Of a stretch of DNA of 64,000 nucleotides, positions 1-64,000 are shown in pieces; position 1 is the stretch's first letter; each line of letters starts with the position of its first letter. Both the position numbers and the translations under genes were made by a program. Source of the stretch: Myxococcota bacterium (GTDB lineage: Bacteria; Myxococcota_A; UBA9160; UBA4427); NCBI GenBank assembly GCA_041440805.1, contig JASDVF010000063.1, forward strand, positions 176,524 through 240,523, read 5' to 3'. The notes below the pieces were generated by a model. It did not search any database. It was not told the DNA's origin and saw nothing but the letters and a program-made list of their open reading frames with translations.

Positions 1-671
1 GGAGCGAAGGCGCTGGTGCAGTAGTGGAGCCCAGGCCATTTCAGCATGAGCTTGACCGCAAGATCTTCCCAGGGTTCGCAGCCGTGATACGTCACGAGCC
101 GGAGTTCAGGGAAGTCGTAACAGATGCGGTCGAGGCGCTCGACCTTCTGGGGGTCCATGGGGAGGCGCGGGCCGGGGACGCCCATGTTAAGTCCGCAGGC
201 GATGTCGAGTTCGACACACTTCGCATACATCGGATACATCTGCGGATCATCGACCATGATCTGCGGGAGATTGCCAGCGGGGAAGGTGCTCGCCATGCGC
301 ACGTCGTAGTCGTTATGCGCGCGCTCGATCTGACGGACGGCGCCCATGACATCGTTCGGGTCGACGTGGACATTGCCGACGAAGCGGTCCGAATGCTTGC
401 TTAGAGCTTCGGAGGCGGTGTCTCCGCCGATGCCCACAAGGGCGGTCTTGACGCCCCACTTGTCCATCTCTTCGAGGGTGACTTCGACTGGGTCGCGTCC
501 TTCACCCCATCCATGGGGCACGCCCTTGAACATGTATTGGGCGGGGAACTTGAAGTCCTTGGACTCCCCGTCTTTGGCGGCTTCGCGCAGATTCCCATAG
601 GTCGCCTCGAGATCGAGGATCGGAAAACTGAGCATAAGGTCGATGATTGGCGCGTCGGTAGGCATTCCCAT
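1..671 (-). CDS. amidohydrolase-2 family (TIM-barrel metal-dependent hydrolase); 3' end runs off the left edge of the window
   Basis: Not in the supplied track because there is no stop inside the window. My own translation of the minus strand from ATG (671..669) stays open to position 1: MGMPTDAPIIDLMLSFPILDLEATYGNLREAAKDG...MYPMYAKCVELDIACGLNMGVPGP...FPELRLVTYHGCEPWEDLAVKLMLKWPGLHYCTSAFAP. The last blocks resemble the C-terminal strands of amidohydrolase_2 proteins. Track ORFs 24..404(+), 92..373(-) and 401..721(-) are shadow frames. Confidence 0.7.
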   Translation of the reverse strand, partial: MGMPTDAPIIDLMLSFPILDLEATYGNLREAAKDGESKDFKFPAQYMFKGVPHGWGEGRDPVEVTLEEMDKWGVKTALVGIGGDTASEALSKHSDRFVGNVHVDPNDVMGAVRQIERAHNDYDVRMASTFPAGNLPQIMVDDPQMYPMYAKCVELDIACGLNMGVPGPRLPMDPQKVERLDRICYDFPELRLVTYHGCEPWEDLAVKLMLKWPGLHYCTSAFA

Positions 672-796
672 GACCTCGACCTTATCACAGTGAAACGGCC
701 CGTCGCGGCCCCAATAAACACCTTTAAATCTGCGTGTCACGGGGCGAATTGGGGTGATAGCATCGACGCCTGCGAAACGATTGGAGTGACTCGGCA

Positions 797-1228
797 ATGG
801 AAATCGAAGGCTTTGGAACGCTCGTCAACCCGGACGAGATGGAGTGGACGGAGGTGCCGGGAGGCAACTCTGTAAAGGTGCTGCGCGTGTCAGAAGAGAG
901 CGGTTCGTACACCGCGCTTTTTAAAGCCGCGAAAGGAACCGTGAACCCGCCGCATATTCATCTCGGGCCCGCGGATTTCTATGTGTTGTCTGGCGTGATG
1001 GAATACCGCGGCGGCGTATCGCGTGCGGGCGACTGGATCTACGAGCCGAACGGCGCGGAGCATGAGGCGACAAGCCATCCCGAAGAGACCATCTACTTGG
1101 CGAATGTGCACGGCGCGATCGCGTTCTATGGCGAAGCGCCGGAGGGCGGCGGCGAACGGCCGATCGTCGGGATCTCCGATTGGCGCGGCATGAAGGCCCT
1201 CGCCGATCTTCAGAAGCAGAAGGGCTAA
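797..1228 (+). CDS. cupin domain protein (ChrR-like cupin)
   Basis: 143 aa. Cupin motif region GTVNPPHIHLGPADFYVLSGVMEY...EPNGAEHEATS. ATG start. Confidence 0.7.
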   Translation: MEIEGFGTLVNPDEMEWTEVPGGNSVKVLRVSEESGSYTALFKAAKGTVNPPHIHLGPADFYVLSGVMEYRGGVSRAGDWIYEPNGAEHEATSHPEETIYLANVHGAIAFYGEAPEGGGERPIVGISDWRGMKALADLQKQKG

Positions 1229-1239
1229 TCGGACATCAA

Positions 1240-1635
1240 ATGGCGAAAGCAATTCATTCGATGATTCGGGTCTTCGATCTGGAACGCTCAATGGACTTCT
1301 ATCGTGAGGCGTTCGGGCTAGCGCTGGTCGAACGCCTCGACTTCGACGACTTTACTCTGGCCTACCTGCGAAACGCGGAGAGCGAATTCGAACTTGAGCT
1401 CACCTGGAATCACGATCAAGAGGTTCCCTACGAGCATGGCTCGGGCTATGGGCATCTTGCCGTCACGGTCGATGATGTCGAAGAGGAGCACGCGCGTTTC
1501 GAAGCCAAAGGACTCGCTCCGCGCAAGTTGGTGAGCATGGAACATGCAGGGAAACAGCTTGCACGTATCTTTTTCGTTCAGGATCCCGATGGGTACGAGA
1601 TCGAGGTGATTCAGAGGGCGGGTCGCTTCATCTGA
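1240..1635 (+). CDS. gloA: lactoylglutathione lyase / VOC (glyoxalase I) family
   Basis: Trimmed from track ORF 1180..1635 to the in-frame ATG at 1240. MAKAIHSMIRVFDLERSMDFYREAFGL...GYGHLAVTVDDV...FVQDPDGYEIEVIQ is colinear with glyoxalase I (HTMLRVGDL..S..FY, GYGHIA, DPDGYKIELI). Confidence 0.75.
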   Translation: MAKAIHSMIRVFDLERSMDFYREAFGLALVERLDFDDFTLAYLRNAESEFELELTWNHDQEVPYEHGSGYGHLAVTVDDVEEEHARFEAKGLAPRKLVSMEHAGKQLARIFFVQDPDGYEIEVIQRAGRFI

Positions 1636-1925
1636 TCCGAAGGCCACCTTGTTCATGCTGCCGTTACACCGCCCATCCCATGAGCCGGTCGTGGGGGGGA
1701 GAAACGTGAGCCCTTCGTGGAAAACTTGTTCTCAAACGGTTTTTACTAGATTTTTTTCTCGGGGTTATGAGAGATTATGATTAGAAGGCCTGGTGGCATA
1801 GCTGCGCGCTCGCGGACTACTCTTCTTGGCCTGGCCTAAAAAGAGGCTTCCAGGTGTGACGCTAAGATGTGTCGGGACGCGATATGAGAGTGGCGAACCG
1901 TGAGGACCGGAGTGAATAAGAGGCG

Positions 1926-4370
1926 ATGACGACTGGCTCGAAGGGCGCACTTTCGCACCTCCGCGTGCTCGACCTGACTTCGGCTTCTTCAGCTTATTGC
2001 GGAAAGCTGCTTGCGGACCTTGGGGCCGAGGTCGTGAAGATCGAGCCCGTCGCGGGCGACCCTGCAAGGTGGGAAGCCCCGCTCGCGGGCGAGGGGATCA
2101 GCATCCCTTTTGTTTACGAGAATGCGAACAAGCGCAGTGCTGTGATCGATCTCGAATCGACTGCCGGCCGCGACCGTTTTCTGGCGCTTGCGGATCGTTC
2201 GGACCTCATTCTTGAGTCGATGCCCGTAGGCCGCCTCGCTGAACTCGGGCTCTCCTTCGAGGCCCTTGCCAAGACGAACCCGGGGCTCGTGATGGTTTCG
2301 GTTTCGGGATTTGGGCAAGACGGTCCCGACCGAAACGAACGCTCGAACGATCTGATTGCGAGCGCGCTCGGTGGGGCGATGACTTCGATCGGCGATCCGG
2401 AGGATCCACCGGTTCGAATGGCGGGGCATCAGTCCGATGTCATTACGTCGACATTGGCGGCGGGGAGTGCCTTGATTGCATTGTGGCACCGCGATCGCAG
2501 TGGGCGTGGTCAACACGTTGATGTGTCGAGCCTCGAGACGATCAGTGCGATCACGCATATCGCCGGCGTTGGGAAATGGCTCGAGGATGATGTGATTCCC
2601 AAGCGCGTCGGAACGGGGCTCGTGGCATCCGTTCCCTCCGGCTCCTTCCCGTGTAAAGACGGCCAGGTCTATCTCATGGTGAATCGGCCCGCCCATTGGC
2701 TTGCTCTTGCTGAGTGGATTCACGAAGTCACGGGGAACGAGGAAGTCTTGCAGGAGGTCTTTCGTGGCCCGTCCTCCAGTCGCCTTCCCTATAGAGAGCT
2801 CCTCGACCTTTTTATTTCCGAACTGACTTCGACGTTAACAGTCGGCGAGGCCTATCACGAAGGCCAGCGGCGTCGCATTGCCTTTAGCCCGATTCATACC
2901 GCGAGCCGAATCGCGGTCGACCCTCAGCTCACGGAGCGCGACTTTTTCGCGGACCTGCCGATCGAAGACGGCCGTGTCCTGCGCGTGCCCGGAGCCCCGT
3001 ACCGCCCCGCGCGTTCGCCGTGGGCGCTCGCCCGGCCGGCGCCTGCGCTGGACGAACTTGGAATCGATGTAGAGGCGCTCTTCGCAGGAGCCTTGCTACC
3101 GCTCAAGGACGATCGCTCAGGACTACGCGGCGGCCCGAAAACTGGCGGGGCCCTCGAAGGCTTGCGCATCGTCGAATTCGGGACAGGCCTAGCAGCGCCC
3201 TGGATCGGGCGAATTCTCGCTTGGGCCGGCGCGGAAGTCATTAAGGTTGAATCCCACGGGCATCCCGACGTCCCACGACTCTTCGTTTCGCCGAAGGAGC
3301 CGGAAAAGGGAACGCAGCCCGAATGTTCTCCCTGGTTTACAGACTGGAGCGCGGGGAAGCGCTTCGTCGCGCTCGATCTTGGGAATGAAGAAGGATCCGA
3401 ACTCGCTCGGCGACTGGTAGATGAAAGCGATGTCGTGATCGCGAACTACAGCACTGGAGTACTCGAGAAGCTCGGCGTAGGCTACGCGGCCTTGTCTGCT
3501 CGCAATCCCAAGCTTGTTATGCTCGAGTCCAGCGGATACGGAGAGTCGGGGCCGTTGTCGCGTTATGTGACCTGGGGCCCTAATATCGAAGCGCTCTCGG
3601 GACTCTGCCACCTATCAGGCTTTCCGGACCGAGACTGCACTATTTCGCATTTCGCTTACCCGGATCCGCTCTCCGCGTTGCACGGTCTGGTCGCTCTGAT
3701 GGCCGCCCTTGGCGAGCGGGACCGAAGCGGGCAGGGGCAGGTGATTCACCTGTCGCAATTCGAAACGACGGTGGCGGCTTTGGGTCGCGCGATGGCTGAG
3801 TTCGCGGCGACCGGGGAAGAACCGCCGCGGCGTGGGAATAGTGAAGCGGGTCTCGCGCCGTATGGCTGCTTCCCATGTCTTGGTGACGATCGCTGGGTCG
3901 TGTTGTGTGTCGAGACGGATTCGGACTGGCCGCAGTTCTGCGAGTTGCTTGACCGACCTGAGTGGGCAGAAGATCCGCGCTATGCGAGCATGGCCGGCCG
4001 CGTAGAGCATGCGGCGGAAATCGAAGTCCAGATCGCAGCATGGACCGGGGACCGGATAGACTACGACGTCATGCAGGCGGCCCGGGCACTTGGGTTGGCA
4101 GCCGGCGTTGTTCAGAACACAGAAGACATGTATCGCCGCGACCCCCAACTGGCCGCGCGCAACTTCTTCGAGGAAATACCGCACTACAAACGAGGCAGCG
4201 TTGTCGCGACAGGAATTCCCTTTGGACTCACTGGAACGCCGGGGCGCACCACGCATTCCGGCTCGTCGATCGGCCATGATAATGAGACCGTATTGCAAGA
4301 ACTCCTAGGTCTTACGCAAGAAGAGATCAATCAATTGATTGCGAAGGGGGCCGTGGAGCCTGCTCGCTGA
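1926..4370 (+). CDS. tandem two-domain family-III CoA-transferase (CaiB/BaiF-like) fusion protein
   Basis: 814 aa. Two N-terminal Rossmann signatures are present: LSHLRVLDLTSASSAYCGKLLADLGAEVVKIEP near aa 10 and LEGLRIVEFGTGLAAPWIGRILAWAGAEVIKVES near aa 410. Each is followed by an Asp loop plus helix (HQSDVITSTLAAGSALIAL; YPDPLSALHGLVALMAAL). AAGAGG lies just upstream of the ATG. Confidence 0.85.
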   Translation: MTTGSKGALSHLRVLDLTSASSAYCGKLLADLGAEVVKIEPVAGDPARWEAPLAGEGISIPFVYENANKRSAVIDLESTAGRDRFLALADRSDLILESMPVGRLAELGLSFEALAKTNPGLVMVSVSGFGQDGPDRNERSNDLIASALGGAMTSIGDPEDPPVRMAGHQSDVITSTLAAGSALIALWHRDRSGRGQHVDVSSLETISAITHIAGVGKWLEDDVIPKRVGTGLVASVPSGSFPCKDGQVYLMVNRPAHWLALAEWIHEVTGNEEVLQEVFRGPSSSRLPYRELLDLFISELTSTLTVGEAYHEGQRRRIAFSPIHTASRIAVDPQLTERDFFADLPIEDGRVLRVPGAPYRPARSPWALARPAPALDELGIDVEALFAGALLPLKDDRSGLRGGPKTGGALEGLRIVEFGTGLAAPWIGRILAWAGAEVIKVESHGHPDVPRLFVSPKEPEKGTQPECSPWFTDWSAGKRFVALDLGNEEGSELARRLVDESDVVIANYSTGVLEKLGVGYAALSARNPKLVMLESSGYGESGPLSRYVTWGPNIEALSGLCHLSGFPDRDCTISHFAYPDPLSALHGLVALMAALGERDRSGQGQVIHLSQFETTVAALGRAMAEFAATGEEPPRRGNSEAGLAPYGCFPCLGDDRWVVLCVETDSDWPQFCELLDRPEWAEDPRYASMAGRVEHAAEIEVQIAAWTGDRIDYDVMQAARALGLAAGVVQNTEDMYRRDPQLAARNFFEEIPHYKRGSVVATGIPFGLTGTPGRTTHSGSSIGHDNETVLQELLGLTQEEINQLIAKGAVEPAR

Positions 4371-4419
4371 GTATGCGTCGCGAAGGTTAATCCGCGCGAC
4401 ACACCGAAAGGAAAGAAAA

Positions 4420-5397
4420 ATGGAGTCCTTCGAAGACAAGATCGCTGTGATCACCGGCGGTGGGACAGGGATGGGCCGAGAGCTTGCGCGCCAGCTTGCT
4501 GTCGCCGGCTGCCATGTCGCGATTTGCGATGTGTCCGAGGACAACATGGTTCAGACGAAGTCGATCTGTGATGGGCAGGCGCCTGCCGGCACGCGCATCA
4601 CGATCCATGTCGCGGATGTTTCTTCAGAAGAGGACCTGATGAGATTTCGCAATGAAGTCATGCGCGAGCACGAGACCGATTGCGTCAATCTTGTTTTTAA
4701 TAACGCGGGAATCGGCAATACGGGCAGCATGATCACGACCGACCGCGACGACTGGGAGCGGACGTTTAATATCTGTTGGTACGGCGTCTACTACGGGACA
4801 CGAACTTTTCTTCCCATGTTGATGGCCGCCGAAGAAGGTCACCTGATTAATACGAGCAGCGTTAACGGGTTCTGGGCAACCCTCGGGCCGGACGTAGCGC
4901 ATAGCGCCTACGCTTCAGCAAAATTCGCGGTCAAGGGTTTCACCGAAGCGCTGATCAACGATCTCCGTATGAACGCGCCGCATGTGAAGTGCTCTGTCGT
5001 TATGCCGGGTCATATCGGCACGTCGATCGTGATCAACTCGGGCAAGGTCCTCGGTAACGATCCGAAGGAGATGAGCGACGAGGATCTTCAGGAGGCTCGC
5101 GAGGGCATGGAGCGCCGCGGCATCGACTTCGGCAACGCGACGAACGATCAGCTGCGCCAAGCTTTGATCGCGCAGGGTGAGTCCTTCCGCGATGATGCAC
5201 CTATGACGGCAGAGGAAGCTTCGGCGGTCATTCTTGCCGGCGTGAAGGCGGGGCAGTGGCGAATTCTTGTTGGCGAGGACGCGGAAGTCCTCGACGAGAT
5301 GGTCCGCGCCGAACCCGAGAATGCATACACGGCCGACTTCAACGACCGATTCCAGGCCAGAGTCGGTTGGGCATTAGGGTCGCTTCAGGCGGGTTAG
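4420..5397 (+). CDS. short-chain dehydrogenase/reductase (SDR)
   Basis: Trimmed to the ATG at 4420, preceded by AAAGGAAAG. MESFEDKIAVITGGGTGMGRELA (TGxxxGxG), NNAG, and YASAKFAVKG (YxxxK). Confidence 0.85.
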   Translation: MESFEDKIAVITGGGTGMGRELARQLAVAGCHVAICDVSEDNMVQTKSICDGQAPAGTRITIHVADVSSEEDLMRFRNEVMREHETDCVNLVFNNAGIGNTGSMITTDRDDWERTFNICWYGVYYGTRTFLPMLMAAEEGHLINTSSVNGFWATLGPDVAHSAYASAKFAVKGFTEALINDLRMNAPHVKCSVVMPGHIGTSIVINSGKVLGNDPKEMSDEDLQEAREGMERRGIDFGNATNDQLRQALIAQGESFRDDAPMTAEEASAVILAGVKAGQWRILVGEDAEVLDEMVRAEPENAYTADFNDRFQARVGWALGSLQAG

Positions 5398-5506
5398 TTT
5401 AATGATCGCGCCTGACGTGGGCATGGTTCGCGCCGCGGCGGAGTGCGTTGGCATGCTAGTGGCGTTGCGTGGTTTTCTGAGCGCTACGCAGGCGACCCAA
5501 ATACAA

Positions 5507-5549
5507 GAAGCCCCGATTCCTTACGAGGAGTCGGGGCTTCTTTGTTTTT
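5507..5549 (+). terminator. rho-independent terminator downstream of the SDR gene
   Basis: GAAGCCCCGA (5507..5516), a 14-nt loop, then TCGGGGCTTC (5531..5540), followed by TTTGTTTTT. A perfect 10-bp GC-rich stem plus T-tract in a convergent spacer. Confidence 0.75.
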
Positions 5550-5591
5550 CACGTAGCTTTCGCTCGCCGGTTCACGACAGAGCGAGACGCA

Positions 5592-6707
5592 TCAGTCGAG
5601 CACGTCTGCTGCGATCAACTCTTCGAGGTACGGCGTGTCCCACCAGGTAAGCTGGAGGGCCTTCGCGCGTCGGAAGAACATCTGCTGATCGTATTCAATC
5701 GTGAAGGCGACCCCGCCCCAGATCTGCGCGGAGACTCGCGTGGTTTCGCGGTAAGCCTCGCAGCAGAAGAGCTTGGCCATCGGGCCGAAGCGAGCTACCG
5801 AACGACCCTGGGCCGCGTTCCATGCCGCTTCGTGCACGAGCACTCGTCCGCCATCGATCGACGTCGAAGCGTCGGCCATATAATGCGACAGCGACTGGAA
5901 GGCGCCGAGGGGCTTGTCGAACTGAATGCGCGTGTTGGCGTACTCGACCGTCTCCATGAGGCATCGATCCGCCCCGCCGATTGCCGAGGCCGCCAGTAGG
6001 ATCACGGCTTCTTGCATGACCGCCGTCCATGTCGCCCAGCCGCTACCGGGAGCGCCGATGCGGTCGTCTGCGGAAACGCTCACGCCGTCGAAGTCGATCT
6101 GGTACTGCGCTTCGCGACCCTGGGAGAGGAGCTGCTTCATGGTGATGCCGCTCGCGTTCGGGTCGACCAAGAAGAGGTCAACGCCGGCGTCGGTGCGCGC
6201 GAGCACGATGAGCCGGTCAGCCGAAGAGGCGTAAGCGACGGATCGCTTGCGGCCCGTAATTTTGAATCCCTTGCCGTCTGATTCCGCCTTAACAGCGATG
6301 CCCTTTGCGCTGAAGCCGCGCTGGGGTTCGAGCCATGCCGGCGTCAGAATCGAATCGCCGTTGGCGATCTTCTCGAGCCAAGCATTTTTCTGCGCGTCGT
6401 TTCCGGCAGCAAGGAGCAGCTTTGCGCTCACGACGCAGGACACGAAGTGCGGCGTCGGAGCCATTGCGCGTCCGAGCTCTTCGTAGACGAAGGCGCCTTC
6501 GAGAATCGTCTGTTCGCCGCCGCCGTAGCTCTCTGGAATGAGCAGGCCGTTCAGCCCAAGTTCGCTCATCTGCTTCCAGAGCGCGTCAGGGTAGCCCTTG
6601 GGGTCGTCTTCGGCGTCGCGCACAACCTGCGTATCACAATGCTCTTCGAGCATGGTGCGGGTCATGTCGATCACCATCTGCTGTTCTTCGGTGAAATCGA
6701 GATCCAT
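5592..6707 (-). CDS. acyl-CoA dehydrogenase family protein (shorter paralogue, atypical C-terminus)
   Basis: 371 aa. MDLDFTEEQQMVIDMTRTMLEE is a typical ACAD N-terminus. GGVAFTIEYDQQMFFRRAK block is present. The C-terminus reads LTWWDTPYLEELIAADVLD instead of the usual GGxSEIQ-type block. Confidence 0.8.
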   Translation of the reverse strand: MDLDFTEEQQMVIDMTRTMLEEHCDTQVVRDAEDDPKGYPDALWKQMSELGLNGLLIPESYGGGEQTILEGAFVYEELGRAMAPTPHFVSCVVSAKLLLAAGNDAQKNAWLEKIANGDSILTPAWLEPQRGFSAKGIAVKAESDGKGFKITGRKRSVAYASSADRLIVLARTDAGVDLFLVDPNASGITMKQLLSQGREAQYQIDFDGVSVSADDRIGAPGSGWATWTAVMQEAVILLAASAIGGADRCLMETVEYANTRIQFDKPLGAFQSLSHYMADASTSIDGGRVLVHEAAWNAAQGRSVARFGPMAKLFCCEAYRETTRVSAQIWGGVAFTIEYDQQMFFRRAKALQLTWWDTPYLEELIAADVLD

Positions 6708-6773
6708 ATTGGGGAGTCTCCTGCGCGACCGTATGGGCCGCGCCTAACAGGATGCTGAGTGTGTGAGTCAGCC

Positions 6774-7955
6774 CTAGAAGTTTTTGGGAAGGCCGAGGTG
6801 CCGCCTTGCGATGATGTTCTTCTGGATTTCCGAAGAGCCGCCGCCGACGGTCTCGTTCACCGTCGCGCGATAGGCGCCTTCGAAGCGTCCGCGAAGCGGG
6901 GCGTCGTCTTGGCCTTCCATGATCGCGCCTTCATGACCCTGGATGTCGAGGGCGTCTTTGCAGACGCGCTGTGACAGGGAGGTCGTGAAGAGCTTGTACT
7001 GAGAGGACTCAATCGTCGGCGGCTTGCCGCCGGACTTGGCTGCGCAGACAAAGCGCGTCGAAAGCGCCTTCGCTACCGCGGTGTCCGTGACGATCTGCGC
7101 GATCTTCTGGCGAACGTTCGGGTCGTCCTTGAGCGGCTCGTCGTCGCGCGTCGCTTCCTTGACCCAGTCGACGAGGACATCGGAGCGATGTGCGATCGGC
7201 GAAAGGGTGAACATCGTGAAGCGTTCGAGGTCGAGCGCCTCCGAGATCATGTGGAAGCCCCGGCCACGCTCGCCCACGAGATACTCGTCGGGAACAAACA
7301 CGTCATCGAAGAAGACCTGGTTCGTCGTGTCCTTGCCGATCGTCGGCAGGCTGACCACTTCGAGACCGGGGTTATCCATGTTGACGAGGAAGAGCGACAA
7401 GCCGTCATGCTTCTTCTTGTCCGGGTCGGTGCGTGCACCCACCCAGTACCAGTCGGCGAAATGCGCCGAGGTCGTCCACATCTTCTGGCCGTTCATCATC
7501 CAGCCGCCTTCGACCTTTTCGGCCTTGAGCTGCATGTTGGCGGCATCGGAACCGGCTTCCGGCTCGGAATAGCCAACCGCGAATTCGACTTCCGCGTTGA
7601 GAACCATGGGCAGGAACCTGTTCTTTTGGAAGTCGTTGCCGTGTCGGATCAACGTCTTGCCGATGATGCCGACGCCCTTGCCGATCTGCGGCGCCGCGTG
7701 CTTGCTGAGCGCTTCGTTGAGAATGTATTCGTAGACGCCTTCGATCTCTTGACCACCGAATTCCTTCGGCCAAGACATCCCGAGCCATCCCTTTGCCGCA
7801 AGCTTCTTCATGAAGGCACAGCGTTCGGGGGTATCGGAAAGCTGGCTGAAGTTCTCGCGGTGATGGTCCATGACTTCGTCGTCATGATTATCGACCAGCC
7901 ACGCTTCGACCTCGTCAGCGAATTTCTGTTCTTCCGGGAGGAAATCAAATTCCAT
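6774..7955 (-). CDS. acyl-CoA dehydrogenase
   Basis: Trimmed from 8045 to the ATG at 7955. MEFDFLPEEQKFADEVEAWL..., YSEPEAGSD, GGGSSEIQKNIIARRHLGLP. Confidence 0.85.
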   Translation of the reverse strand: MEFDFLPEEQKFADEVEAWLVDNHDDEVMDHHRENFSQLSDTPERCAFMKKLAAKGWLGMSWPKEFGGQEIEGVYEYILNEALSKHAAPQIGKGVGIIGKTLIRHGNDFQKNRFLPMVLNAEVEFAVGYSEPEAGSDAANMQLKAEKVEGGWMMNGQKMWTTSAHFADWYWVGARTDPDKKKHDGLSLFLVNMDNPGLEVVSLPTIGKDTTNQVFFDDVFVPDEYLVGERGRGFHMISEALDLERFTMFTLSPIAHRSDVLVDWVKEATRDDEPLKDDPNVRQKIAQIVTDTAVAKALSTRFVCAAKSGGKPPTIESSQYKLFTTSLSQRVCKDALDIQGHEGAIMEGQDDAPLRGRFEGAYRATVNETVGGGSSEIQKNIIARRHLGLPKNF

Positions 7956-8150
7956 TGGGCGGACTCCAGGGACCACGCCGTATCCGGTCTCTCGGAAAGC
8001 GTGGGTCGGGGTGGAATGCAGCATGCCGCTCGGGCTGAGCAACAAGGGCCAACTATATACGAGACGATGCGTATTGTATATAGCCCCACGGGGGCATGTG
8101 GGCCGTATCGATCGCCTGCTGAGAGGGCGGAGCCGGCTCCCAGCCAGGAT

Positions 8151-8789
8151 TTAGAGAACGTGGTTCTTAACCAACACGTCGCGAGCGGCTTCCACGCCAA
8201 CGCTTCGCTCCGCACGCAGCCCTGCGGCCCGTGCGCCGTCGACATTGATCTGATTGTCGTCGAGAAAAAGAATGCGCTCGGGCGGACAGCCGAGTTTCGC
8301 GACCGCATAGTCGAAGGCTGCTCGATCGGGTTTCACGAGGCCCATCTCGTGGGACAGGTAAAGCGAGTCGAAGTCTTCGTGAAAGCGGAAGTCGTCGTGA
8401 AAGCGCTCGGTGTGTAGAGCGTTGGTGTTGCTGAGGGCGGCGACGCGGGTGCGCGCGCGAGTGGATCGCACGAGTTCCTTCGCGCCGGGTAAGAGACCCT
8501 TAGGCCAACTCGCGAAGGCGGCGAGAAAATCTTCGGGCGCGACTGGCATAGACCAGGTCTCGACCATCCCAACGGCAAAGGCCTGGCTCTCGCATTGGCC
8601 GCGCTCGTAGCGCCTCACCCAAGGGCAGCTCAGCCAGCGCCGCCAAATTTCGTCCTCATCGGACTCGTCAGAGAAGACCGCGAGTTCGCCCATGCCGCCG
8701 AGCTCGATCAGAACGCCGCCAAGGTCGAATAGGACAACCTCGATCGGCCTGGTCTGTGCGGTCAGCGAGAGAGGCTTGGGATTCGTCAT
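8151..8789 (-). CDS. HAD-superfamily hydrolase (subfamily IA-like)
   Basis: 212 aa. VVLFDLGGVLIEL (DxG/DxD-type motif I), LSN (motif II) and FLDDNQINVDGA (motif IV). Confidence 0.75.
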   Translation of the reverse strand: MTNPKPLSLTAQTRPIEVVLFDLGGVLIELGGMGELAVFSDESDEDEIWRRWLSCPWVRRYERGQCESQAFAVGMVETWSMPVAPEDFLAAFASWPKGLLPGAKELVRSTRARTRVAALSNTNALHTERFHDDFRFHEDFDSLYLSHEMGLVKPDRAAFDYAVAKLGCPPERILFLDDNQINVDGARAAGLRAERSVGVEAARDVLVKNHVL

Positions 8790-9154
8790 CAGATTTGCTC
8801 GGTGGTCGCAGGGGACGGATTAGGTCGAGTCGTTGGAGCTCGTCTGTTGCCGGTATTCGCGAAGCGCGCGATCGAGAGTTTCGAGGTCGGAAAAGCCCAG
8901 CTGCGCGATGACTTGATCGAGCGGGAGATGGGTTTCCTGCTCCTCCGTCATGTAGCCCTTCCGGGATGCCGCAGCTACGTCGATGTCTGTGTCGTACGGG
9001 CTTGGCGCTCTTTGCAGCGTTGGATTGGGAGAGTTACTGGACCCGACCAGATGCGCGCGCTGATCCCTTTCTTATATGGGGCGGGCTCACGAGTAGCCTT
9101 CGCTATCGTGCGCGCCAGGATGATTCGCGCCGCGAGTGCGCAGAAGAGGGCGGC

Positions 9155-10327
9155 ATGGAATTCGAAACGCGGGCGATTCACGTAGGCCAAGAGCCGGACG
9201 AAGCCACGGGGGCTGTCATGCCGCCGATCTACGCGACCTCCACCTTTGCCCAAATTCGCCCCGGAGAGACTCGGGGCTACGACTACACGCGATCAGGGAA
9301 TCCGAACTTCACCCGACTCGGAAGCACGCTCGCTTCCCTCGAAGGCGGTGAATACGCGACGGTTTTCGGAAATGGGATGGCCGCAATTACGGCAGTGCTC
9401 ACGACGTTCTCGAGCGGCGATCTCGTGCTCGCCGAGGAGAACGTGTACGGCTGCACGTTTCGCATTTTCGCGCAGGTCTTTGAGAAATTTGGCCTGCGAG
9501 TTCAGTATGTCGACTTCGCCGATTCCTCGAACTACGCACTGATCTCCGAAGTGCGACCGGCGCTTGTTTGGCTCGAGTCGCCGACGAACCCGATGCTCAA
9601 AATTCTAGACATAGCGGCGATCTCCGAAGAGGCTGCGAAGGTGGGGGCGCCCGTTCTTGTAGACAACACATTCGCCTCTCCCTATTTCCAGCGACCGCTT
9701 GAATTGGGCGCGACCTTATCTCTATCGAGCACAACGAAATACGTGAACGGACACTCGGATTGTCTGGGCGGCGTTGTCGTGACGAATGACGCCGAATGGA
9801 ACGAGAAGATGATCTTCGCCCAGAAGGCTGCCGGACTTAACCCGTCGCCCTTCGATTGCTGGTTGATTCAGCGCGGCGTGAAAACGCTTGCGCTCCGAAT
9901 GCGTCAGCATCACGAGAACGCGCTTGAAATTGCCAATTGCCTAGAGGAGTCGGCATCGGTGCGGTGGGTACGACATCCGTTCTTGGATTCGCATCCTCAG
10001 GCCGAAGTCGCGCGCAGGCAGATGACCGGTGGCTCTGGGATTGTGACTTTCGAGTTGGACGCGGACCTTGAGACGACGATTACCTTCGTGTCGGGGCTCG
10101 ATATTTTCGCGCTCGCGGAGAGCCTCGGCGGAATCGAGTCGCTGATCGATCATCCTGCTTCGATGACGCACGCGAGTATTCCGCAGCCGGATCGAGAGAA
10201 GGTTGGGATTTATGATGGGTTGGTCCGGTTGTCCGTAGGCGTCGAGCATGTGGGCGACTTGATCGAGGATCTTGATCAAGCCTTTCGTCGGGCGGGCCTA
10301 CAGGGCATTTCGCAGAGACTAAGCTAG
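9155..10327 (+). CDS. PLP-dependent Cys/Met-metabolism enzyme (cystathionine gamma-synthase/lyase family)
   Basis: Trimmed to the ATG at 9155. MEFETRAIHVGQEPDEATGAVMPPIYATSTF, YTRSGNPN, and the PLP-lysine block SSTKYVNGHSD. Confidence 0.85.
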   Translation: MEFETRAIHVGQEPDEATGAVMPPIYATSTFAQIRPGETRGYDYTRSGNPNFTRLGSTLASLEGGEYATVFGNGMAAITAVLTTFSSGDLVLAEENVYGCTFRIFAQVFEKFGLRVQYVDFADSSNYALISEVRPALVWLESPTNPMLKILDIAAISEEAAKVGAPVLVDNTFASPYFQRPLELGATLSLSSTTKYVNGHSDCLGGVVVTNDAEWNEKMIFAQKAAGLNPSPFDCWLIQRGVKTLALRMRQHHENALEIANCLEESASVRWVRHPFLDSHPQAEVARRQMTGGSGIVTFELDADLETTITFVSGLDIFALAESLGGIESLIDHPASMTHASIPQPDREKVGIYDGLVRLSVGVEHVGDLIEDLDQAFRRAGLQGISQRLS

Positions 10328-10345
10328 TCAGAGAAAGAGAGAAGC

Positions 10346-11758
10346 GTGTCCAATACGATCAAGGCTGATACGAAGACGACAGGTGGGAAGGCGCTTGAGC
10401 TGAATCTAGATCCCGGATTTTATGGCAGCTTTGCCGAGATCGGGGCCGGCCAAGAAGTCGGGCGTTGGTTCTTTCGTGTAGGTGGGGCCGCGGGAACAAT
10501 CGCTAAGACTATGTCGGCCTACGACAAAAAGGTCAGCGACGCGATTTACGGAACCGGCGAGCGTTATGTGTCGAGCGGCCGCTTGATTGCGATGCTTGAT
10601 CACGAATACGACTTGCTTCTGGAACGGTTGGATCTCGAGCGAGGCCGTGAGTCCGCGTTCTTTGCTTTTGCGGATACGGTGGCCGCGCAAAACTACGCTG
10701 GCGATGCGGACTGCAATGGTTGGATGGGCATACGTTTTCAGACGCATCCGCAATCCGAAGCGAATCAAATCTTGCTTCATACTCGGATGCTCGATCAGGA
10801 AGGGTTCGATCAGCAGGAGGCCCTCGGCATTCTGGGCGTCAATCTGATCTACGGGGCGGCTCGCTATGCAGACGACCCTGAACGTCTCTTGGGTTCTCTA
10901 CTCGACAACCTCGGGCGTCGTCGAATCGAAATTGACATGGTTGAATTCACGGGGTCAGCATTCGGTGAAGTCGACAACCGTCTGCTGAGCCTTCGTCTTG
11001 TTGAGTTTGGTCTGAGCCAGGCGGCGATGTTCTCCGCAAGCGGCGAAGTGATGCGCCCTTCCGAATTGCTCTACAAGCGACCCGTGATTTTGCAGCGTGG
11101 TCGGTTTCGGCCGCCTACCAGCGTGCACTCCGATATCGAAAAACGTGCGATGGAGCGCTTAGCGGCCAATCCGGATGTCGATGCCGATCGGATCGTTTCG
11201 CTCCTCGGAATTTCGGTGAGTGAACTCCGGGCGACGGTGACGGACTCGGGTGAGGATTTCCTTGACCGGATTGAGGCGCTCACTGCTGGCAACCATTCGG
11301 TCCTCGTCTCCAACTACACCGAGTACTACCTCGTTGCGGAATACCTTGCGCGATATTCGGCGGCGGAGATCGTTTTGCCCGTTGGGATAATGAACTTCGT
11401 CGAGTTGTTTCGCGAGGAACGTTATTCCCATCTCGCCGGCGGCCTACTCGAAGCGATGGGAAGGTTAATGGGCCAGGGCGTTCAGATCTATGTGTATCCC
11501 GGCCTTGATCCGAAGACCGGCGAGCGAGTCGAGTTAGATGGTTTGGAGCTTTCGGCGGAGGTTCGCACGCTCTTCCATTATCTATTGGAGCGTGGAAGCG
11601 TGCAGGGCCTCGAAGGACTGCCGGACGACATGCTGTCTGTTGGATCGGATCAGGTCTACGCCTGGATTGGTGAGGGCGATCCTCGGTGGGAGGAGAACGT
11701 GCTTCCGGAAGTCGTGCGAGCGATTAAGGCGGGTAACCTCTTTGGGTATCAAGGCTGA
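10346..11758 (+). CDS. conserved hypothetical protein (470 aa, no domain recognised)
   Basis: GTG start 18 nt after the preceding stop. Long ORF with coding-like codon usage. N-terminal block FAEIGAGQEVGRWFFRVGGAAGTIAKTMSAYD. I cannot place it in a named family. Confidence 0.6.
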   Translation: MSNTIKADTKTTGGKALELNLDPGFYGSFAEIGAGQEVGRWFFRVGGAAGTIAKTMSAYDKKVSDAIYGTGERYVSSGRLIAMLDHEYDLLLERLDLERGRESAFFAFADTVAAQNYAGDADCNGWMGIRFQTHPQSEANQILLHTRMLDQEGFDQQEALGILGVNLIYGAARYADDPERLLGSLLDNLGRRRIEIDMVEFTGSAFGEVDNRLLSLRLVEFGLSQAAMFSASGEVMRPSELLYKRPVILQRGRFRPPTSVHSDIEKRAMERLAANPDVDADRIVSLLGISVSELRATVTDSGEDFLDRIEALTAGNHSVLVSNYTEYYLVAEYLARYSAAEIVLPVGIMNFVELFREERYSHLAGGLLEAMGRLMGQGVQIYVYPGLDPKTGERVELDGLELSAEVRTLFHYLLERGSVQGLEGLPDDMLSVGSDQVYAWIGEGDPRWEENVLPEVVRAIKAGNLFGYQG

Positions 11759-11777
11759 CTAGAAGTATGAGGAGTAG

Positions 11778-12524
11778 ATGATGAGTGTGGAAGTGAAATT
11801 TGATTTCGGAGGCGCCCGCGTCCTCGTCACTGGCGGCTCGAACGGAATCGGCCTGGGCATAGCGCGTGCGTTCGCTGACTCGAACGCGCAGGTCTCCGTC
11901 ACAGGCCGTCGCGGCAGTGCTTCGGAATACGATTCAGATTTGACAGGCTTCGACTATCACCAAGCGGAGATGACAGACCGGGAGGGTCTTGAACGACTCG
12001 CGGGATCTTTTGATCGACTGGATGTGCTCGTCAATAACGCAGGTGCTTCATTGATGGCCGAGAACGAATGGGAACCGGAAATTTTCGAGAAGGCACTCAG
12101 TCTGCATCTCTTTGCTTCGTTTCGTTTGGCGGTCAAGCTCAAGGATCGGATCGCGCAAAGCGAGATCGATGGCGGCGGAAGCGTGCTTAATATGGCGAGT
12201 ATGTCGGCGTTTCGCGCGGTGACGGTCGTGCCCGGTTATGGTGCAGCGAAGGCCGCGGTGGTGCAGATGACGAAGAATATGGGCGCGGCTTGGGCGCTCG
12301 AGAATGTTCGTGTAAACGCCGCAGCGCCGGGACTCATTAAGAGTCAGATGACCGAAGGGATGGTGGGCACGCCCTTCGAGGAACCCGAGATCCAGCGCAC
12401 GCCCATGAAGCGATGGGGCACGCCCGAAGATGTGGCGCCGCTCTACCTATTCTTGGCGAGCCCTGCTGCGAAGTTCATCACAGGACAAACTATTTGCGTC
12501 GATGGTGGCCAATCGGTGATGTAG
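11778..12524 (+). CDS. SDR family oxidoreductase (FabG-like)
   Basis: 248 aa. VLVTGGSNGIGLGIA, NNAG, YGAAKAAV. Confidence 0.85.
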   Translation: MMSVEVKFDFGGARVLVTGGSNGIGLGIARAFADSNAQVSVTGRRGSASEYDSDLTGFDYHQAEMTDREGLERLAGSFDRLDVLVNNAGASLMAENEWEPEIFEKALSLHLFASFRLAVKLKDRIAQSEIDGGGSVLNMASMSAFRAVTVVPGYGAAKAAVVQMTKNMGAAWALENVRVNAAAPGLIKSQMTEGMVGTPFEEPEIQRTPMKRWGTPEDVAPLYLFLASPAAKFITGQTICVDGGQSVM

Positions 12525-12546
12525 CTGCGCGGGAACATGCCGCCGC

Positions 12547-13539
12547 CTAACTCGTCTCCGCCGCCCATCGCAGTCGCCAGGATCGCATCTCGGCGACCAA
12601 GCGTCGCGCGCTCTGGATCCGTTCGTCGGGGTTCTTGGAGATGCAGTTCATGCAAATTTCTTCGAGCTGCGGCGGGATGTCACGGTCCAAAGCGACTTCC
12701 GACGGACGTGGCGGATCGTTGTGTTTTACCTGTTCGAGAATTTCATTGACGTTGTCGCCAGTGAAGGTGGTTTGTCCGGCCAAGATCTCGTAAAGCACGG
12801 CGCCCATGCTGTAGATGTCGGAGCGGTGATCGATGTCGCGGCTTCCCTCAATCTGCTCGGGGGACATGTAGTGCGCGGTTCCTTGGAGTTTGCCCTGTGC
12901 CGTGAGCGACGGATCGCTGTTCATGAGCATCGGCATCTCCGGCACCTCCTCCGGTTCTTCACTCCAAACCTTGGCGAGTCCCCAGTCGAGCAACAGGACT
13001 TCGCCGAAGGGGCCCATCAGGATATTTGCGGGCTTTATGTCGCGATGGACGACGCCGTGGCTATGGGCGTAGTCGAGTGCATTCGCGACTTGGATAAGGA
13101 TCGTCACCATGCGGTGGAACCCATAACCGTCCACGGCCTGAGTTCCCTCTTCCTTCGCCAGATCCTGAACCTCACGAAGGGTATATCCCTCCACCAGCTT
13201 CATGGTGAAGAAGTAGTGCCCTTTGTTATTTCGAGAGAGTTCGTAAATCGGAATCGTATTAGGGTGCTGGAGCATCGCCGTGACGCGCGCTTCGCGGAGA
13301 AAACGCTTCTGCTCGAAGGGATCGTTTGCGATCTCCTTAAGTAGGCTCTTATGTGCCACGACCCGACTGAGATGAAAATCTTTGCAGGATTGGATCAGGC
13401 ATTTCCCGCCGCGCGCGATCGTCTTGAACTGCGTGTAGCGCAGATCCGCATTCCGAACGTGCTCGGGCAGATCGAGATCGGTGTCCTCCATATGGACGAC
13501 CGGATATTTGTCTTGAGGTTGTGGGAAGAGACGGGCCAT
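12547..13539 (-). CDS. stand-alone Ser/Thr protein kinase (Hanks type)
   Basis: Trimmed from 13779 to the ATG at 13539. VAHK (VAIK Lys), HRDIKPANIL catalytic loop, DWGLAK in place of DFG, GTAHYMSPEQ. No sensor or TM domain. Confidence 0.8.
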   Translation of the reverse strand: MARLFPQPQDKYPVVHMEDTDLDLPEHVRNADLRYTQFKTIARGGKCLIQSCKDFHLSRVVAHKSLLKEIANDPFEQKRFLREARVTAMLQHPNTIPIYELSRNNKGHYFFTMKLVEGYTLREVQDLAKEEGTQAVDGYGFHRMVTILIQVANALDYAHSHGVVHRDIKPANILMGPFGEVLLLDWGLAKVWSEEPEEVPEMPMLMNSDPSLTAQGKLQGTAHYMSPEQIEGSRDIDHRSDIYSMGAVLYEILAGQTTFTGDNVNEILEQVKHNDPPRPSEVALDRDIPPQLEEICMNCISKNPDERIQSARRLVAEMRSWRLRWAAETS

Positions 13540-13787
13540 GCACGCTCCGCGTTGAGAGAAGACCAAAAAAATTGGACATCGTCTCGCGTAGATTTGGCGG
13601 CACCTAATTCGGGACCGCGGGGGTTGAGTGCACGTCGGAACGTAGCGAATTTGGCTTGTGTCTTTCCGGCTCCGATGTGCGTTTCGTATGTGATTGGCTC
13701 GGCGCGTTCTCAAATCCTTGGATCGAAGCGAAGTGCGCCGGGCACCCCTCGGGGTGAAGAGGGCCGCGCACACGTTCAATGAACGTT

Positions 13788-15590
13788 TTACAGGGGCGCT
13801 GGTTCGGCTGCTTGCTGAAGCGTGCGGAGGTGGCGCTTCGCACGATCGATGTGGCGTGCGCTGCGGATGCGCTGTCCGAGGGCTTCGACTTGCTGCCAGG
13901 CCCGGATCGCCTCCTCGCTTCGGCCGCCGAGTTCAAAGGCGATGGCAATGTTGTTATGCGTGGAGATCGATTGAGGATTCTCTTCGAGGGAGGTTTGGTA
14001 GGCATTGATGGCCTCGTCCCATCGCTCGAGCTCGCGGTACTTGTTGCCGAGGTTGTACCAAGCCATATGCATTCGATCTTCATTCACTAGCGGGAGGTGA
14101 ACGAAGAGGCCGAGTAGGATGATCGCGACCGCGCGGATCGCAAAGGGAGCCCACGCCCGCGTGCGAAGAAGCCCTGCGAGTTCGAACGCGGCGAAGGCGG
14201 CAAAGGGAAGCATGAGGAACGTCGCGGGCATGCGGTAGCGCGAGAGCACGAAGAAGAGCAGAGACGCGATCAGATAGGCACCAATCGCTCCGTGGACAGG
14301 CAGGAATTCGCGCCATCGCCCGGCAGTGAGTATTAGGCCGAGCAGGGCGAAGGGCGCAATTAAACCGAAAGAGACGAGTGGCAAGCGCAATACCCAGCTA
14401 GCGCGTTTCGAGACTTCGACGGATCGGTTGTTCCAAACCTCGTGCGCATTGACGAAGAGTGCGGCTTTGCGAAATTCGAGTCGGATCCATTTGAGGGGAT
14501 CGGCGCGAATTTCGTCTACGCCTCGACCCTGCCAATAGGACGAGACCTCTGAAGGCTTGAGCGACCGCCCGGTCTCTCGTTCGGCCACGCCCGTAAAGGC
14601 ATCGCGCATCGTGCGTGGATTATCGACTCGGACATTCCAGCCAATCGACGGAATCTGCCACGTACCGTCCGCGTTGCGTTGATTGCCCATGTAGAAATTC
14701 GCGCCGCCCGTCGAGTTGAGCAGCACGAGATCGTCGCCAACGACGTAGTTCTTGATCGTAAACGGCAAAACGAGCAAGCAGATCACGACTCCAAACGTCG
14801 ATCCGAATGCGAAGCGTTGACCAAAGCTGTAGTCGCCCTTCATTCCGAAGAGCACCCAGAGCGCGAGTACTGGAGCAAGCAACAGGACCGTCTGCCGGGC
14901 GAGCGCTGAGAGCCCAAGAAGCAAGCCGCATAACGCCCAACCTCGATAGGTTGGATCGTGGAGTGCACGAATAGACGCCCAGGCGAGGCCGACAACAAGC
15001 GGCACCTGTAAGTTGACGATCATCGTCGTGCCGCCATAAAAGACGTGCATTCCGTAGAGAATCGATGCCAAGCCGGTGAGCGCGGCGATGCGCCGACCGA
15101 AAATCTCCCGTGCGAGTCCCCAAACGAGAACGCAGGATAATGCGCCCAGCACGACCTGGATCATTTTGACGGCGGGAAGGCTCGGGCCAAAGATGGAGTA
15201 GACCGAGGCCATGAACATCGGATAGAGCGGGCCTAAGAAGAGGACGCCATCGCCGCGCCAATCTCCGGCGACGAGCTCACGTGCCCACGCGTCGTAGACC
15301 GCGCCGTCGACGCTAGCGATCGTATAGAAGGGGTCGTGGATCGAGAGTGCATGCAGATGGAAGGCGCGAAGCACGAGCGCGCATACGAAGATCGTGAGCG
15401 CGACAGACCGGTCGCGTGCGAGCCACGTAGTCAATGCTTTTCCGACCGCGCGATTCGGGCCCCCGCCAGCGGTTCTTTCGCTCTCGGGATCGGTACCGGG
15501 TTCGGCTTGGCCGTGGGTCGCGTCTTCAGGCACCGCTTCATTATACGGCCCGGCGACGCTCTTGCTTCCAATCGTGATTCCAATCGACAA
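13788..15590 (-). CDS. polytopic membrane glycosyltransferase (GT39/ArnT/PMT-like) with C-terminal TPR repeats
   Basis: 600 aa. About 10 hydrophobic segments. The N-terminal loop DGAVYDAWARELVAGDW is typical of ArnT/PMT_2 proteins. The C-terminus AWYNLGNKYRELERWDEAINAYQTSLEENPQSISTHNNIAIAFELGGRSEEAIRAWQ is TPR. The start (TTG at 15590) is uncertain. Confidence 0.7.
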   Translation of the reverse strand: MSIGITIGSKSVAGPYNEAVPEDATHGQAEPGTDPESERTAGGGPNRAVGKALTTWLARDRSVALTIFVCALVLRAFHLHALSIHDPFYTIASVDGAVYDAWARELVAGDWRGDGVLFLGPLYPMFMASVYSIFGPSLPAVKMIQVVLGALSCVLVWGLAREIFGRRIAALTGLASILYGMHVFYGGTTMIVNLQVPLVVGLAWASIRALHDPTYRGWALCGLLLGLSALARQTVLLLAPVLALWVLFGMKGDYSFGQRFAFGSTFGVVICLLVLPFTIKNYVVGDDLVLLNSTGGANFYMGNQRNADGTWQIPSIGWNVRVDNPRTMRDAFTGVAERETGRSLKPSEVSSYWQGRGVDEIRADPLKWIRLEFRKAALFVNAHEVWNNRSVEVSKRASWVLRLPLVSFGLIAPFALLGLILTAGRWREFLPVHGAIGAYLIASLLFFVLSRYRMPATFLMLPFAAFAAFELAGLLRTRAWAPFAIRAVAIILLGLFVHLPLVNEDRMHMAWYNLGNKYRELERWDEAINAYQTSLEENPQSISTHNNIAIAFELGGRSEEAIRAWQQVEALGQRIRSARHIDRAKRHLRTLQQAAEPAPL

Positions 15591-15673
15591 TCAATCGATC
15601 CCGTCGCCACGCGAAAGTGAGTTCTTGGCCCCGCGCGTCGCGCCCGGCACGCTGTCCGGTTAGTCTCCTCTTT

Positions 15674-16582
15674 ATGCAAGTGGAATGGGGCGACGCAGAA
15701 CAAAAGCTGACGGATCGGGTGAGCGTGCTCGTGGGCAGTGCGAACGGAGGCTATCCGTCGGGCAACACGGTGCTCGTTCGCGGGGCGAGCGAGACTTTCG
15801 TGATCGATCCCTCCGTCGATGTGATTGCGCGGGGGGGTGTGCCGGCACGGGTCGATGCGGTGCTGAATAGCCATGCCCATGAAGACCATATGCCTGGGAA
15901 TGGATTTTTTTCCGACGCACGCGTGCATATTCACGAAGCGGATCTGGAAGGGGCTCGTTCTATCGAGGGGCTGATGGAGGTCTACGGTTTTCGCGACGAG
16001 GCTGTGAAACGGGCCTTCGAAAAGATTGTCGTCGAAGATTTTAACTACGCCCCACGTCCCGACGCCTGCGGCTTTAGTGATGGCGACGTCTTCGACCTCG
16101 GCGGTCTGTCGATCGAGAGCGTTCACCTTCCGGGGCATACCCGCGGCCATAGCGGCTTCAGAATTTCCGACGATGTCTTCTTTCTGTCGGACATAGATCT
16201 CACCGGCTTCGGTCCCTACTACGGTGACGCCTGGAGCGACCTCGATGATTTTGAGGAGAGCCTCCGGCGAGTACGCGGTGAAGAAGCGCAGTGGTACGTG
16301 ACTTTTCACCAAAAGGGTGTGATCGAGGGACGCGCGCATTTCCTCGAGTTGCTCGACAAATTTACTTCGGTGATCGATCGGCGGCATAACGCGATGCTCG
16401 AATTTCTTGCCGAGCCGCATTCTTTGGATGAGATGGTGGATCATCGCTTTATCTATCGGCCTCACGTGAAGATGGAAATTGTCGAGCCCGTCGAATTTCG
16501 GAGCGCAGAACTTCACGTGGCACGGATGCTCGCGCGCGACGAAGCGGTCGAATTCGAACCTGGCCGTTACCGCGCCGCATGA
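15674..16582 (+). CDS. MBL-fold metallo-hydrolase
   Basis: Trimmed to the ATG at 15674. HAHEDHMPGN (HxHxDH), LPGHTRGHSG. Confidence 0.8.
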   Translation: MQVEWGDAEQKLTDRVSVLVGSANGGYPSGNTVLVRGASETFVIDPSVDVIARGGVPARVDAVLNSHAHEDHMPGNGFFSDARVHIHEADLEGARSIEGLMEVYGFRDEAVKRAFEKIVVEDFNYAPRPDACGFSDGDVFDLGGLSIESVHLPGHTRGHSGFRISDDVFFLSDIDLTGFGPYYGDAWSDLDDFEESLRRVRGEEAQWYVTFHQKGVIEGRAHFLELLDKFTSVIDRRHNAMLEFLAEPHSLDEMVDHRFIYRPHVKMEIVEPVEFRSAELHVARMLARDEAVEFEPGRYRAA

Positions 16583-17052
16583 GTGGTGCACAGAAAGAAC
16601 TTTCTCCGGTCGTGGCGGAGCTGATCGAGCGACTTCGTTTGGAGCCGCATCCCGAAGGTGGTTTCTATCGCGAGACTTGGCGGTCCCCGGTCACCCTTGA
16701 AGCGTCGTCGCTTCCGGCGGGATATTCGGCAGCGCGCTCCGCTGTGACGTCGATCTATTTTTTGCTTCCGACCGGCGTATGTTCCGCATTGCACCGGGTT
16801 CGTTCCGAGGAACTATGGATGCACCACCAAGGCGATGATGTCTTGCTCGGCATCGGTCCAACAGAAACTGAAGCAGAGGCAAAGTCCGGGGAGACGATCT
16901 TGGGGCAGGGCCTGTCGGCGCAGCTTCAGGCGGTCGTGCCGCCCATGGATTGGCAGCGTGCCGAAGCGCTTCCGGGTCCTGCGGGCTATGCGCTTGTGGG
17001 ATGTGTCGTCGCGCCGGGGTTCGATTTCGCCGATTTTGAAATGGCGGACTAA
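16579..17052 (+). CDS. cupin superfamily protein (DUF985-like)
   Basis: 157 aa. ATGA overlap with the preceding gene. LEPHPEGGFYRETWRS is the characteristic DUF985 N-terminus. Confidence 0.75.
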   Translation: MSGAQKELSPVVAELIERLRLEPHPEGGFYRETWRSPVTLEASSLPAGYSAARSAVTSIYFLLPTGVCSALHRVRSEELWMHHQGDDVLLGIGPTETEAEAKSGETILGQGLSAQLQAVVPPMDWQRAEALPGPAGYALVGCVVAPGFDFADFEMAD

Positions 17053-17131
17053 CAAACTTGCTGGTCAGTTCGGGGTATTTCCCGCGCCCCCTAGGGCTGC
17101 GTTCGTCACGTGGCTTCGCGGTCCCGGTCGT

Positions 17132-17629
17132 CTAACCCGCGTCGCGCGCTTGGACGATCATCTTCGCGAGCATGGTGAGCACCGGTTCCCCGTTTTGATT
17201 TTCGACACGCTGGCGTGTCGTGACGATCCCCGTATCCGGGCGTGACTTCGAGCGTCGGCTGTCCTCGACTTCGACTTTGAGGGATAAGACATCCCCGGGC
17301 CGGACGGGGGTCGCAAGGTCCAGAGACTCCAGCCCAAGCCCAGCGACGAGAACCGGGCGACAGGGCAATTGGTTGTAGAGCGCCTGCCGGATCGAAAATG
17401 TTAGGCAGCCCGGTGCGATTAATCCGCCAAAACGGCTTTTCGCCGCGGCGACGGGATCAGTATGAAAAGGTTGTGGGTCAAAACGGCGACCGAATTCAAG
17501 CACTAGAGCTTCAGTGACGTGATAAGCGCCGCCGGCAATTTTGAAATCCGCCGCGTAGTCCTCGAAATAGAGCGGAGTAGGATCCGCAGCGAGTCGGTTA
17601 GGCGAACCTATGTCTTCGTTCTCGCTCAT
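17132..17629 (-). CDS. MaoC-like (R)-specific enoyl-CoA hydratase / hotdog-fold dehydratase
   Basis: 165 aa. FGRRFDPQPFHTDPVAAAKSRFGGLIAPG is the MaoC hydratase motif. Confidence 0.8.
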   Translation of the reverse strand: MSENEDIGSPNRLAADPTPLYFEDYAADFKIAGGAYHVTEALVLEFGRRFDPQPFHTDPVAAAKSRFGGLIAPGCLTFSIRQALYNQLPCRPVLVAGLGLESLDLATPVRPGDVLSLKVEVEDSRRSKSRPDTGIVTTRQRVENQNGEPVLTMLAKMIVQARDAG

Positions 17630-17820
17630 TGGTTGTTCCCGTTCCCGTTTCGCGCTTCTATTAGGGCCGCGCGCATCGCCTTCGCCGTCGTGCGGCCGAC
17701 GTGAGCCGGGTCCATGCCGTCGTATTTCCCCGCGATCGCGGCGGTCACGATTTCGCGGACCCCGCCACCTACTATGTTGGTTGTGTTGAAGACGAGATGT
17801 TCCGGTCCTAGTTCAGCCAT
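17626..17820 (-). CDS. small hypothetical protein (64 aa), translationally coupled to the MaoC gene
   Basis: ATG start. Its stop overlaps the MaoC start (ATGA at 17626..17629). GC-rich third positions. No recognisable domain. Confidence 0.4.
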   Translation of the reverse strand: MAELGPEHLVFNTTNIVGGGVREIVTAAIAGKYDGMDPAHVGRTTAKAMRAALIEARNGNGNNQ

Positions 17821-17873
17821 CGCGCAAGTTTAGGACCTTAGCCGGCGCGCGCCCCGCCCGAGAATAAACCGAA

Positions 17874-18626
17874 CTAGACGTTCGGGGTCGTCTCCTGAAA
17901 AAGCTCCGCCAGGAAATTCGTCAGCGCTTGCCAGGATCGCCGCTCGGAATCACGGTGATAGGCCACGCCTTGCTCGGGCATGTCGTAACGCATGTTCGAA
18001 AATGAGTGCATCGCGCCCCCGTAGGCTACGAGTTGCCAGTCCGCGTGCCGCTCGCTCATTTCTCGAGCGAAAGGTTCGATCAACTCAGCGGGAACAAGGG
18101 GATCGTCCCATCCATGAAGAACCAACACGCGTGGTTCGATCGGCCTGGTCGATCGAGTCGCATGACTCTGGGACGGGGCACTCAGCAACCCATGAAAGCT
18201 CGCGACGCCGACGAGGGGTGCATTGCCTCGTGCGAGATCAAGCACGCACATTCCCCCGAAGCAATAACCGATTGCCGCCATCTCATAGGCCTCGACCTCG
18301 GGGAGCTCAGCCGCTGCCTCGAGTCCTGCGCGCAGGCGGGCCTGTAGAAAGTCGCGATCCAGTTCGAAAGGCTTCATGAGGGAATAGGCATCCTCATTCG
18401 TGGTGCCCTTGACGCCCGCCCCGTAGACATCCAGTGCGAAGCCCGCATAACCCATCCCCGCCAAGGTCACGGCTCGTTCTTCTTCAAAGCCTTGATCGGT
18501 CTTCATCGCATCGTGCACAACTACCACGCAGGGGCGCGGTGTCGTCCATTCATCATTCCACGCGAATTCGCCGCGAAGGGCATGGCCCTCGTGTTCGTAG
18601 TCGACCGATCGGATACGCACCGTCAT
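17874..18626 (-). CDS. dienelactone hydrolase family protein (alpha/beta hydrolase)
   Basis: Trimmed from 19100 to the ATG at 18626. MTVRIRSVDYEHEGHALRGEFAW..., nucleophile elbow GYCFGG, LVLHGWDDP. The discarded 158-aa extension is Arg/Pro-rich and antisense to the nitroreductase gene. Confidence 0.8.
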   Translation of the reverse strand: MTVRIRSVDYEHEGHALRGEFAWNDEWTTPRPCVVVVHDAMKTDQGFEEERAVTLAGMGYAGFALDVYGAGVKGTTNEDAYSLMKPFELDRDFLQARLRAGLEAAAELPEVEAYEMAAIGYCFGGMCVLDLARGNAPLVGVASFHGLLSAPSQSHATRSTRPIEPRVLVLHGWDDPLVPAELIEPFAREMSERHADWQLVAYGGAMHSFSNMRYDMPEQGVAYHRDSERRSWQALTNFLAELFQETTPNV

Positions 18627-18661
18627 ACTTAAGCTTCCCCCAGCCCGGAGCATCGCCGAAC

Positions 18662-19384
18662 ATGACCTCCAATTCCAACCGAGATGATGGAAACGCATCG
18701 GCGCCGGAATCCAGCGGCCCCCCGGAAGCGGAGGGCACCGCGATCGATGACTTCTTCGAAGTCGTCGAAACAACGCGGTCGGTTCGCAAGCGACTCGATT
18801 ATGACCGCCCGATTCCTCCTGAGCTGATCGAACGATGCATCGACGCGGCGGTTCAAGCGCCGACGGGGCTGAACCGAGAGGCCTGGCGCTTTCTGGTCCT
18901 GACAGATCCCGAGCCGAAGGCGCAAGTTGCCGAGCTCTACCGCGCGAGTATGCAGGGTCTTCAGGAACGGGTGCGTGACCGTCTTCCCCCGGAACTTCGC
19001 GATCAGCCGCTACCCGGAGACAAGCCGACCTACGTAGGCCTCGCGGAGAATATGCATCGCATGCCCGCACTGATCCTCGTTTGCAGCGAAGGTCGCGCAA
19101 CCTCTGAAGACGCGGCCATGCAGGTGGCGTTCTACGGTTCGGTCTTGCCCGCAGCTTGGTCTCTAATGCTGTCGCTTCGCGCGTCGGGGCTCGGGACGAC
19201 TTGGACGACGCTGCTTGTAGCGGAAGAGGCGCGCGTGGCTGCGGCGCTCGGGATCCCCGAGGACGTTACGCAAACAATTTTGCTCCCGGTCGCCTATACG
19301 AAGGGCGCCGTATTGCGTCGTGCGAAGCGCAAGGGCGCAGCGGATGTGACCTATTGGAACCGTTGGGCGCAGTCGCGAGAATAA
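18662..19384 (+). CDS. nitroreductase family protein
   Basis: Trimmed to the ATG at 18662. TTRSVRKRLDYDRPIPPELIERCIDAAVQAPTGLNREAWRFLVL is the typical nitroreductase N-terminal block. Confidence 0.8.
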   Translation: MTSNSNRDDGNASAPESSGPPEAEGTAIDDFFEVVETTRSVRKRLDYDRPIPPELIERCIDAAVQAPTGLNREAWRFLVLTDPEPKAQVAELYRASMQGLQERVRDRLPPELRDQPLPGDKPTYVGLAENMHRMPALILVCSEGRATSEDAAMQVAFYGSVLPAAWSLMLSLRASGLGTTWTTLLVAEEARVAAALGIPEDVTQTILLPVAYTKGAVLRRAKRKGAADVTYWNRWAQSRE

Positions 19385-19725
19385 TTTTCCGTTAGGCAAT
19401 CACGAGCCTGCCGCGACTCTGCGAAGCCAGAGCAGCGCATTACGAGGAGAGTCGGTTAGACGCAGCTGTAGCGGCCGGACGCGTCGGAGCAGACTGCCCT
19501 CTGTAGCTCCGCACCAAGGCGCGAAGCCTCGGGTTCATTGGGCACGAAGCGGCAGGGGCTCGCTTCGTGCGCGCATTCTTCTAGCCGCACGGTCGCAGGT
19601 CCGCAGCGAAGTGGGCATACTCGGGCGCCCTCGCAGATGTTGGCGGGAGGAAATTTGGCCCTCTGGGGGCGAGCCGCGTCTTTGGATTGCCGGCTCGATA
19701 TTTGGTTGTGAAAGAACGGGAGCAG

Positions 19726-22131
19726 ATGGCGCGGATTCTCACGCTGGATGAAATTGAAGGTGAACCGGTTGGCGGAAAAGCCTCCGGGCTCGCTCGGCTT
19801 CGCGACATGGGGCTTCGGGTTCCCGAAGCGGTGGTTCTAGTCGGGGCAACTCTAGAAACTCCCGAAGGCGAACTCGATGAGCTCGTACAGAAGCTCGTCG
19901 AAAGATTCGGCGCGGACCGGGTTGCAGTCCGTTCTTCAGCGTTAGGCGAAGATGGCGTCGAGAGTTCGTTCGCGGGCCAATATGAGACAGTGCTCGATGT
20001 GGCAGGTGCGGCCGAGATGCGCGACGCAATTAGAGTTTGTCTTGAGTCGGTCGAGAATGCACGCGCGAGCGCCTATCGCGATGCGCGTGATGCCCAGGCC
20101 GAAGAGTCGTCCGTGCCGATGTCGATCGTGGTGCAGCGCATGGTCGATGCGCGCGTGTCCGGCGTTTGCTTTACCGCCTGCCCTGTCACGAATCGCAGAA
20201 ACCGCCTGGTGATCGACGCGATCGAGGGACTCGGAGAAGCGCTGGTATCGGGCGAAGCGAGTCCCGATCACGAGGAGTGGCTACGCGAGGAGCAGGTCTG
20301 GGAAGAGACGCAACTCGCGGGGGAGGCCCCCTTTCTTAGGCGAGAGGAGCGGACTCAGATTGCTGAAGAAGCCATCGTCGCTGAAGGTCGCGTGGGCGAA
20401 CCGATTGATCTGGAATGGGCGATCGATCGGCAGGGGACGCTGCAGTGGCTGCAGGCTCGACCGATTACGACGCTTGCTTATGATCCGCAAACGCTGGACA
20501 CGCTGCTTGAAGAGGTCGGCGACGTCTATACACGATGCAATGTCGGTGAGATGATGCCGGGCGCGGTGTCTCCTTTGACGTACTCCACCTGTGCGAAAGG
20601 AATTGACGTAGGCTGGCAGCGGATCAAAGACGATATTCGATTGCCGCGGGGCTCGGCGCCGCCGCGACCTTACCTTGGGATGTCCCACGGCCATCTTTTC
20701 ATCAACATGAGTGAAGGCGCTCGAGTTTCATCCTCCGTGTCAGGAACGAGTGGAAACCAGCAGAGTCTCGCGATTTGCGGGCGTCTCGTGCCAGAGGTCG
20801 TTGCTCCGCCGCCGCCGCCGCTCTACGTGCGCCTGCCGCGGCTGCTTCGTCAGGCTTGGGCGATCTTGCGACCTGCGCCGAGAATTCGTCGCATGGAGGA
20901 GCTGCTCGCCTTGGGTGCGATCCCGCGTGAATCGACGGGGCTCGAATCCTGGCGTGCAGTGGATGCACGTATGCCGGACCTTTTTGAGGCCTATCAACTT
21001 CATCTCGTCGTATCCTCCGGCGCGGGCGCACTTACACCCATTCTCTTGGGGCAGCTTGCCGGAGATGCGGAGCCGAGCGACGAACATCATGCAATCGTTG
21101 CCTCAGTTTTGTCCGGCGCCAAGAACGTGGAGAGCGCGGACATCGCCGAAGGCGCTGAGCGGATTTTGCATGGTCTGCTTGCCGCGGCGGACCGTTCGGC
21201 TTCTTTCGTTGACCGGGGCGCCGTGGAAGCACGGACTTGGCTCGAGAGCGAAGACGCAGCCGACGTCGGCATTCTGTACCGAGCATATATGTCGAAGCAT
21301 GGTCATCGAAGTTTGCGCGAGCTCGATATTAGGCAACCCGAATGGGCACATGATCCGACGCCTTTGATCCGGTCGCTTCAGACGCAATTGCGCGGACGCC
21401 TTTCATCGACTGATGCGGCACGCTCGGCGGCGGTAGTGAACACCTCGCCTCCGGAAGGAGCCGCCCGTTTCGATCGAATTCAAAAATTTGCTCACATCGC
21501 GGTTCGAAACAGGGAGCGATGTAAGTCGCTGCTCGTAGGATTGACCACGATTTTCAAGAGTGCGTATCGAGCGTTAGGCGATCAGCTCGTTGCCGAAGGG
21601 CGTCTCGCGGATGCAGATTCGATCTACTTCCTGTTTCACGAAGAGATCGAAACCCTGGCGGCCGCCCCACCCGGGCACGCTTTGCGGGACGAGGCGCTCG
21701 CTCGTCGCGAAGCCCTGGCCTATCAAGAGACCCTGCGCTTTCCCGAAGTGATGGTCGGCCGCCCTCAGCCGGAGAGGCCTAGTTTCGAAGGCGCGGACGA
21801 ACAGCTTGTGATTGGCAAGCCCGTCAGTCGCGGCCGGGTCGAAGGCATTGTTCGCGTGGTGATGACGCTAGAAGAGGCCGAATCCCTAGAACCTGGTGAG
21901 ATCCTGGTTGCACCGATCACGGATGTGGGCTGGACACCCTATTTCGGGGTTATTTCGGGGCTGGTCACGGACGTGGGGAGCGCAGTGTCCCACGGCGCGG
22001 TTGTCGCGCGCGAATACGGATTGCCGGCAGTGCTTAATACGAGGAATGGCACTTCGATCTTACGGACTGGAGAGCGCGTAATCCTCGACGGCGATCGCGG
22101 CACGATCGAGCGGTTGGATTGGACGGCCTGA
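19726..22131 (+). CDS. PEP-utilising enzyme, PEP synthase / rifampicin-phosphotransferase-like architecture
   Basis: Trimmed to the ATG at 19726. N-terminal ATP-grasp block VGGKASGLARLRDMGLRVP...VAVRSSALGEDG...SFAGQYET. C-terminal swivel His domain ILVAPITDVGWTPYF...GLVTDVGSAVSHGAVVAREYGLPAV. Confidence 0.8.
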   Translation: MARILTLDEIEGEPVGGKASGLARLRDMGLRVPEAVVLVGATLETPEGELDELVQKLVERFGADRVAVRSSALGEDGVESSFAGQYETVLDVAGAAEMRDAIRVCLESVENARASAYRDARDAQAEESSVPMSIVVQRMVDARVSGVCFTACPVTNRRNRLVIDAIEGLGEALVSGEASPDHEEWLREEQVWEETQLAGEAPFLRREERTQIAEEAIVAEGRVGEPIDLEWAIDRQGTLQWLQARPITTLAYDPQTLDTLLEEVGDVYTRCNVGEMMPGAVSPLTYSTCAKGIDVGWQRIKDDIRLPRGSAPPRPYLGMSHGHLFINMSEGARVSSSVSGTSGNQQSLAICGRLVPEVVAPPPPPLYVRLPRLLRQAWAILRPAPRIRRMEELLALGAIPRESTGLESWRAVDARMPDLFEAYQLHLVVSSGAGALTPILLGQLAGDAEPSDEHHAIVASVLSGAKNVESADIAEGAERILHGLLAAADRSASFVDRGAVEARTWLESEDAADVGILYRAYMSKHGHRSLRELDIRQPEWAHDPTPLIRSLQTQLRGRLSSTDAARSAAVVNTSPPEGAARFDRIQKFAHIAVRNRERCKSLLVGLTTIFKSAYRALGDQLVAEGRLADADSIYFLFHEEIETLAAAPPGHALRDEALARREALAYQETLRFPEVMVGRPQPERPSFEGADEQLVIGKPVSRGRVEGIVRVVMTLEEAESLEPGEILVAPITDVGWTPYFGVISGLVTDVGSAVSHGAVVAREYGLPAVLNTRNGTSILRTGERVILDGDRGTIERLDWTA

Positions 22132-22333
22132 CGGTCTGCGAGAAACGAGAGCGAGCAGTATCGATCAGCTCAGTCTCGTCGAACAGTCGTCGCAGGGGGC
22201 TGCCGTGGGGACGGACCGGGAGGCGCCAAGTCTTTCGAGCTCGTGAATCAAATTGGGCAGCTGACTTCGCGCTTCGTCTGCTGATTGAGTCCTCTATCCT
22301 CGGCCATCCACCATTCAGGTGGCCCGAGGAATC

Positions 22334-24637
22334 ATGATGCCTTCCTGTCGTCGAACCCAATCCGTTCAGCTCTTCGCGTTCTTTGCTCTCGTGATGTTCT
22401 TGAACGCCGCCTTGGTACCCACGATCGCGGGCGCGGCGGCTGAGGAGCAGCGCGCATCCGATCTCGGTGTGTACTCGCCTGGTGGCTGGTCGACGCTTCA
22501 TCGCGGTCCGGCGAATCGAAAACTCGTTCAGGACGTCAAACTCGCGGAAAGCTATTCGAGTTGGACCGCACTCGAAGGGGCATCGATTCTGACGGCGCCG
22601 ACAATGAGCCCCGATGGTAAGACCATGTACGTGGCGACGGGGCAGGCCGAGGGCAAAGCAAATCTTCACGCCTTTGACCTCGACGGGAACAGGCTCTGGC
22701 AGGCGCCGCATTGGACGAGTCGCCGCGATGGCGTCGATCCGTGCGCCGTACTTTCGAGCGTGATCGTCGACCGTGAGGGTGATCTATATCTGGGCGATTG
22801 CAATCAGCTCTTCGCATATCACGGCGATGGACGGCTGAAGTGGGTGGCGCCGCTGCCTAATGTCCAGGAAGGCGATTGGATCGTCTCCGACGCGCTTCCA
22901 GTGAACGCGCTTACGACCGCAGTCTTTACGAAGGACGGCGACATATTCGGCGTAACTAATTTCGGCGACATTGTCGTCTTTGATCGCAAGACCGGCCGCA
23001 AGCTAAACTCTCCCACACGGCTTCCCGGGCATGTGCCGGGCACATCAGCGGTGATGCCCATGCCCCCGACCATCTTCGGCGAGGGACTTCTAGACGAACA
23101 AATCAGGGATTGGGCCTGGCAGTTGTTAGTTGGCGGCGCAATGCCTTCAGCCAACACGCCCGGTGTGGACATGAAGACCGGGCGCATATTCGTTGCGGCG
23201 ACCGCGGTGACGGTGGGCCGCGGAGCACTCTACGGCATTGACCTGGATCGAAAAGAGGATGAGGACGGGTCCGTCTCAGTTGAAGTTGAAATCGCGTTCG
23301 GGACGGAGATGGGCCCCGGAAGTGGGTCGAGTCCTTCGCTCTCGCCCTCTGGGCATCAGGTCTACGTGAGCGACGAGAATGGAAGATTCTATGGAGTCGA
23401 TGCCAGAACAGGCGAAGTCGTGTGGGAGGCGCAGACGCGAGCGGCTTCGGCGGCTGCTGCGGTCGGAGCCGACGGCACCGTTTACGCGCTTCAAGCCTAC
23501 GGCCCGGCGCTGATCGCGATCGCCGAGGACGGGCAGGTTCGCTGGGAGAGCGACTTAGAAGCTTTAGCCGAGGCAGCACTTCCTAAGAGTCTGATGCTTG
23601 GTGAGCCCTCCGCAATCGGGAATGGAAATCCGACCGTCGTCGATGATCAAATTCTTGTCCCGATTGTCTACGGATTTGAGACGAGAATGTTTGGTCGACG
23701 CATCCCGTGGCCTGTGACTTCGTCGCTTGTCGCGGTCGACGCCAAGACGGGGAAGGGCGTTCGAAATGTTCTCTCCCTCGCTGATGACTCGACGGGGATT
23801 ACAGTCGTGTTGCCCGATGGCTCGATCGTCAACAGCCTTGGCACAGCGATGACTTCTGGAGCGACGCCGCTTGCGGGGCTCGCCCGGCTGCTGCTCCCTG
23901 GAGACCTCGAGCCGCTCTTGCCCTTGGGCGGTTTTCAGGTGAGTCGGCCTGTGTCTTTGGAAGCCGCCTCGATGCGAGATGCTATGTCTGCGAGGCTTGC
24001 GCTTCGGTCCGATGCGCATCGTCGAGACGATGCCACGCGACACCCCCTCGAGGTCCTAGAGTTTGCGGGAATTCGCGAAGGGATGCGCGTTGCGGAGTTG
24101 ATGGCGGGCGGGGGCTGGTATGCGGAAGTACTCGCACGCGCAGTCGGTCCGAAGGGTCGGGTCTTGGCCCAGAACAACGAGGTCTCGGCAAGTCGCTACG
24201 GAAAGGATCTCGCTAGGCGCCTTGAAGCGCAGGGACTAGAGGCGATCGAATCTCGTGTTGAGGAACTCGATGCACTCGGTTTGGAGTCCGAATCTTTTGA
24301 TGCGGTCTTTCTCGTCAAATTCTATCACGACACAGTTTGGATGGGCGTGGACAGGCCCGAGATGCTTCGACGGATCCGGGACTCACTCACTCCTGACGGC
24401 GTATTCCTTGTAGTCGATCACGCAGCCGAGGCTGGGGTTGGCCTAACGGAAGTGAGCGGGCTTCATCGCATAGAAGAAGCAACCCTGATCGCGGAAGTCG
24501 AAGCCGCGGGGTTTCGACTGGCGGCGCGCTCTTCCCTTCTGGCCAATTCCGGGGATGATCGGACGAGCAATGTCTTCCGCTCGCGTGTTCGAGGAAATAC
24601 CGATCGCTTCCTACTCCGATTCGATCCCGCCAAATAG
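22334..24637 (+). CDS. secreted PQQ-like/BamB-like beta-propeller fused to a C-terminal class I SAM-methyltransferase-like domain
   Basis: Trimmed to the ATG at 22334. Signal peptide MMPSCRRTQSVQLFAFFALVMFLNAALVPTIAGAAA. Repeated ...DGxxxW... propeller blades (DGNRLWQ, DGRLKWV, TGEVVWEA, DGQVRWES). The C-terminal 210 aa contain EVLEFAGIREGMRVAELMAGGGWYAEVLARAVGPKGRVLAQN (methyltransferase motif I). Confidence 0.75.
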   Translation: MMPSCRRTQSVQLFAFFALVMFLNAALVPTIAGAAAEEQRASDLGVYSPGGWSTLHRGPANRKLVQDVKLAESYSSWTALEGASILTAPTMSPDGKTMYVATGQAEGKANLHAFDLDGNRLWQAPHWTSRRDGVDPCAVLSSVIVDREGDLYLGDCNQLFAYHGDGRLKWVAPLPNVQEGDWIVSDALPVNALTTAVFTKDGDIFGVTNFGDIVVFDRKTGRKLNSPTRLPGHVPGTSAVMPMPPTIFGEGLLDEQIRDWAWQLLVGGAMPSANTPGVDMKTGRIFVAATAVTVGRGALYGIDLDRKEDEDGSVSVEVEIAFGTEMGPGSGSSPSLSPSGHQVYVSDENGRFYGVDARTGEVVWEAQTRAASAAAAVGADGTVYALQAYGPALIAIAEDGQVRWESDLEALAEAALPKSLMLGEPSAIGNGNPTVVDDQILVPIVYGFETRMFGRRIPWPVTSSLVAVDAKTGKGVRNVLSLADDSTGITVVLPDGSIVNSLGTAMTSGATPLAGLARLLLPGDLEPLLPLGGFQVSRPVSLEAASMRDAMSARLALRSDAHRRDDATRHPLEVLEFAGIREGMRVAELMAGGGWYAEVLARAVGPKGRVLAQNNEVSASRYGKDLARRLEAQGLEAIESRVEELDALGLESESFDAVFLVKFYHDTVWMGVDRPEMLRRIRDSLTPDGVFLVVDHAAEAGVGLTEVSGLHRIEEATLIAEVEAAGFRLAARSSLLANSGDDRTSNVFRSRVRGNTDRFLLRFDPAK

Positions 24638-24765
24638 CTGGACGATTCTCGAATAGAATTTTCTTCAGAGCGGAGGCACAGCTTGGGCGAAGGCCAGATT
24701 ACGCACTGATTTCAACTACTTTCGAGTCGCTTCGGATTGCGGCTTGATGTGTCAAACTAAGAGGC

Positions 24766-25920
24766 ATGAAGAGTCCCTACGACGGCGTCGCCATTGTCGG
24801 CGCATACAACACTGTGCAGGCCAAACAACTTCCGAACTGGACCGAGTCGGGGCTAGTTCTCGACGCGATTCGCGGCGCGCTTGGAGATGCTGGGCTCACA
24901 CCCGCAGACGTTGACGGCGTGAACGTTTCGACTTGGGTGAGCCAGCTGAATTCACGGACAGTCTGCCAATGGTTTGGTGGGCAACCGTCTTGGACCGGCA
25001 CGTCGCATCCCGGAATCGAAGCGGTGCTCGAGGCGGCAGCCGCCATTCAGTCGGGCCAGGCCCATACGGTCGTGATTGCGACCGCGCAGTGCGGCGAATA
25101 TACGGAGCGTGAGTCGACGGTGTCCTGGACTCGTCCGGAGAATGAATTCGTCGAGTGCTGGGGACTCTATACCGCTGCAGAGTTCGCCTTGATGGCGCAA
25201 AGACACATGCACATCTACGGCACGCCTCGTGAGGCGTTCTCGGAAGTTGCGGCGGCGATTCGCAGCAATGGCGCTCTGAATCCGGACGCCGTCTTTTACG
25301 GTCGCGAATGCTCGCCAGCTGAAGTGGAGAATTCGCGGATGGTCGCGGATCCCTTTCGGCTTCTGGATTGCTGCATCACGTCAGAGGGCGGTGCCGCAAT
25401 GGTGCTGACGAGTACCGAGCGCGCGAAAGATCTCGATGTGAAGCCGATCTACGTGCTAGGCGGAGCCCTTGATCGTCAGGGGATGTCCTACGTGACCGCA
25501 CCGGTCTGGGAGAAATACGGCTGGGTCGGCCGGCGAGCGGCGGAGATGACCTTCGAGCAATGCGGACTCTCGACGCGTGATGTCGATTTCGCTGAGTTCT
25601 ACGACCCCTTCTCTTTTGAAATCATCCGGCAGCTTGAAGCCTTCGGATTCTGCAAAGAGGGGGAGGGCGCCGATTTCGTGTTGGAAGGCCGCATCCGCAT
25701 CGATGGCGATCTCCCGGTCGCGACCAATGGTGGGATCCTTTCCTACTCCCACGCGGGCGTCGTGCAGCTTCTGCAAAAGCCACTGAACGCGGTCTTGCAG
25801 TTGCAAGGACGCCTAGCGCCAGAGATCACACTTCATCAACCCAAGGTCGCGCTTGCGACGAATGGGGGTTCGGGCGCGCTCTTCTGCGACGTCATGGCCC
25901 TGGGGAGCGAGCCCGTATGA
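24766..25920 (+). CDS. thiolase-superfamily protein (SCP-x/lipid-transfer-protein type) lacking the catalytic cysteines
   Basis: 384 aa. GVAIVGAYNT..., NGGILSYSHAG, ALATNGGSGA. TSHPG occupies the position of the nucleophile Cys loop, and YDPF replaces the SCP2-thiolase HDCF motif (by-eye alignment). Confidence 0.8.
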   Translation: MKSPYDGVAIVGAYNTVQAKQLPNWTESGLVLDAIRGALGDAGLTPADVDGVNVSTWVSQLNSRTVCQWFGGQPSWTGTSHPGIEAVLEAAAAIQSGQAHTVVIATAQCGEYTERESTVSWTRPENEFVECWGLYTAAEFALMAQRHMHIYGTPREAFSEVAAAIRSNGALNPDAVFYGRECSPAEVENSRMVADPFRLLDCCITSEGGAAMVLTSTERAKDLDVKPIYVLGGALDRQGMSYVTAPVWEKYGWVGRRAAEMTFEQCGLSTRDVDFAEFYDPFSFEIIRQLEAFGFCKEGEGADFVLEGRIRIDGDLPVATNGGILSYSHAGVVQLLQKPLNAVLQLQGRLAPEITLHQPKVALATNGGSGALFCDVMALGSEPV

Positions 25921-26345
25921 GCGACTCAACGCCGGCGACTGGACGACCGCAGACGCCGCTTCCGCAGCCGACGCAGCTCTCGAAACCCTATTGGGAAGCG
26001 TGCCGGGAAGGCCGCCTTACCGTTCAGCGATGTAAGAGTTGCGATGGCTATGTGTTCATTCCGCAGCCCTGTTGCGGGACCTGTCTGAGTGAAGAGCTCG
26101 AATGGGTGGAATCGTCAGGGAAGGGCACGCTCTATAGCTTTACGACGGTCTACCGGCCGCAACAGCCGACTTTTGAAGTGCCCTACACGGTCATCGTGGT
26201 GGAGTTGGAAGAGGGGTACTACATGCTTTCCAACTTGATCGGCGTCGAACCTGACGAGATCAAGATCGGAACGCCGCTGGAAGTCTTCTTTGAAGAACGA
26301 TCCGAGGAGATTTCCTTGCCGTTCTTTCGAGTCCGCGCCGAATAA
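25917..26345 (+). CDS. DUF35 OB-fold / rubredoxin-like Zn-ribbon protein (thiolase partner)
   Basis: 142 aa. ATGA overlap with the thiolase-like gene. Zn ribbon CKSCDGYVFIPQPCCGTC followed by an OB-fold segment. Confidence 0.85.
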   Translation: MSDSTPATGRPQTPLPQPTQLSKPYWEACREGRLTVQRCKSCDGYVFIPQPCCGTCLSEELEWVESSGKGTLYSFTTVYRPQQPTFEVPYTVIVVELEEGYYMLSNLIGVEPDEIKIGTPLEVFFEERSEEISLPFFRVRAE

Positions 26346-26362
26346 CATTAGAGAGGAACGAG

Positions 26363-26884
26363 ATGAGCTCGACCGGCAAGACGTGGGTTCTTTGTCTGGC
26401 AATCGCTTTGTTCGGATGCGCGTCTCTCGGAGAGCGTCCGGCTGCTTCGGGTTGGGCGCCAGATGCGGAGCGCGATGCCGCTGTGATGTCCGTCCTCGAT
26501 CGATACATGGATGGACTGAACGCGCTCGACTTAGAGACGCACGTATCGACGTATCATTTCCCTCACTATCGGCACGCGAGCGGCAAGGTCGTTGTTTGGC
26601 AGGACAGCCTGGAGGCGATTCCTATTCTGGGGGTTCCTAAGGCAGAGCGGCTTCCTGCCTTACGTGCCGCACTCGAGTCCGACTGGGTCAGAAGCGAGTG
26701 GACGAGGCGAGACATCGTTCAGGCCGACGCGCATAAGGTGCACGTTGTGACGCGCTTCGATCGTCTCAGGGCGGACGGAAGCGTCATCAAGAGCTTTAAT
26801 TCGCTCTATGTGTTGACGCTCGACGAGGATGACGCCGGAGCGCTTCGGTGGGGAATTAAGGGGCGATCGAGCTTCGCGCCTTAG
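26363..26884 (+). CDS. hypothetical lipoprotein
   Basis: 173 aa. Lipobox LALFGC in MSSTGKTWVLCLAIALFGCAS. The body is not recognisable (possibly NTF2-like). Confidence 0.6.
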   Translation: MSSTGKTWVLCLAIALFGCASLGERPAASGWAPDAERDAAVMSVLDRYMDGLNALDLETHVSTYHFPHYRHASGKVVVWQDSLEAIPILGVPKAERLPALRAALESDWVRSEWTRRDIVQADAHKVHVVTRFDRLRADGSVIKSFNSLYVLTLDEDDAGALRWGIKGRSSFAP

Positions 26885-26921
26885 ACACCCGCCCCGCAGC
26901 CGATCAATCGAGGGCTAGCGC

Positions 26922-28499
26922 CTATAGCAGGCGGCTGTCGTGGCCCTTCCAGTACTCGTCCTTGAGCAGGCGCTTATAGAGCTTTCCGGTCGGGTGACGT
27001 GGGAGCTCGTCGCGGAAGTCGACGGATCGCGGGCATTTCACGTCTGCGAGTTGTTCGCGGCAATAGGCCATCAGCTCGCGCGCGACGTCGTCGCCGGCAT
27101 CATTGGGATCCACAAGCTGGACGACTGCTTTGACTTCTTCCCCGAAGTCTTCGTTCGGGACACCAAATACGGCGACGTCCTGGACCTTCGGATGAACGGT
27201 GAGGACGTCCTCGGTCTCCTGGGGATAGATGTTGACGCCGCCACTGATGATCATGTTCGCCTTGCGGTCGGTCAGGTAGAGAAAACCGTCGTCGTCGAGT
27301 TTGCCGATATCACCGAGGGTGCTCCAGCCATTCGCGAGCTTTGCGGAGGAGGTCTTCTCCGGATCGTTGTGGTACTCGAATCCAGCCGGGCTCGCTCCGA
27401 AATAGACGCCGCCTTCATCGCCGATGGGGACTTCATTTCCGTCGTCGTCGACGATATGCACTTCGCAGTTGATCGGCTTTCCGACCGTGCCCTTGTGAGC
27501 GAGCCAATCCGTCGGCGCCGCATAACAGAATCCGTTGCCTTCGGTGCCTGCGTAATATTCGTGGATGACGGGTCCCCACCAGTCGAGCATTCGTTCCTTG
27601 ATCTTGACCGGGCAGGGCGCGGCTGCGTGAACCGCGAAGACGAGGCTGCTGAGGTCGTATGCAGTTCGCTTCTCTTCTGCGAGCTTGAGCATCCGAACAA
27701 ACATAGTCGGAACCCATTGGCTATGGGTAATTTTGTGGTCTTGGATCGCGCGGAGTGCGCCTTCCGCATCGAATTTCTGCATCACGACGAGCGTCGCGCC
27801 GAGGCGCTGGAACTGTGCGCAGTAGCGGAGTGGTGCGGCGTGGTAGAGCGGAGCCGGCGACAAGTAGACTGAGTCGGGGTTACCGCCAAAGAGTCCGGCG
27901 ATCAAAGCCGTCAGTCCTTCGCCAGCACCGAGAGGCGCGCCCGGGAAGGGGCTCTTGACGCCCTTGGGACGTCCCGTCGTGCCGGACGAGTAGAGCATGG
28001 GCTGCGCTTCGACGCGGTCTTCGAGGGGCGTCGCGGTCTGTTTGGCGATCGCGTCTTCATAGGATTCGAAGCCGGGAAGGGGGCCACCGACGGAAAGCCG
28101 GAGTTCGAGCTTCGCGAGAACCTCGCCCAAGCCCGCGACCACTGGAGAGAGGTAGGGGCTTGCTATGAATGCGCGGCTTCCGCTGTCCTGAAGGATGTAG
28201 CTGAGTTCGTCTGCCGTGAGCCGCGAGCTGACTGCCGTGTAGTAGAGCCCCGCATAATGTGCGCCCCACATAACAGCGAGATATTCGAGTCGATTCTCCA
28301 TGCAGAAGGCGATGTGGTCGCCGGGCTGAAAGCCAGCCGCTCTGAAAACCTGAGAGAGCCGATTGGCAGCGTCATCGAGTTCCGCGTAGCTCATGCTCTC
28401 GCCGGTCTCGGCGATCACGACTGCGGGTTTGTCCGGGGTGCGTTCTGCCCATGTTCCGGGGTAGAGGCTATTCGGCGGGAGGTCTGCGAGGGAGGTCAT
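26922..28499 (-). CDS. acyl-CoA synthetase (AMP-forming, fatty-acid-CoA ligase family)
   Basis: 525 aa. AMP-binding motif YSSGTTGRPKGV, YAGTEG, GDIGKLDDDGFLYLTDRKANMIISGGVNIYPQE. Confidence 0.9.
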   Translation of the reverse strand: MTSLADLPPNSLYPGTWAERTPDKPAVVIAETGESMSYAELDDAANRLSQVFRAAGFQPGDHIAFCMENRLEYLAVMWGAHYAGLYYTAVSSRLTADELSYILQDSGSRAFIASPYLSPVVAGLGEVLAKLELRLSVGGPLPGFESYEDAIAKQTATPLEDRVEAQPMLYSSGTTGRPKGVKSPFPGAPLGAGEGLTALIAGLFGGNPDSVYLSPAPLYHAAPLRYCAQFQRLGATLVVMQKFDAEGALRAIQDHKITHSQWVPTMFVRMLKLAEEKRTAYDLSSLVFAVHAAAPCPVKIKERMLDWWGPVIHEYYAGTEGNGFCYAAPTDWLAHKGTVGKPINCEVHIVDDDGNEVPIGDEGGVYFGASPAGFEYHNDPEKTSSAKLANGWSTLGDIGKLDDDGFLYLTDRKANMIISGGVNIYPQETEDVLTVHPKVQDVAVFGVPNEDFGEEVKAVVQLVDPNDAGDDVARELMAYCREQLADVKCPRSVDFRDELPRHPTGKLYKRLLKDEYWKGHDSRLL

Positions 28500-28592
28500 T
28501 GCGGGGGTACCTCGATTCGGTGGCGCGAATCAAAAAAAGGCAGAAAATTCCAGGCCACATGAGTGACGAGTCGATCTCCAACCGGGGGCAGG

Positions 28593-29972
28593 CTAAGAAG
28601 AAGCAGTCTCGGCTGCGCGGGCGTCGAGCTCGAGACGAATGACTGCGTGATCCGCTTCGCTCAAGCTGAACTTTGAGAAAAAGACAGCGCCGAAGAGATA
28701 GCAAACGAGTGGAAGGCTTCCCATAAGCACGAGCATCGTGGTTTTGACGAGTTCCGTCTGTTCTTCCGCTTGTCCATCGAAGCCCGCAATAGCGAGGGCC
28801 CAGCCGACGATCCCAATCATGATGCCGGCCGCAAGCTTGCTCATGAACGCCCAGCCCGCGAAGTAGGCACCCTCTTTTCGCTGACCAGTTCTGTGTTCAT
28901 CAAAGTCGATGATTTCACTCTTGAGTGTATACCCGAGGCTATTCGGGCAGCCCCCGGAGAAGCCGGCGATCAGAGAGGACACGAGCACGACATGCCAATC
29001 GCCTTCGCCGACGAAGAAGATCAGGCCGTATCCGACCGCGCTCCCGATCATCGAATAGAGCATGAGGCGTCGCTTCTCGAAGTGGCGAGAAAGCCGAATC
29101 CAGACCGGAATGGACAGAAGGCTCGCTCCCATATTCGCGCCTAGCAGTGCCGGGATCATTTGCGGTTCGCCGACGACATAGTCGACGACGAAGGGTGTGA
29201 GGGCTCCGATGCCACCGACTCCGATGGCATCGATAAAGACAACCAAAAGCAGTAATCGCGCATGCGGATTTGAGAATACGTCGCGGACAGCCTCGATGGG
29301 ATTCGCGGGGCCGCGCCCCTGGTACTCCGCACGTTCCGCCGGAAGCATGCTGACGCCGCCGAAAATGAGCAAAAGAGTCATCGCACCAAGGATGTAGGCC
29401 ATGGTCCGTGTAGGCCCGACACCTGATTCTATGACTGCGGAGCCCACGATAAAGGCCACGCCCATGCCTAATACTTTGAGAGCTTGGCGGAATCCAAAAA
29501 CTCGATTTCGCTCAGTGGCTTTGATCGAGATTTCCGCGCCGAGGGACATGTGCGGAACTTCAAATAGCGTGTAGGCCGTGTAGAAGCCGAAGATTGAAAC
29601 TGTGATCCAAACGATGAGCTGCGTGTCTCCGAGGCCCTCAGGCGGGGCCCAGGCCATGATGCTGAATAGCGCCAGGAGTGGGGCACTTGCGAGAATCCAG
29701 GGCCGACGACGACCGAATCGACTCTTCGTGCGGTCAGAAAGGAATCCGACCATGGGGTCAGTGACTGCGTCCCAAACTTTTGCGGCGAGGAAAATCGTAC
29801 CGATTACTGCGGTCGATATACCCAATTGGACCGAGGCGAATTTCATGTACATGATCAGAATCAGCACGTAGGCATAGATCACGGGCGCCGCCGAAATGCC
29901 ATATCCGAAGAGCGCTCGGTTGCTCAGCCGATCCTGTTCTTGCACGTAGTCTCCTAGCAGGGGCGCGCTCAT
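28593..29972 (-). CDS. MFS transporter of the GPH (MelB-like glycoside-pentoside-hexuronide/lysolipid) family
   Basis: Trimmed from 30188 to the ATG at 29972. VWDAVTDPMVGFLSDRTKSRFGRRRPW is the GPH family signature. About 12 TM segments. Confidence 0.8.
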   Translation of the reverse strand: MSAPLLGDYVQEQDRLSNRALFGYGISAAPVIYAYVLILIMYMKFASVQLGISTAVIGTIFLAAKVWDAVTDPMVGFLSDRTKSRFGRRRPWILASAPLLALFSIMAWAPPEGLGDTQLIVWITVSIFGFYTAYTLFEVPHMSLGAEISIKATERNRVFGFRQALKVLGMGVAFIVGSAVIESGVGPTRTMAYILGAMTLLLIFGGVSMLPAERAEYQGRGPANPIEAVRDVFSNPHARLLLLVVFIDAIGVGGIGALTPFVVDYVVGEPQMIPALLGANMGASLLSIPVWIRLSRHFEKRRLMLYSMIGSAVGYGLIFFVGEGDWHVVLVSSLIAGFSGGCPNSLGYTLKSEIIDFDEHRTGQRKEGAYFAGWAFMSKLAAGIMIGIVGWALAIAGFDGQAEEQTELVKTTMLVLMGSLPLVCYLFGAVFFSKFSLSEADHAVIRLELDARAAETASS

Positions 29973-30063
29973 TCGATCAACGAGGAACGGGCCGAGCCAA
30001 AGAGCATAGGCGCCTCGGATGGCGCTACGCTTCTCTGAATCAACCGATTCATGGAGCTTTGAA

Positions 30064-31425
30064 ATGACTTCTCGCGCCGCCGCGATCGCGATCACCGCCA
30101 CAATTTGGACACTTTGCTCGGGTTCACCTCTAGGGGCCGAGGAAGTCGAGCGGGACGTTCCTGTGCGTGTGGGCGATCTGCAGGACATGGGCGTCGAAGC
30201 TGTCGCCGTGAACGACTTCGTCTACCGAATCGAAGGGGAAGGTGCCTTCTTCCTGATCAATACGAGTGAGGGGTCTGTTCTCGTCGATACGGGGACGCCC
30301 TATGCCCAGAACGAAGAGCAGATGGCGAAGGTACGTGAACTTGCGACGGGTCCGATTCGTAAAGTGATCGTGACCCACGCGCATGCAGATCATTCTGGCG
30401 GTCTGCCCCGTTTTAAGCCGCAGATTGATGCCGGGGAAGTCGAGTTCGTCGCGCACCATCGATACGGGTACATGTCGCGACTGCAGGATGAGCTGATCCC
30501 CTACTTCAAGTCTCGCTATCACGTGCTTTACCCGGCGCGGGTTTCACTCGAGCCGGAAACGAAGCCGCGCGTCTATTGGAAGATGGAGCCGACGCGGCCA
30601 GTCTTCCCAGGCTCGGACTATCGCTTTGAGTTAGGCGGCGTCGAATTCGTCGTGATTGCGCCGGAGAACACGGGCGAAGGCGAGGACGGAATTCTCGTCT
30701 GGTTGCCGGAGTCGAGAATCCTATTCACAGGGGATCTCTTTGGGACGCTCTATCCGATGTTCCCAAATCTATATACGGTGCGCGGTGAGAAGTACCGCGA
30801 CCCCCTCGACTATATTGATGTGCTCGATCAGGTTTTGGCACTCAAGCCGCGGGTGATCGCTCACTCGCATTTTCGCAATGCTTTAGGTGAGGGCTATATC
30901 CAATCGAGCGTGACGCGGATGCGCGACGCGGTGCAGTACATGTGGGATGAAGTTGTTAAGGGGATGAATGAGGGGCGAACCGTGCACGAGCTGATGCGCG
31001 ATATTAAGCTGCCCCGTCATCTCGAACTCTCCCAGGGACACGGGAAAGTGTCATGGTCTGTGCGCGCGACGTGGGAGATCATTGCTGGTTGGTACTACTA
31101 CGACACGATCGCGAATCTCTACCATGTTCCGGCGACGGCTGTGAACGACGATCTCGTCGAGATGGTCGGCGGCGCAGACGCACTCGCAACACGAGCGACG
31201 GGGTACCTCGCACAGGGCAAGCCACTCGAAGCGGTGCGGCTCCTGGATATCGCCAAGGGCCATGAGACCGCCGCCGTGCTCGTCGCTCGAATAGAGGCCG
31301 TAGAGAGGCTGCTGAAGGAGGCGGGCGAGGGACATGGGAACTTCTCGGAGATTGGCCTCCTGGAGGCGGATCTCCGAGATTCGCGCGTGAAGCTTGGCGT
31401 GAGGACGGCCCCCGGAGGGCCGTGA
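30064..31425 (+). CDS. secreted MBL-fold hydrolase, alkyl/aryl-sulfatase-like
   Basis: Trimmed to the ATG at 30064. Signal-like MTSRAAAIAITATIWTLCSGSPLGA. VTHAHADHSGG (HxHxDH). The helical C-terminal part has a YLAQGKPLEAVRLLD-type repeat, as in the dimerisation domain of alkyl sulfatases. No SCP2 tail. Confidence 0.6.
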   Translation: MTSRAAAIAITATIWTLCSGSPLGAEEVERDVPVRVGDLQDMGVEAVAVNDFVYRIEGEGAFFLINTSEGSVLVDTGTPYAQNEEQMAKVRELATGPIRKVIVTHAHADHSGGLPRFKPQIDAGEVEFVAHHRYGYMSRLQDELIPYFKSRYHVLYPARVSLEPETKPRVYWKMEPTRPVFPGSDYRFELGGVEFVVIAPENTGEGEDGILVWLPESRILFTGDLFGTLYPMFPNLYTVRGEKYRDPLDYIDVLDQVLALKPRVIAHSHFRNALGEGYIQSSVTRMRDAVQYMWDEVVKGMNEGRTVHELMRDIKLPRHLELSQGHGKVSWSVRATWEIIAGWYYYDTIANLYHVPATAVNDDLVEMVGGADALATRATGYLAQGKPLEAVRLLDIAKGHETAAVLVARIEAVERLLKEAGEGHGNFSEIGLLEADLRDSRVKLGVRTAPGGP

Positions 31426-31763
31426 GAAGCGCAGCATGAGCAGCGAGCGTACGCAGGAATAAAGGGGCGAGCGTGACGATCCTCGTGTGAAAGGGCGCAA
31501 ACTCTTCCCCATCGCCGCGCTCACCTAGGGGCAATTCACTACTTTTTTGTATAAGAGTCAAGTAAGGCCGTTCCGAACCAGAGTGACCATGGGTCACATT
31601 CACCATGCTGCGTGTTAAGGATGCCCTTTTAACACAAGCCTGCTTCTTTAATGCACAGGAAGTTCGCGTATCAGAAAATGCTCGACCCGAGGCAAGGTGT
31701 GTGGGTCGCCAACCTCCGCTGGCAAAATGTAAAACGTGCAGAGAAAATTACAGACTTGATCGA

Positions 31764-32456
31764 ATGGAGACGGACATCGAAAAGTTGATCTACGTGTTGA
31801 TGGATGGTGCAGAGGGGCAGGGCAGCCTCGTTGAGCGGATGGCAGAGGGTGTCGTGTCGGCCGCACGTTCGGCCGGTGCGGAACGGCTCGCCGTATTCGT
31901 GCCGGACTACACGGATGAGATTCGTGAACGCTGTGCGGGCCGACTCGGCGGTGCCATTGATCGGCTCTCGTCGGTCTTTGAATGTTGGGTGCCGGCCCTT
32001 GATTCACGGGGTGCGATCGAAGAAGCGTTGTCACCACTCGCGGGCGAAGTCTGGGGATACTTGGTCACGGAGTCGACTTTGGCCGAATGCCCGCATGCCG
32101 TAGACGATGGGGAGCGCGTTCCGGGGATCACGCAGTGGGGAATTAATGACAAGCCGAAAGGCGTCGCTCTCGATGACTTCTATCGCGAATGGGCGGTTCA
32201 TTCAAAGCTGTCTTTCGATCTTCACCCGACGCGACAATCCTATATTCGAAATGCGGTCGCTCGGCGCCTAACGACCTCGGCGCCCGCCTATCTCGGGATC
32301 GTTTTGGAACGATTCCCTCGGCTTGAGGACTTCGTGGATGAGTCGATCTACTTCGGGGATCCAGCGGTCGTTCGTGAGATGATTCAGCACGTTCCGTCGT
32401 TCTACGATTTCGCGACTGCCATGACGGGTGGGCTCAGCGAGTATCGGTGGTCTTGA
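31764..32456 (+). CDS. hypothetical protein (230 aa)
   Basis: Trimmed to the ATG at 31764 (METDIEKLIYVLMDG...). Coding-like composition. No family recognised. Confidence 0.5.
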   Translation: METDIEKLIYVLMDGAEGQGSLVERMAEGVVSAARSAGAERLAVFVPDYTDEIRERCAGRLGGAIDRLSSVFECWVPALDSRGAIEEALSPLAGEVWGYLVTESTLAECPHAVDDGERVPGITQWGINDKPKGVALDDFYREWAVHSKLSFDLHPTRQSYIRNAVARRLTTSAPAYLGIVLERFPRLEDFVDESIYFGDPAVVREMIQHVPSFYDFATAMTGGLSEYRWS

Positions 32457-32480
32457 TCGCTGCCTTCTGTTTGCTTGAAG

Positions 32481-32511
32481 CGCCCTGTTCGCCCTGTTCG
32501 CCCTGTTCGCC
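32481..32511. repeat. tandem 9-bp repeat (CGCCCTGTT x3.4) in a convergent spacer
   Basis: cgccctgtt cgccctgtt cgccctgtt cgcc read directly. It is followed by the 7-2-7 inverted repeat tcgccta-gt-taggcga (32507..32522), which overlaps the stop of the next gene. Confidence 0.9.
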
Positions 32512-32514
32512 TAG

Positions 32515-33588
32515 TTAGGCGACGCGAACGATGACACGCCCCGTTGTTTGGCGATCGCGCATGCGGGTCATCGCGGCAGGCAGCGCCTCGAAGTCCACGA
32601 CTTCGCCGATCACGGGCTTGAGCTTTCCGTCACGAACGCCATCGACAATTTCCGCCATGACCTTGCTGCCAAGGGCGTCGGAGCAGAAATTCCATCCCAT
32701 CGCCTGCTTCATCATGGGGGCGACCGCTTCATCCGCATACGCGAGGAGCACGCCGCAGAGCTTCAGGTTGCCGGCCGAGACCTTCCGCGGAACGATCAGC
32801 TTTTCGTCCGCGACGGCCTTTCCCGAAGCGAAGCCCATCATCAAATAGCGCCCGTTATAGGCAGTGCACGCGAGTGAATCGTCCATCACGGCTTCGCCGA
32901 CGTTGTCGAAGACGACATCCACGCCGCGGTTGCCGGTCTTCTCGAGGACGATCTTTTTAAAGTCCTGGGTCTCGTAGTTGATGACGACATCCGCGCCGAG
33001 GGATTCGCAGAGCTTGGCTTTTTCGTCGCTACCGCAGGTGGCGTAGACAGTCGCCCCCAAGCTCTTCGCAAGTTGAATGGCCGCGGAACCAGAGCCGCCT
33101 GCGGCAGCGTGGATCAGCACGCTCTCGCCGCTCTTGAGTTCTGCGCGGTCCACCAGGCCAAGCCAAGCGAGGTGATAAGGGAAGTAGAGTGCGGCTGCGT
33201 CAGGGAGCGGAATGTCGTCGGGCATATCGAATGCAGAAACGGCAGGGCAGATCGAAAATTCTGCGAAGCCACCGGTTGCTTGCTTCGGCATGGCTACGAC
33301 ACGTTTGCCGACCCAGTCTTCGACGCCCGTTCCGGCGGCCGCGACCGTCCCCATGACTTCCATGCCGGGAGTCACTGGGAGTTCCGGGCGCACCATCATG
33401 TTTTTGCCGTTGATCCGCTCCATGTCGTTGAGGTTGAGCGGAAGCGCTTCCACGCGAACGAGCAGTTCTCCCGCCTCGGGTGTCGGGAGGGGGATCGTGT
33501 CTAGCTTTAGCGTTTCGGTCGGTTCGGTTCCCCAGGCATGGACTCGCCACGCGCGCATCGATTCGGGAAGTGCTGTTGATTCGCTCAT
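32515..33588 (-). CDS. NADPH:quinone oxidoreductase / zinc-type alcohol dehydrogenase-like (MDR family)
   Basis: 357 aa. VLIHAAAGGSGSAAIQLAK (nucleotide-binding AxxGxxG). Typical QOR layout. Confidence 0.85.
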   Translation of the reverse strand: MSESTALPESMRAWRVHAWGTEPTETLKLDTIPLPTPEAGELLVRVEALPLNLNDMERINGKNMMVRPELPVTPGMEVMGTVAAAGTGVEDWVGKRVVAMPKQATGGFAEFSICPAVSAFDMPDDIPLPDAAALYFPYHLAWLGLVDRAELKSGESVLIHAAAGGSGSAAIQLAKSLGATVYATCGSDEKAKLCESLGADVVINYETQDFKKIVLEKTGNRGVDVVFDNVGEAVMDDSLACTAYNGRYLMMGFASGKAVADEKLIVPRKVSAGNLKLCGVLLAYADEAVAPMMKQAMGWNFCSDALGSKVMAEIVDGVRDGKLKPVIGEVVDFEALPAAMTRMRDRQTTGRVIVRVA

Positions 33589-33663
33589 AGTTGGAACTCC
33601 AGGGATGCGTGGCGAGGAATGAAGCTCGCGAAATAGTTTTGCGGTGAGCTTTTGGGCCAGTTT

Positions 33664-34845
33664 TTAGAGTGATTCCGGCTCGAGACCAAAGCGCTCCATG
33701 TATGGACCGAATGATTCACGGATCCTAACGGGATCGACACCGTATTCCTCGGGCGAATAGCGATGGATCCCGTGCTTGCCCTTCGGATTATCTGCGATGA
33801 ACACTTTCATGCGGTCTGCAGCTTGGCCGGTCAGAGGCAATCCGAAGGCGTCATAAATTTTCTCGACGACGCCGAATTGATCTGCGACGAAGTCCTGAAA
33901 ATGCATCTCGAAAAACTGTGCCTGAGGATGGTTCTTTCCGTCTCGGACTTGGATCGACCGCTCGAGCATGGTTTTGATTCGCGCTGTCCAATCCTCTGCG
34001 ATCTCAATTGGATCGACTTCGTCGCTGCCCATGCTGCGCACGAGGCTTGTTAGGCTCGCGTAGGAAGTCATGGACTTGACGGGGTCTCTATGGGTGAAGA
34101 CGATTCGCGCGTCAGGATAGCGAGCGAGAAGATGTTCGAGTCCCCACATATGAGCGCCGGTTTTTAGAACCCATCGATCGCGCATGACTTTCCAGCCAAG
34201 ATGCTGGAGCTGCCATTCGTGGAACTCATAGACTTTTTCGTAGTCGGCCTCGTGGTCGACCCAGTCTTGGTAGCTGGGCACGCGGAACTGATTGTGGAAG
34301 AGTGGCGACACCATGGTGTCCGCCATAGTCGTCACGCATTCCTGCGAAAGCCGCGCACCCATAGGGTGCATCGCCTTAAAGGCGGGAATCTGTAAATCGA
34401 CTCCTGGGAAAGTCGCATCGCAGGCGTCGATCCGCGGATCGTTCTCGAAGGTCTCGGGTTCCGGCGGCGGCGACGGGAACATCGTTTCCCAGGTGAGCGG
34501 CGCGCGACTGTCCGGGTCCTGCGCCAGGATGTCGTGCAGGATCGTTGAGCCCGTGCGCGGCATGCCGACGACTACCACAGGGGCGACGATTTTTTCATGC
34601 GCGATTTCGGGATGCGCCTTCCGGTCCTCGATGTAGTTGAGGCGATTCACGGTGGAGAGAACGGCTCGTTCCCGGGCGATCATGCGACCGATCGGGTTGA
34701 GTCGAGCTTCTTCCTCAAGAGATTCGCTTAGGCGATTCAACCCTTCGAGGAATTGTTCATCTCCCGTGTCGGTCAGGTTTCGCGCGCGAAGGCTCGCCTC
34801 TTCGAGGACGGCTTCAGGAGATAATTCACTTCGCGATTCGCTCAT
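33664..34845 (-). CDS. sulfotransferase family protein (PAPS-dependent)
   Basis: 393 aa. 5'-PSB loop VVVGMPRTGSTILHDIL. Colinear with the paralogue at 38059..39336. Confidence 0.8.
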   Translation of the reverse strand: MSESRSELSPEAVLEEASLRARNLTDTGDEQFLEGLNRLSESLEEEARLNPIGRMIARERAVLSTVNRLNYIEDRKAHPEIAHEKIVAPVVVVGMPRTGSTILHDILAQDPDSRAPLTWETMFPSPPPEPETFENDPRIDACDATFPGVDLQIPAFKAMHPMGARLSQECVTTMADTMVSPLFHNQFRVPSYQDWVDHEADYEKVYEFHEWQLQHLGWKVMRDRWVLKTGAHMWGLEHLLARYPDARIVFTHRDPVKSMTSYASLTSLVRSMGSDEVDPIEIAEDWTARIKTMLERSIQVRDGKNHPQAQFFEMHFQDFVADQFGVVEKIYDAFGLPLTGQAADRMKVFIADNPKGKHGIHRYSPEEYGVDPVRIRESFGPYMERFGLEPESL

Positions 34846-34946
34846 GATGGCTCTCTCGTGCTTTCTTTGATGTTAAGTTTTTCGGTTGTGCGCAAAGGTG
34901 TTGCGCGATGCGCAGCGGCAGAAACGGAACCGCTGCCTTCGTCTCG

Positions 34947-35732
34947 CTACTGGAGCGGCGGGACGCCGGTGAGGTCGCATCCGATAAGTAGGCCGCCGTC
35001 GATCGGGATCGCCTGGCCCGTGATGCCAGAGGACTCTTCACTGGCCAAGAAGAGTACGAGATTGGCGACTTCGTCGGCTTGTATCGTTCGGCCGAGGGCG
35101 TGCATGTCGCCTATGGCTTCGCGGGACTTTAGGCCAAGGCCGACGACAGAATCGAGCATGGGCGTCTCGACGGCACCTGGACAGACGCAGTTGGCGCGGA
35201 TGCCTTTGCGGCCGTATTCAATCGCGGCGGTTCTTGTTAGGTTGATAAGGCCGGCTTTGGCGGTTGAGTACGGCGCGTTGCCTGCGGCCGAAACCAGACC
35301 GTAGATGGAAGCGGTCGACACGATCGAGCCACCGCCCTGTTTGAGCATGTAGGGGACCGCGGCTTTCATGCCGTAGAGCGCGGCACTGAGCATGATTTTT
35401 AGACTTTTGTCCCAACCGTCGAGGTCGAGATCGGCGACATATCCGCCGGTGCTAGTGGCCGCGTTGTTGAAGAGAATGTCGATGCGGCCGAACTCTTCGA
35501 CGGTGCCGTCAATACTGGCTTTGACTTGGTCGGGATCCGAGACATCGCAATGGGAATAGGTTGCGCGTCCGCCGGCGCTCTTGAGTTCCTGGACGAGCTT
35601 TTCGCCGCCCTCGTCATTGATGTCGGAGCAAACGACCGCCGCGCCTTCTTTGACGAAGCGCCGCAAAGTTGCGGAACCGATTCCGCCGCTGCCACCGCTG
35701 ACCCATGCCACTTTGCCGTCGAGTTGACCCAT
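34947..35732 (-). CDS. SDR family oxidoreductase
   Basis: Trimmed to the ATG at 35732. MGQLDGKVAWVSGGSGGIGSAT, NNAA, YSTAKAGLINLT. Confidence 0.85.
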   Translation of the reverse strand: MGQLDGKVAWVSGGSGGIGSATLRRFVKEGAAVVCSDINDEGGEKLVQELKSAGGRATYSHCDVSDPDQVKASIDGTVEEFGRIDILFNNAATSTGGYVADLDLDGWDKSLKIMLSAALYGMKAAVPYMLKQGGGSIVSTASIYGLVSAAGNAPYSTAKAGLINLTRTAAIEYGRKGIRANCVCPGAVETPMLDSVVGLGLKSREAIGDMHALGRTIQADEVANLVLFLASEESSGITGQAIPIDGGLLIGCDLTGVPPLQ

Positions 35733-36126
35733 TGTGATTGCTCCTGGAAGTCTCGGCATCTGAGAAGGCAAGACGCGCGATTGGTCTGAATTGGGATTTC
35801 GGCCGCGAGTGAGTCCCAGGCCGGACGTGGGACGTTATCGCACCAAATGGCCGCCGCGAGTCGTGTCGTGACCTGCGAAGCGAAGTACAAAGCGCCTGCT
35901 TGCGTTTCTCGTCCGAGAGCGTGTCGGCACGTGCGTAGAGCTGGCTGTTGAACCACGTGTTGTACTGCGCGAGGCGCAAGGCGCGAGTAGTGGCGTTGAT
36001 GCGGAGTGAGAGAAGCGAGCGTCGACAAAGCGGAGCCCCTAATCCACGGGCGTCACGCAAGGGATTGTAGAGGCGAGACGGTGTGCCTTGATGGTGGCGT
36101 GCCTGGATCGTGACGGGCGCGCTCGA

Positions 36127-36813
36127 TCAGTCCGCGTGGGCCATCGCCTCCTGGATCGCTTCGGCAAGTATCTCAGGCTGACTCAGCATGGGTGAATGAT
36201 CCGAGTCGAGTACGACGGAGTATTTCATCTGGTCCACGATTTTGAGTTGATATTCTGGGGCGACGGCCTGATCGCGTTTGCAGGCGATATAGGTCACTGG
36301 GAGTGCTTCCCAGAAAGTCGGATCGCTGGGTTCAGATCCGTAGACGAAGGTCGGGCGCAGGCGATCGAGTGCAAACTCGGCATCTTCGGGTTTGCATCCC
36401 CCGTAAAACATGCCCATGGCATCTGCGCGGGATACGAATGAGCGGCCATCGTCCTGCGGGATGAGCTTCGAAAGAAAGCCGCCCACGAGCATTTCGCTTT
36501 TATGAGGCATGCCCTCGGATGCGCCAACAGAGCCCGCTAGCAGCATCGCGCTTGCGAGCGTCGACGCGTCCAGGGCTTGCACCGAAGCGCAGCCCAAGGA
36601 GTGTCCGATCGCGTGCACGCGGCAACCCTCTTCACGCCGGAGCGCATTCACGGTCGCTTGAAGTGCATCGCGGTCAGCTTGGAGCCCACCACGATTGAGG
36701 TCGACCGCGACACATCGAAGGCCCTTCGATTCGAGCACCTGCATCGTCGGCTGCCAACACCATGGGCCATGAAATGCGCCATGCGCGAGAACCAAGACGT
36801 CTGCATCGGTCAT
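36127..36813 (-). CDS. alpha/beta hydrolase
   Basis: 228 aa. VLVLAHGAFHGPWCW and nucleophile elbow GHSLG. Confidence 0.8.
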   Translation of the reverse strand: MTDADVLVLAHGAFHGPWCWQPTMQVLESKGLRCVAVDLNRGGLQADRDALQATVNALRREEGCRVHAIGHSLGCASVQALDASTLASAMLLAGSVGASEGMPHKSEMLVGGFLSKLIPQDDGRSFVSRADAMGMFYGGCKPEDAEFALDRLRPTFVYGSEPSDPTFWEALPVTYIACKRDQAVAPEYQLKIVDQMKYSVVLDSDHSPMLSQPEILAEAIQEAMAHAD

Positions 36814-36931
36814 ATCAATCTCCTCGGGCTCGAATCGAATTCGCTGAGTACTACCCCCCGACCGAACCCAGCCACGACATAATGGGGCCTCCCTTTATGA
36901 GATGTTGATCAGATTTCGATTCCGACCCAAA

Positions 36932-37933
36932 TTAATCTTGCATCGCCTTCACGTGAGGCCAGACCTGATCCTCGAAGAGCCGAAGCCCAGACCAAGAGAG
37001 CGCTGGATCGAGACCGCCGAGAAGCGGCGTCAGGATAAACGTTCGATTCTTTCCAAGTCCTTGGATCATTTCGACGGCCTCTTCCGGACGGAGGCACAAA
37101 TAACTTCCGCTCGCGCGAAGGTCCTCGGTATTCACGCCGCCAGCAAAGGGCCCAGCCGCTTTGCCGAATGCCTCGATCGTCCATTTCGCATAGGACTCAA
37201 CGACGTGCTTCGCATGGGGAGCGATCTTCTCCCAATCGCCATCGGGGTCGTTCGTCACGTGCGTATAAATGGGGCCCAAAGCGCGGAAATGTTCGCCGGG
37301 ATCGGGCTTGCCAAGGTCGAGACAAGCCTGACGGTACGTGCGCCAATTTTCGCCTGCGGGTGGGTAGAAGCCATCTGCAATTTTGGCTGCCCTTCGTGCG
37401 ACGGCCTTGTGCGTTCCGCCTAAGAGTAGGCGCGGCGGAGGGTTGGGAATCGGGCGAACCGTTATGCTTCGGCCTTCGTAGTCAAAGGTTTCTCCGGACC
37501 ACGCTTTGCGCAGCACTTCGAATGCTTTCATGTAGAGCTCTTTGCGGTCCTCTCGGCGTTTCCCGAACATCTGGAATTCGTAGGGCACGTAACCCGCGCC
37601 TATAACGACTTCGAGTCGCCCGTCGCAGATGTATTGAAGTACAGAGAGATCCTCGGCCAATTTGACGGGCTCGTAGAGCGGTGCCAGTAGGACGTTAGGC
37701 CGGATCGTAATGCGCTTCGTGCGAGCGCCGATCGCTGCGGCCATAGGAATAGGGGAGGGCAGGTAGCCGTCGTCGGAGGCGTGATGTTCGCCGAGTCCGA
37801 TGGCATCGAATCCAATGGCATCCGCCCATTCGCATTGGTCGAGGGTGGCCGCATAAATTTCTCGGGCGGGAGTGCCGAAGGCCGGGGCGCGCATGTCGTA
37901 GCTAACTACAAATTCCATCGAAAACGTCCTCAT
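36932..37933 (-). CDS. LLM-class (luciferase-like) flavin-dependent oxidoreductase
   Basis: 333 aa. FDAIGLGEHHASDDGYLPSP..., GRLEVVIGAGY. Confidence 0.8.
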   Translation of the reverse strand: MRTFSMEFVVSYDMRAPAFGTPAREIYAATLDQCEWADAIGFDAIGLGEHHASDDGYLPSPIPMAAAIGARTKRITIRPNVLLAPLYEPVKLAEDLSVLQYICDGRLEVVIGAGYVPYEFQMFGKRREDRKELYMKAFEVLRKAWSGETFDYEGRSITVRPIPNPPPRLLLGGTHKAVARRAAKIADGFYPPAGENWRTYRQACLDLGKPDPGEHFRALGPIYTHVTNDPDGDWEKIAPHAKHVVESYAKWTIEAFGKAAGPFAGGVNTEDLRASGSYLCLRPEEAVEMIQGLGKNRTFILTPLLGGLDPALSWSGLRLFEDQVWPHVKAMQD

Positions 37934-38058
37934 CTCGGTCGGGTGTGACCAGACTCCGACGTTAGCCGGGCTGCGCGTCGCCGCGAGCTAGAAAGGAGCA
38001 CTGAGCGAGGAGCCACTTCTGCCGGAGATTCGATGAGATTGTCGACTCTCGCTCCCGA

Positions 38059-39336
38059 TCAAATTTCGCTGGCGACACCAAAATATTCTTGGAAGGGTCG
38101 GAATGCAGCGCGCAGAGCGGCGATTGTTTCGGCGTCACCTAGGTCGTAGTCATGCTTTCCGAATTTGTCCTTCGGCTTGTTTCGAATGTAATCGAGCATG
38201 GCGTTCTTCGAGCGCGACGAGAGAGGCATGCCGAGACCGCTGTAGAGCCTTTCGAGTTCTGTGTCGGGGTCGGCGAAGAACGCGAGATAGTCGACCGGGG
38301 AGATTCGATCTTTGGGAATCGATCCCGCTTCCATCCAATCGATCATATCTTCGAGGGTTTGATAGGACTGCTTCCCGTCTACCGATTTCCCAAACCCCTT
38401 CACGAGGGTCGAGTCGTCGCTTCGCATGTAGTAGAGGACGCCGCTGACGTCGACGACGGAAGCGGCGGACTTCACGGGGTCGCGCAGCATGAGAGCGAGT
38501 CGCGCATCGGGGTAGGCGTCGAAGAGCGCTGGGAGCACGGGTAGGTGGGTGGGGCCCTTAAGCAGCCAATGATGCGGCCGGCCGGTCGATTGCAAGATCT
38601 GCAGGATCTTCTTGTGCCACGCAAAAGCAGACGCGTGATCATTTTCTGCGACATAGCTCGTGTAGTTCGGAACATAGAAGGATGCAGAGAAGGCGTACGA
38701 CACGAAGGACGAGTAGGTGAACTCGATACATTCGACGGGAAGCTCAGGGCCGACCTTATGCATAGTCGCCCATTCCGGCGTGATGCGGTCTTGCAGGCCG
38801 ACGACGCCTCCCGCTTCCGCGATCCGTGGGTCAGGCTGAGCATCCCCGGGCGCCGGCGGCGGCACGGGGTATTTGGCTTCCCACATTCGAACCGTTCGAG
38901 CATCGGGATCCGCGCCGAGAATCTCTTGCATGATCGTTGTGCCGGAGCGCGGCAAGCCGATGATGAAGACGGGGGATTCGATTATTTCGTCTTCGACTTG
39001 TGGGTGACGCTTGATCCAGTCGATAACACGTAGTCGACCTTCTAGATGAATCAATAAATCGGAGCGGGTCATGATACGGCCGAAAAGATGTAAGTCCGCG
39101 GTCTCTTCGAGGTCCGAGAGCAGGATGCGAAAGGGTTCTATCCAATCGTCGTCCCCGAAATCGGAAAGCCCCGTGTTGTCGCAGGCCGCGCGAAGCAGCG
39201 ACTCCTCATCGAGGGGAACGACGCCTCGCGCATCGAGTTGTCGGCCTACGTCGATAAACTCGCGCGCCCATTCCGGGCGCGGCTTAGGCTGGTAGAGAAC
39301 GGCATTGCTGTCAATTTCGGATTTATTCTCAGCCAT
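38059..39336 (-). CDS. sulfotransferase family protein (PAPS-dependent)
   Basis: 425 aa. 5'-PSB loop VFIIGLPRSGTTIMQEILGADPD. Paralogous to 33664..34845. Confidence 0.8.
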   Translation of the reverse strand: MAENKSEIDSNAVLYQPKPRPEWAREFIDVGRQLDARGVVPLDEESLLRAACDNTGLSDFGDDDWIEPFRILLSDLEETADLHLFGRIMTRSDLLIHLEGRLRVIDWIKRHPQVEDEIIESPVFIIGLPRSGTTIMQEILGADPDARTVRMWEAKYPVPPPAPGDAQPDPRIAEAGGVVGLQDRITPEWATMHKVGPELPVECIEFTYSSFVSYAFSASFYVPNYTSYVAENDHASAFAWHKKILQILQSTGRPHHWLLKGPTHLPVLPALFDAYPDARLALMLRDPVKSAASVVDVSGVLYYMRSDDSTLVKGFGKSVDGKQSYQTLEDMIDWMEAGSIPKDRISPVDYLAFFADPDTELERLYSGLGMPLSSRSKNAMLDYIRNKPKDKFGKHDYDLGDAETIAALRAAFRPFQEYFGVASEI

Positions 39337-39414
39337 GGATGAGCCCCTCGCGCTATTCGCAATCTTAGGTAACCCACTAATTGAAGCAGCATGGGCGGTG
39401 GTCGCAAGAGCAGT

Positions 39415-41103
39415 CTATTGCGGGGCGGTGGACGCCCCTTTGACAGCGAACCCGAGAAGCATGAGCGCGACCACCCAGGCGAGAGTGGCCTGGACCGGGT
39501 CTCCGAAGAGCATCCATCCGGTCCCCGCAATCGTGGCGTAGATGCCGAGGGTCGCGGCGGCAACTTCGAACCAAGGGCGCCATCCGAGTGGTTTCAAAGG
39601 GAGCCCGGCGGCCTCGGCGACGGGAGCCCAGGCACCCGCCGGCCGAACGCGTTCATAGAAGCGCTGCAACACGTCGCTCGATTCAGGGGGCGTAAGCCAA
39701 GTCACTAGGAACGCGACGGGCAGCGAGAGAAACACGACGACGACGAGCGAAAACGGGAAGGCGAGATCCGTGAACACGTCTACAAAATTGGCGAAGACGA
39801 GAGATGCAGTCATGACCGCGATCTCGCTCCAAGCGTTGATTCGCCACCACAGCCACCTGAGCAAGAGGATGAGTCCCGTTCCCGCGCTGATCGTCGCGAG
39901 GAGTTTCCAGGCCTCGGCAACCGAGTCCATCGATAAGGTTGCGAGAGCCCCGATGGCGGCAAGTCCGATCACGCTCAAACGAGCGACAAGAACTTTGCGC
40001 GCTTCACTCGCATCGGGATTAATGAACCGCGTGTAGACGTCGTGTGTTAGGTAGGACGCGCCCCAGTTGAGCTGCGTATCGATCGTCGACATAAAGGCCG
40101 CGAGGAGCGACGCCAATAGAAGTCCGAGCACGCCCGTCGGAAGCACGTCGAGCATGACCCGGACATAGCCTTCTTCAGGGTCGGCGAGCTCCGGATACTG
40201 CACGACGGCGACGAGGCCGACCAGGATCCATGGCCAGGGGCGAATCGCGAAATGCGCGATTGCATACCAAAGCGAAGCAAGCCGAGCGTCGCGTTCGCTT
40301 CGCGTCGCCATGATGCGCTGGGCGGTATAGCCATTGCCTTCTGTGTTCCCGCTCGACCAACTCTTGATGCCGACATAGGCGAGGAATGCCCAGAATACTT
40401 CGCCATCGCCTGGGCGGGGGACAAGGCGGAGAAGGTCGCGCTCGCCTCCAAGGCGATCAATAAGTGAACTCAGGCCGCCCATGTCTGAAATTGCGAGCAC
40501 CGCAAGGAGCACCGATCCGGCAAGAGCGAGCCCGAATTGAAGAAAGTCGGTGAGGATGACGCCTAATAGTCCCGCCAAAAGCGTGTAGCCAACCGTCAAG
40601 GCGAAAAGGCCCGCGAGTACCCAAAGGCTCTGGTCTGGAGGAAGGTCGAAGGCGAGTGTAAGGATTTTGACCATCGCCAAATTGACCCAGCCCATGACGA
40701 GTGCATTTCGGAGAACTCCAAAATAGAGTGCGCGAAAAAGTCTTAGGGCGGCGGCGGGGCGGCCTCCGTAGCGGAGTTCGATGATCTCATTGTCGGTGAG
40801 GACGCCGCTGCGTTTCCAGAGATGGCTGACTATGAACGCGCCGATCACGACGGGCAAGACGTCGGCCCACCAGAACCAGTTGCCAATAATTCCGTCTGTG
40901 GCGACGAGGCCTGCGATCGCGAGCGGCGTGTCCGCGGCGAAGGTGGTGGCGACGATCGAAGTACCCGCGAGCCACCAAGGCAGCTTTCGGTCGGCGGCGA
41001 AGAACGCCTCTGTGCTCGCACCGGCGCTGCGGGCATGCCATGCCCCCCAGCCGAGGGCGACCGCGAGATAGGCGAGGATGATGCCGAGATCGATCGGGTT
41101 CAG
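39415..41103 (-). CDS. sodium:solute symporter (SSS) family transporter; start codon unresolved
   Basis: The track ORF begins at the TTG at 40857. The same frame is open a further 82 codons upstream and encodes a typical SSS N-terminus (LNPIDLGIILAYLAVALGWGAWHARSAGASTEAFFAADRKLPWWLAGTSIVATTFAADTPLAIAGLV...). No ATG, GTG or TTG occurs in that stretch. The CTG at 41103 sits 7 nt after AAGGA. Confidence 0.7.
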   Translation of the reverse strand: MNPIDLGIILAYLAVALGWGAWHARSAGASTEAFFAADRKLPWWLAGTSIVATTFAADTPLAIAGLVATDGIIGNWFWWADVLPVVIGAFIVSHLWKRSGVLTDNEIIELRYGGRPAAALRLFRALYFGVLRNALVMGWVNLAMVKILTLAFDLPPDQSLWVLAGLFALTVGYTLLAGLLGVILTDFLQFGLALAGSVLLAVLAISDMGGLSSLIDRLGGERDLLRLVPRPGDGEVFWAFLAYVGIKSWSSGNTEGNGYTAQRIMATRSERDARLASLWYAIAHFAIRPWPWILVGLVAVVQYPELADPEEGYVRVMLDVLPTGVLGLLLASLLAAFMSTIDTQLNWGASYLTHDVYTRFINPDASEARKVLVARLSVIGLAAIGALATLSMDSVAEAWKLLATISAGTGLILLLRWLWWRINAWSEIAVMTASLVFANFVDVFTDLAFPFSLVVVVFLSLPVAFLVTWLTPPESSDVLQRFYERVRPAGAWAPVAEAAGLPLKPLGWRPWFEVAAATLGIYATIAGTGWMLFGDPVQATLAWVVALMLLGFAVKGASTAPQ

Positions 41104-41116
41104 GACAACATCCTTG

Positions 41117-44100
41117 CTAGGTCAGATCCTGAGAAGGCCGGACTGTCCCACGGATAAGATCGATCATGCGGAGGGCGCGCTCCTCAGCCTTCGTGAAGAT
41201 CGCGTAACTCAGAGGAATCACGAAGAGCGTTCCAATCATGGCGAAGAGCAGCCCGAACGCGATTGCGGAAGCAAAGGGGCCGTAGCTCTTAGAGGAACCT
41301 TGGAGCCCAAGGGCCATGGGGAGAAGCGCGACGACTGTTGTCATGGTCGTGAGAATGACCGGGCGAAGCCGCTGAGCCCCGGCTTGGGCGACAGCGTCGA
41401 GCGTCGAGACGCCCTGACGGCGCGCGCGGTTGATGAAGTCGACAAGGACGAGTGCGTCGTTGACGACGACCCCTGCGAGTCCGACGGCGGCGTAGAGGAG
41501 ATTGAAGCTGACGCTGTACCCCATCACCATCACGCCGAAGACGATTCCTGCAAAACCTAGAGGGACGGCTGTGAGGACAATGAAGGGCTGTGTGTAACTC
41601 CTGAACAGGGTGGCCAGCAGCATGTAGATCAAGAGCAGCGCGACCGGGAAGGCAGCGATAGTATTCTCGATCGATTCGTTCGACTCTTGATACTCGCCTC
41701 CATAGACGAGGTCGACCTGTGGGAATCGGGTGCGAATATCCGCGAACTGAGCCTCAAGGTCTTCGTTGACGGAAATGCTAGTTGCTAGGTCATCATCGAC
41801 ATCAGCGAAGACCGCGACAGCGCGTTTCCCGTCGTGGCGCCGGTAGGCGAGATAGCCGCGTGTCACATTAAGCTGGGCCACATCGGCGAGCCGAACGAGC
41901 TGTCCTTCCGAACCGCGCACTTCGACCTCAAGAAGGTCGAGGATTCGGTCCCTTTGGCTGGGTTTGAGCAAGACGCGGATGTCGTCGTCCTCGACCGCAG
42001 ATGGGGAGCGGAAGCTCGAGGTCACCAAGCCGTCGTTCGCGCCGCGAAGCGCGCGGGCAAGGTCCTCGAAGGTGAGGCCGTACCCCGCCGCGCGCTCGTC
42101 GTCAATTTCGAGCCGAATTTCGCGGGGGCCTTCTTTTAGATTGTCATCGATCGCCGATACGCCGGGGATCGTCGCCAAATAGGCTTTGACTTCCTCAGCA
42201 ATATGTTTGTTGACGGCGAAGTCTTCGCCCTGGATGCGGACTTCGACAGGCCGACCGACCGGCGGTCCGTAACGTTCTGATTCGACACGCAGTGCGACGA
42301 TGTCGTCGGGATGTTCTGCGGCATACGCACCGAGTCGTTCCCTAACGCGCTGCAAGACATCTTGAGGGCGCAGCTGGTTCGCGTTGGTTTGGGGGATGGC
42401 TACCGAGGTGAGTGCAAGATTAGGCGCAAGGATTCGGTCGTAGTTGAGATCGACCGAGAGGCCGACAATCGTGTTGAAGTCGAGGATGTCTTCGTCGGAC
42501 ATCTCGAGGAGGAGCTTCTCGATTTCGAGAGTGACGGCGGACGTCCGCTCGAGGCTGAAGTCGGGTGGCGCTTCTACGCTGATGTTGAAGTTGGAAAACT
42601 CACCCGGGAAGAGTTCAAACTTGAGCCGCGTGCTGGCGGCAGCGGTCACGAAGAGCGCCATGGCGAGCAGCATGGCGAAGGCGAATCGATGCGTGAGGAT
42701 GGGGCGAAGAATCCAGAGATAGCCACGGCGCAGAGCGTCGAAGCCGCGGTCCATGGAGGTGCGTAGGCCCGCAAAAAAATGTTGAACACGTGCCCAGGGC
42801 GAAGCCCCTGCCGCGAGGGCATCGGGGCCAGAGCCAGCACCGCGCCGCGATCCGAAATGCAGGTAGTGGGCGGGAAGGATGAGGAGGCATTCGAAGAGCG
42901 AGGCCGCGAGGCAGACGACGACGCATTTGGGCATGACGGAAATGAACTTGCCGGCGGTTCCGCCCACGAGCAGAAGTGGGGCGAAGGCAGCGATCGTCGT
43001 GAGGACTGCGGCGGCGACGGGCCACAGCACTTCATTCGCGCCTTCGAGGACGGCTTGCTTCAGCTCGAGACCCTCTTCGATCTTTCGGTAGATATTCTCG
43101 AGCACGATAATTGCGTCGTCGACGAGCATTCCCGACACGAGGAGCATGCCAACTAACGTATTGGAATTGATGCTGATATCGAGCATGGGAAAGAAGATGA
43201 TCGCGGTCAGAAACGAGAACGGAATTGCGATGATCGTGAGCATCGCGTTCCGAAACCCGATCGTGAACCACAGGAGACCCGCGACGAGGAACATGCCCAT
43301 CAACAGGTTCTCGATCAGGACGCCAATCCGCGGCGTGACGAAGTCGGAGCTATCGAGGGTCGTATTGACTTTGATGCCCTCGGGCACGAGAGGCGCGAAC
43401 TCTTCGAGGAAGGCATCGACTCGGGCAACCACGTCCCGAACATCGGATTTGTCTTTTTTGCCGATCGAGACGATTGCTGCGGGCTCGCCGTTGTACCTCG
43501 TGATGAAGACCGGCTTTTCGAGATCGCGTTCAACCGTGGCGATATCGCGAACGCGAATTCGGGTGCCGTCTGCGGCTTCGCGTACGACGGTGTCTAGGAT
43601 TTGATCGGTTGAGGTGTAGTCGCCGATCGCTCGAAGCGTGGCTTCGCCAGAAGCGTCTTGGAATGTGCCCGCCGGAAGGTTTTGATTTTGTTGGCGGATA
43701 CGTTCGGCGACATCACTCACGGTAATGTCGTAGAGCGACGCGCGCGCTCGGTCGACTTCGACGCGCACCTCGCGGTCCTGCAAACCACGGATCTCGACGG
43801 TTGAAAGGCCTTGGAGGTCTCGTACCCGCGATTCGATTTCCTGCGCCACGTCTCGCAGGGCGAGTGGGCCGACGCCCCCTACATCTGTGATTGCAATAAA
43901 CACGACCGGAGAGACTTCGGCGGTGATGATCTCGCGGACCTTAGGCTCTTCCGCATCAAGGGGAAGGTCTTCGACCTGGTCGAGTGCGCCGCGGATATCA
44001 TTGACTGCGGATTCGTAGTCGACGCTCGTGAGATTCTCGTCGATGTCGAGACTGATCATGGAGACATTCGACTGCGACGCCGAACGCATTTCGTCGACGT

Positions 44101-44326
44101 CGCCAATCGTGAGAAATTCTTCTTCGAGCTTCGCGGTGACGAGTCGCTCGATCTCGTCGGCGGAAGCGCCGGTCCATTGAGTCGTGACGACGACCTGGTT
44201 GAGTGTCACATCGTGGAAGTACTCAACCTCGGTGAGTTGAAGCGCATTCCAGCCGCCAACCATGCAGACGACGAAAAGCACATTGACGAGCACTGTCTGC
44301 CGAACACTGAACTCGGGAAGCGTCAT
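41117..44326 (-). CDS. RND efflux transporter permease (AcrB/HAE family)
   Basis: 1069 aa. MTLPEFSVRQTVLVNVLFVVCMVGG... 12-TM RND topology with two large periplasmic loops. Confidence 0.9.
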   Translation of the reverse strand: MTLPEFSVRQTVLVNVLFVVCMVGGWNALQLTEVEYFHDVTLNQVVVTTQWTGASADEIERLVTAKLEEEFLTIGDVDEMRSASQSNVSMISLDIDENLTSVDYESAVNDIRGALDQVEDLPLDAEEPKVREIITAEVSPVVFIAITDVGGVGPLALRDVAQEIESRVRDLQGLSTVEIRGLQDREVRVEVDRARASLYDITVSDVAERIRQQNQNLPAGTFQDASGEATLRAIGDYTSTDQILDTVVREAADGTRIRVRDIATVERDLEKPVFITRYNGEPAAIVSIGKKDKSDVRDVVARVDAFLEEFAPLVPEGIKVNTTLDSSDFVTPRIGVLIENLLMGMFLVAGLLWFTIGFRNAMLTIIAIPFSFLTAIIFFPMLDISINSNTLVGMLLVSGMLVDDAIIVLENIYRKIEEGLELKQAVLEGANEVLWPVAAAVLTTIAAFAPLLLVGGTAGKFISVMPKCVVVCLAASLFECLLILPAHYLHFGSRRGAGSGPDALAAGASPWARVQHFFAGLRTSMDRGFDALRRGYLWILRPILTHRFAFAMLLAMALFVTAAASTRLKFELFPGEFSNFNISVEAPPDFSLERTSAVTLEIEKLLLEMSDEDILDFNTIVGLSVDLNYDRILAPNLALTSVAIPQTNANQLRPQDVLQRVRERLGAYAAEHPDDIVALRVESERYGPPVGRPVEVRIQGEDFAVNKHIAEEVKAYLATIPGVSAIDDNLKEGPREIRLEIDDERAAGYGLTFEDLARALRGANDGLVTSSFRSPSAVEDDDIRVLLKPSQRDRILDLLEVEVRGSEGQLVRLADVAQLNVTRGYLAYRRHDGKRAVAVFADVDDDLATSISVNEDLEAQFADIRTRFPQVDLVYGGEYQESNESIENTIAAFPVALLLIYMLLATLFRSYTQPFIVLTAVPLGFAGIVFGVMVMGYSVSFNLLYAAVGLAGVVVNDALVLVDFINRARRQGVSTLDAVAQAGAQRLRPVILTTMTTVVALLPMALGLQGSSKSYGPFASAIAFGLLFAMIGTLFVIPLSYAIFTKAEERALRMIDLIRGTVRPSQDLT

Positions 44327-45450
44327 CGTGCGATCACGCGCATGCCGTTGCGGAGCTGGCCTATTGCCGAGACCGCAACGCGCTGGTCTTCTTCGAGGCC
44401 CTTGGTGATTTCGATGTGGTGCGGCCGGAAGGGCACAGGCCGTGTTGAGACACGCACGCGCCTCGCAACATCGCCTTCATCGACGACGAAGACGTAGTCG
44501 AGTTCAAATTCTCGGAGGACAGATCGTGTCGGCAATCGGATCGCTGCGGTCGCACCGACTTCGAAGCGAACGTGGGCGAGCATGCCAGCGCGAATTTTCG
44601 CGCGGGCGTCATCTCCAAGCGTGTCGCGGTTGAGCGCGACGACGACGGGGTAGCGTTGGCCGCCATCCCGCGGCGCGCCACCAACTCGGGCAACCAGGCC
44701 ACCAAAATTGTCATTGCCTAGGGCGTCGATACGGACTCGGACCTTGTCGCCGGCTTGGATGACGCTGACTTGCCGATCTCCGACTAATACAGTCACTTCA
44801 AGGACGGAGAGGTCGAGGACTTCCGCGATCTGGGTGCCGGGTTGTACATAGGCACCTGGGTCTAGATCGAGAGAATTCACGAGACCATCGAAGGGCGCGA
44901 CAATTCGCGTGTGGGCGAGGCGCGTCTTTGCTTCGAGGAGTGCCGCGAAGGATCGGCGCTCCTCCGCCTTAGCTGCGTCGAGTACCGCCTCGCTCGCGAC
45001 GGACCGCCGGCCGAGCCTTTGCTGTCGCTCGAGCTCTGATTGAGCAAGTTGGTGGTTCGCCTCCGCTCGAATGAGTTCGGCTCGGGGGAGGGCTTCATCG
45101 ATCTGAACGATCAAAGCACCTTCCGCGATCGAGCCGAATTCCGTCGCGGGGACTGCGACGATGCGACCGGCGATTTCAGCGGCGACCCAAGTCGCGCGAA
45201 TCGGCTCGAGCATGCCGGAGAGTTCGACAATATCCGTCGAGCGTGCGGCACTGACGAGGACGACGTCGACCTCGAGGGTCGGGGCGGGTTCGGTCGCGCC
45301 TGCTTCGAGCGCGTTGGCGAGGCGTTCGTCTCTCTCGCGTGCTTTCGCTGCGCTGGGAGACGAATAGAAGCCCCACAGAGCGACGACGCCAAGGAGCGCA
45401 GCAGCAAGAAGAACGAGCGCGGGAGTCTTGCGAGAGGTGAGCCAACTCAT
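44323..45450 (-). CDS. RND efflux periplasmic adaptor (membrane fusion protein)
   Basis: 375 aa. N-terminal anchor, coiled-coil hairpin (LAQSELERQQRL...AEERRSFAALLEAKTRLAHT), then RIVAPFDGLV. ATGA overlap with the RND gene. Confidence 0.85.
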   Translation of the reverse strand: MSWLTSRKTPALVLLAAALLGVVALWGFYSSPSAAKARERDERLANALEAGATEPAPTLEVDVVLVSAARSTDIVELSGMLEPIRATWVAAEIAGRIVAVPATEFGSIAEGALIVQIDEALPRAELIRAEANHQLAQSELERQQRLGRRSVASEAVLDAAKAEERRSFAALLEAKTRLAHTRIVAPFDGLVNSLDLDPGAYVQPGTQIAEVLDLSVLEVTVLVGDRQVSVIQAGDKVRVRIDALGNDNFGGLVARVGGAPRDGGQRYPVVVALNRDTLGDDARAKIRAGMLAHVRFEVGATAAIRLPTRSVLREFELDYVFVVDEGDVARRVRVSTRPVPFRPHHIEITKGLEEDQRVAVSAIGQLRNGMRVIAR

Positions 45451-45802
45451 CAGCGAGAGTCTGCCCGATCACGCCCCACGAGGCATCCGGTTTGTGCAGA
45501 GAAGCGCGGGATCGGGGTGATGAGAGCTTTGGGCGCAGCGCGGCGGCTGCATCAATCGGAGGCTTTGAGCCTCGATAGAGGCGGTCGATCGCCGCTTCGG
45601 CCGAGGATCGAGATCGGCAAGCCCGTTTTGATTCGTTTTGGCGGCCAAGTCGGTCAACCATCTCGGGGGAATTTGTAGCGAAGCGAGGCCGACTTCAGCG
45701 AGTTAGGATCGATATGGTGTGACGCTGCGGAGAGCCGCAAAACGCACTCGACTCTCGAACCCCAGGGCCACTTTGTTAGGCCACTCTCAAAGAAGGAAGA
45801 CC

Positions 45803-46096
45803 ATGTCCGCGTATCTCATCGTGAACTACAACGTCGAAAACCCCGAGCGCTACGGCGAGTATTCCGCGGCAGCGGGTCCCGTTATGAAGATCGGCGACGT
45901 TGCCCAAATCGTCGCTTTCGACGGCGATAGCCAGAAGCTCGAGGGCTCGCCTGGCCACCAGACGATCGTGCTGAGCTTCGAGACGATGGAAGCAGCGAAG
46001 GAGATCTACGAATCCGGTGACTACCAAAAGCTAATTCCAGTACGTCACGAAGCGACATCGAATCATTTTGCCGTACTGATCAACGGCATCGGCTAG
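45803..46096 (+). CDS. DUF1330 domain protein
   Basis: Trimmed to the ATG at 45803, preceded by AGGAAG. MSAYLIVNYNVENPERYGEY...YESGDYQKL resembles the DUF1330 pattern. Confidence 0.7.
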   Translation: MSAYLIVNYNVENPERYGEYSAAAGPVMKIGDVAQIVAFDGDSQKLEGSPGHQTIVLSFETMEAAKEIYESGDYQKLIPVRHEATSNHFAVLINGIG

Positions 46097-46183
46097 CCAA
46101 GTCGCGGCGCTGCGGTCTTGGGATCGTAAGCGCCGCGCGGGCAGGCGGGACGGTAAACAAGTGAGCCGTCCAAGTAACTCTGA

Positions 46184-46545
46184 ACGCGGCCAGCCCCAGC
46201 GGAGATCAACGCGCTCGCGAACGCGGCCGGACATGTCGCGGAACTCGCCTACACGGGCAAGGACATTGATGCGGCGCGGGCCGAGAAGATTGGGCTCGTG
46301 AACGATGTGCATGCGGACCTCTAAGCGACCTACCAAGCGGCCTTCGAGATGGCGCTCGAGATCGCAGCCAATGCGCCACTCGCGGGACGAAGTTTGTACT
46401 CGAGAACGGCGAAGATCTCACCACGGAGCAGAGCCTTCTCTTGAATGGGATCTGAACCATGATCACGACGCTTAATTCACAGGATCTCGGCGAAGCCATG
46501 AAAGCATTCATGGAGAAACGACCGCCGGAGTTCAAGGGGCGCTAA
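46184..46545 (+). pseudogene. decayed C-terminal relic of an enoyl-CoA hydratase (crotonase) gene
   Basis: My translation gives ...AGHVAELAYTGKDIDAARAEKIGLVNDVHADL, then TAA (46322..46324). The same frame continues ATYQAAFEMALEIAANAPLA. A frameshift follows near 46383..46390, then RGTKFVLENGEDLTTEQSLLLNGI, then TGA (46453..46455), then TMITTLNSQDLGEAMKAFMEKRPPEFKGR and a stop. This is colinear with crotonase C-termini. The N-terminal half is absent. Confidence 0.6.
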
Positions 46546-46624
46546 TTCGCCGCCGGCGATTCACTCGCCGCCGGCCACCCCTACAAGGGCAGCCGGTTGC
46601 GAGGGCGTCGCTGTATCTTGATGA

Positions 46625-47743
46625 CTAGGGCGCGACGGCGTCCATCGTTTCGAAGCCGTAGGGATGGTAGATCCCGAAACATGCATTCTCATGCATGCCG
46701 TATCCGATTTCGCCGGTAGACAGTTCCCATCGACAGAGCATCTCGTTAAGCCCCTGCACTTCGGCAAATTGCTTCGGGTCACTCAGGTCCCAGGAGAGTC
46801 CCTCGACTTTGAGAGGGCCTTGGTAGTGGCCCAGTCCCCAATCCTCTCCTGGGCGATAACCGGACCCACCTAACAGGTAGTTCGTACGGAGTGGAGTGCC
46901 GACAATTCGAATGTCGGTATTCGCGAATGTGAGAACCGTCTGGGCTATTTCGCGTGTTCCCGGCTTCCAAGTGATCTCATGCTTCGGACTGCCCAGATGA
47001 AAGGTTGGGCCATCAAGCCCAAGCCTCGGAACCTTGACCGCCTCTTCCAAGTAGCGATTGCCGTCCTTATCCTCGTCGAAGTAGACCTTGATCATGAAAT
47101 CATCGAATTGCATCGGGATCCAGTTGTGAAAATGCCCGAATGCACCGTCCGGCCGCGAGTTCGCAAGGATGCCCTGGGGCTCCATCTCGCCCGTGTTCGG
47201 TCGAACGCCCCAGGAATGATCTCGTGCGCCTTTCCATCTGTCGGGAGTGACGTCGTAGCGCTTACCCGCAACGTTGATATGTCCCGAGTAATTACCGACC
47301 TGCGCGAAGCGCATGGTGTGTTCGGTTAGGCGATTCCCCGAGCGTCGAATCATGGGCGGTTCTTCGAGGGCGGGGACGAATCCTTCGAAGGTGAGATCGA
47401 AGTCGATGTCCCAGTCGTTAGGCTCGCAAGTGACTCGAAGCGTTTCGAGGCCCTTAACGACGTCGACGCCGAAGGGGCCGACGGAGGTGTCGAGCCGGTC
47501 GTGGCCGAGTTCGCGACTAGCACGGACGCAGTAGTGCTTGTCTTCAACGGAAACCGTAACGAAGGCGTCGAGCACGCCGAGGTTCGGATACTGGCCCATG
47601 CCAGTGATCAGGAATATTTCGTCACTGGATGAATGGCAGTTGAAGTAGTACCGGTCGTAGAACGCGCGGTCGCCTGTATAGACGTGATCAAAAGTGTCGG
47701 GTGTTTGGTGGGCGAGGAAATCGTCCATCGGTCCGAGGGGCAT
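46625..47743 (-). CDS. conserved hypothetical protein (372 aa), divergent from a P450 gene
   Basis: Trimmed from 48055 to the ATG at 47743 (MPLGPMDDFLAHQTPDTFDHVYTGDRAFYDRYYFNCH...). Soluble and Trp/Asp-rich. No family recognised. Confidence 0.65.
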   Translation of the reverse strand: MPLGPMDDFLAHQTPDTFDHVYTGDRAFYDRYYFNCHSSSDEIFLITGMGQYPNLGVLDAFVTVSVEDKHYCVRASRELGHDRLDTSVGPFGVDVVKGLETLRVTCEPNDWDIDFDLTFEGFVPALEEPPMIRRSGNRLTEHTMRFAQVGNYSGHINVAGKRYDVTPDRWKGARDHSWGVRPNTGEMEPQGILANSRPDGAFGHFHNWIPMQFDDFMIKVYFDEDKDGNRYLEEAVKVPRLGLDGPTFHLGSPKHEITWKPGTREIAQTVLTFANTDIRIVGTPLRTNYLLGGSGYRPGEDWGLGHYQGPLKVEGLSWDLSDPKQFAEVQGLNEMLCRWELSTGEIGYGMHENACFGIYHPYGFETMDAVAP

Positions 47744-48032
47744 AGTCACTCCGTTGGTGCCTGACTGGCACGCTAGATACATAAAGCCGAAAACGAGGCG
47801 TTTTCGACTGTCTTCGATCCTATCCAAAATTCGGGTGCGAGGGGAAGGGCCATACTCAATCTTGTGGGGCGTAGATGAGCGGATGCGTAGGTGGGGAGGT
47901 GGGTAGGTGCGTGGATCAAAGAGGATCTCCGTCTTGGCAGGGATTGATGAGTTCGAATCTGCTTGACGTACTTCATGGGGGTCGTCACGCTTCTGAGTCA
48001 ACGGCGAGCGTGAAGCTGGCAAGGAGATCGAG

Positions 48033-49256
48033 ATGAGCACGACCGCGCAGGACATCGACCCCTTCGAGGCCTTCGATCGCGCGATGGGATCCGATAGTTG
48101 CCTCGATCCCTATCCGGAATTCGCAGCCCTGCGGGCCAAGGGTGGAATCGTCGAGCAAGAACCGCCGACCGGAGCGGGGGGTGCTTCGCTCGGCGCGACC
48201 GACGGGCGGACCTTCCTCGCTGTCTCTCACGACGCGGTTTCCGAAGTGCTCCGAGAGGGTCGCGTCTTTTCTTCGAGCGCGTATAAAGAGACGATGGGCC
48301 TCGTGATGGGCCCGAATATTCTGGTGATGGATGAGCCGGAGCACGGTCGCTATCGCAGTTTGATCCAGAAGGCCTTCAGCAAGAAGGCGCTCGAACAATG
48401 GGAAGAGGATCTCGTTCGCCCCGTCGTGACTGAGCTGGTCGATCAATTCGCGGATCGTGGACATGCCGACCTCGTGCGCGAATTGACCTTTCCTTTTCCG
48501 GTCCATGTGATCGCTGGCATGCTCGGGCTTCCAAAGGAAGACCTGCCGCAATTTCACGTGTGGGCGGTCGAACTGATTAGCATCGCGATCGATTTTCAGA
48601 CCGGCCTCAATGCCTCCAAAAAGTTAGGCGAATACCTCACGCCCTTTATCGAAGCTCGACGGAAAGAGCCTGGGGTCGACCTGATCAGTGTTCTCGTGAC
48701 GGGGGAACTGGATGGCCAGCGTCTCGACAACGAGCACGTCCTGGGATTTCTACGGCTACTTCTCCCCGCCGGAGCCGAGACGACCTATCGGTCTTCCAGC
48801 AATCTCTTGTATGGGCTTCTGACGAACACTGAGCAGCTTGCCGCGCTGGACCGCGATCGCAGCTTGATGATTCAGGCAATCGAGGAAGGACTCAGGTGGG
48901 AAGTGCCTTTGACGGGGATCGGGCGAGTTTGTACGGAAGACACGGAAGTCGCAGGGGTGAAAATTCCTGCGGGCTCCCAAATTCAGGTCGTGATCGGATC
49001 CGCTAATAGGGACGAGTCACGCTTCGAGGATCCAGACCGCTTCGATATCCATCGCCCGACGCGCCAACACATGTCCTTCGCATTCGGTCCTCACCGGTGC
49101 CTCGGGATGCATCTCGCGCGGATGGAAACAAAAGTCGTCATCGAGACGCTGCTCGACCGTCTGCCTAATCTCCGCCTCGACCCCGAGGAAAAGGACGTAC
49201 AGATCGTAGGCCGCGGCTTTCGAGCTCCGCGCAGACTGCCGGTGCTCTTCGGCTAG
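48033..49256 (+). CDS. cytochrome P450
   Basis: 407 aa. Heme-thiolate loop FAFGPHRCLGMHLA. AGAETT (I-helix) and ExxR (EEGLRWE). Confidence 0.9.
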   Translation: MSTTAQDIDPFEAFDRAMGSDSCLDPYPEFAALRAKGGIVEQEPPTGAGGASLGATDGRTFLAVSHDAVSEVLREGRVFSSSAYKETMGLVMGPNILVMDEPEHGRYRSLIQKAFSKKALEQWEEDLVRPVVTELVDQFADRGHADLVRELTFPFPVHVIAGMLGLPKEDLPQFHVWAVELISIAIDFQTGLNASKKLGEYLTPFIEARRKEPGVDLISVLVTGELDGQRLDNEHVLGFLRLLLPAGAETTYRSSSNLLYGLLTNTEQLAALDRDRSLMIQAIEEGLRWEVPLTGIGRVCTEDTEVAGVKIPAGSQIQVVIGSANRDESRFEDPDRFDIHRPTRQHMSFAFGPHRCLGMHLARMETKVVIETLLDRLPNLRLDPEEKDVQIVGRGFRAPRRLPVLFG

Positions 49257-49528
49257 CGCAGCTCGCGAACTGCTGGCCTGCAGTCCACTCCTGGTGGATC
49301 GTCGAGATCGTTTGGGCGGCGCCATCGAGCTTGAGCAGATGACGCCCTAGTCATTCGATCTCGTGCCGATTTCGCCCATGATCCGGCGGAGCCCATCTAA
49401 TGAATACGTCGATTTCGTTGAATTTGAGGTGTGCCCGAGACGCGATCTGGGCGCTAGGATTGGACTCTGTCTGGTCGCGAGTCTGATCGGGCCGACGACT
49501 CGCGAATCTCATCTGAGGACACCTATTC

Positions 49529-50782
49529 ATGGCGCTCGACTTCGACCCGAATGATCTCATCACGCCCAATAACTATGGCGTGCACGGCCAGCCCCACGAT
49601 GTGTGGACGAAGCTGCGCCGCGAAGCGCCCGTCCAATATGTCGAGCCCGACACGCATCCGCCTTTCTATGCGATTACGAAGCACGCGGACATCATGGCGA
49701 TCTCGAATAAGCCGGAGATCTTCAGCAACCTCGCAGGTCCGATGCTTCTAGATAATAGGCAGCTGCATGCTCGGGAAGAGGGCGATGCGTTTGGTCGAAT
49801 GCGCACGATCATCGAGATGGATCCGCCGGAACATCGTGACTTTCGAAAGGTCGCGAGCGGCTTCTTTACCCCACGCAGTATTCACCGCCTCGACGAAATC
49901 GTCGCCGAGTGTGCGAAGGGCCAAATCGACAAGTTAGGCGAGGAAGGCGAAACCGATTTCGTCGAATCCATCGCCCAGCGACATCCCCTTCGTGTCCTCT
50001 CAACAATTCTAGGCATCGGCCCGGACGATGAGGATCTACTTCTCGAACTGACCCAGCAACTTTTTGCAGGCGACGACCCGGACTTGCAGAGAGAGGGAGA
50101 AGATCGAGAGGCTGCCACGCAGTCCTTGCTCGCAGATTTCGGTGCGCTGTTCACTCGGATCATCGAAGACCGACGTGCGAATCCCGGAGACGATCTCGCA
50201 AGCCTGCTTGCAAATGCAAAAATGGCGGACGGCTCCCCTATGGGCCCGATGGAGACCTTCGGTTATTACCTAATCGTCTTTACGGCGGGCCACGACACGA
50301 CGCGCAACGCGATTTCAGGCGGGATGCAGGCGCTGCTCGAGAACCCCGATCAGATGGCGAAGCTCTGTGCAGATCCTTCGCTCGAGAAGACAGCGGTCGA
50401 AGAAGTGATTCGATGGACTTCGCCGGTGAACTACATGAAGCGGAACTTGCTTGTGGACGCCGAGGTGGGTGGCGTGAAGATGAAGGCGGGGGAGGACCTG
50501 GTGATGTTCTACGCCTCGGCCAATCGCGACGACGATGTCTTCGAGAACCCCTTTCAGTTCGACATCACTCGGCACCCGAATCGCCATCTCGGATTCGGCA
50601 CCGGCGAACATTTCTGCCTCGGAGCGCATGTCGCTCGACTCTCCTCTCGCGCGCTCTTCTTGGAACTGGCGAACCGTGTCGACACGATCGAGTTGGCGGG
50701 AGATCCCACGCATATCGCCTCGAGTTTCGTGGCTGGCCTGAAGACTCTGCCGATTCGCTACAAGATCCGTCCGACGGCCTAG
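49529..50782 (+). CDS. cytochrome P450
   Basis: 417 aa. FGTGEHFCLGAHVA, I-helix FTAGHDTT, EEVIRW. Confidence 0.9.
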   Translation: MALDFDPNDLITPNNYGVHGQPHDVWTKLRREAPVQYVEPDTHPPFYAITKHADIMAISNKPEIFSNLAGPMLLDNRQLHAREEGDAFGRMRTIIEMDPPEHRDFRKVASGFFTPRSIHRLDEIVAECAKGQIDKLGEEGETDFVESIAQRHPLRVLSTILGIGPDDEDLLLELTQQLFAGDDPDLQREGEDREAATQSLLADFGALFTRIIEDRRANPGDDLASLLANAKMADGSPMGPMETFGYYLIVFTAGHDTTRNAISGGMQALLENPDQMAKLCADPSLEKTAVEEVIRWTSPVNYMKRNLLVDAEVGGVKMKAGEDLVMFYASANRDDDVFENPFQFDITRHPNRHLGFGTGEHFCLGAHVARLSSRALFLELANRVDTIELAGDPTHIASSFVAGLKTLPIRYKIRPTA

Positions 50783-50839
50783 TCCTTTTGGGTCTACGGC
50801 CGTCTAGTGCTAGTTCAGGATGCGTTGATGAGTCGCTGC

Positions 50840-52111
50840 TCAGGCGGTGCTTAGAGAGCTCGAGATCTTAGCGTTGAGGTCGCGGGCGTAGCTCCTTGCG
50901 CCTAACACATAGTGCAGAATCGACCACGCCAAGAAGACGAGTAGCATTCGCAGGGCTGCGCTGAGGCCGCCTTCCGCGCCGTAGGCATCAGAGAGCACGC
51001 CGAGAAGCACGGGACCCACCCCGAACCCCACGAGGTTCATAGTGAAGAGTGCAACGGCCGACATGGTCGCGCGCATCCTCGGCTTCACGAGCCCCTGCAT
51101 GATTGTATGTGTGAGTCCCGAGTATGCGTGATTGAAGACGGTTGCCACGGCAATCATGGCCACGGCAAGGCTCGTGTTCCCCGTCGAGTAAGCGACGAAC
51201 GAGAAGGGGAGCGATACGAGGGCGCCGATCGCGGGAATCCAAAAATGCCAGCGGACATCGCGCGTGCCAAGGCGATCCGCCATCCAACCCGCCGCGAGGA
51301 CCGAAAAGCCTCCTGCGAATCCCGCCACAAGACCGAGCGTGAGTCCAGCTTCGCTACCTGAGAGGCCGTGCACCCGCCGGAGGAATGACGCATGGAAGGC
51401 ACCCGCTCCAGCGAGGAAGAGCGTTTGGAGTGCGGTGGCGATGAGGACGTGCCGCATGGCACCGAGGCCGACTATGAAGGAGAAGGTTCTAGCGAGGGAA
51501 TCTTGTTGGAGGTCGGTATCGGTATCAAAGCGGCCGCGTTCGGGTTCTCGAAGATATAGTTTGGCGATCAGAGCAAGGAACACACCCGGTACGCCGACGA
51601 CAAAGAAGGCAGATCTCCAACCTAGCTCTTGCGCTAGATACCCACCCGCAGCCAAGCCGAAGAGCGTACCAAGAGGAACGCCTAACGAGTAGGTAGAAAG
51701 GGCGCTCGCTCGTTTTTCCGGAGGGAAGACGTCGGAGATCATCGAATGAGCTGGCGGGGTGCAGCCGGCTTCGCCAACGCCTACGCCAACACGCGCGGCG
51801 AGCAGGCCCATGAATCCGCGGGCGGTGCCCGAGGCGACCGTCATTGCGCTCCATAGGAGCAGTGAGATCGTGATGATTCGAGTGCGGTTGCCGCGGTCTG
51901 CGAGTCGCGCGATCGGAAGGCCAGCGAACGTGTAGAAAATTGCGAACGCTCCGCCCATCAACCAGCCGAGTTGAGCATCTGAAATCAGCAAGTCTGCTTT
52001 CACATCCTCGGCGAGGATGTACATCACTTGTCGATCGATGTGATTGACGACGTAAATGACGAGAAGCAGGCCGAGAGTAGTGCGCGCGGTTTTGCGTTCG
52101 GCATCGGGCAT
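50840..52111 (-). CDS. MFS transporter
   Basis: 423 aa. 12 TM. GLPIARLADRGNRTRII (MFS motif A). Confidence 0.85.
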   Translation of the reverse strand: MPDAERKTARTTLGLLLVIYVVNHIDRQVMYILAEDVKADLLISDAQLGWLMGGAFAIFYTFAGLPIARLADRGNRTRIITISLLLWSAMTVASGTARGFMGLLAARVGVGVGEAGCTPPAHSMISDVFPPEKRASALSTYSLGVPLGTLFGLAAGGYLAQELGWRSAFFVVGVPGVFLALIAKLYLREPERGRFDTDTDLQQDSLARTFSFIVGLGAMRHVLIATALQTLFLAGAGAFHASFLRRVHGLSGSEAGLTLGLVAGFAGGFSVLAAGWMADRLGTRDVRWHFWIPAIGALVSLPFSFVAYSTGNTSLAVAMIAVATVFNHAYSGLTHTIMQGLVKPRMRATMSAVALFTMNLVGFGVGPVLLGVLSDAYGAEGGLSAALRMLLVFLAWSILHYVLGARSYARDLNAKISSSLSTA

Positions 52112-52178
52112 GGATTCACGTTACACCACGGCATGTCGGGGTCTACCGGGGATTCTACACCCGAGATAGGATTCGGAG

Positions 52179-52994
52179 ATGCCCCGATTAGGTCTTGCAA
52201 CGCTCAATCATTCGCCGCTTCATGGGCTTCCTACGCAGTGGGAGGCTCATCTCGATGCGGCGTCGCTCGCTGGCTACGACGCAATCGCCCCGGATATTTT
52301 CTGGCTACGCGCGATCGAGGCTGCGGGCGTGCCCCCAGAGCAGCTTGCAGCAGCGATGAGCGATCGGTCTCTCGCCTGCATGGAGATCGCGGGAATAGCG
52401 ATCGGAGAGGAAGAGGCGACTCAGGCCGAATTGTCTGAGCACCTGCGTTATGCGGAGGTACTTGGGGCTGAGTTCGTGAATGCCCGGATCGTTTCGCCTC
52501 TGGATGTGTCCGTGACGGCTCGGGTTCGGGAATGTGCGGAGGCTTTCGCTCGCGTAGGCACACGGCTGGCGATCGAGTTTTCGCGGGGGACGCAGTTGAA
52601 CTCGGTTTCACAAGGCGCGGCTCTGCTTCGTGAAATAGATGTCCCCGGAGCGGGCGTCACTCTGGATACATGGCACTTCTTTCTTCATCCACAGGGTGCG
52701 GAATGGGATGCGCTGGAGGCACTTCCCACTTCCTCGTTCGCGAACGTGCAGCTCTCGGATGGCGTGCCTTATGAGGAAGGTGCTTTCGGGGAAGCGACAA
52801 TGAATCGTCGACGTCTACCCGGCGAAGGGGACTTCGAACTCGCTCGTTGTCTCGAATTAGTCACCACGAAACGCGGAGACGCCTCGGCGTTGCCGATCGT
52901 CGTTGAAGTATTGAGCGAAGCCGAAAGGCAGTATTCTCTTGCGGAGTTCGCTCGCCGCACAGCTGATGCTTCCCGCGCGCTATTTCCCGACTGA
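52179..52994 (+). CDS. sugar phosphate isomerase/epimerase (xylose-isomerase-like TIM barrel)
   Basis: 271 aa. Weak by-eye match to the AP-endonuclease-2/TIM-barrel family (GYDAIAPD..., LDTWHFF). Confidence 0.6.
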   Translation: MPRLGLATLNHSPLHGLPTQWEAHLDAASLAGYDAIAPDIFWLRAIEAAGVPPEQLAAAMSDRSLACMEIAGIAIGEEEATQAELSEHLRYAEVLGAEFVNARIVSPLDVSVTARVRECAEAFARVGTRLAIEFSRGTQLNSVSQGAALLREIDVPGAGVTLDTWHFFLHPQGAEWDALEALPTSSFANVQLSDGVPYEEGAFGEATMNRRRLPGEGDFELARCLELVTTKRGDASALPIVVEVLSEAERQYSLAEFARRTADASRALFPD

Positions 52995-53028
52995 TCGGAA
53001 GCCCTTTTCCATTCTCTTTGGGCGCGAG

Positions 53029-54111
53029 CTAGAAGCCCTTAGTGACGGCGCGTGTCGGTCCGAAGTTGTGGAGGCCCATGCCGTGAAGGTTGCCTAGGCC
53101 CCCGCATACCATCACGATGAGCTCGTCGGGGCGTTCCACGAGATGAACGATGCCGTATGGGTCGACACGTTCGCGCTCTTGGAGCCAAATGCGGTGCGGC
53201 TCGGGAAAGAAGTCAATGGGATGTGCGGCGGCTTCCCATAGGGCTTGCTGCGCGTCTTCGATTTGTGGATAGCGAGCGGCGACGCGGTCGGCCCAGGGCG
53301 GGGGTAGGCAGACCATCGACTCCGCTCCCCAATGACTGATGAAGGCGTTCGTGCCCGGCACTGCCAAGGATTTGCCGATCACTTGGACAAGGTCTTCGGC
53401 GGACTCGGCAGCGACGTCCGCTATATCCATTGTTCCGATACAGCCGTAGGCCGTGACCGCATTGCCCTGAACGCCTCGACGTTCCGCGAGCGGTGCCCAA
53501 GGTGAGCGCTCTTCCCACTCGGCAACGACGATTCCTGTGACCCGCGCGGGTTGGCCGAAAACACTCTTCGAGTTCTCACCGATTTTCTGCCCAGCGACAT
53601 TCCGCATCACAAGGCGAAGCGCGCGCCCGATGGCCGGGGCGGGGCCTGCAACACCGCCAAAACAGCCAGCCTCCATGGGCAGATCAAGTGCGTGTCTCGC
53701 CGGGCCATTAACGAAAATACCGGGCACGACCGAACTTGTTGTCGTGTTGAGTGAGAAGAGATCTAGGGCGGGATCGATACTCGCTTCGATGGCGGCGCAT
53801 AGCAGGGGCATGGATTCCGCAGGAGCGCCGGACATCACCGCATTGATCGCAAGCTTTTCGACTGTGCACCGGCCATCACGCGGGGGCAAGACGCCTAATA
53901 AATCATCGGGGAATCGATTTGATGCTGCGACGAAGCTCCGCACCCGCTCTTCGGTAGGTGGAATCAGGGGAAGGCCATCACCCCAGCCCGATTCCGTCGC
54001 GAGCTTGGCGAAGGCGAACGGGTCGTCGTCGACTTCGAGTCGAGGGCTCGCCAACCAATCGATTTCACATCCCGACGGTCCGCAGGAGCGGTCGAAAGTG
54101 CTGTCTTGCAA
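53029..54111 (-). CDS. hypothetical protein (up to 360 aa) immediately downstream of the UGSC selenoprotein gene
   Basis: Long ORF with coding-like composition. The only starts are TTG at 54111 (47-nt overlap with the UGSC gene) or TTG at 54054 (10 nt after its stop). No family recognised. Confidence 0.6.
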   Translation of the reverse strand: MQDSTFDRSCGPSGCEIDWLASPRLEVDDDPFAFAKLATESGWGDGLPLIPPTEERVRSFVAASNRFPDDLLGVLPPRDGRCTVEKLAINAVMSGAPAESMPLLCAAIEASIDPALDLFSLNTTTSSVVPGIFVNGPARHALDLPMEAGCFGGVAGPAPAIGRALRLVMRNVAGQKIGENSKSVFGQPARVTGIVVAEWEERSPWAPLAERRGVQGNAVTAYGCIGTMDIADVAAESAEDLVQVIGKSLAVPGTNAFISHWGAESMVCLPPPWADRVAARYPQIEDAQQALWEAAAHPIDFFPEPHRIWLQERERVDPYGIVHLVERPDELIVMVCGGLGNLHGMGLHNFGPTRAVTKGF

Positions 54112-54604
54112 TTTCGCGTACCTCTTGCTCGGGAAGACTGTCGAGCGGGTAAGGGAGAACGTGAATGCGTAAACCAGATCGGCCCGCGTTGGCCGCCATG
54201 CTATGCGCGAGAGCTTCGAATTCGGAAGTTACGACGGCGACCGCCGTCTTGCCCTCCCTTAGTGCGACGACTGCGTCGTACACCGTCCAGGAAGTACAGC
54301 TTCCTCAATTACCGAGCCCGCTGAGAACGAGTTCCTGTCGCGCCGCGAATACCTTGAGCTCGGTTAGGGTTCGCTTTGCAGCGTCGCCCGTACGGTCGCC
54401 AGCGCACCACTCCGAGACGGAAGCGCCTTCTTCGCTGAACATCTGCTGCCATTCGGAGCGAACCCAATCGAAGGACCGCCAGGTCAGATCGTATCGGATG
54501 CCTACACGCGCCAGCGGAAGAGAACTGGCGTCAAAGCTCGGTCCCGGATCGGCGTTTACGTCCGGGGGCGATGCGGTTGGGTCAAGAATTGTGAGTCGGG
54601 CCAT
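54065..54604 (-). CDS. UGSC-family selenoprotein (in-frame UGA = Sec at 54305..54307)
   Basis: Track ORFs 54305..54604(-) and 54065..54283(-) share one frame. The first ends at TGA, and the 7 intervening codons read GSCTSWT. Joined product of 179 aa: MARLTILDP...ELVLSGLGN-U-GSCTSWTVYDAVVALREGK...RPLLRTVGM. GGAG lies 6 nt before the ATG at 54604. Hairpins follow the UGA. Confidence 0.75.
54262..54304 (-). other. candidate SECIS-like stem-loops directly 3' of the UGA
   Basis: Minus-strand RNA: UGA GGAAG-CUGUA-CUUCC UGGACG GUGU-ACGAC-GCA-GUCGU-CGCAC. The first hairpin is 5 bp with a 5-nt loop (54304..54290). The second has a 5-bp core that extends to 8 bp with a bulged U (54283..54262). Its loop is about 31 nt after the UGA. 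Confidence 0.4.
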
Positions 54605-54719
54605 GCATTTCTCCTGATCGGTCTGGCGGATCTAGTTGCGGGACCGCCTGAGTGTATGCAAATCGGGGCCGGTGTTGCGACCCGTGGATCCCCGCGAGAG
54701 CGATGGTACTGTGGAGCGG

Positions 54720-55925
54720 ATGTCGCCACCCGCCGCTCTCGCAGGACTGCGTGTCCTTGATCTGACGAACCTATTTGCTGCGCCTCAGGTCGCGGCGACC
54801 CTCGCCGATTTCGGGGCGGATGTCGTGAAGATCGAGCCGCGAAATGGTGATCCACTTCGGCGGATCGGATCCTCGCGAAATGGCGGGTCTCCGGCCTGGG
54901 CACTCGTTGCGCGGAACAAGCGCGCCATCACCCTCGATCTCGATCATGCGGCGGGGATGCGCGTCTTCGAGGGACTCGTCGAGCAGGCAGACGTGTTGAT
55001 CGAAAACCTCACCGCGAAGCTGCTTGAGCGGTGGCAATGCGACTTCGATTCGCTCCTTCGGCGGAATCCGAAGCTCGTGGTTGTCAGCATCAGCTGTTAT
55101 GGACGATCGGGTCCCAACTCGGATCGCGCTGGTGCGGGGACCCTTGCCGAAGCCTTCGCGGGATTCGCGCATATGAATGGGGCTTCGGACGGGCCGCCTA
55201 CGGTTCCCTCACTGCCACTTGGGGACACGCTCGTTGGAATGTCCGGTGTGATCGGCACGATGATGGCGCTCTACTCTCGTGATCGTGCGGGATCGGGGAG
55301 CGGAGCAGGTCAACACGTTGATGTGTCGATGATCGAGCCCGTTCTTCAGCTGCTCGCTTTGCCGCTCGCGAACCATGTCGAAGGTGAAGCGCCGCCACGC
55401 CGGCTGGGCAGTCGGATCGCCGGCGGCGTTCCTCGCAACGTCTACCGTGCGAGGGACGGCGACTATCTTGCGCTCTCGGGAACGACCGACGCTCAGGTCG
55501 GTCGGATTCTTTCGTTGACCGGTCGGGATGGCGCCGACGATCTTGCACGTTTCGCGACCTCTGCGGCCCGGCTAGATGCAGCGGATGCACTCGATGGGAT
55601 CGTAGCTGACTGGATTTCTGCGCGGTCTAGAGCTGAGGCGCTTGCTGCTTTCGAGAAAATCCGAATCCCTGTGGCTCCGGTCAATGACCTTTCGGCGCTG
55701 CTGTCTGATCCTCATCTACTTGAGCGCGCGTCGGTTTCTACCCTCGAAGATGTAACGTTAGGCGAAGTCTACCTTCCGGCGCCGATGCCAAAACTGCGAG
55801 GCACGCCCGGGACCCATAGGCACTTAGGTGCAGCATTGGGTGCGCATAATGCCGAGGTCTATCGAGACTGGCTGGGGATGTCACCGGAAGAAGTGGCGGC
55901 GCTCGCGCGCGAAGAAGCCATTTAG
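54720..55925 (+). CDS. family-III CoA-transferase (CaiB/BaiF)
   Basis: Trimmed to the ATG at 54720. LAGLRVLDLTNLFAAPQVAATLADFGADVVKIEP. Asp loop LPLGDTLVGMSGVIGTMMAL. Confidence 0.85.
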   Translation: MSPPAALAGLRVLDLTNLFAAPQVAATLADFGADVVKIEPRNGDPLRRIGSSRNGGSPAWALVARNKRAITLDLDHAAGMRVFEGLVEQADVLIENLTAKLLERWQCDFDSLLRRNPKLVVVSISCYGRSGPNSDRAGAGTLAEAFAGFAHMNGASDGPPTVPSLPLGDTLVGMSGVIGTMMALYSRDRAGSGSGAGQHVDVSMIEPVLQLLALPLANHVEGEAPPRRLGSRIAGGVPRNVYRARDGDYLALSGTTDAQVGRILSLTGRDGADDLARFATSAARLDAADALDGIVADWISARSRAEALAAFEKIRIPVAPVNDLSALLSDPHLLERASVSTLEDVTLGEVYLPAPMPKLRGTPGTHRHLGAALGAHNAEVYRDWLGMSPEEVAALAREEAI

Positions 55926-55940
55926 AGCTCGGTCTTCCGC

Positions 55941-55991
55941 CGATAGCCCCCTAGAGCCCCCGATAGCCCCCTAGAGCCAACCTATAGCCCC
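55941..55991. repeat. tandem 20-bp repeat (itself a degenerate ~10-bp unit, 5 copies) in a convergent spacer
   Basis: cgatagcccc ctagagcccc | cgatagcccc ctagagcc aa cctatagcccc. The last copy overlaps the stop codon of the gene at 55982..57223(-). Confidence 0.85.
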
Positions 55992-57223
55992 TCGATCCAT
56001 TCGCGAAGTCCCAGCCGTTCGACCGCCGCTGCGCCTCGCTTCGTTACCGCGAGGACCGTCTCACTTCGTTCAGTGAGTGAACTGAGCCCAAGTGGAACGA
56101 CGCCGACCATGAGCGTCTGATACGAAAAGGCTCGGTACTGCTCGAAAGCTTCGTCGAAGGAGAGCGTTACGCCGTGGCGTTCGAGCTCTGCGCAGTAGCC
56201 ACGAATGAGGGCGTCCTCATTTTCTGCGAGCACTTCCGAATCGAGTGAGTTGATCAGGAAATACTGCACATCACGCATGCCCTTGCTCCAGTGCACCGCT
56301 TGAAAGTCGATCATCCCAACCTTGGGGCCCGTCTCCGTCGGGTATTCAAAGCAGTTGCCGAGATGACTGTCGCCGTGGGCGAGGGTGAGAGGGCCTTTGT
56401 ACCACGCGTCGAGGACCGCATCCCATCGGTCGAGCGCGAGTCGACAGGTTTCGACGAGACGCGGGCTTATGAGATCGGGCGCGGCCTTTTGCGCGGGGGC
56501 GAGGGCGGAAGCATTGAGCGCCCGGGTCACGCGCTTCCATTTGGGCGCGGTGTATGTGTTGTATTCGCCGGGAAGCAGAGCCTCTCGTTCTGCTTCGGTC
56601 TTGCCCTCAAAATGGGCATGCATTTCCGCGAAGCTTGCGAGCACACGTTCCGCTTGTTCTGGCGTGGTGCCCGCGGCCATGTCCCGATTGATGAAGAGCT
56701 TTACGCCGGGAGTCTCATGAAGATTCTCTAGCAGCAAGATGAAGCGCGAGCCGCGTTTTGCGGCCGCGTAGACCTTGGGTACGCGCAGAGGGATTTGATG
56801 TGCGAGGCGCTGGCAGAAGAGGACCTCAAGAGGCCAAAAGCCCAGCGTGTTCGCAAAGGATCGTGTCGCCGTTTCTTTGCACGGGATCTTTGCGTAGAGG
56901 GTGCGAGGGGTGTCGTGAACCGGATCGGCTATGCCGATCGTTTGGTCAAATTCGACATCGACTAAGAAGTTGATGCAGTTGCTGCTCTCGAAGTCGACCC
57001 CGGGCAAGCGTGCCGCGATGATCTCTGGAAGTCGCCGGCCGACCTTCGGAGGATAGTCGTCGAGGAGACTGTTAAGTGTCTTTGCATCCGCAATAGATTC
57101 GCGTGAACAAGGTAACGAGCGGCCGAATCGGTCGCCTACCGCATCGGCGCCGATTTGTAGGAGTGAGCTGGCAGTCCGTGCGGCCAGTAGTGTGCCGCCG
57201 ATCAGAGCGTCGCTGCGTGTCAA
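55982..57223 (-). CDS. phosphotransferase-fold kinase (APH/choline-kinase/EcKL-like)
   Basis: 413 aa. TTG start. Brenner-type catalytic motif LAHGDSHLGNCF and metal-binding IDFQ. Confidence 0.7.
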   Translation of the reverse strand: MTRSDALIGGTLLAARTASSLLQIGADAVGDRFGRSLPCSRESIADAKTLNSLLDDYPPKVGRRLPEIIAARLPGVDFESSNCINFLVDVEFDQTIGIADPVHDTPRTLYAKIPCKETATRSFANTLGFWPLEVLFCQRLAHQIPLRVPKVYAAAKRGSRFILLLENLHETPGVKLFINRDMAAGTTPEQAERVLASFAEMHAHFEGKTEAEREALLPGEYNTYTAPKWKRVTRALNASALAPAQKAAPDLISPRLVETCRLALDRWDAVLDAWYKGPLTLAHGDSHLGNCFEYPTETGPKVGMIDFQAVHWSKGMRDVQYFLINSLDSEVLAENEDALIRGYCAELERHGVTLSFDEAFEQYRAFSYQTLMVGVVPLGLSSLTERSETVLAVTKRGAAAVERLGLREWIEGL

Positions 57224-57246
57224 ATGACAGGGTTCCGTAGTTGGTG

Positions 57247-58734
57247 TTAGCTGAGGGAAAGCAGCTTATGTGCGCCGCTCATCCGAGTTTGAATATCGAG
57301 CCCCGACGGACATGTACCGGCGCAGGGCGCGGCACATCCCGCACAGACCGACGCGTTCTTTGCGAGCTCTCCGTAGAGGCGCATGCCTTCTTTTTGGGCT
57401 CCGAAATTTTCGAAATACATCCGCTGGCGAAGCACGTCATGGATCGGCAGCTGCTCTTCGCAGCTTTCCAGGCAAGCACCACAATGAGGACGACAGTAGT
57501 TGTCTGTTGTGAGTTCGCTGTAGCGATCGAGCACTGCGACGTCCTGGGGCCGAAGGGATTGTCCGGACGCGTAGAGGAATTCGTCGAGCTGCCCGGTCTC
57601 CCAGAGTGAGATGACGAGGCAGGACACGCTTGGATTCGAGAGCACCCACTTGAAACTTGCCTGGGTGAATGAATCGCGCTCGTCCGGCGACCAGTTCAGG
57701 AAATGATGCATCGATCCGCGCAAGGTCTTCATACCGACGATCCCAATATCTTTGGCGGCGGCGCGATTGATGATGTTTTCGAGGCTGGGCCAGGCGCCAA
57801 AATGATAGGCGAGCATCATGACGTCGAAGCGGTCGCTCTCGACGGCTGCGCTCGCGACGGCTTCTAAGTTAGGCGTGTGGGTCGATACGCCGAGGAAGCG
57901 AACCTTGCCCTGCTCTTTGAGTCGATCGAAGGCTTCATGGACGTTTGGGTCCATCAGGCGATCAACGGAATCGCAGGAATGGATGTGGACGAGATCCACC
58001 CAGTCGGTCTGAAGTCGCGTGAGGCTGCCTTCGACTGCCTGCATGTAGTCTTCGACGCTCGATCCAGGCGCCAGGTGTCCGTTGGGAAGGCAGAACTTGG
58101 TCGCGACGAACATCTTGTCGCGCTGGCCCTTCATGGCCTCGCCGAAGCGCTTTTCGGAACCGGACTCGCTGTAGTCGGGGGCCGTATCGAAGTAGTTGAT
58201 GCCGCGATCAATCGCTTCGCGGGTGACTTCGACGGTTTGTCGTCCGCCCGTGCTTGATCCAGAGCCGAGGGAAATGTCAGACACGAAGGCGTTTGTTCTG
58301 CCGAGTCGTCGATAGCCTTCGACGCGTGCCCCGGCCCATTCGTCACGAGAGACGTCGGACTTGTATTCTGGCCTGACAAGAAAAATGTTCTTGGCTGTGA
58401 TACTGCCCCATTTTCGATTTGGGATGATCGCTGCGGCGAGGCTGGCCGCGATGCCACCTGTCGTGCCTAATGCGGCTGTTAGGAATCGACGCCGGCCGCT
58501 CGGCGATTTCAGCTGGCCGTCCGCATCTTTGCTTGGGGCGGCGGCGGCGCGAATGGTGAAAACGATGCTGATGCCCACCGATACGAGCACCATTGCCGCG
58601 ACGCCTAGCTCGCTACTGGCGGCGACCCGGCCCTCGATGCGATGTCCCAAAAACTTGCTGAGGTAGAGCGCAGAAAAACTGATCGAGAGGAGCCATGAAA
58701 GAAGTGCAATTCGGGTGGCGGGCATAGAGCTCAT
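57247..58734 (-). CDS. aldo/keto reductase fused to a C-terminal Fe-S (Cys-cluster) domain, with N-terminal membrane/RR segment
   Basis: 495 aa. AKR core GINYFDTAPDY...FVATKF...RFLGVSTH. C-terminus CRPHCGACLESC...CAGCAAPCAGTCP. N-terminus has two hydrophobic helices, then SGRRRFLTAALGTTGGIAASLAAA. Confidence 0.75.
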   Translation of the reverse strand: MSSMPATRIALLSWLLSISFSALYLSKFLGHRIEGRVAASSELGVAAMVLVSVGISIVFTIRAAAAPSKDADGQLKSPSGRRRFLTAALGTTGGIAASLAAAIIPNRKWGSITAKNIFLVRPEYKSDVSRDEWAGARVEGYRRLGRTNAFVSDISLGSGSSTGGRQTVEVTREAIDRGINYFDTAPDYSESGSEKRFGEAMKGQRDKMFVATKFCLPNGHLAPGSSVEDYMQAVEGSLTRLQTDWVDLVHIHSCDSVDRLMDPNVHEAFDRLKEQGKVRFLGVSTHTPNLEAVASAAVESDRFDVMMLAYHFGAWPSLENIINRAAAKDIGIVGMKTLRGSMHHFLNWSPDERDSFTQASFKWVLSNPSVSCLVISLWETGQLDEFLYASGQSLRPQDVAVLDRYSELTTDNYCRPHCGACLESCEEQLPIHDVLRQRMYFENFGAQKEGMRLYGELAKNASVCAGCAAPCAGTCPSGLDIQTRMSGAHKLLSLS

Positions 58735-59000
58735 CTCCGGGGGCGCGTCGGCTATACCGATGGGTGCCCGTGAACGGTAGGTCGAACGATCGCCTCCCGC
58801 ATGACCGAACCGGGCCTAGCTCGGAGTTGGCGTACACTTGCTTAAGACTTTGCTACTGGGCGTGCTGTGTGGAGTAGTGCCGTGTGGAGAGACGATCGCT
58901 CAGGATTTCGTGCAGACCAGTGAAGGGAATATGATGCGGTGCATGCATGTTGTTGGCTGCGCTGGCTCTGCGCGGTTGCGCGGCTTCCGGGCGGCTCAAG

Positions 59001-60464
59001 TCAGCTCTTCTCCGCCTGCTCTGCGAACTCCTCTTCCGGAGAGAGAATCATGCGGTGGCGCGCGTAGAAGGCGAAATATGCCACCGAGAGCGCGTACCAG
59101 AGCGCGACCCCGTAGATCCCGGGGCGGTAATCTGGATTCACGAAGAGACACACAAGTGTGATGGAGGCTATGACGAGCGCGATTGCCGCCCCGCTTCGAC
59201 CCAGTGGGCTCACGTAGGGGCGCTCGAGCCCTTCCATCGACTTAATGCGGAGGTAGGCCGCCATCTGGAATATATACGCGATCACCGCGCCGAAGACGGC
59301 CATGTTAAGGAGCACACCGCCGACCGGAACTTCGCCGAAGAACGCCTGGCCGTATTCGATCGCAAGCGCGACGAGGAATCCGGCGACCGCTCCTACGATG
59401 AGCGCGACATGGGGCGTTTTACGTGTCTTGTGCGTACGTGACATCCAAGTCGGAAAATATCCCGCGCGCGACAGCGAGTAGATATTGCGCCCATAGGCAT
59501 AAATGATGGCATGGAAACTCGCTATGAGTCCGGCCACCGCGGCGAGGGAGAGGGCGGTTGCGCTGGCGCCCTCGCCGAAGATCGTTTGAAACGCCAAGAA
59601 CAGGGGTTCCTCGGAAGCGCCTACGACGGCGGCTCCGGGAGCGATTCCGGCATTGAGGAAGAGGGTGAATAGCGATGCGACGATTAGCGTGGCGATTCCC
59701 CAGAGCAGCCCACGAGGCATATCTCGTTTGGGATCATGGCTCTCCTCGGCAGCGAGTGGCAGCTGTTCGATCGCCAGATAGAACCAGATAGCGAAGGGCA
59801 GGCAGGCTGTGACACCGGACAGGCCGCGCGGGAACCATCGCGAGGCGCCGGGATCCGGGACCACCGAAAGCGCATGATCCCAGCTGAAGAGAGGGATGGC
59901 CCCGATCCAAAAGACGATCAGTACAAGCAGTGCGATGAACGTGATCACGACTGTTAGTCGGAAGGTGAGTTCAACGCCGATGATATTGATTCCGACGAAT
60001 ACCGCGTAAAAGAGAGCCCACAGCACGGGGGCAGGGACGCTCCAGCCGAAGCTCGTTTCGAGGATCGTGCCGACATAGCCTCCGATCCCCACGACGATCA
60101 CGGCGGGGGTGAGGACGTATTCGATGCTTTCCGCGAGGCCGGTCAGAAAGCCGCCCCAAGGCCCGAAGGCCATTCGGCCGAAGGAGTAGGCGCCGCCGGT
60201 ATGAGGCAGGGCTGGAGAGAGTTCTGCGATTGAGAAGCAGAGGCCGATGTACATCACTGCGACTATGAGCGTCGCTGTGAGGAGTCCGCCGAATCCGCCA
60301 GAGAGCAGCCCGAAATTCCAGCCAAAGAAATCACCAGAGATGACCGCACCGACACCAAGTGCCCACAGCGACCACACGCCGGCGAAACGCCGCAAGCCGC
60401 GCTCCTCGAAATAGGAGTCATCGGCGCGCTGGTAGGTCACGCCGCTTCGTTTGGTCTCGGTCAT
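59001..60464 (-). CDS. APC-family amino acid permease, ethanolamine-permease-like
   Basis: 487 aa. YFEERGLRRFAGVWSLWALGVGAVISGDFFGWNFGL closely resembles the ethanolamine permease (Eat) N-terminal signature. Confidence 0.75.
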   Translation of the reverse strand: MTETKRSGVTYQRADDSYFEERGLRRFAGVWSLWALGVGAVISGDFFGWNFGLLSGGFGGLLTATLIVAVMYIGLCFSIAELSPALPHTGGAYSFGRMAFGPWGGFLTGLAESIEYVLTPAVIVVGIGGYVGTILETSFGWSVPAPVLWALFYAVFVGINIIGVELTFRLTVVITFIALLVLIVFWIGAIPLFSWDHALSVVPDPGASRWFPRGLSGVTACLPFAIWFYLAIEQLPLAAEESHDPKRDMPRGLLWGIATLIVASLFTLFLNAGIAPGAAVVGASEEPLFLAFQTIFGEGASATALSLAAVAGLIASFHAIIYAYGRNIYSLSRAGYFPTWMSRTHKTRKTPHVALIVGAVAGFLVALAIEYGQAFFGEVPVGGVLLNMAVFGAVIAYIFQMAAYLRIKSMEGLERPYVSPLGRSGAAIALVIASITLVCLFVNPDYRPGIYGVALWYALSVAYFAFYARHRMILSPEEEFAEQAEKS

Positions 60465-60579
60465 GGTACTCCTTGAAGGGCGAGGCGTTACGGATGGCCG
60501 ATCGCTCTTGCTCGGCTTTGCCTAGCTTGGTTTGGCCCGGCCGGACTTCTTTCGCAGGACGTCGGCGGATCGCAGCGGG

Positions 60580-61770
60580 CTAGATGATCTCGTTCTCGCG
60601 CAAGGACTTCACCTGATCGGAGCTGAGTCCGAACTCAGAAAGCACCTCATCCGTATGTTCCCCAGGATCCGGGGAAGGTCGACGAATTTCGTCGCTCACG
60701 CCATCGAGATGAGTGGCATTTCGAATAATTTCAATCTCGCCTACACCGGGATGCGTCACCTTGGCGGCAACGCCGAGGTGCTTTACCTGCGGGTCGGCGA
60801 AGGTCTGAGCCAGATCGTTGACGGGTCCAGAAGGGATTCCGACTGCGTTCATTCGCTCGACCCAGTCCTCGGTCGTGCGTGGGGCGAGAGCCGTTTCAAG
60901 TTCAATGTTGAGGGCCGCCCGATTCAACGCTCGATCATTCGCGGTGGCGAAGCGGGGATCGTTTTCGAGCTCCGGGCGTTCGAGGATTTCGCATAACGCT
61001 GACCACATTCGGCCCCAGGGAGCAGCGAGGTTCATGTGGCCGTCTCGGGTTGCATACATCCCCATAGGCCCAAGCGTCGGGTGGTCGTTGCCGGCTTGAG
61101 GCGGGACTTCCCCTGCAACGGTAAAGCGCGCCGCTTGGAAGTCGAGCATCCCGATCATCGACTCGAGCAAAGATGTAGTGACATAACGTCCTCGTCCCGT
61201 CCGCTTCCGTTCATGCAGGGCAACGAGAATGCCCACTGCGAGCTGAAGGCCGGCGGTGATATCCGAGATCGCAACGCCGGCACGGACGGGTCCCTGGCCG
61301 GGAATTCCCGTGACGCTCATCATGCCGCCGAGGCCTTGCGCGATTTGATCAACGCCGCCGCGATCGGCGTAGGGGCCCTCCTGCCCGAAGCCAGAGATCG
61401 ATCCCATAACGAGCAGTGGATTGATCTCGTGGACGGTTGCCCAGTCGAAACCCAGTCGGGCTTTCACAGGGGGGCGCATGTTTTCGACCAAGACGTCCGC
61501 ACGCTTGATCATACGATGCAAGAGGGCGCGCCCTTCCTCCCGTTTGAGGTCGAGACTCAAGCTTCGTTTGTTCCTGTGGAGATTCAGGTAGTCAGGAGAG
61601 TGATGAGCGAAGCCGGTATCCGCCCCCGGTCGCTGTTCGATGCGCACGACGTTGGCGCCCCAGTCCGCGAGTTGGCGAACGGCAGTCGGTCCCGCTCGAG
61701 CAATCGTGAGATCGAGAACCAGCAAATCGGAGAGTGGAAGAGCATCGGTTTTTGACGGCGTTTCGGGCAT
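60580..61770 (-). CDS. family-III CoA-transferase (CaiB/BaiF)
   Basis: 396 aa. LSDLLVLDLTIARAGPTAVRQLADWGANVVRIE, GVDQIAQGLGG. Asp loop VAISDITAGLQLAVGILVAL. Confidence 0.9.
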   Translation of the reverse strand: MPETPSKTDALPLSDLLVLDLTIARAGPTAVRQLADWGANVVRIEQRPGADTGFAHHSPDYLNLHRNKRSLSLDLKREEGRALLHRMIKRADVLVENMRPPVKARLGFDWATVHEINPLLVMGSISGFGQEGPYADRGGVDQIAQGLGGMMSVTGIPGQGPVRAGVAISDITAGLQLAVGILVALHERKRTGRGRYVTTSLLESMIGMLDFQAARFTVAGEVPPQAGNDHPTLGPMGMYATRDGHMNLAAPWGRMWSALCEILERPELENDPRFATANDRALNRAALNIELETALAPRTTEDWVERMNAVGIPSGPVNDLAQTFADPQVKHLGVAAKVTHPGVGEIEIIRNATHLDGVSDEIRRPSPDPGEHTDEVLSEFGLSSDQVKSLRENEII

Positions 61771-61831
61771 GTGAGGTGAGTATACGTTGGGTACCGTTTG
61801 AGTGACCCCAAATATTCAGGAGATCCCCAGC

Positions 61832-62749
61832 ATGATCGAAGGCCAACGCATTCTCGTCACCGGCGCGACGGGCCAAGTCGCTCGTCCCCTTGCAGAGATA
61901 CTGAACAAAAATAACGAAGTCTGGGCCGCCGCGCGCTTCTCCGACGCGAAGGCGAAGGAAGAGCTCGAAGCGATCGGGATCAATACGGCGCTCTTTTCGA
62001 TGGGCGAGGATGATCTGTCGGGTCTTCCGGATGTCGACTACGTCTTTCATTGCGGCGCAAACGTCGATCCTGCGAGTCCCGAAATAGGCATGGCGCAAAA
62101 CGCCGAGGGCTCAGGATTCTTGATGCAGCGGTACAAGGATGCGAAGGCCTTTCTTCATATGTCCTCGTCCTCGGTTTATCGCGTGCCTGTGGGATCGTCG
62201 GAACCGATTCACGAAGACCACGAGTTGGGCGGCTACGCTTCCTACTCGCCGCATTATGCGATGAGCAAGTTAGTTTCTGAGTCGGTGGTGCGTTTTCAGG
62301 CGCGGGCTCTTGGTCTGCCGACTGTGATTACGCGCCTCGATGTCGCCTACGGAACGCGTGGGCACGGCGGCGTGCCCATGATCATCTATGAATTCATGAA
62401 GCACGGTATGTCGTATACCCGCGCGGAAGGCGGAGAGAGTTTCTGTTCCCCGATTCATGAAGACGATATCGCGACGCAGGCTCAGAACTTGATTCTGAAG
62501 GCTGCCGTGCCCGCTCCGATCGTGAACCTGGGAGGAGACGACGTCGTTTCGATTGAGATGATCATCGCCTATGTCGAAGAGATCACCGGCTTGACTATGA
62601 AGGTAGAAGTTGGGCCCGAGGCATCGTGGGGTATGAAGGTACTCGACAATACTCGCCGCAAGGAACTCGGCGGCCCCTGCAATGTCACTTGGAAAGATGG
62701 CATTCGGAATGCACTCGCCGTCCGCCATCCGGACGCACTGCTCGCCTAA
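61832..62749 (+). CDS. NAD-dependent epimerase/dehydratase family protein
   Basis: Trimmed to the ATG at 61832, with CAGGAG 9 nt upstream. ILVTGATGQVARPL, YAMSK (YxxxK). Confidence 0.8.
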   Translation: MIEGQRILVTGATGQVARPLAEILNKNNEVWAAARFSDAKAKEELEAIGINTALFSMGEDDLSGLPDVDYVFHCGANVDPASPEIGMAQNAEGSGFLMQRYKDAKAFLHMSSSSVYRVPVGSSEPIHEDHELGGYASYSPHYAMSKLVSESVVRFQARALGLPTVITRLDVAYGTRGHGGVPMIIYEFMKHGMSYTRAEGGESFCSPIHEDDIATQAQNLILKAAVPAPIVNLGGDDVVSIEMIIAYVEEITGLTMKVEVGPEASWGMKVLDNTRRKELGGPCNVTWKDGIRNALAVRHPDALLA

Positions 62750-62859
62750 TGCCCATCAGAGACGCAGTATTCCTGAGAGTTTCTAAAATTCTTGTTAGGG
62801 ACTCTGGGCGGAACCCTCTAGAGACTCTTCCATCGCGAAGCTCCGCTCTCGCGAGCGAC

Positions 62860-62897
62860 GCTAGAGGAGGCTAGAGGAGGGCAAGAGGAGGGCTAGG
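62860..62897. repeat. tandem 10-11-bp repeat carrying three GGAGG motifs, in a convergent spacer
   Basis: gctagaggag gctagaggag ggcaagaggag ggctagg. The last partial copy overlaps the stop of the SDR gene 62893..63699(-). Confidence 0.85.
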
Positions 62898-63699
62898 CGC
62901 TCGGTACGCCTTCTTGGTACCAACCGGCGGTGAGTCCCGCGTCGACCACAAAGTCTGCCGCAGTGCAGGATCGGCTCTCATCCGAGGCGAGAAAGAGCGC
63001 CATCATGGCGATGTCGTTCAAGCGACTGCCGGGAACGACGGGCCGCGGATCCTTCAAAATTTTCTGCATCATCTGATGTGGCACGTCAGTGAGGTCTGGT
63101 TGGCCAGGGAAGAAGGCCGCGCTCATATTGGGATTCCCAGCTTCGGGACAGACGGCGTTGACTCGAATCGCATAACGCCCGAGCTCGATTGCCGCGGACT
63201 TCGTGAGACCGCGGACCGCCCACTTGCTGGATGCATAGGCCGCGACGCCATTCATGCCTTTGAGTCCGTCCGTCGAAGCGATGTTAACGATCGATCCGCC
63301 GCCTGACTTCTTCATGTGCGGGAGGACGGCCTGCATTCCAAGGAAGGGGCCGAGTTGATTGACTTCGACGACACGCATGAAGTCTTCGCGTCGAATTTCG
63401 TCGAAAGGGGAGAGGAGTAGTACGGCGGCGTTATTCACGAGCACGTCGACTGCACCGAACTCCGTCGCCGAGAGTTCCGCCGCAGCGGCCCAGCTGGCTT
63501 CGTCGCGCACGTCGAGGTGGGTAAAGCGCGCCGCCTCACCAATCGAGTCCGCGACTGCTTGGCCCTTCTCAACCTGCACATCTCCGAGGATGAGCTGCGC
63601 GCCCTCGCTCGCGAAGACTCGCGAGAGCACCTCGCCGGTTCCCTGGGCGCAGCCCGTGATGATGACCGATTTGCCGGCGAGCCGGCCACGCTGATCCAT
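62893..63699 (-). CDS. SDR family oxidoreductase
   Basis: 268 aa. VIITGCAQGTGEV, NNAA, YASSKWAVRGLT. Confidence 0.85.
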   Translation of the reverse strand: MDQRGRLAGKSVIITGCAQGTGEVLSRVFASEGAQLILGDVQVEKGQAVADSIGEAARFTHLDVRDEASWAAAAELSATEFGAVDVLVNNAAVLLLSPFDEIRREDFMRVVEVNQLGPFLGMQAVLPHMKKSGGGSIVNIASTDGLKGMNGVAAYASSKWAVRGLTKSAAIELGRYAIRVNAVCPEAGNPNMSAAFFPGQPDLTDVPHQMMQKILKDPRPVVPGSRLNDIAMMALFLASDESRSCTAADFVVDAGLTAGWYQEGVPSA

Positions 63700-63889
63700 G
63701 TTCCCTCCAGAATGTACGCATAGTTGGCGGTTGGGTGTCGATCGAGCTTACCCCGTTGAACTCGTCGGGGAAGCGCGAAACGGGACGAGAAATATTAAGC
63801 GTGGAAGCGGATCGGCACGAGGGGGTTAAAGTGGGGAGGCGCGTCCGAGCGGCGAAAAAGCTGTCTTCGCGGACGAAGGAGGTAATCGG

Positions 63890-64000
63890 ATGGCTTCGGA
63901 TGTGATGCTCGATTTCGACTGGGATCCGATGGATACGGCCGAGCGGATTCCTCATGACGTCTACGCGCGGCTGCGGCGAGAACAACCGATCTCCAAGACA
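63890..64000 (+). CDS. probable cytochrome P450, N-terminal fragment (continues beyond the right edge)
   Basis: ATG at 63890 with AAGGAGG 6-7 nt upstream. MASDVMLDFDWDPMDTAERIPHDVYARLRREQPISKT resembles P450 N-termini (FDPxD...YxxLRxExPV). Only 37 codons are visible. Confidence 0.5.
   Translation, partial: MASDVMLDFDWDPMDTAERIPHDVYARLRREQPISKT

Follow-up and report, generated by a model that had tools for sequence, protein, structure and literature searches.

On the reverse strand of the window, the 64,000-nucleotide stretch of DNA analysed here, two short open reading frames lie in the same frame, 21 nt apart, at 54305..54604 (99 aa, ATG start) and 54065..54283 (72 aa, GTG start), raising the question of whether they represent two small genes or, as the original prediction proposed, a single 179-codon gene in which an in-frame UGA is decoded as selenocysteine (Sec). 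The ORF listing reproduces the predicted arrangement and spacing, and the continuous translation of 54604..54065(-) comprises 179 sense positions and a stop, with one internal stop symbol at codon 100 (...ELVLSGLGN*GSCTSWTVYDAVVALREGK...). This codon is the sole in-frame TGA of the region and appears in the context ...GLGN-U-GSC-TSW. The upstream piece carries the anticipated Shine-Dalgarno sequence (caGGAGaaatgcATG, 6-nt spacer), and the GTG at 54283 has, as noted beforehand, no SD-like sequence upstream. Considering the evidence set out below, both small ORFs very probably constitute one gene encoding a 179-residue UGSC-family selenoprotein, with the following features:

54065..54604, reverse strand: predicted UGSC-family selenoprotein CDS, 179 residues including Sec100, ATG at 54604, stop TGA at 54067..54065
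54305..54307, reverse strand: predicted selenocysteine codon, in-frame UGA, residue 100, aligning with an invariant Cys
54296..54307, reverse strand: U-G-S-C motif (UxxC), within the invariant N-C-G-S-C-T-x-W block

TGA is the ordinary stop of 17 of the 54 window ORFs, so the codon has not been reassigned genome-wide. A scan of the 64 kb window for other gene pairs joined by an in-frame TGA returned no other convincing selenoprotein candidate, and a search for terminators and promoters in 52900..54800 disclosed no consensus of note.

An HMM search with the joined sequence (U replaced by C), suggested as a check on the original prediction, returned the Pfam family PF24696 'UGSC family' with an E value of 1.3e-28 and a score of 100.7 bits (gathering threshold 25); residues 6-176 cover profile positions 2-169 of 172, and the match runs straight across the UGA. 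The proposed name, 'UGSC family (seleno)protein', thus holds at the level of Pfam but not at that of the homonymous NCBIfam equivalog NF041046, for which the window protein scores 66.8 bits against a 125-bit cut-off and covers only profile positions 51-141; Cys-form relatives and the Sec-form relative from Paracoccus score 62-88 bits, and all other ~180-aa homologues tested also fall below the cut-off. The UGSC-containing protein was described by Zhang and Gladyshev as a predicted selenoprotein family of unknown function, exemplified by ABI76733.1 from Hyphomonas neptunium (PMC1976440, 2007; PMC2398784, 2008), and, with 255 Sec sequences in GOS, ranks with the most abundant predicted families of selenoproteins in aquatic metagenomes. 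Since the family has been listed since 2007-2008, the window gene adds a member and not a new kind. Both share the PF24696 domain, the U/C-G-S-C motif, the Sec/Cys pair and a hairpin after the UGA; nevertheless, the window protein belongs to a ~180-aa subfamily below the NF041046 cut-off, and its host is a Myxococcota-type MAG, whereas that of the exemplar is a marine alphaproteobacterium.

The Sec codon was compared across 82 genomic loci, comprising (i) 10 close relatives, all Myxococcota/"Deltaproteobacteria" MAGs, and (ii) 72 more distant homologues. TGA occupies the position in 10/10 close relatives (11/11 with the window included), and TGC or TGT in 72/72 of the others. Neither the 63 aligned proteins nor the 82 loci show any departure from the surrounding N-[U/C]-G-S-C-T-[SG]-W. 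The expectation that Cys would align at this column is borne out, column 100 being an invariant Cys in full-length homologues in both the 21- and the 63-sequence alignments, and no homologue ending at ...GLGN was found except where gene callers cut at the TGA. The orthologues are colinear in the 10 MAGs, and the frame 3' of the TGA is intact in all 11 assemblies. The dN/dS ratio is 0.25 upstream of the UGA and 0.09 downstream (codons +1..+64), with a value of 0.04 for codons +1..+7 (GSCTSWT), located ahead of any possible restart; judging from these ratios, the post-UGA frame is under strong purifying selection. At the level of sequence, the selenoprotein interpretation is supported.

The region 3' of the UGA was also inspected for a selenocysteine insertion element, and the RNAalifold consensus of the 11 Sec-type sequences discloses a conserved SECIS-like structure comprising:

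54250..54298, reverse strand: SECIS-like bipartite hairpin
54298..54289 with 54258..54250, reverse strand: lower helix
54284..54275 with 54271..54261, reverse strand: upper helix, 10 bp
54274..54272, reverse strand: apical loop GCA, 30 nt after the UGA

The hairpin is kept in 11/11 sequences, with pairing in 97.6% of cells and compensatory changes in two pairs, both coming from closely related sequences, so that the covariation is modest. In the controls, the observed values were reached by 14/500 shuffles, and slid windows were 40-59% paired. The mean MFE of the Sec forms is -28.8 kcal/mol versus -21.6 kcal/mol in the 72 Cys forms, and a common architecture is seen only in the Sec forms. The window's own hairpin (z -1.0) is no better than shuffles; the significance of the element therefore derives from the comparison with relatives, the single-sequence energy not being enough. 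Reported bSECIS criteria comprise (i) a loop of 3-9 nt, (ii) an upper stem of 4-16 bp, (iii) a G in the first two loop positions, (iv) a UGA-to-loop distance of 16-37 nt, and (v) an MFE of at most -7.5 kcal/mol (PMC13188914, Fig. 2). The window hairpin falls within all these ranges, with the 3-nt loop GCA (G first), a 10-bp upper stem, a spacing of 30 nt and -19.6 kcal/mol. The commonest bSECIS apical loop is G[G/U], with GCR found here instead. The original prediction had placed stable hairpins right after the UGA, and a 5-bp hairpin (GGAAG/CUUCC) is indeed present there but is not conserved: third-position changes break its pairing in relatives L001 and L002, and it was therefore rejected as the SECIS, the conserved hairpin starting 7 nt after the UGA. 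Hairpins 3' of the UGA also occur in independent Sec lineages, namely Paracoccus (L083) and two metagenomic fusions (L088 and L089). Rfam searches, run on the whole window at the gathering threshold and at E<=10 on 54000..54700, returned nothing relevant, and no model fits the hairpin.

Regarding the decoding machinery, neither selA, selB, selD nor tRNA-Sec was found in the 64 kb window (ARAGORN; Pfam on all 54 long ORFs, joined into polyproteins), no Sec machinery was found in the flanks of the related loci L001-L010, and ARAGORN detected no tRNA-Sec in 12 loci in addition to the window. Paracoccus ferrooxidans has selB at a distance of 3.3 kb from a TGA-form UGSC-partner pair (the partner is described below); a 454-aa ORF adjoining this selB, considered as a candidate selA, is a DctP solute-binding protein.

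Two other readings of the UGA have to be weighed against selenocysteine insertion. According to the one, the TGA is a genuine stop of a split gene or pseudogene, leaving a 99-aa protein, to which a 72-aa protein with its own initiation may be added; gene callers annotate it so, a GTG is available at 54283, and the window shows no Sec machinery. This reading is scarcely credible in view of the same TGA codon in 11 independent assemblies with the downstream frame intact in all, the seven TGA-to-GTG codons conserved as amino acids through synonymous changes at a dN/dS of 0.04, the GTG without SD, the restart sites chosen by gene callers, which differ between L001 and L002, and a Pfam domain and predicted fold that require both halves. 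According to the other, the UGA would be read through without Sec, by near-cognate Trp or Cys insertion or by a suppressor tRNA, giving a full-length non-seleno protein. The sequence data support full-length translation whichever residue is inserted, and Sec machinery was not seen in the window or in the L001-L010 flanks; such read-through is nevertheless very unlikely, given that homologues have a catalytic-type Cys at this codon, the classic Sec/Cys pair, that a conserved hairpin of SECIS geometry occurs only in the TGA forms, that the Paracoccus TGA-form homologue lies 3.3 kb from selB, and that UGSC is an established predicted selenoprotein family (PMC2398784, PMC13188914).

Read as a selenoprotein gene, the locus replaces two spurious 'hypothetical protein' calls with one, and makes it probable that this Myxococcota-type lineage uses Sec. 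The two small hypotheticals anticipated from a Sec-unaware gene caller are precisely what is found in the relatives L001 and L002 (99 aa + 67/72 aa), and in Paracoccus ferrooxidans pFER4 the GenBank entry likewise lists two hypothetical CDS (E3U26_23345/23350) for the UGSC homologue, flagging the same annotation error in public records.

The structural analysis relies on the AF2 model of P0002, a Cys-form homologue with 52% identity that stands in for the window protein. The model (pLDDT 94.2) comprises five consecutive β-α units, with the U/CxxC motif at residues 98-101, between β3 (residues 90-96) and the N-terminus of α3 (residues 99-114). The top Foldseek matches, all of them flavodoxin-like proteins, are ArsH, azoreductase, WrbA, MdaB and the FMN domains of flavodiiron proteins, with E values of about 2e-4 and TM scores of 0.45-0.52. 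Both the model and these matches depart from the mixed sheet and β-α-β-α-β-β-α order of the thioredoxin fold, and the predicted fold of UGSC is flavodoxin-like, in place of the thioredoxin-like fold guessed previously (PMC2398784). The model does place the CxxC/UxxC motif at a helix N-terminus after a strand, as in thioredoxin-type motifs. A nucleophile and a resolving Cys at the N-terminus of a helix is the usual geometry, and the 'redox-type' label given to the motif in the original prediction is plausible, in a flavodoxin-like rather than a thioredoxin-like setting. Structurally, the predicted fold comes closest to the NAD(P)H:quinone/azo reductases ArsH, WrbA, MdaB and AzoR; nevertheless, identities are 9-18%, and none of these enzymes has the U/CxxC that defines UGSC, at helix 3.

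The 3' end of the UGSC gene overlaps a second gene, here called the partner:

53029..54111, reverse strand: partner gene, 360 aa, unnamed family, TTG start, 47-nt overlap with the UGSC 3' end

The partner family comprises 4,589 clusters at 50% identity, with lengths of 330-365 aa. The window partner has C-G-P-S-G-C at its N-terminus, and also GWGDGLPLIPPT. Neither Pfam (to E<=10) nor NCBIfam returned a match, and neither a profile search of PDB sequences nor a Foldseek search of the PDB with the AF2 model (pLDDT 83.8, pTM 0.87) gave anything significant; weak hits to a Toblerone fold or a PurM-like fold (E 0.05-1, TM about 0.2) are not credible. The invariant partner residues are Arg, Asn, Thr and Glu, and the CGPxGC motif is subfamily-specific. 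No Cys is kept across distant partners, which makes it less likely that the partner is a Cys-based enzyme that UGSC recycles.

The partner lies directly 3' of UGSC in 79/82 loci and adjoins it in distant Paracoccus and Variovorax replicons; in Variovorax the gene order is swapped, with the pair still adjacent and trxB close by. Natural UGSC-partner fusions (P0272, P0315, P0339, P0369 and P0373) begin with the Pfam UGSC domain and end with the partner domain, Sec-type fusions being confirmed at the DNA level and Cys-type fusions existing too. Actinobacterial UGSC forms are fused to NifU-like domains. A 'UGSC/Unknown_1 fusion' has been reported in the GOS selenoproteome (PMC2398784, Fig. S1A) which, compared by description, shares with the present case a UGSC fused to a conserved domain of unknown function, whereas the window encodes two separate overlapping genes. 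New here are the predicted flavodoxin-like fold of UGSC and an uncharacterised enzyme-like partner, adjoining or fused.

The genes around the pair include:

54636..55925, forward strand: family III CoA-transferase, divergent (Pfam PF02515, E 4e-103)
52179..52994, forward strand: xylose-isomerase-like TIM-barrel protein, AP_endonuc_2 (Pfam PF01261)
55982..57223, reverse strand: EcKL/APH-type small-molecule kinase (Pfam PF02958/PF01636)

Neighbours were counted by tblastn with the window's neighbours and from precomputed gene calls, automatic ORF clustering having been dropped because of spurious antisense ORFs in high-GC genomes. Of the 82 loci, 29 have a family III CoA-transferase homologue no more than 6 kb away from UGSC, and L086 and L087 also have one; the TIM-barrel neighbour recurs beside the pair in Sphingobium (L086), L087, L001 and L002; and all 10 of the 10 Sec-clade loci contain the kinase, which is also found close to the pair in L087. 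Sphingobium and an unrelated 1.7-Mb contig thus share these neighbouring families with the window. Together, the partner, the fusions, the flavodoxin-like fold and the CoA-transferase/ligase setting provide a testable handle on UGSC function, which extends to Cys-form hosts in culture, Sphingobium and Variovorax among them.

In bacteria, Sec is delivered by SelB-GTP-Sec-tRNA(Sec), recruited by a hairpin. By this standard mechanism, UGA codon 100 would be decoded as selenocysteine, with SelB recruited by the hairpin inside the CDS, 7-55 nt 3' of the UGA. The product would be a five-stranded flavodoxin-like α/β domain displaying Sec100-Gly-Ser-Cys103 at the N-terminus of helix 3, with Sec100 and Cys103 cycling between the selenol/thiol and Se-S bonded states. 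The genomic evidence indicates that UGSC does not act alone and works with the 360-aa protein of 53029..54111, the functional pairing following from adjacency across phyla in either order and from the Cys and Sec fusions. The most likely role of UGSC is that of redox subunit in a two-part enzyme, which would serve a CoA-dependent catabolic cluster that includes the family III CoA-transferase, an acyl-CoA ligase, the TIM-barrel isomerase/dehydratase, SDRs and P450s. In this model, which is judged from genomics and the predicted fold and held at somewhat less than an even chance, the partner would bind a carboxylate or CoA-type substrate and UGSC would supply the redox chemistry, a donor of the thioredoxin-reductase or Nfu type restoring its reduced state.

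A different view, which the literature takes by default, has UGSC working on its own as a general thiol/selenol-disulfide oxidoreductase, in an antioxidant role like that of thioredoxin, the neighbours being incidental. The UxxC motif would suit such a role, and an earlier survey suggested a 'Trx-like fold' and grouped the family with redox proteins (PMC2398784). The predicted flavodoxin-like fold, the single specific partner family adjoining UGSC in 79/82 loci, the natural partner fusions, and a setting of catabolic clusters and not stress regulons render this view unlikely.

Returning to the two-part enzyme, a broader proposal, which we regard as rather doubtful, is that UGSC and its partner form an unrecognised widespread enzyme whose flavodoxin-fold subunit would perform reductive chemistry on a partner-held substrate in CoA-dependent organic-acid catabolism; if true, it would join glycine and proline reductase as the third reductase system of a 'selenoprotein B-like' type, but in aerobic heterotrophs. 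In those two systems, GrdB/PrdB (PF07355) and the GrdE/PrdA proproteins combine a substrate-specific UxxC subunit, bearing a nucleophilic Sec and a resolving Cys, with a neighbouring-gene subunit on which the substrate is carried, an external dithiol serving as reductant. UGSC is likewise a UxxC subunit encoded beside an obligate second subunit, a likeness by analogy and not by membership: neither UGSC nor the partner matches PF07355 or PF09338 at E<=10, and Foldseek gave no GrdB/PrdB-type structural neighbour of UGSC. In contrast to GrdE/PrdA, the partner is devoid of a universally conserved Cys able to give a pyruvoyl group, and, whereas glycine and D-proline reductases occur in Stickland fermenters, the UGSC hosts display aerobic-type catabolic clusters.

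The minus strand at 54604..54065 carries a single reading frame, MARLTILDPT...ELVLSGLGN*GSCTSWTVYDAVVALREGK...RTVGM*, whose only internal stop is the TGA at 54307..54305 (codon 100). A mechanical ORF list reports this frame as two pieces in common frame with a 21-nt gap, as the original prediction had described:

54305..54604, minus strand: upstream ORF, 99 aa, ATG start
54065..54283, minus strand: downstream ORF, 72 aa, GTG start

The translation signals are likewise as first described, with GGAG and a 6-nt spacer ahead of the ATG of the 99-aa piece and no comparable GGAG-type signal ahead of the GTG of the 72-aa piece. The joined protein, with U replaced by C, matches the Pfam 'UGSC family' (PF24696) over residues 6-176, spanning the UGA (E 1.3e-28, 100.7 bits; cut-off 25 bits). 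The proposed 'UGSC family' name holds for Pfam but not for the NCBIfam equivalog NF041046, where scores for the window protein and for all relatives of ~180 aa that were tested are 62-88 bits (cut-off 125 bits); these proteins lie inside the broader Pfam family and outside the equivalog. UGSC is an already established predicted selenoprotein family with no assigned function, initially recognised in Hyphomonas neptunium and in the delta-1 symbiont of Olavius (PMC1976440), ranking among the most abundant families in the GOS metagenomes (255 Sec and 21 Cys sequences) with enrichment in non-marine samples (PMC2398784), and still given as uncharacterised in reviews of 2022 and 2026. The reading as a UGSC selenoprotein gene was right in both observation and interpretation and, since the family was already known, amounts to a correct re-annotation that adds a member to it.

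Matches among 5.8 billion searched proteins fall into two classes: full-length homologues of 177-190 aa (44-53% identity) and proteins of 99 aa (69-97% identity). The full-length homologues all align across the junction and place Cys at the critical column, within an invariant N-C-G-S-C-T-[SG]-W block. The codon was surveyed in 82 loci, comprising the DNA of two 99-aa matches (L001, L002) and 80 GTDB species-representative loci. It is TGA in 10/10 close relatives (L001-L010, at 70-97% identity; their labels read 'Deltaproteobacteria bacterium UBA4427', Myxococcota or, erroneously, Spirochaetaceae in the case of 'MYXO' bins) and TGC or TGT in the remaining 72/72 (Sphingomonadales, other Alphaproteobacteria, Actinomycetes and other groups), which, with the PF24696 match across the UGA, bears out the claim of one gene with a Sec/Cys site. 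A further TGA-type gene occurs in Paracoccus ferrooxidans pFER4 (L083 5411-5980, CP038202.1 1329406-1329975; joined frame ...AVVGLAN*GSCTSWSV...), adjoining the partner described below, with an annotated selB 3.3 kb off; GenBank splits it into two hypothetical CDS (E3U26_23345, E3U26_23350), the outcome anticipated for Sec-unaware gene callers. Some actinobacterial UGSC proteins carry a NifU-like domain at the N-terminus.

That the TGA marks a split gene, a pseudogene or a sequencing error is effectively excluded, both by its recurrence at the same codon in all ten close relatives and by selection on the frame beyond it. Among 11 TGA-type genes, dN/dS is (i) 0.25 in the 60 codons before the UGA, (ii) 0.09 in the 64 codons after it, and (iii) 0.04 in the seven-codon stretch GSCTSWT, which precedes every possible restart site; translation therefore continues in this frame directly past the UGA. 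The locus is one coding sequence, with its UGA aligned with Cys and the downstream frame under selection. TGA also serves as an ordinary stop in 17/54 long window ORFs, the UGSC gene's own stop included, so codon 100 represents site-specific recoding and not a reassigned codon.

Sec would be inserted at codon 100 in a SelB-dependent manner, as in established bacterial Sec decoding. The window contains no tRNA genes, SelA, SelB and SelD models find no match among its 54 long ORFs, and no tRNA-Sec occurs in the flanks of L001-L010. Indirectly, the selB near the UGSC-partner pair of Paracoccus speaks for Sec decoding. A conserved SECIS-like hairpin is present in the TGA-type genes. RNAalifold on 11 such sequences places it at 54298..54250, as a bipartite structure: the lower helix has 9 bp and is separated by an internal loop from an upper helix of 10 bp with one bulge, and the apical loop (GCR, 3 nt) begins 30 nt past the UGA. 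In the consensus, 97.6% of cells are paired, and compensatory double changes are seen at two pairs (G-C to C-G, C-G to U-A); column shuffles attain the observed values in 14/500 cases, and pairing falls to 40-59% once the 3' partners are shifted by 1-3 columns. The covariation evidence is modest because the sequences are closely related. The hairpin lies within every limit of the bacterial SECIS model (loop of 3-9 nt, upper stem of 4-16 bp, G in the first two loop positions, UGA-loop distance of 16-37 nt, MFE <= -7.5 kcal/mol; PMC13188914 Fig. 2). Within the set, the window copy folds most weakly, at -19.6 kcal/mol with three G-U pairs, and taken alone it is no better than shuffles (z -1.0); no Rfam model fits it in a scan of the window. 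Over the 60 nt after the codon, mean fold energy is -28.8 kcal/mol for Sec forms versus -21.6 kcal/mol for the 72 Cys forms; the former share one architecture and the latter fold heterogeneously despite slightly higher GC. Three independent TGA-type homologues, from Paracoccus (L083; loop GUG, 19 nt after the UGA) and two metagenomic loci (L088, L089), likewise carry a hairpin across the S-W-x-V-H-D codons. The hairpins first proposed right after the UGA stand in part: the window hairpin is present, but the short one abutting the UGA (GGAAG/CUUCC) is not the element, because third-position changes in relatives disrupt its pairing.

The fold was modelled on P0002, a Cys-form homologue ~52% identical to the window protein, from a 62-sequence alignment (pLDDT 94.2, pTM 0.89). 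The model comprises five consecutive beta-alpha units, with C-G-S-C at the junction of beta3 and the alpha3 N-terminus. The best Foldseek matches are all flavodoxin-like (E about 2e-4, TM 0.45-0.52), including ArsH, azoreductase, WrbA, MdaB, NQO1 and flavodiiron FMN domains; they lend no support to the 'likely Trx-like fold' suggested in the literature (PMC2398784). The model does bear out a U/CxxC placed where redox-active motifs typically sit, at the N-terminal end of a helix; the redox-type UxxC motif originally proposed is plausible.

Directly downstream lies the partner gene:

53029..54111, minus strand: partner protein, 360 aa, conserved TTG start, 47-nt overlap with the UGSC 3' end

By tblastn, the partner immediately follows UGSC in 79/82 loci; of the three exceptions, two fall at contig ends and one, L019, truly has no partner. 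In L019 6001-7700 (Jatrophihabitans sp. MAG), the only such locus with downstream sequence, a different ORF follows a Cys-form UGSC. Partner homologues at only about 33% identity still adjoin a UGSC gene, in the order TGA-form UGSC then partner in Paracoccus, and partner then Cys-form UGSC in Variovorax SRS16, with trxB 2 kb off. A profile search of 1.84 billion representatives assigns 4,589 clusters to the partner family. Among the best 150, 13 are 508-570 aa long and carry the partner domain roughly at residues 200-545; all five of these that were scanned contain a complete N-terminal Pfam UGSC domain (motifs GLGNCGSCTAW, VGDCGSCTSW). About 25 of the same 150 measure 410-470 aa with a 50-112-aa N-terminal extension, and 4/4 scanned begin with the last 55-67 UGSC profile positions; in the DNA of two of these, an upstream ORF is joined in frame via TGA (AFGD*GSCTSWSIHD, SLGD*GSCSSWLVHD). 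UGSC and the partner are therefore one polypeptide in other organisms, in Cys and Sec versions, and UGSC is obligately linked to the partner. Fusion in both versions provides strong evidence that the two act as a unit, and is probably the 'UGSC/Unknown_1' fusion noted in the GOS paper (PMC2398784).

The partner itself has no Pfam or NCBIfam match, even at E<=10. Its structure is modelled with confidence (pLDDT 83.8, pTM 0.87), and neither fold comparison (best E 0.05, TM 0.2) nor a profile search gives a significant PDB neighbour. Its invariant residues comprise GDGxP..PT, Asn90, Thr124-Thr125, GRAxRLxxxN, ExxExPWxP, Asn255, Arg315 and Gly337-Gly338; no Cys is invariant across distant partners, the N-terminal C-G-P-x-G-C of the window subfamily being lineage-specific.

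From fold and motif, Sec100 would act as nucleophile and Cys103 would resolve, in a Se-S/selenol-thiol cycle. In a joint scheme that we consider plausible, though at somewhat less than even likelihood, the partner would hold a carboxylate or CoA-linked substrate, UGSC would supply the redox chemistry, and a TrxB-type or Nfu-type donor would provide reducing equivalents. The selenoprotein B subunits of glycine/proline reductase may offer a functional analogy; homology to them was not detected for UGSC or the partner at E<=10. The strict gene linkage, the fusions and the predicted fold agree poorly with a free-standing antioxidant of the thioredoxin-like kind. What this analysis adds is the partner with its fusions, a predicted flavodoxin-like fold and a setting of CoA-dependent catabolism; together these give a testable functional hypothesis for an environmentally abundant selenoprotein family that has long been uncharacterised.

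Neighbours of UGSC in the window, common to Sec-clade loci, comprise a divergent family III CoA-transferase, a xylose-isomerase-like TIM barrel, an MFS transporter, two P450s, an EcKL/APH kinase and an aldo-keto reductase with a Cys-rich tail. In Sphingobium chlorophenolicum and on an unrelated 1.7-Mb contig, the pair is flanked by these families as well, along with an acyl-CoA ligase, SDRs, enoyl-CoA hydratase and a sulfotransferase. Further features of the window include:

57247..58734, minus strand: 495-aa aldo-keto reductase, N-terminal twin-arginine-like signal RRRFLTAALG, C-terminal Cys-rich region CxxCxxxC ... CxxCxxxCxxxC
1926..4370, plus strand: 814-aa ORF, two tandem family III CoA-transferase domains (PF02515, two stretches, 606 bits)
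54636..55925 and 60580..61770: single-domain CoA-transferase III genes
24766..26345, plus strand: thiolase-like protein (Thiolase_C_1), then ChsH2-type zinc-ribbon/OB-fold protein
33664..34845 and 38059..39336, minus strand: Sulfotransfer_3-family genes
10346..11758, plus strand (470 aa), 46625..48055, minus strand (476 aa), and 31605..32456, plus strand (283 aa): no Pfam match at E<=1e-5 with concatenated queries
12547..15590, minus strand: Ser/Thr protein kinase gene beside one for a membrane protein of 600 aa (PMT_2 glycosyltransferase and TPR domains)

The aldo-keto reductase is kept near UGSC in 9/10 Sec-clade loci, and its Cys-rich pattern is suggestive of Fe-S clusters. A thiolase-like protein paired with a ChsH2-type one is a typical arrangement in the degradation of sterols or branched side chains, and this pair, with many acyl-CoA dehydrogenases, SDRs and P450s, suggests a lipid/terpenoid-type catabolic island. 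A Sulfotransfer_3-family gene also lies beside the UGSC cluster of S. chlorophenolicum (L086 14774-15940), which may reflect a recurrent association. The kinase/PMT_2-TPR pair is consistent with a Myxococcota-type genome.
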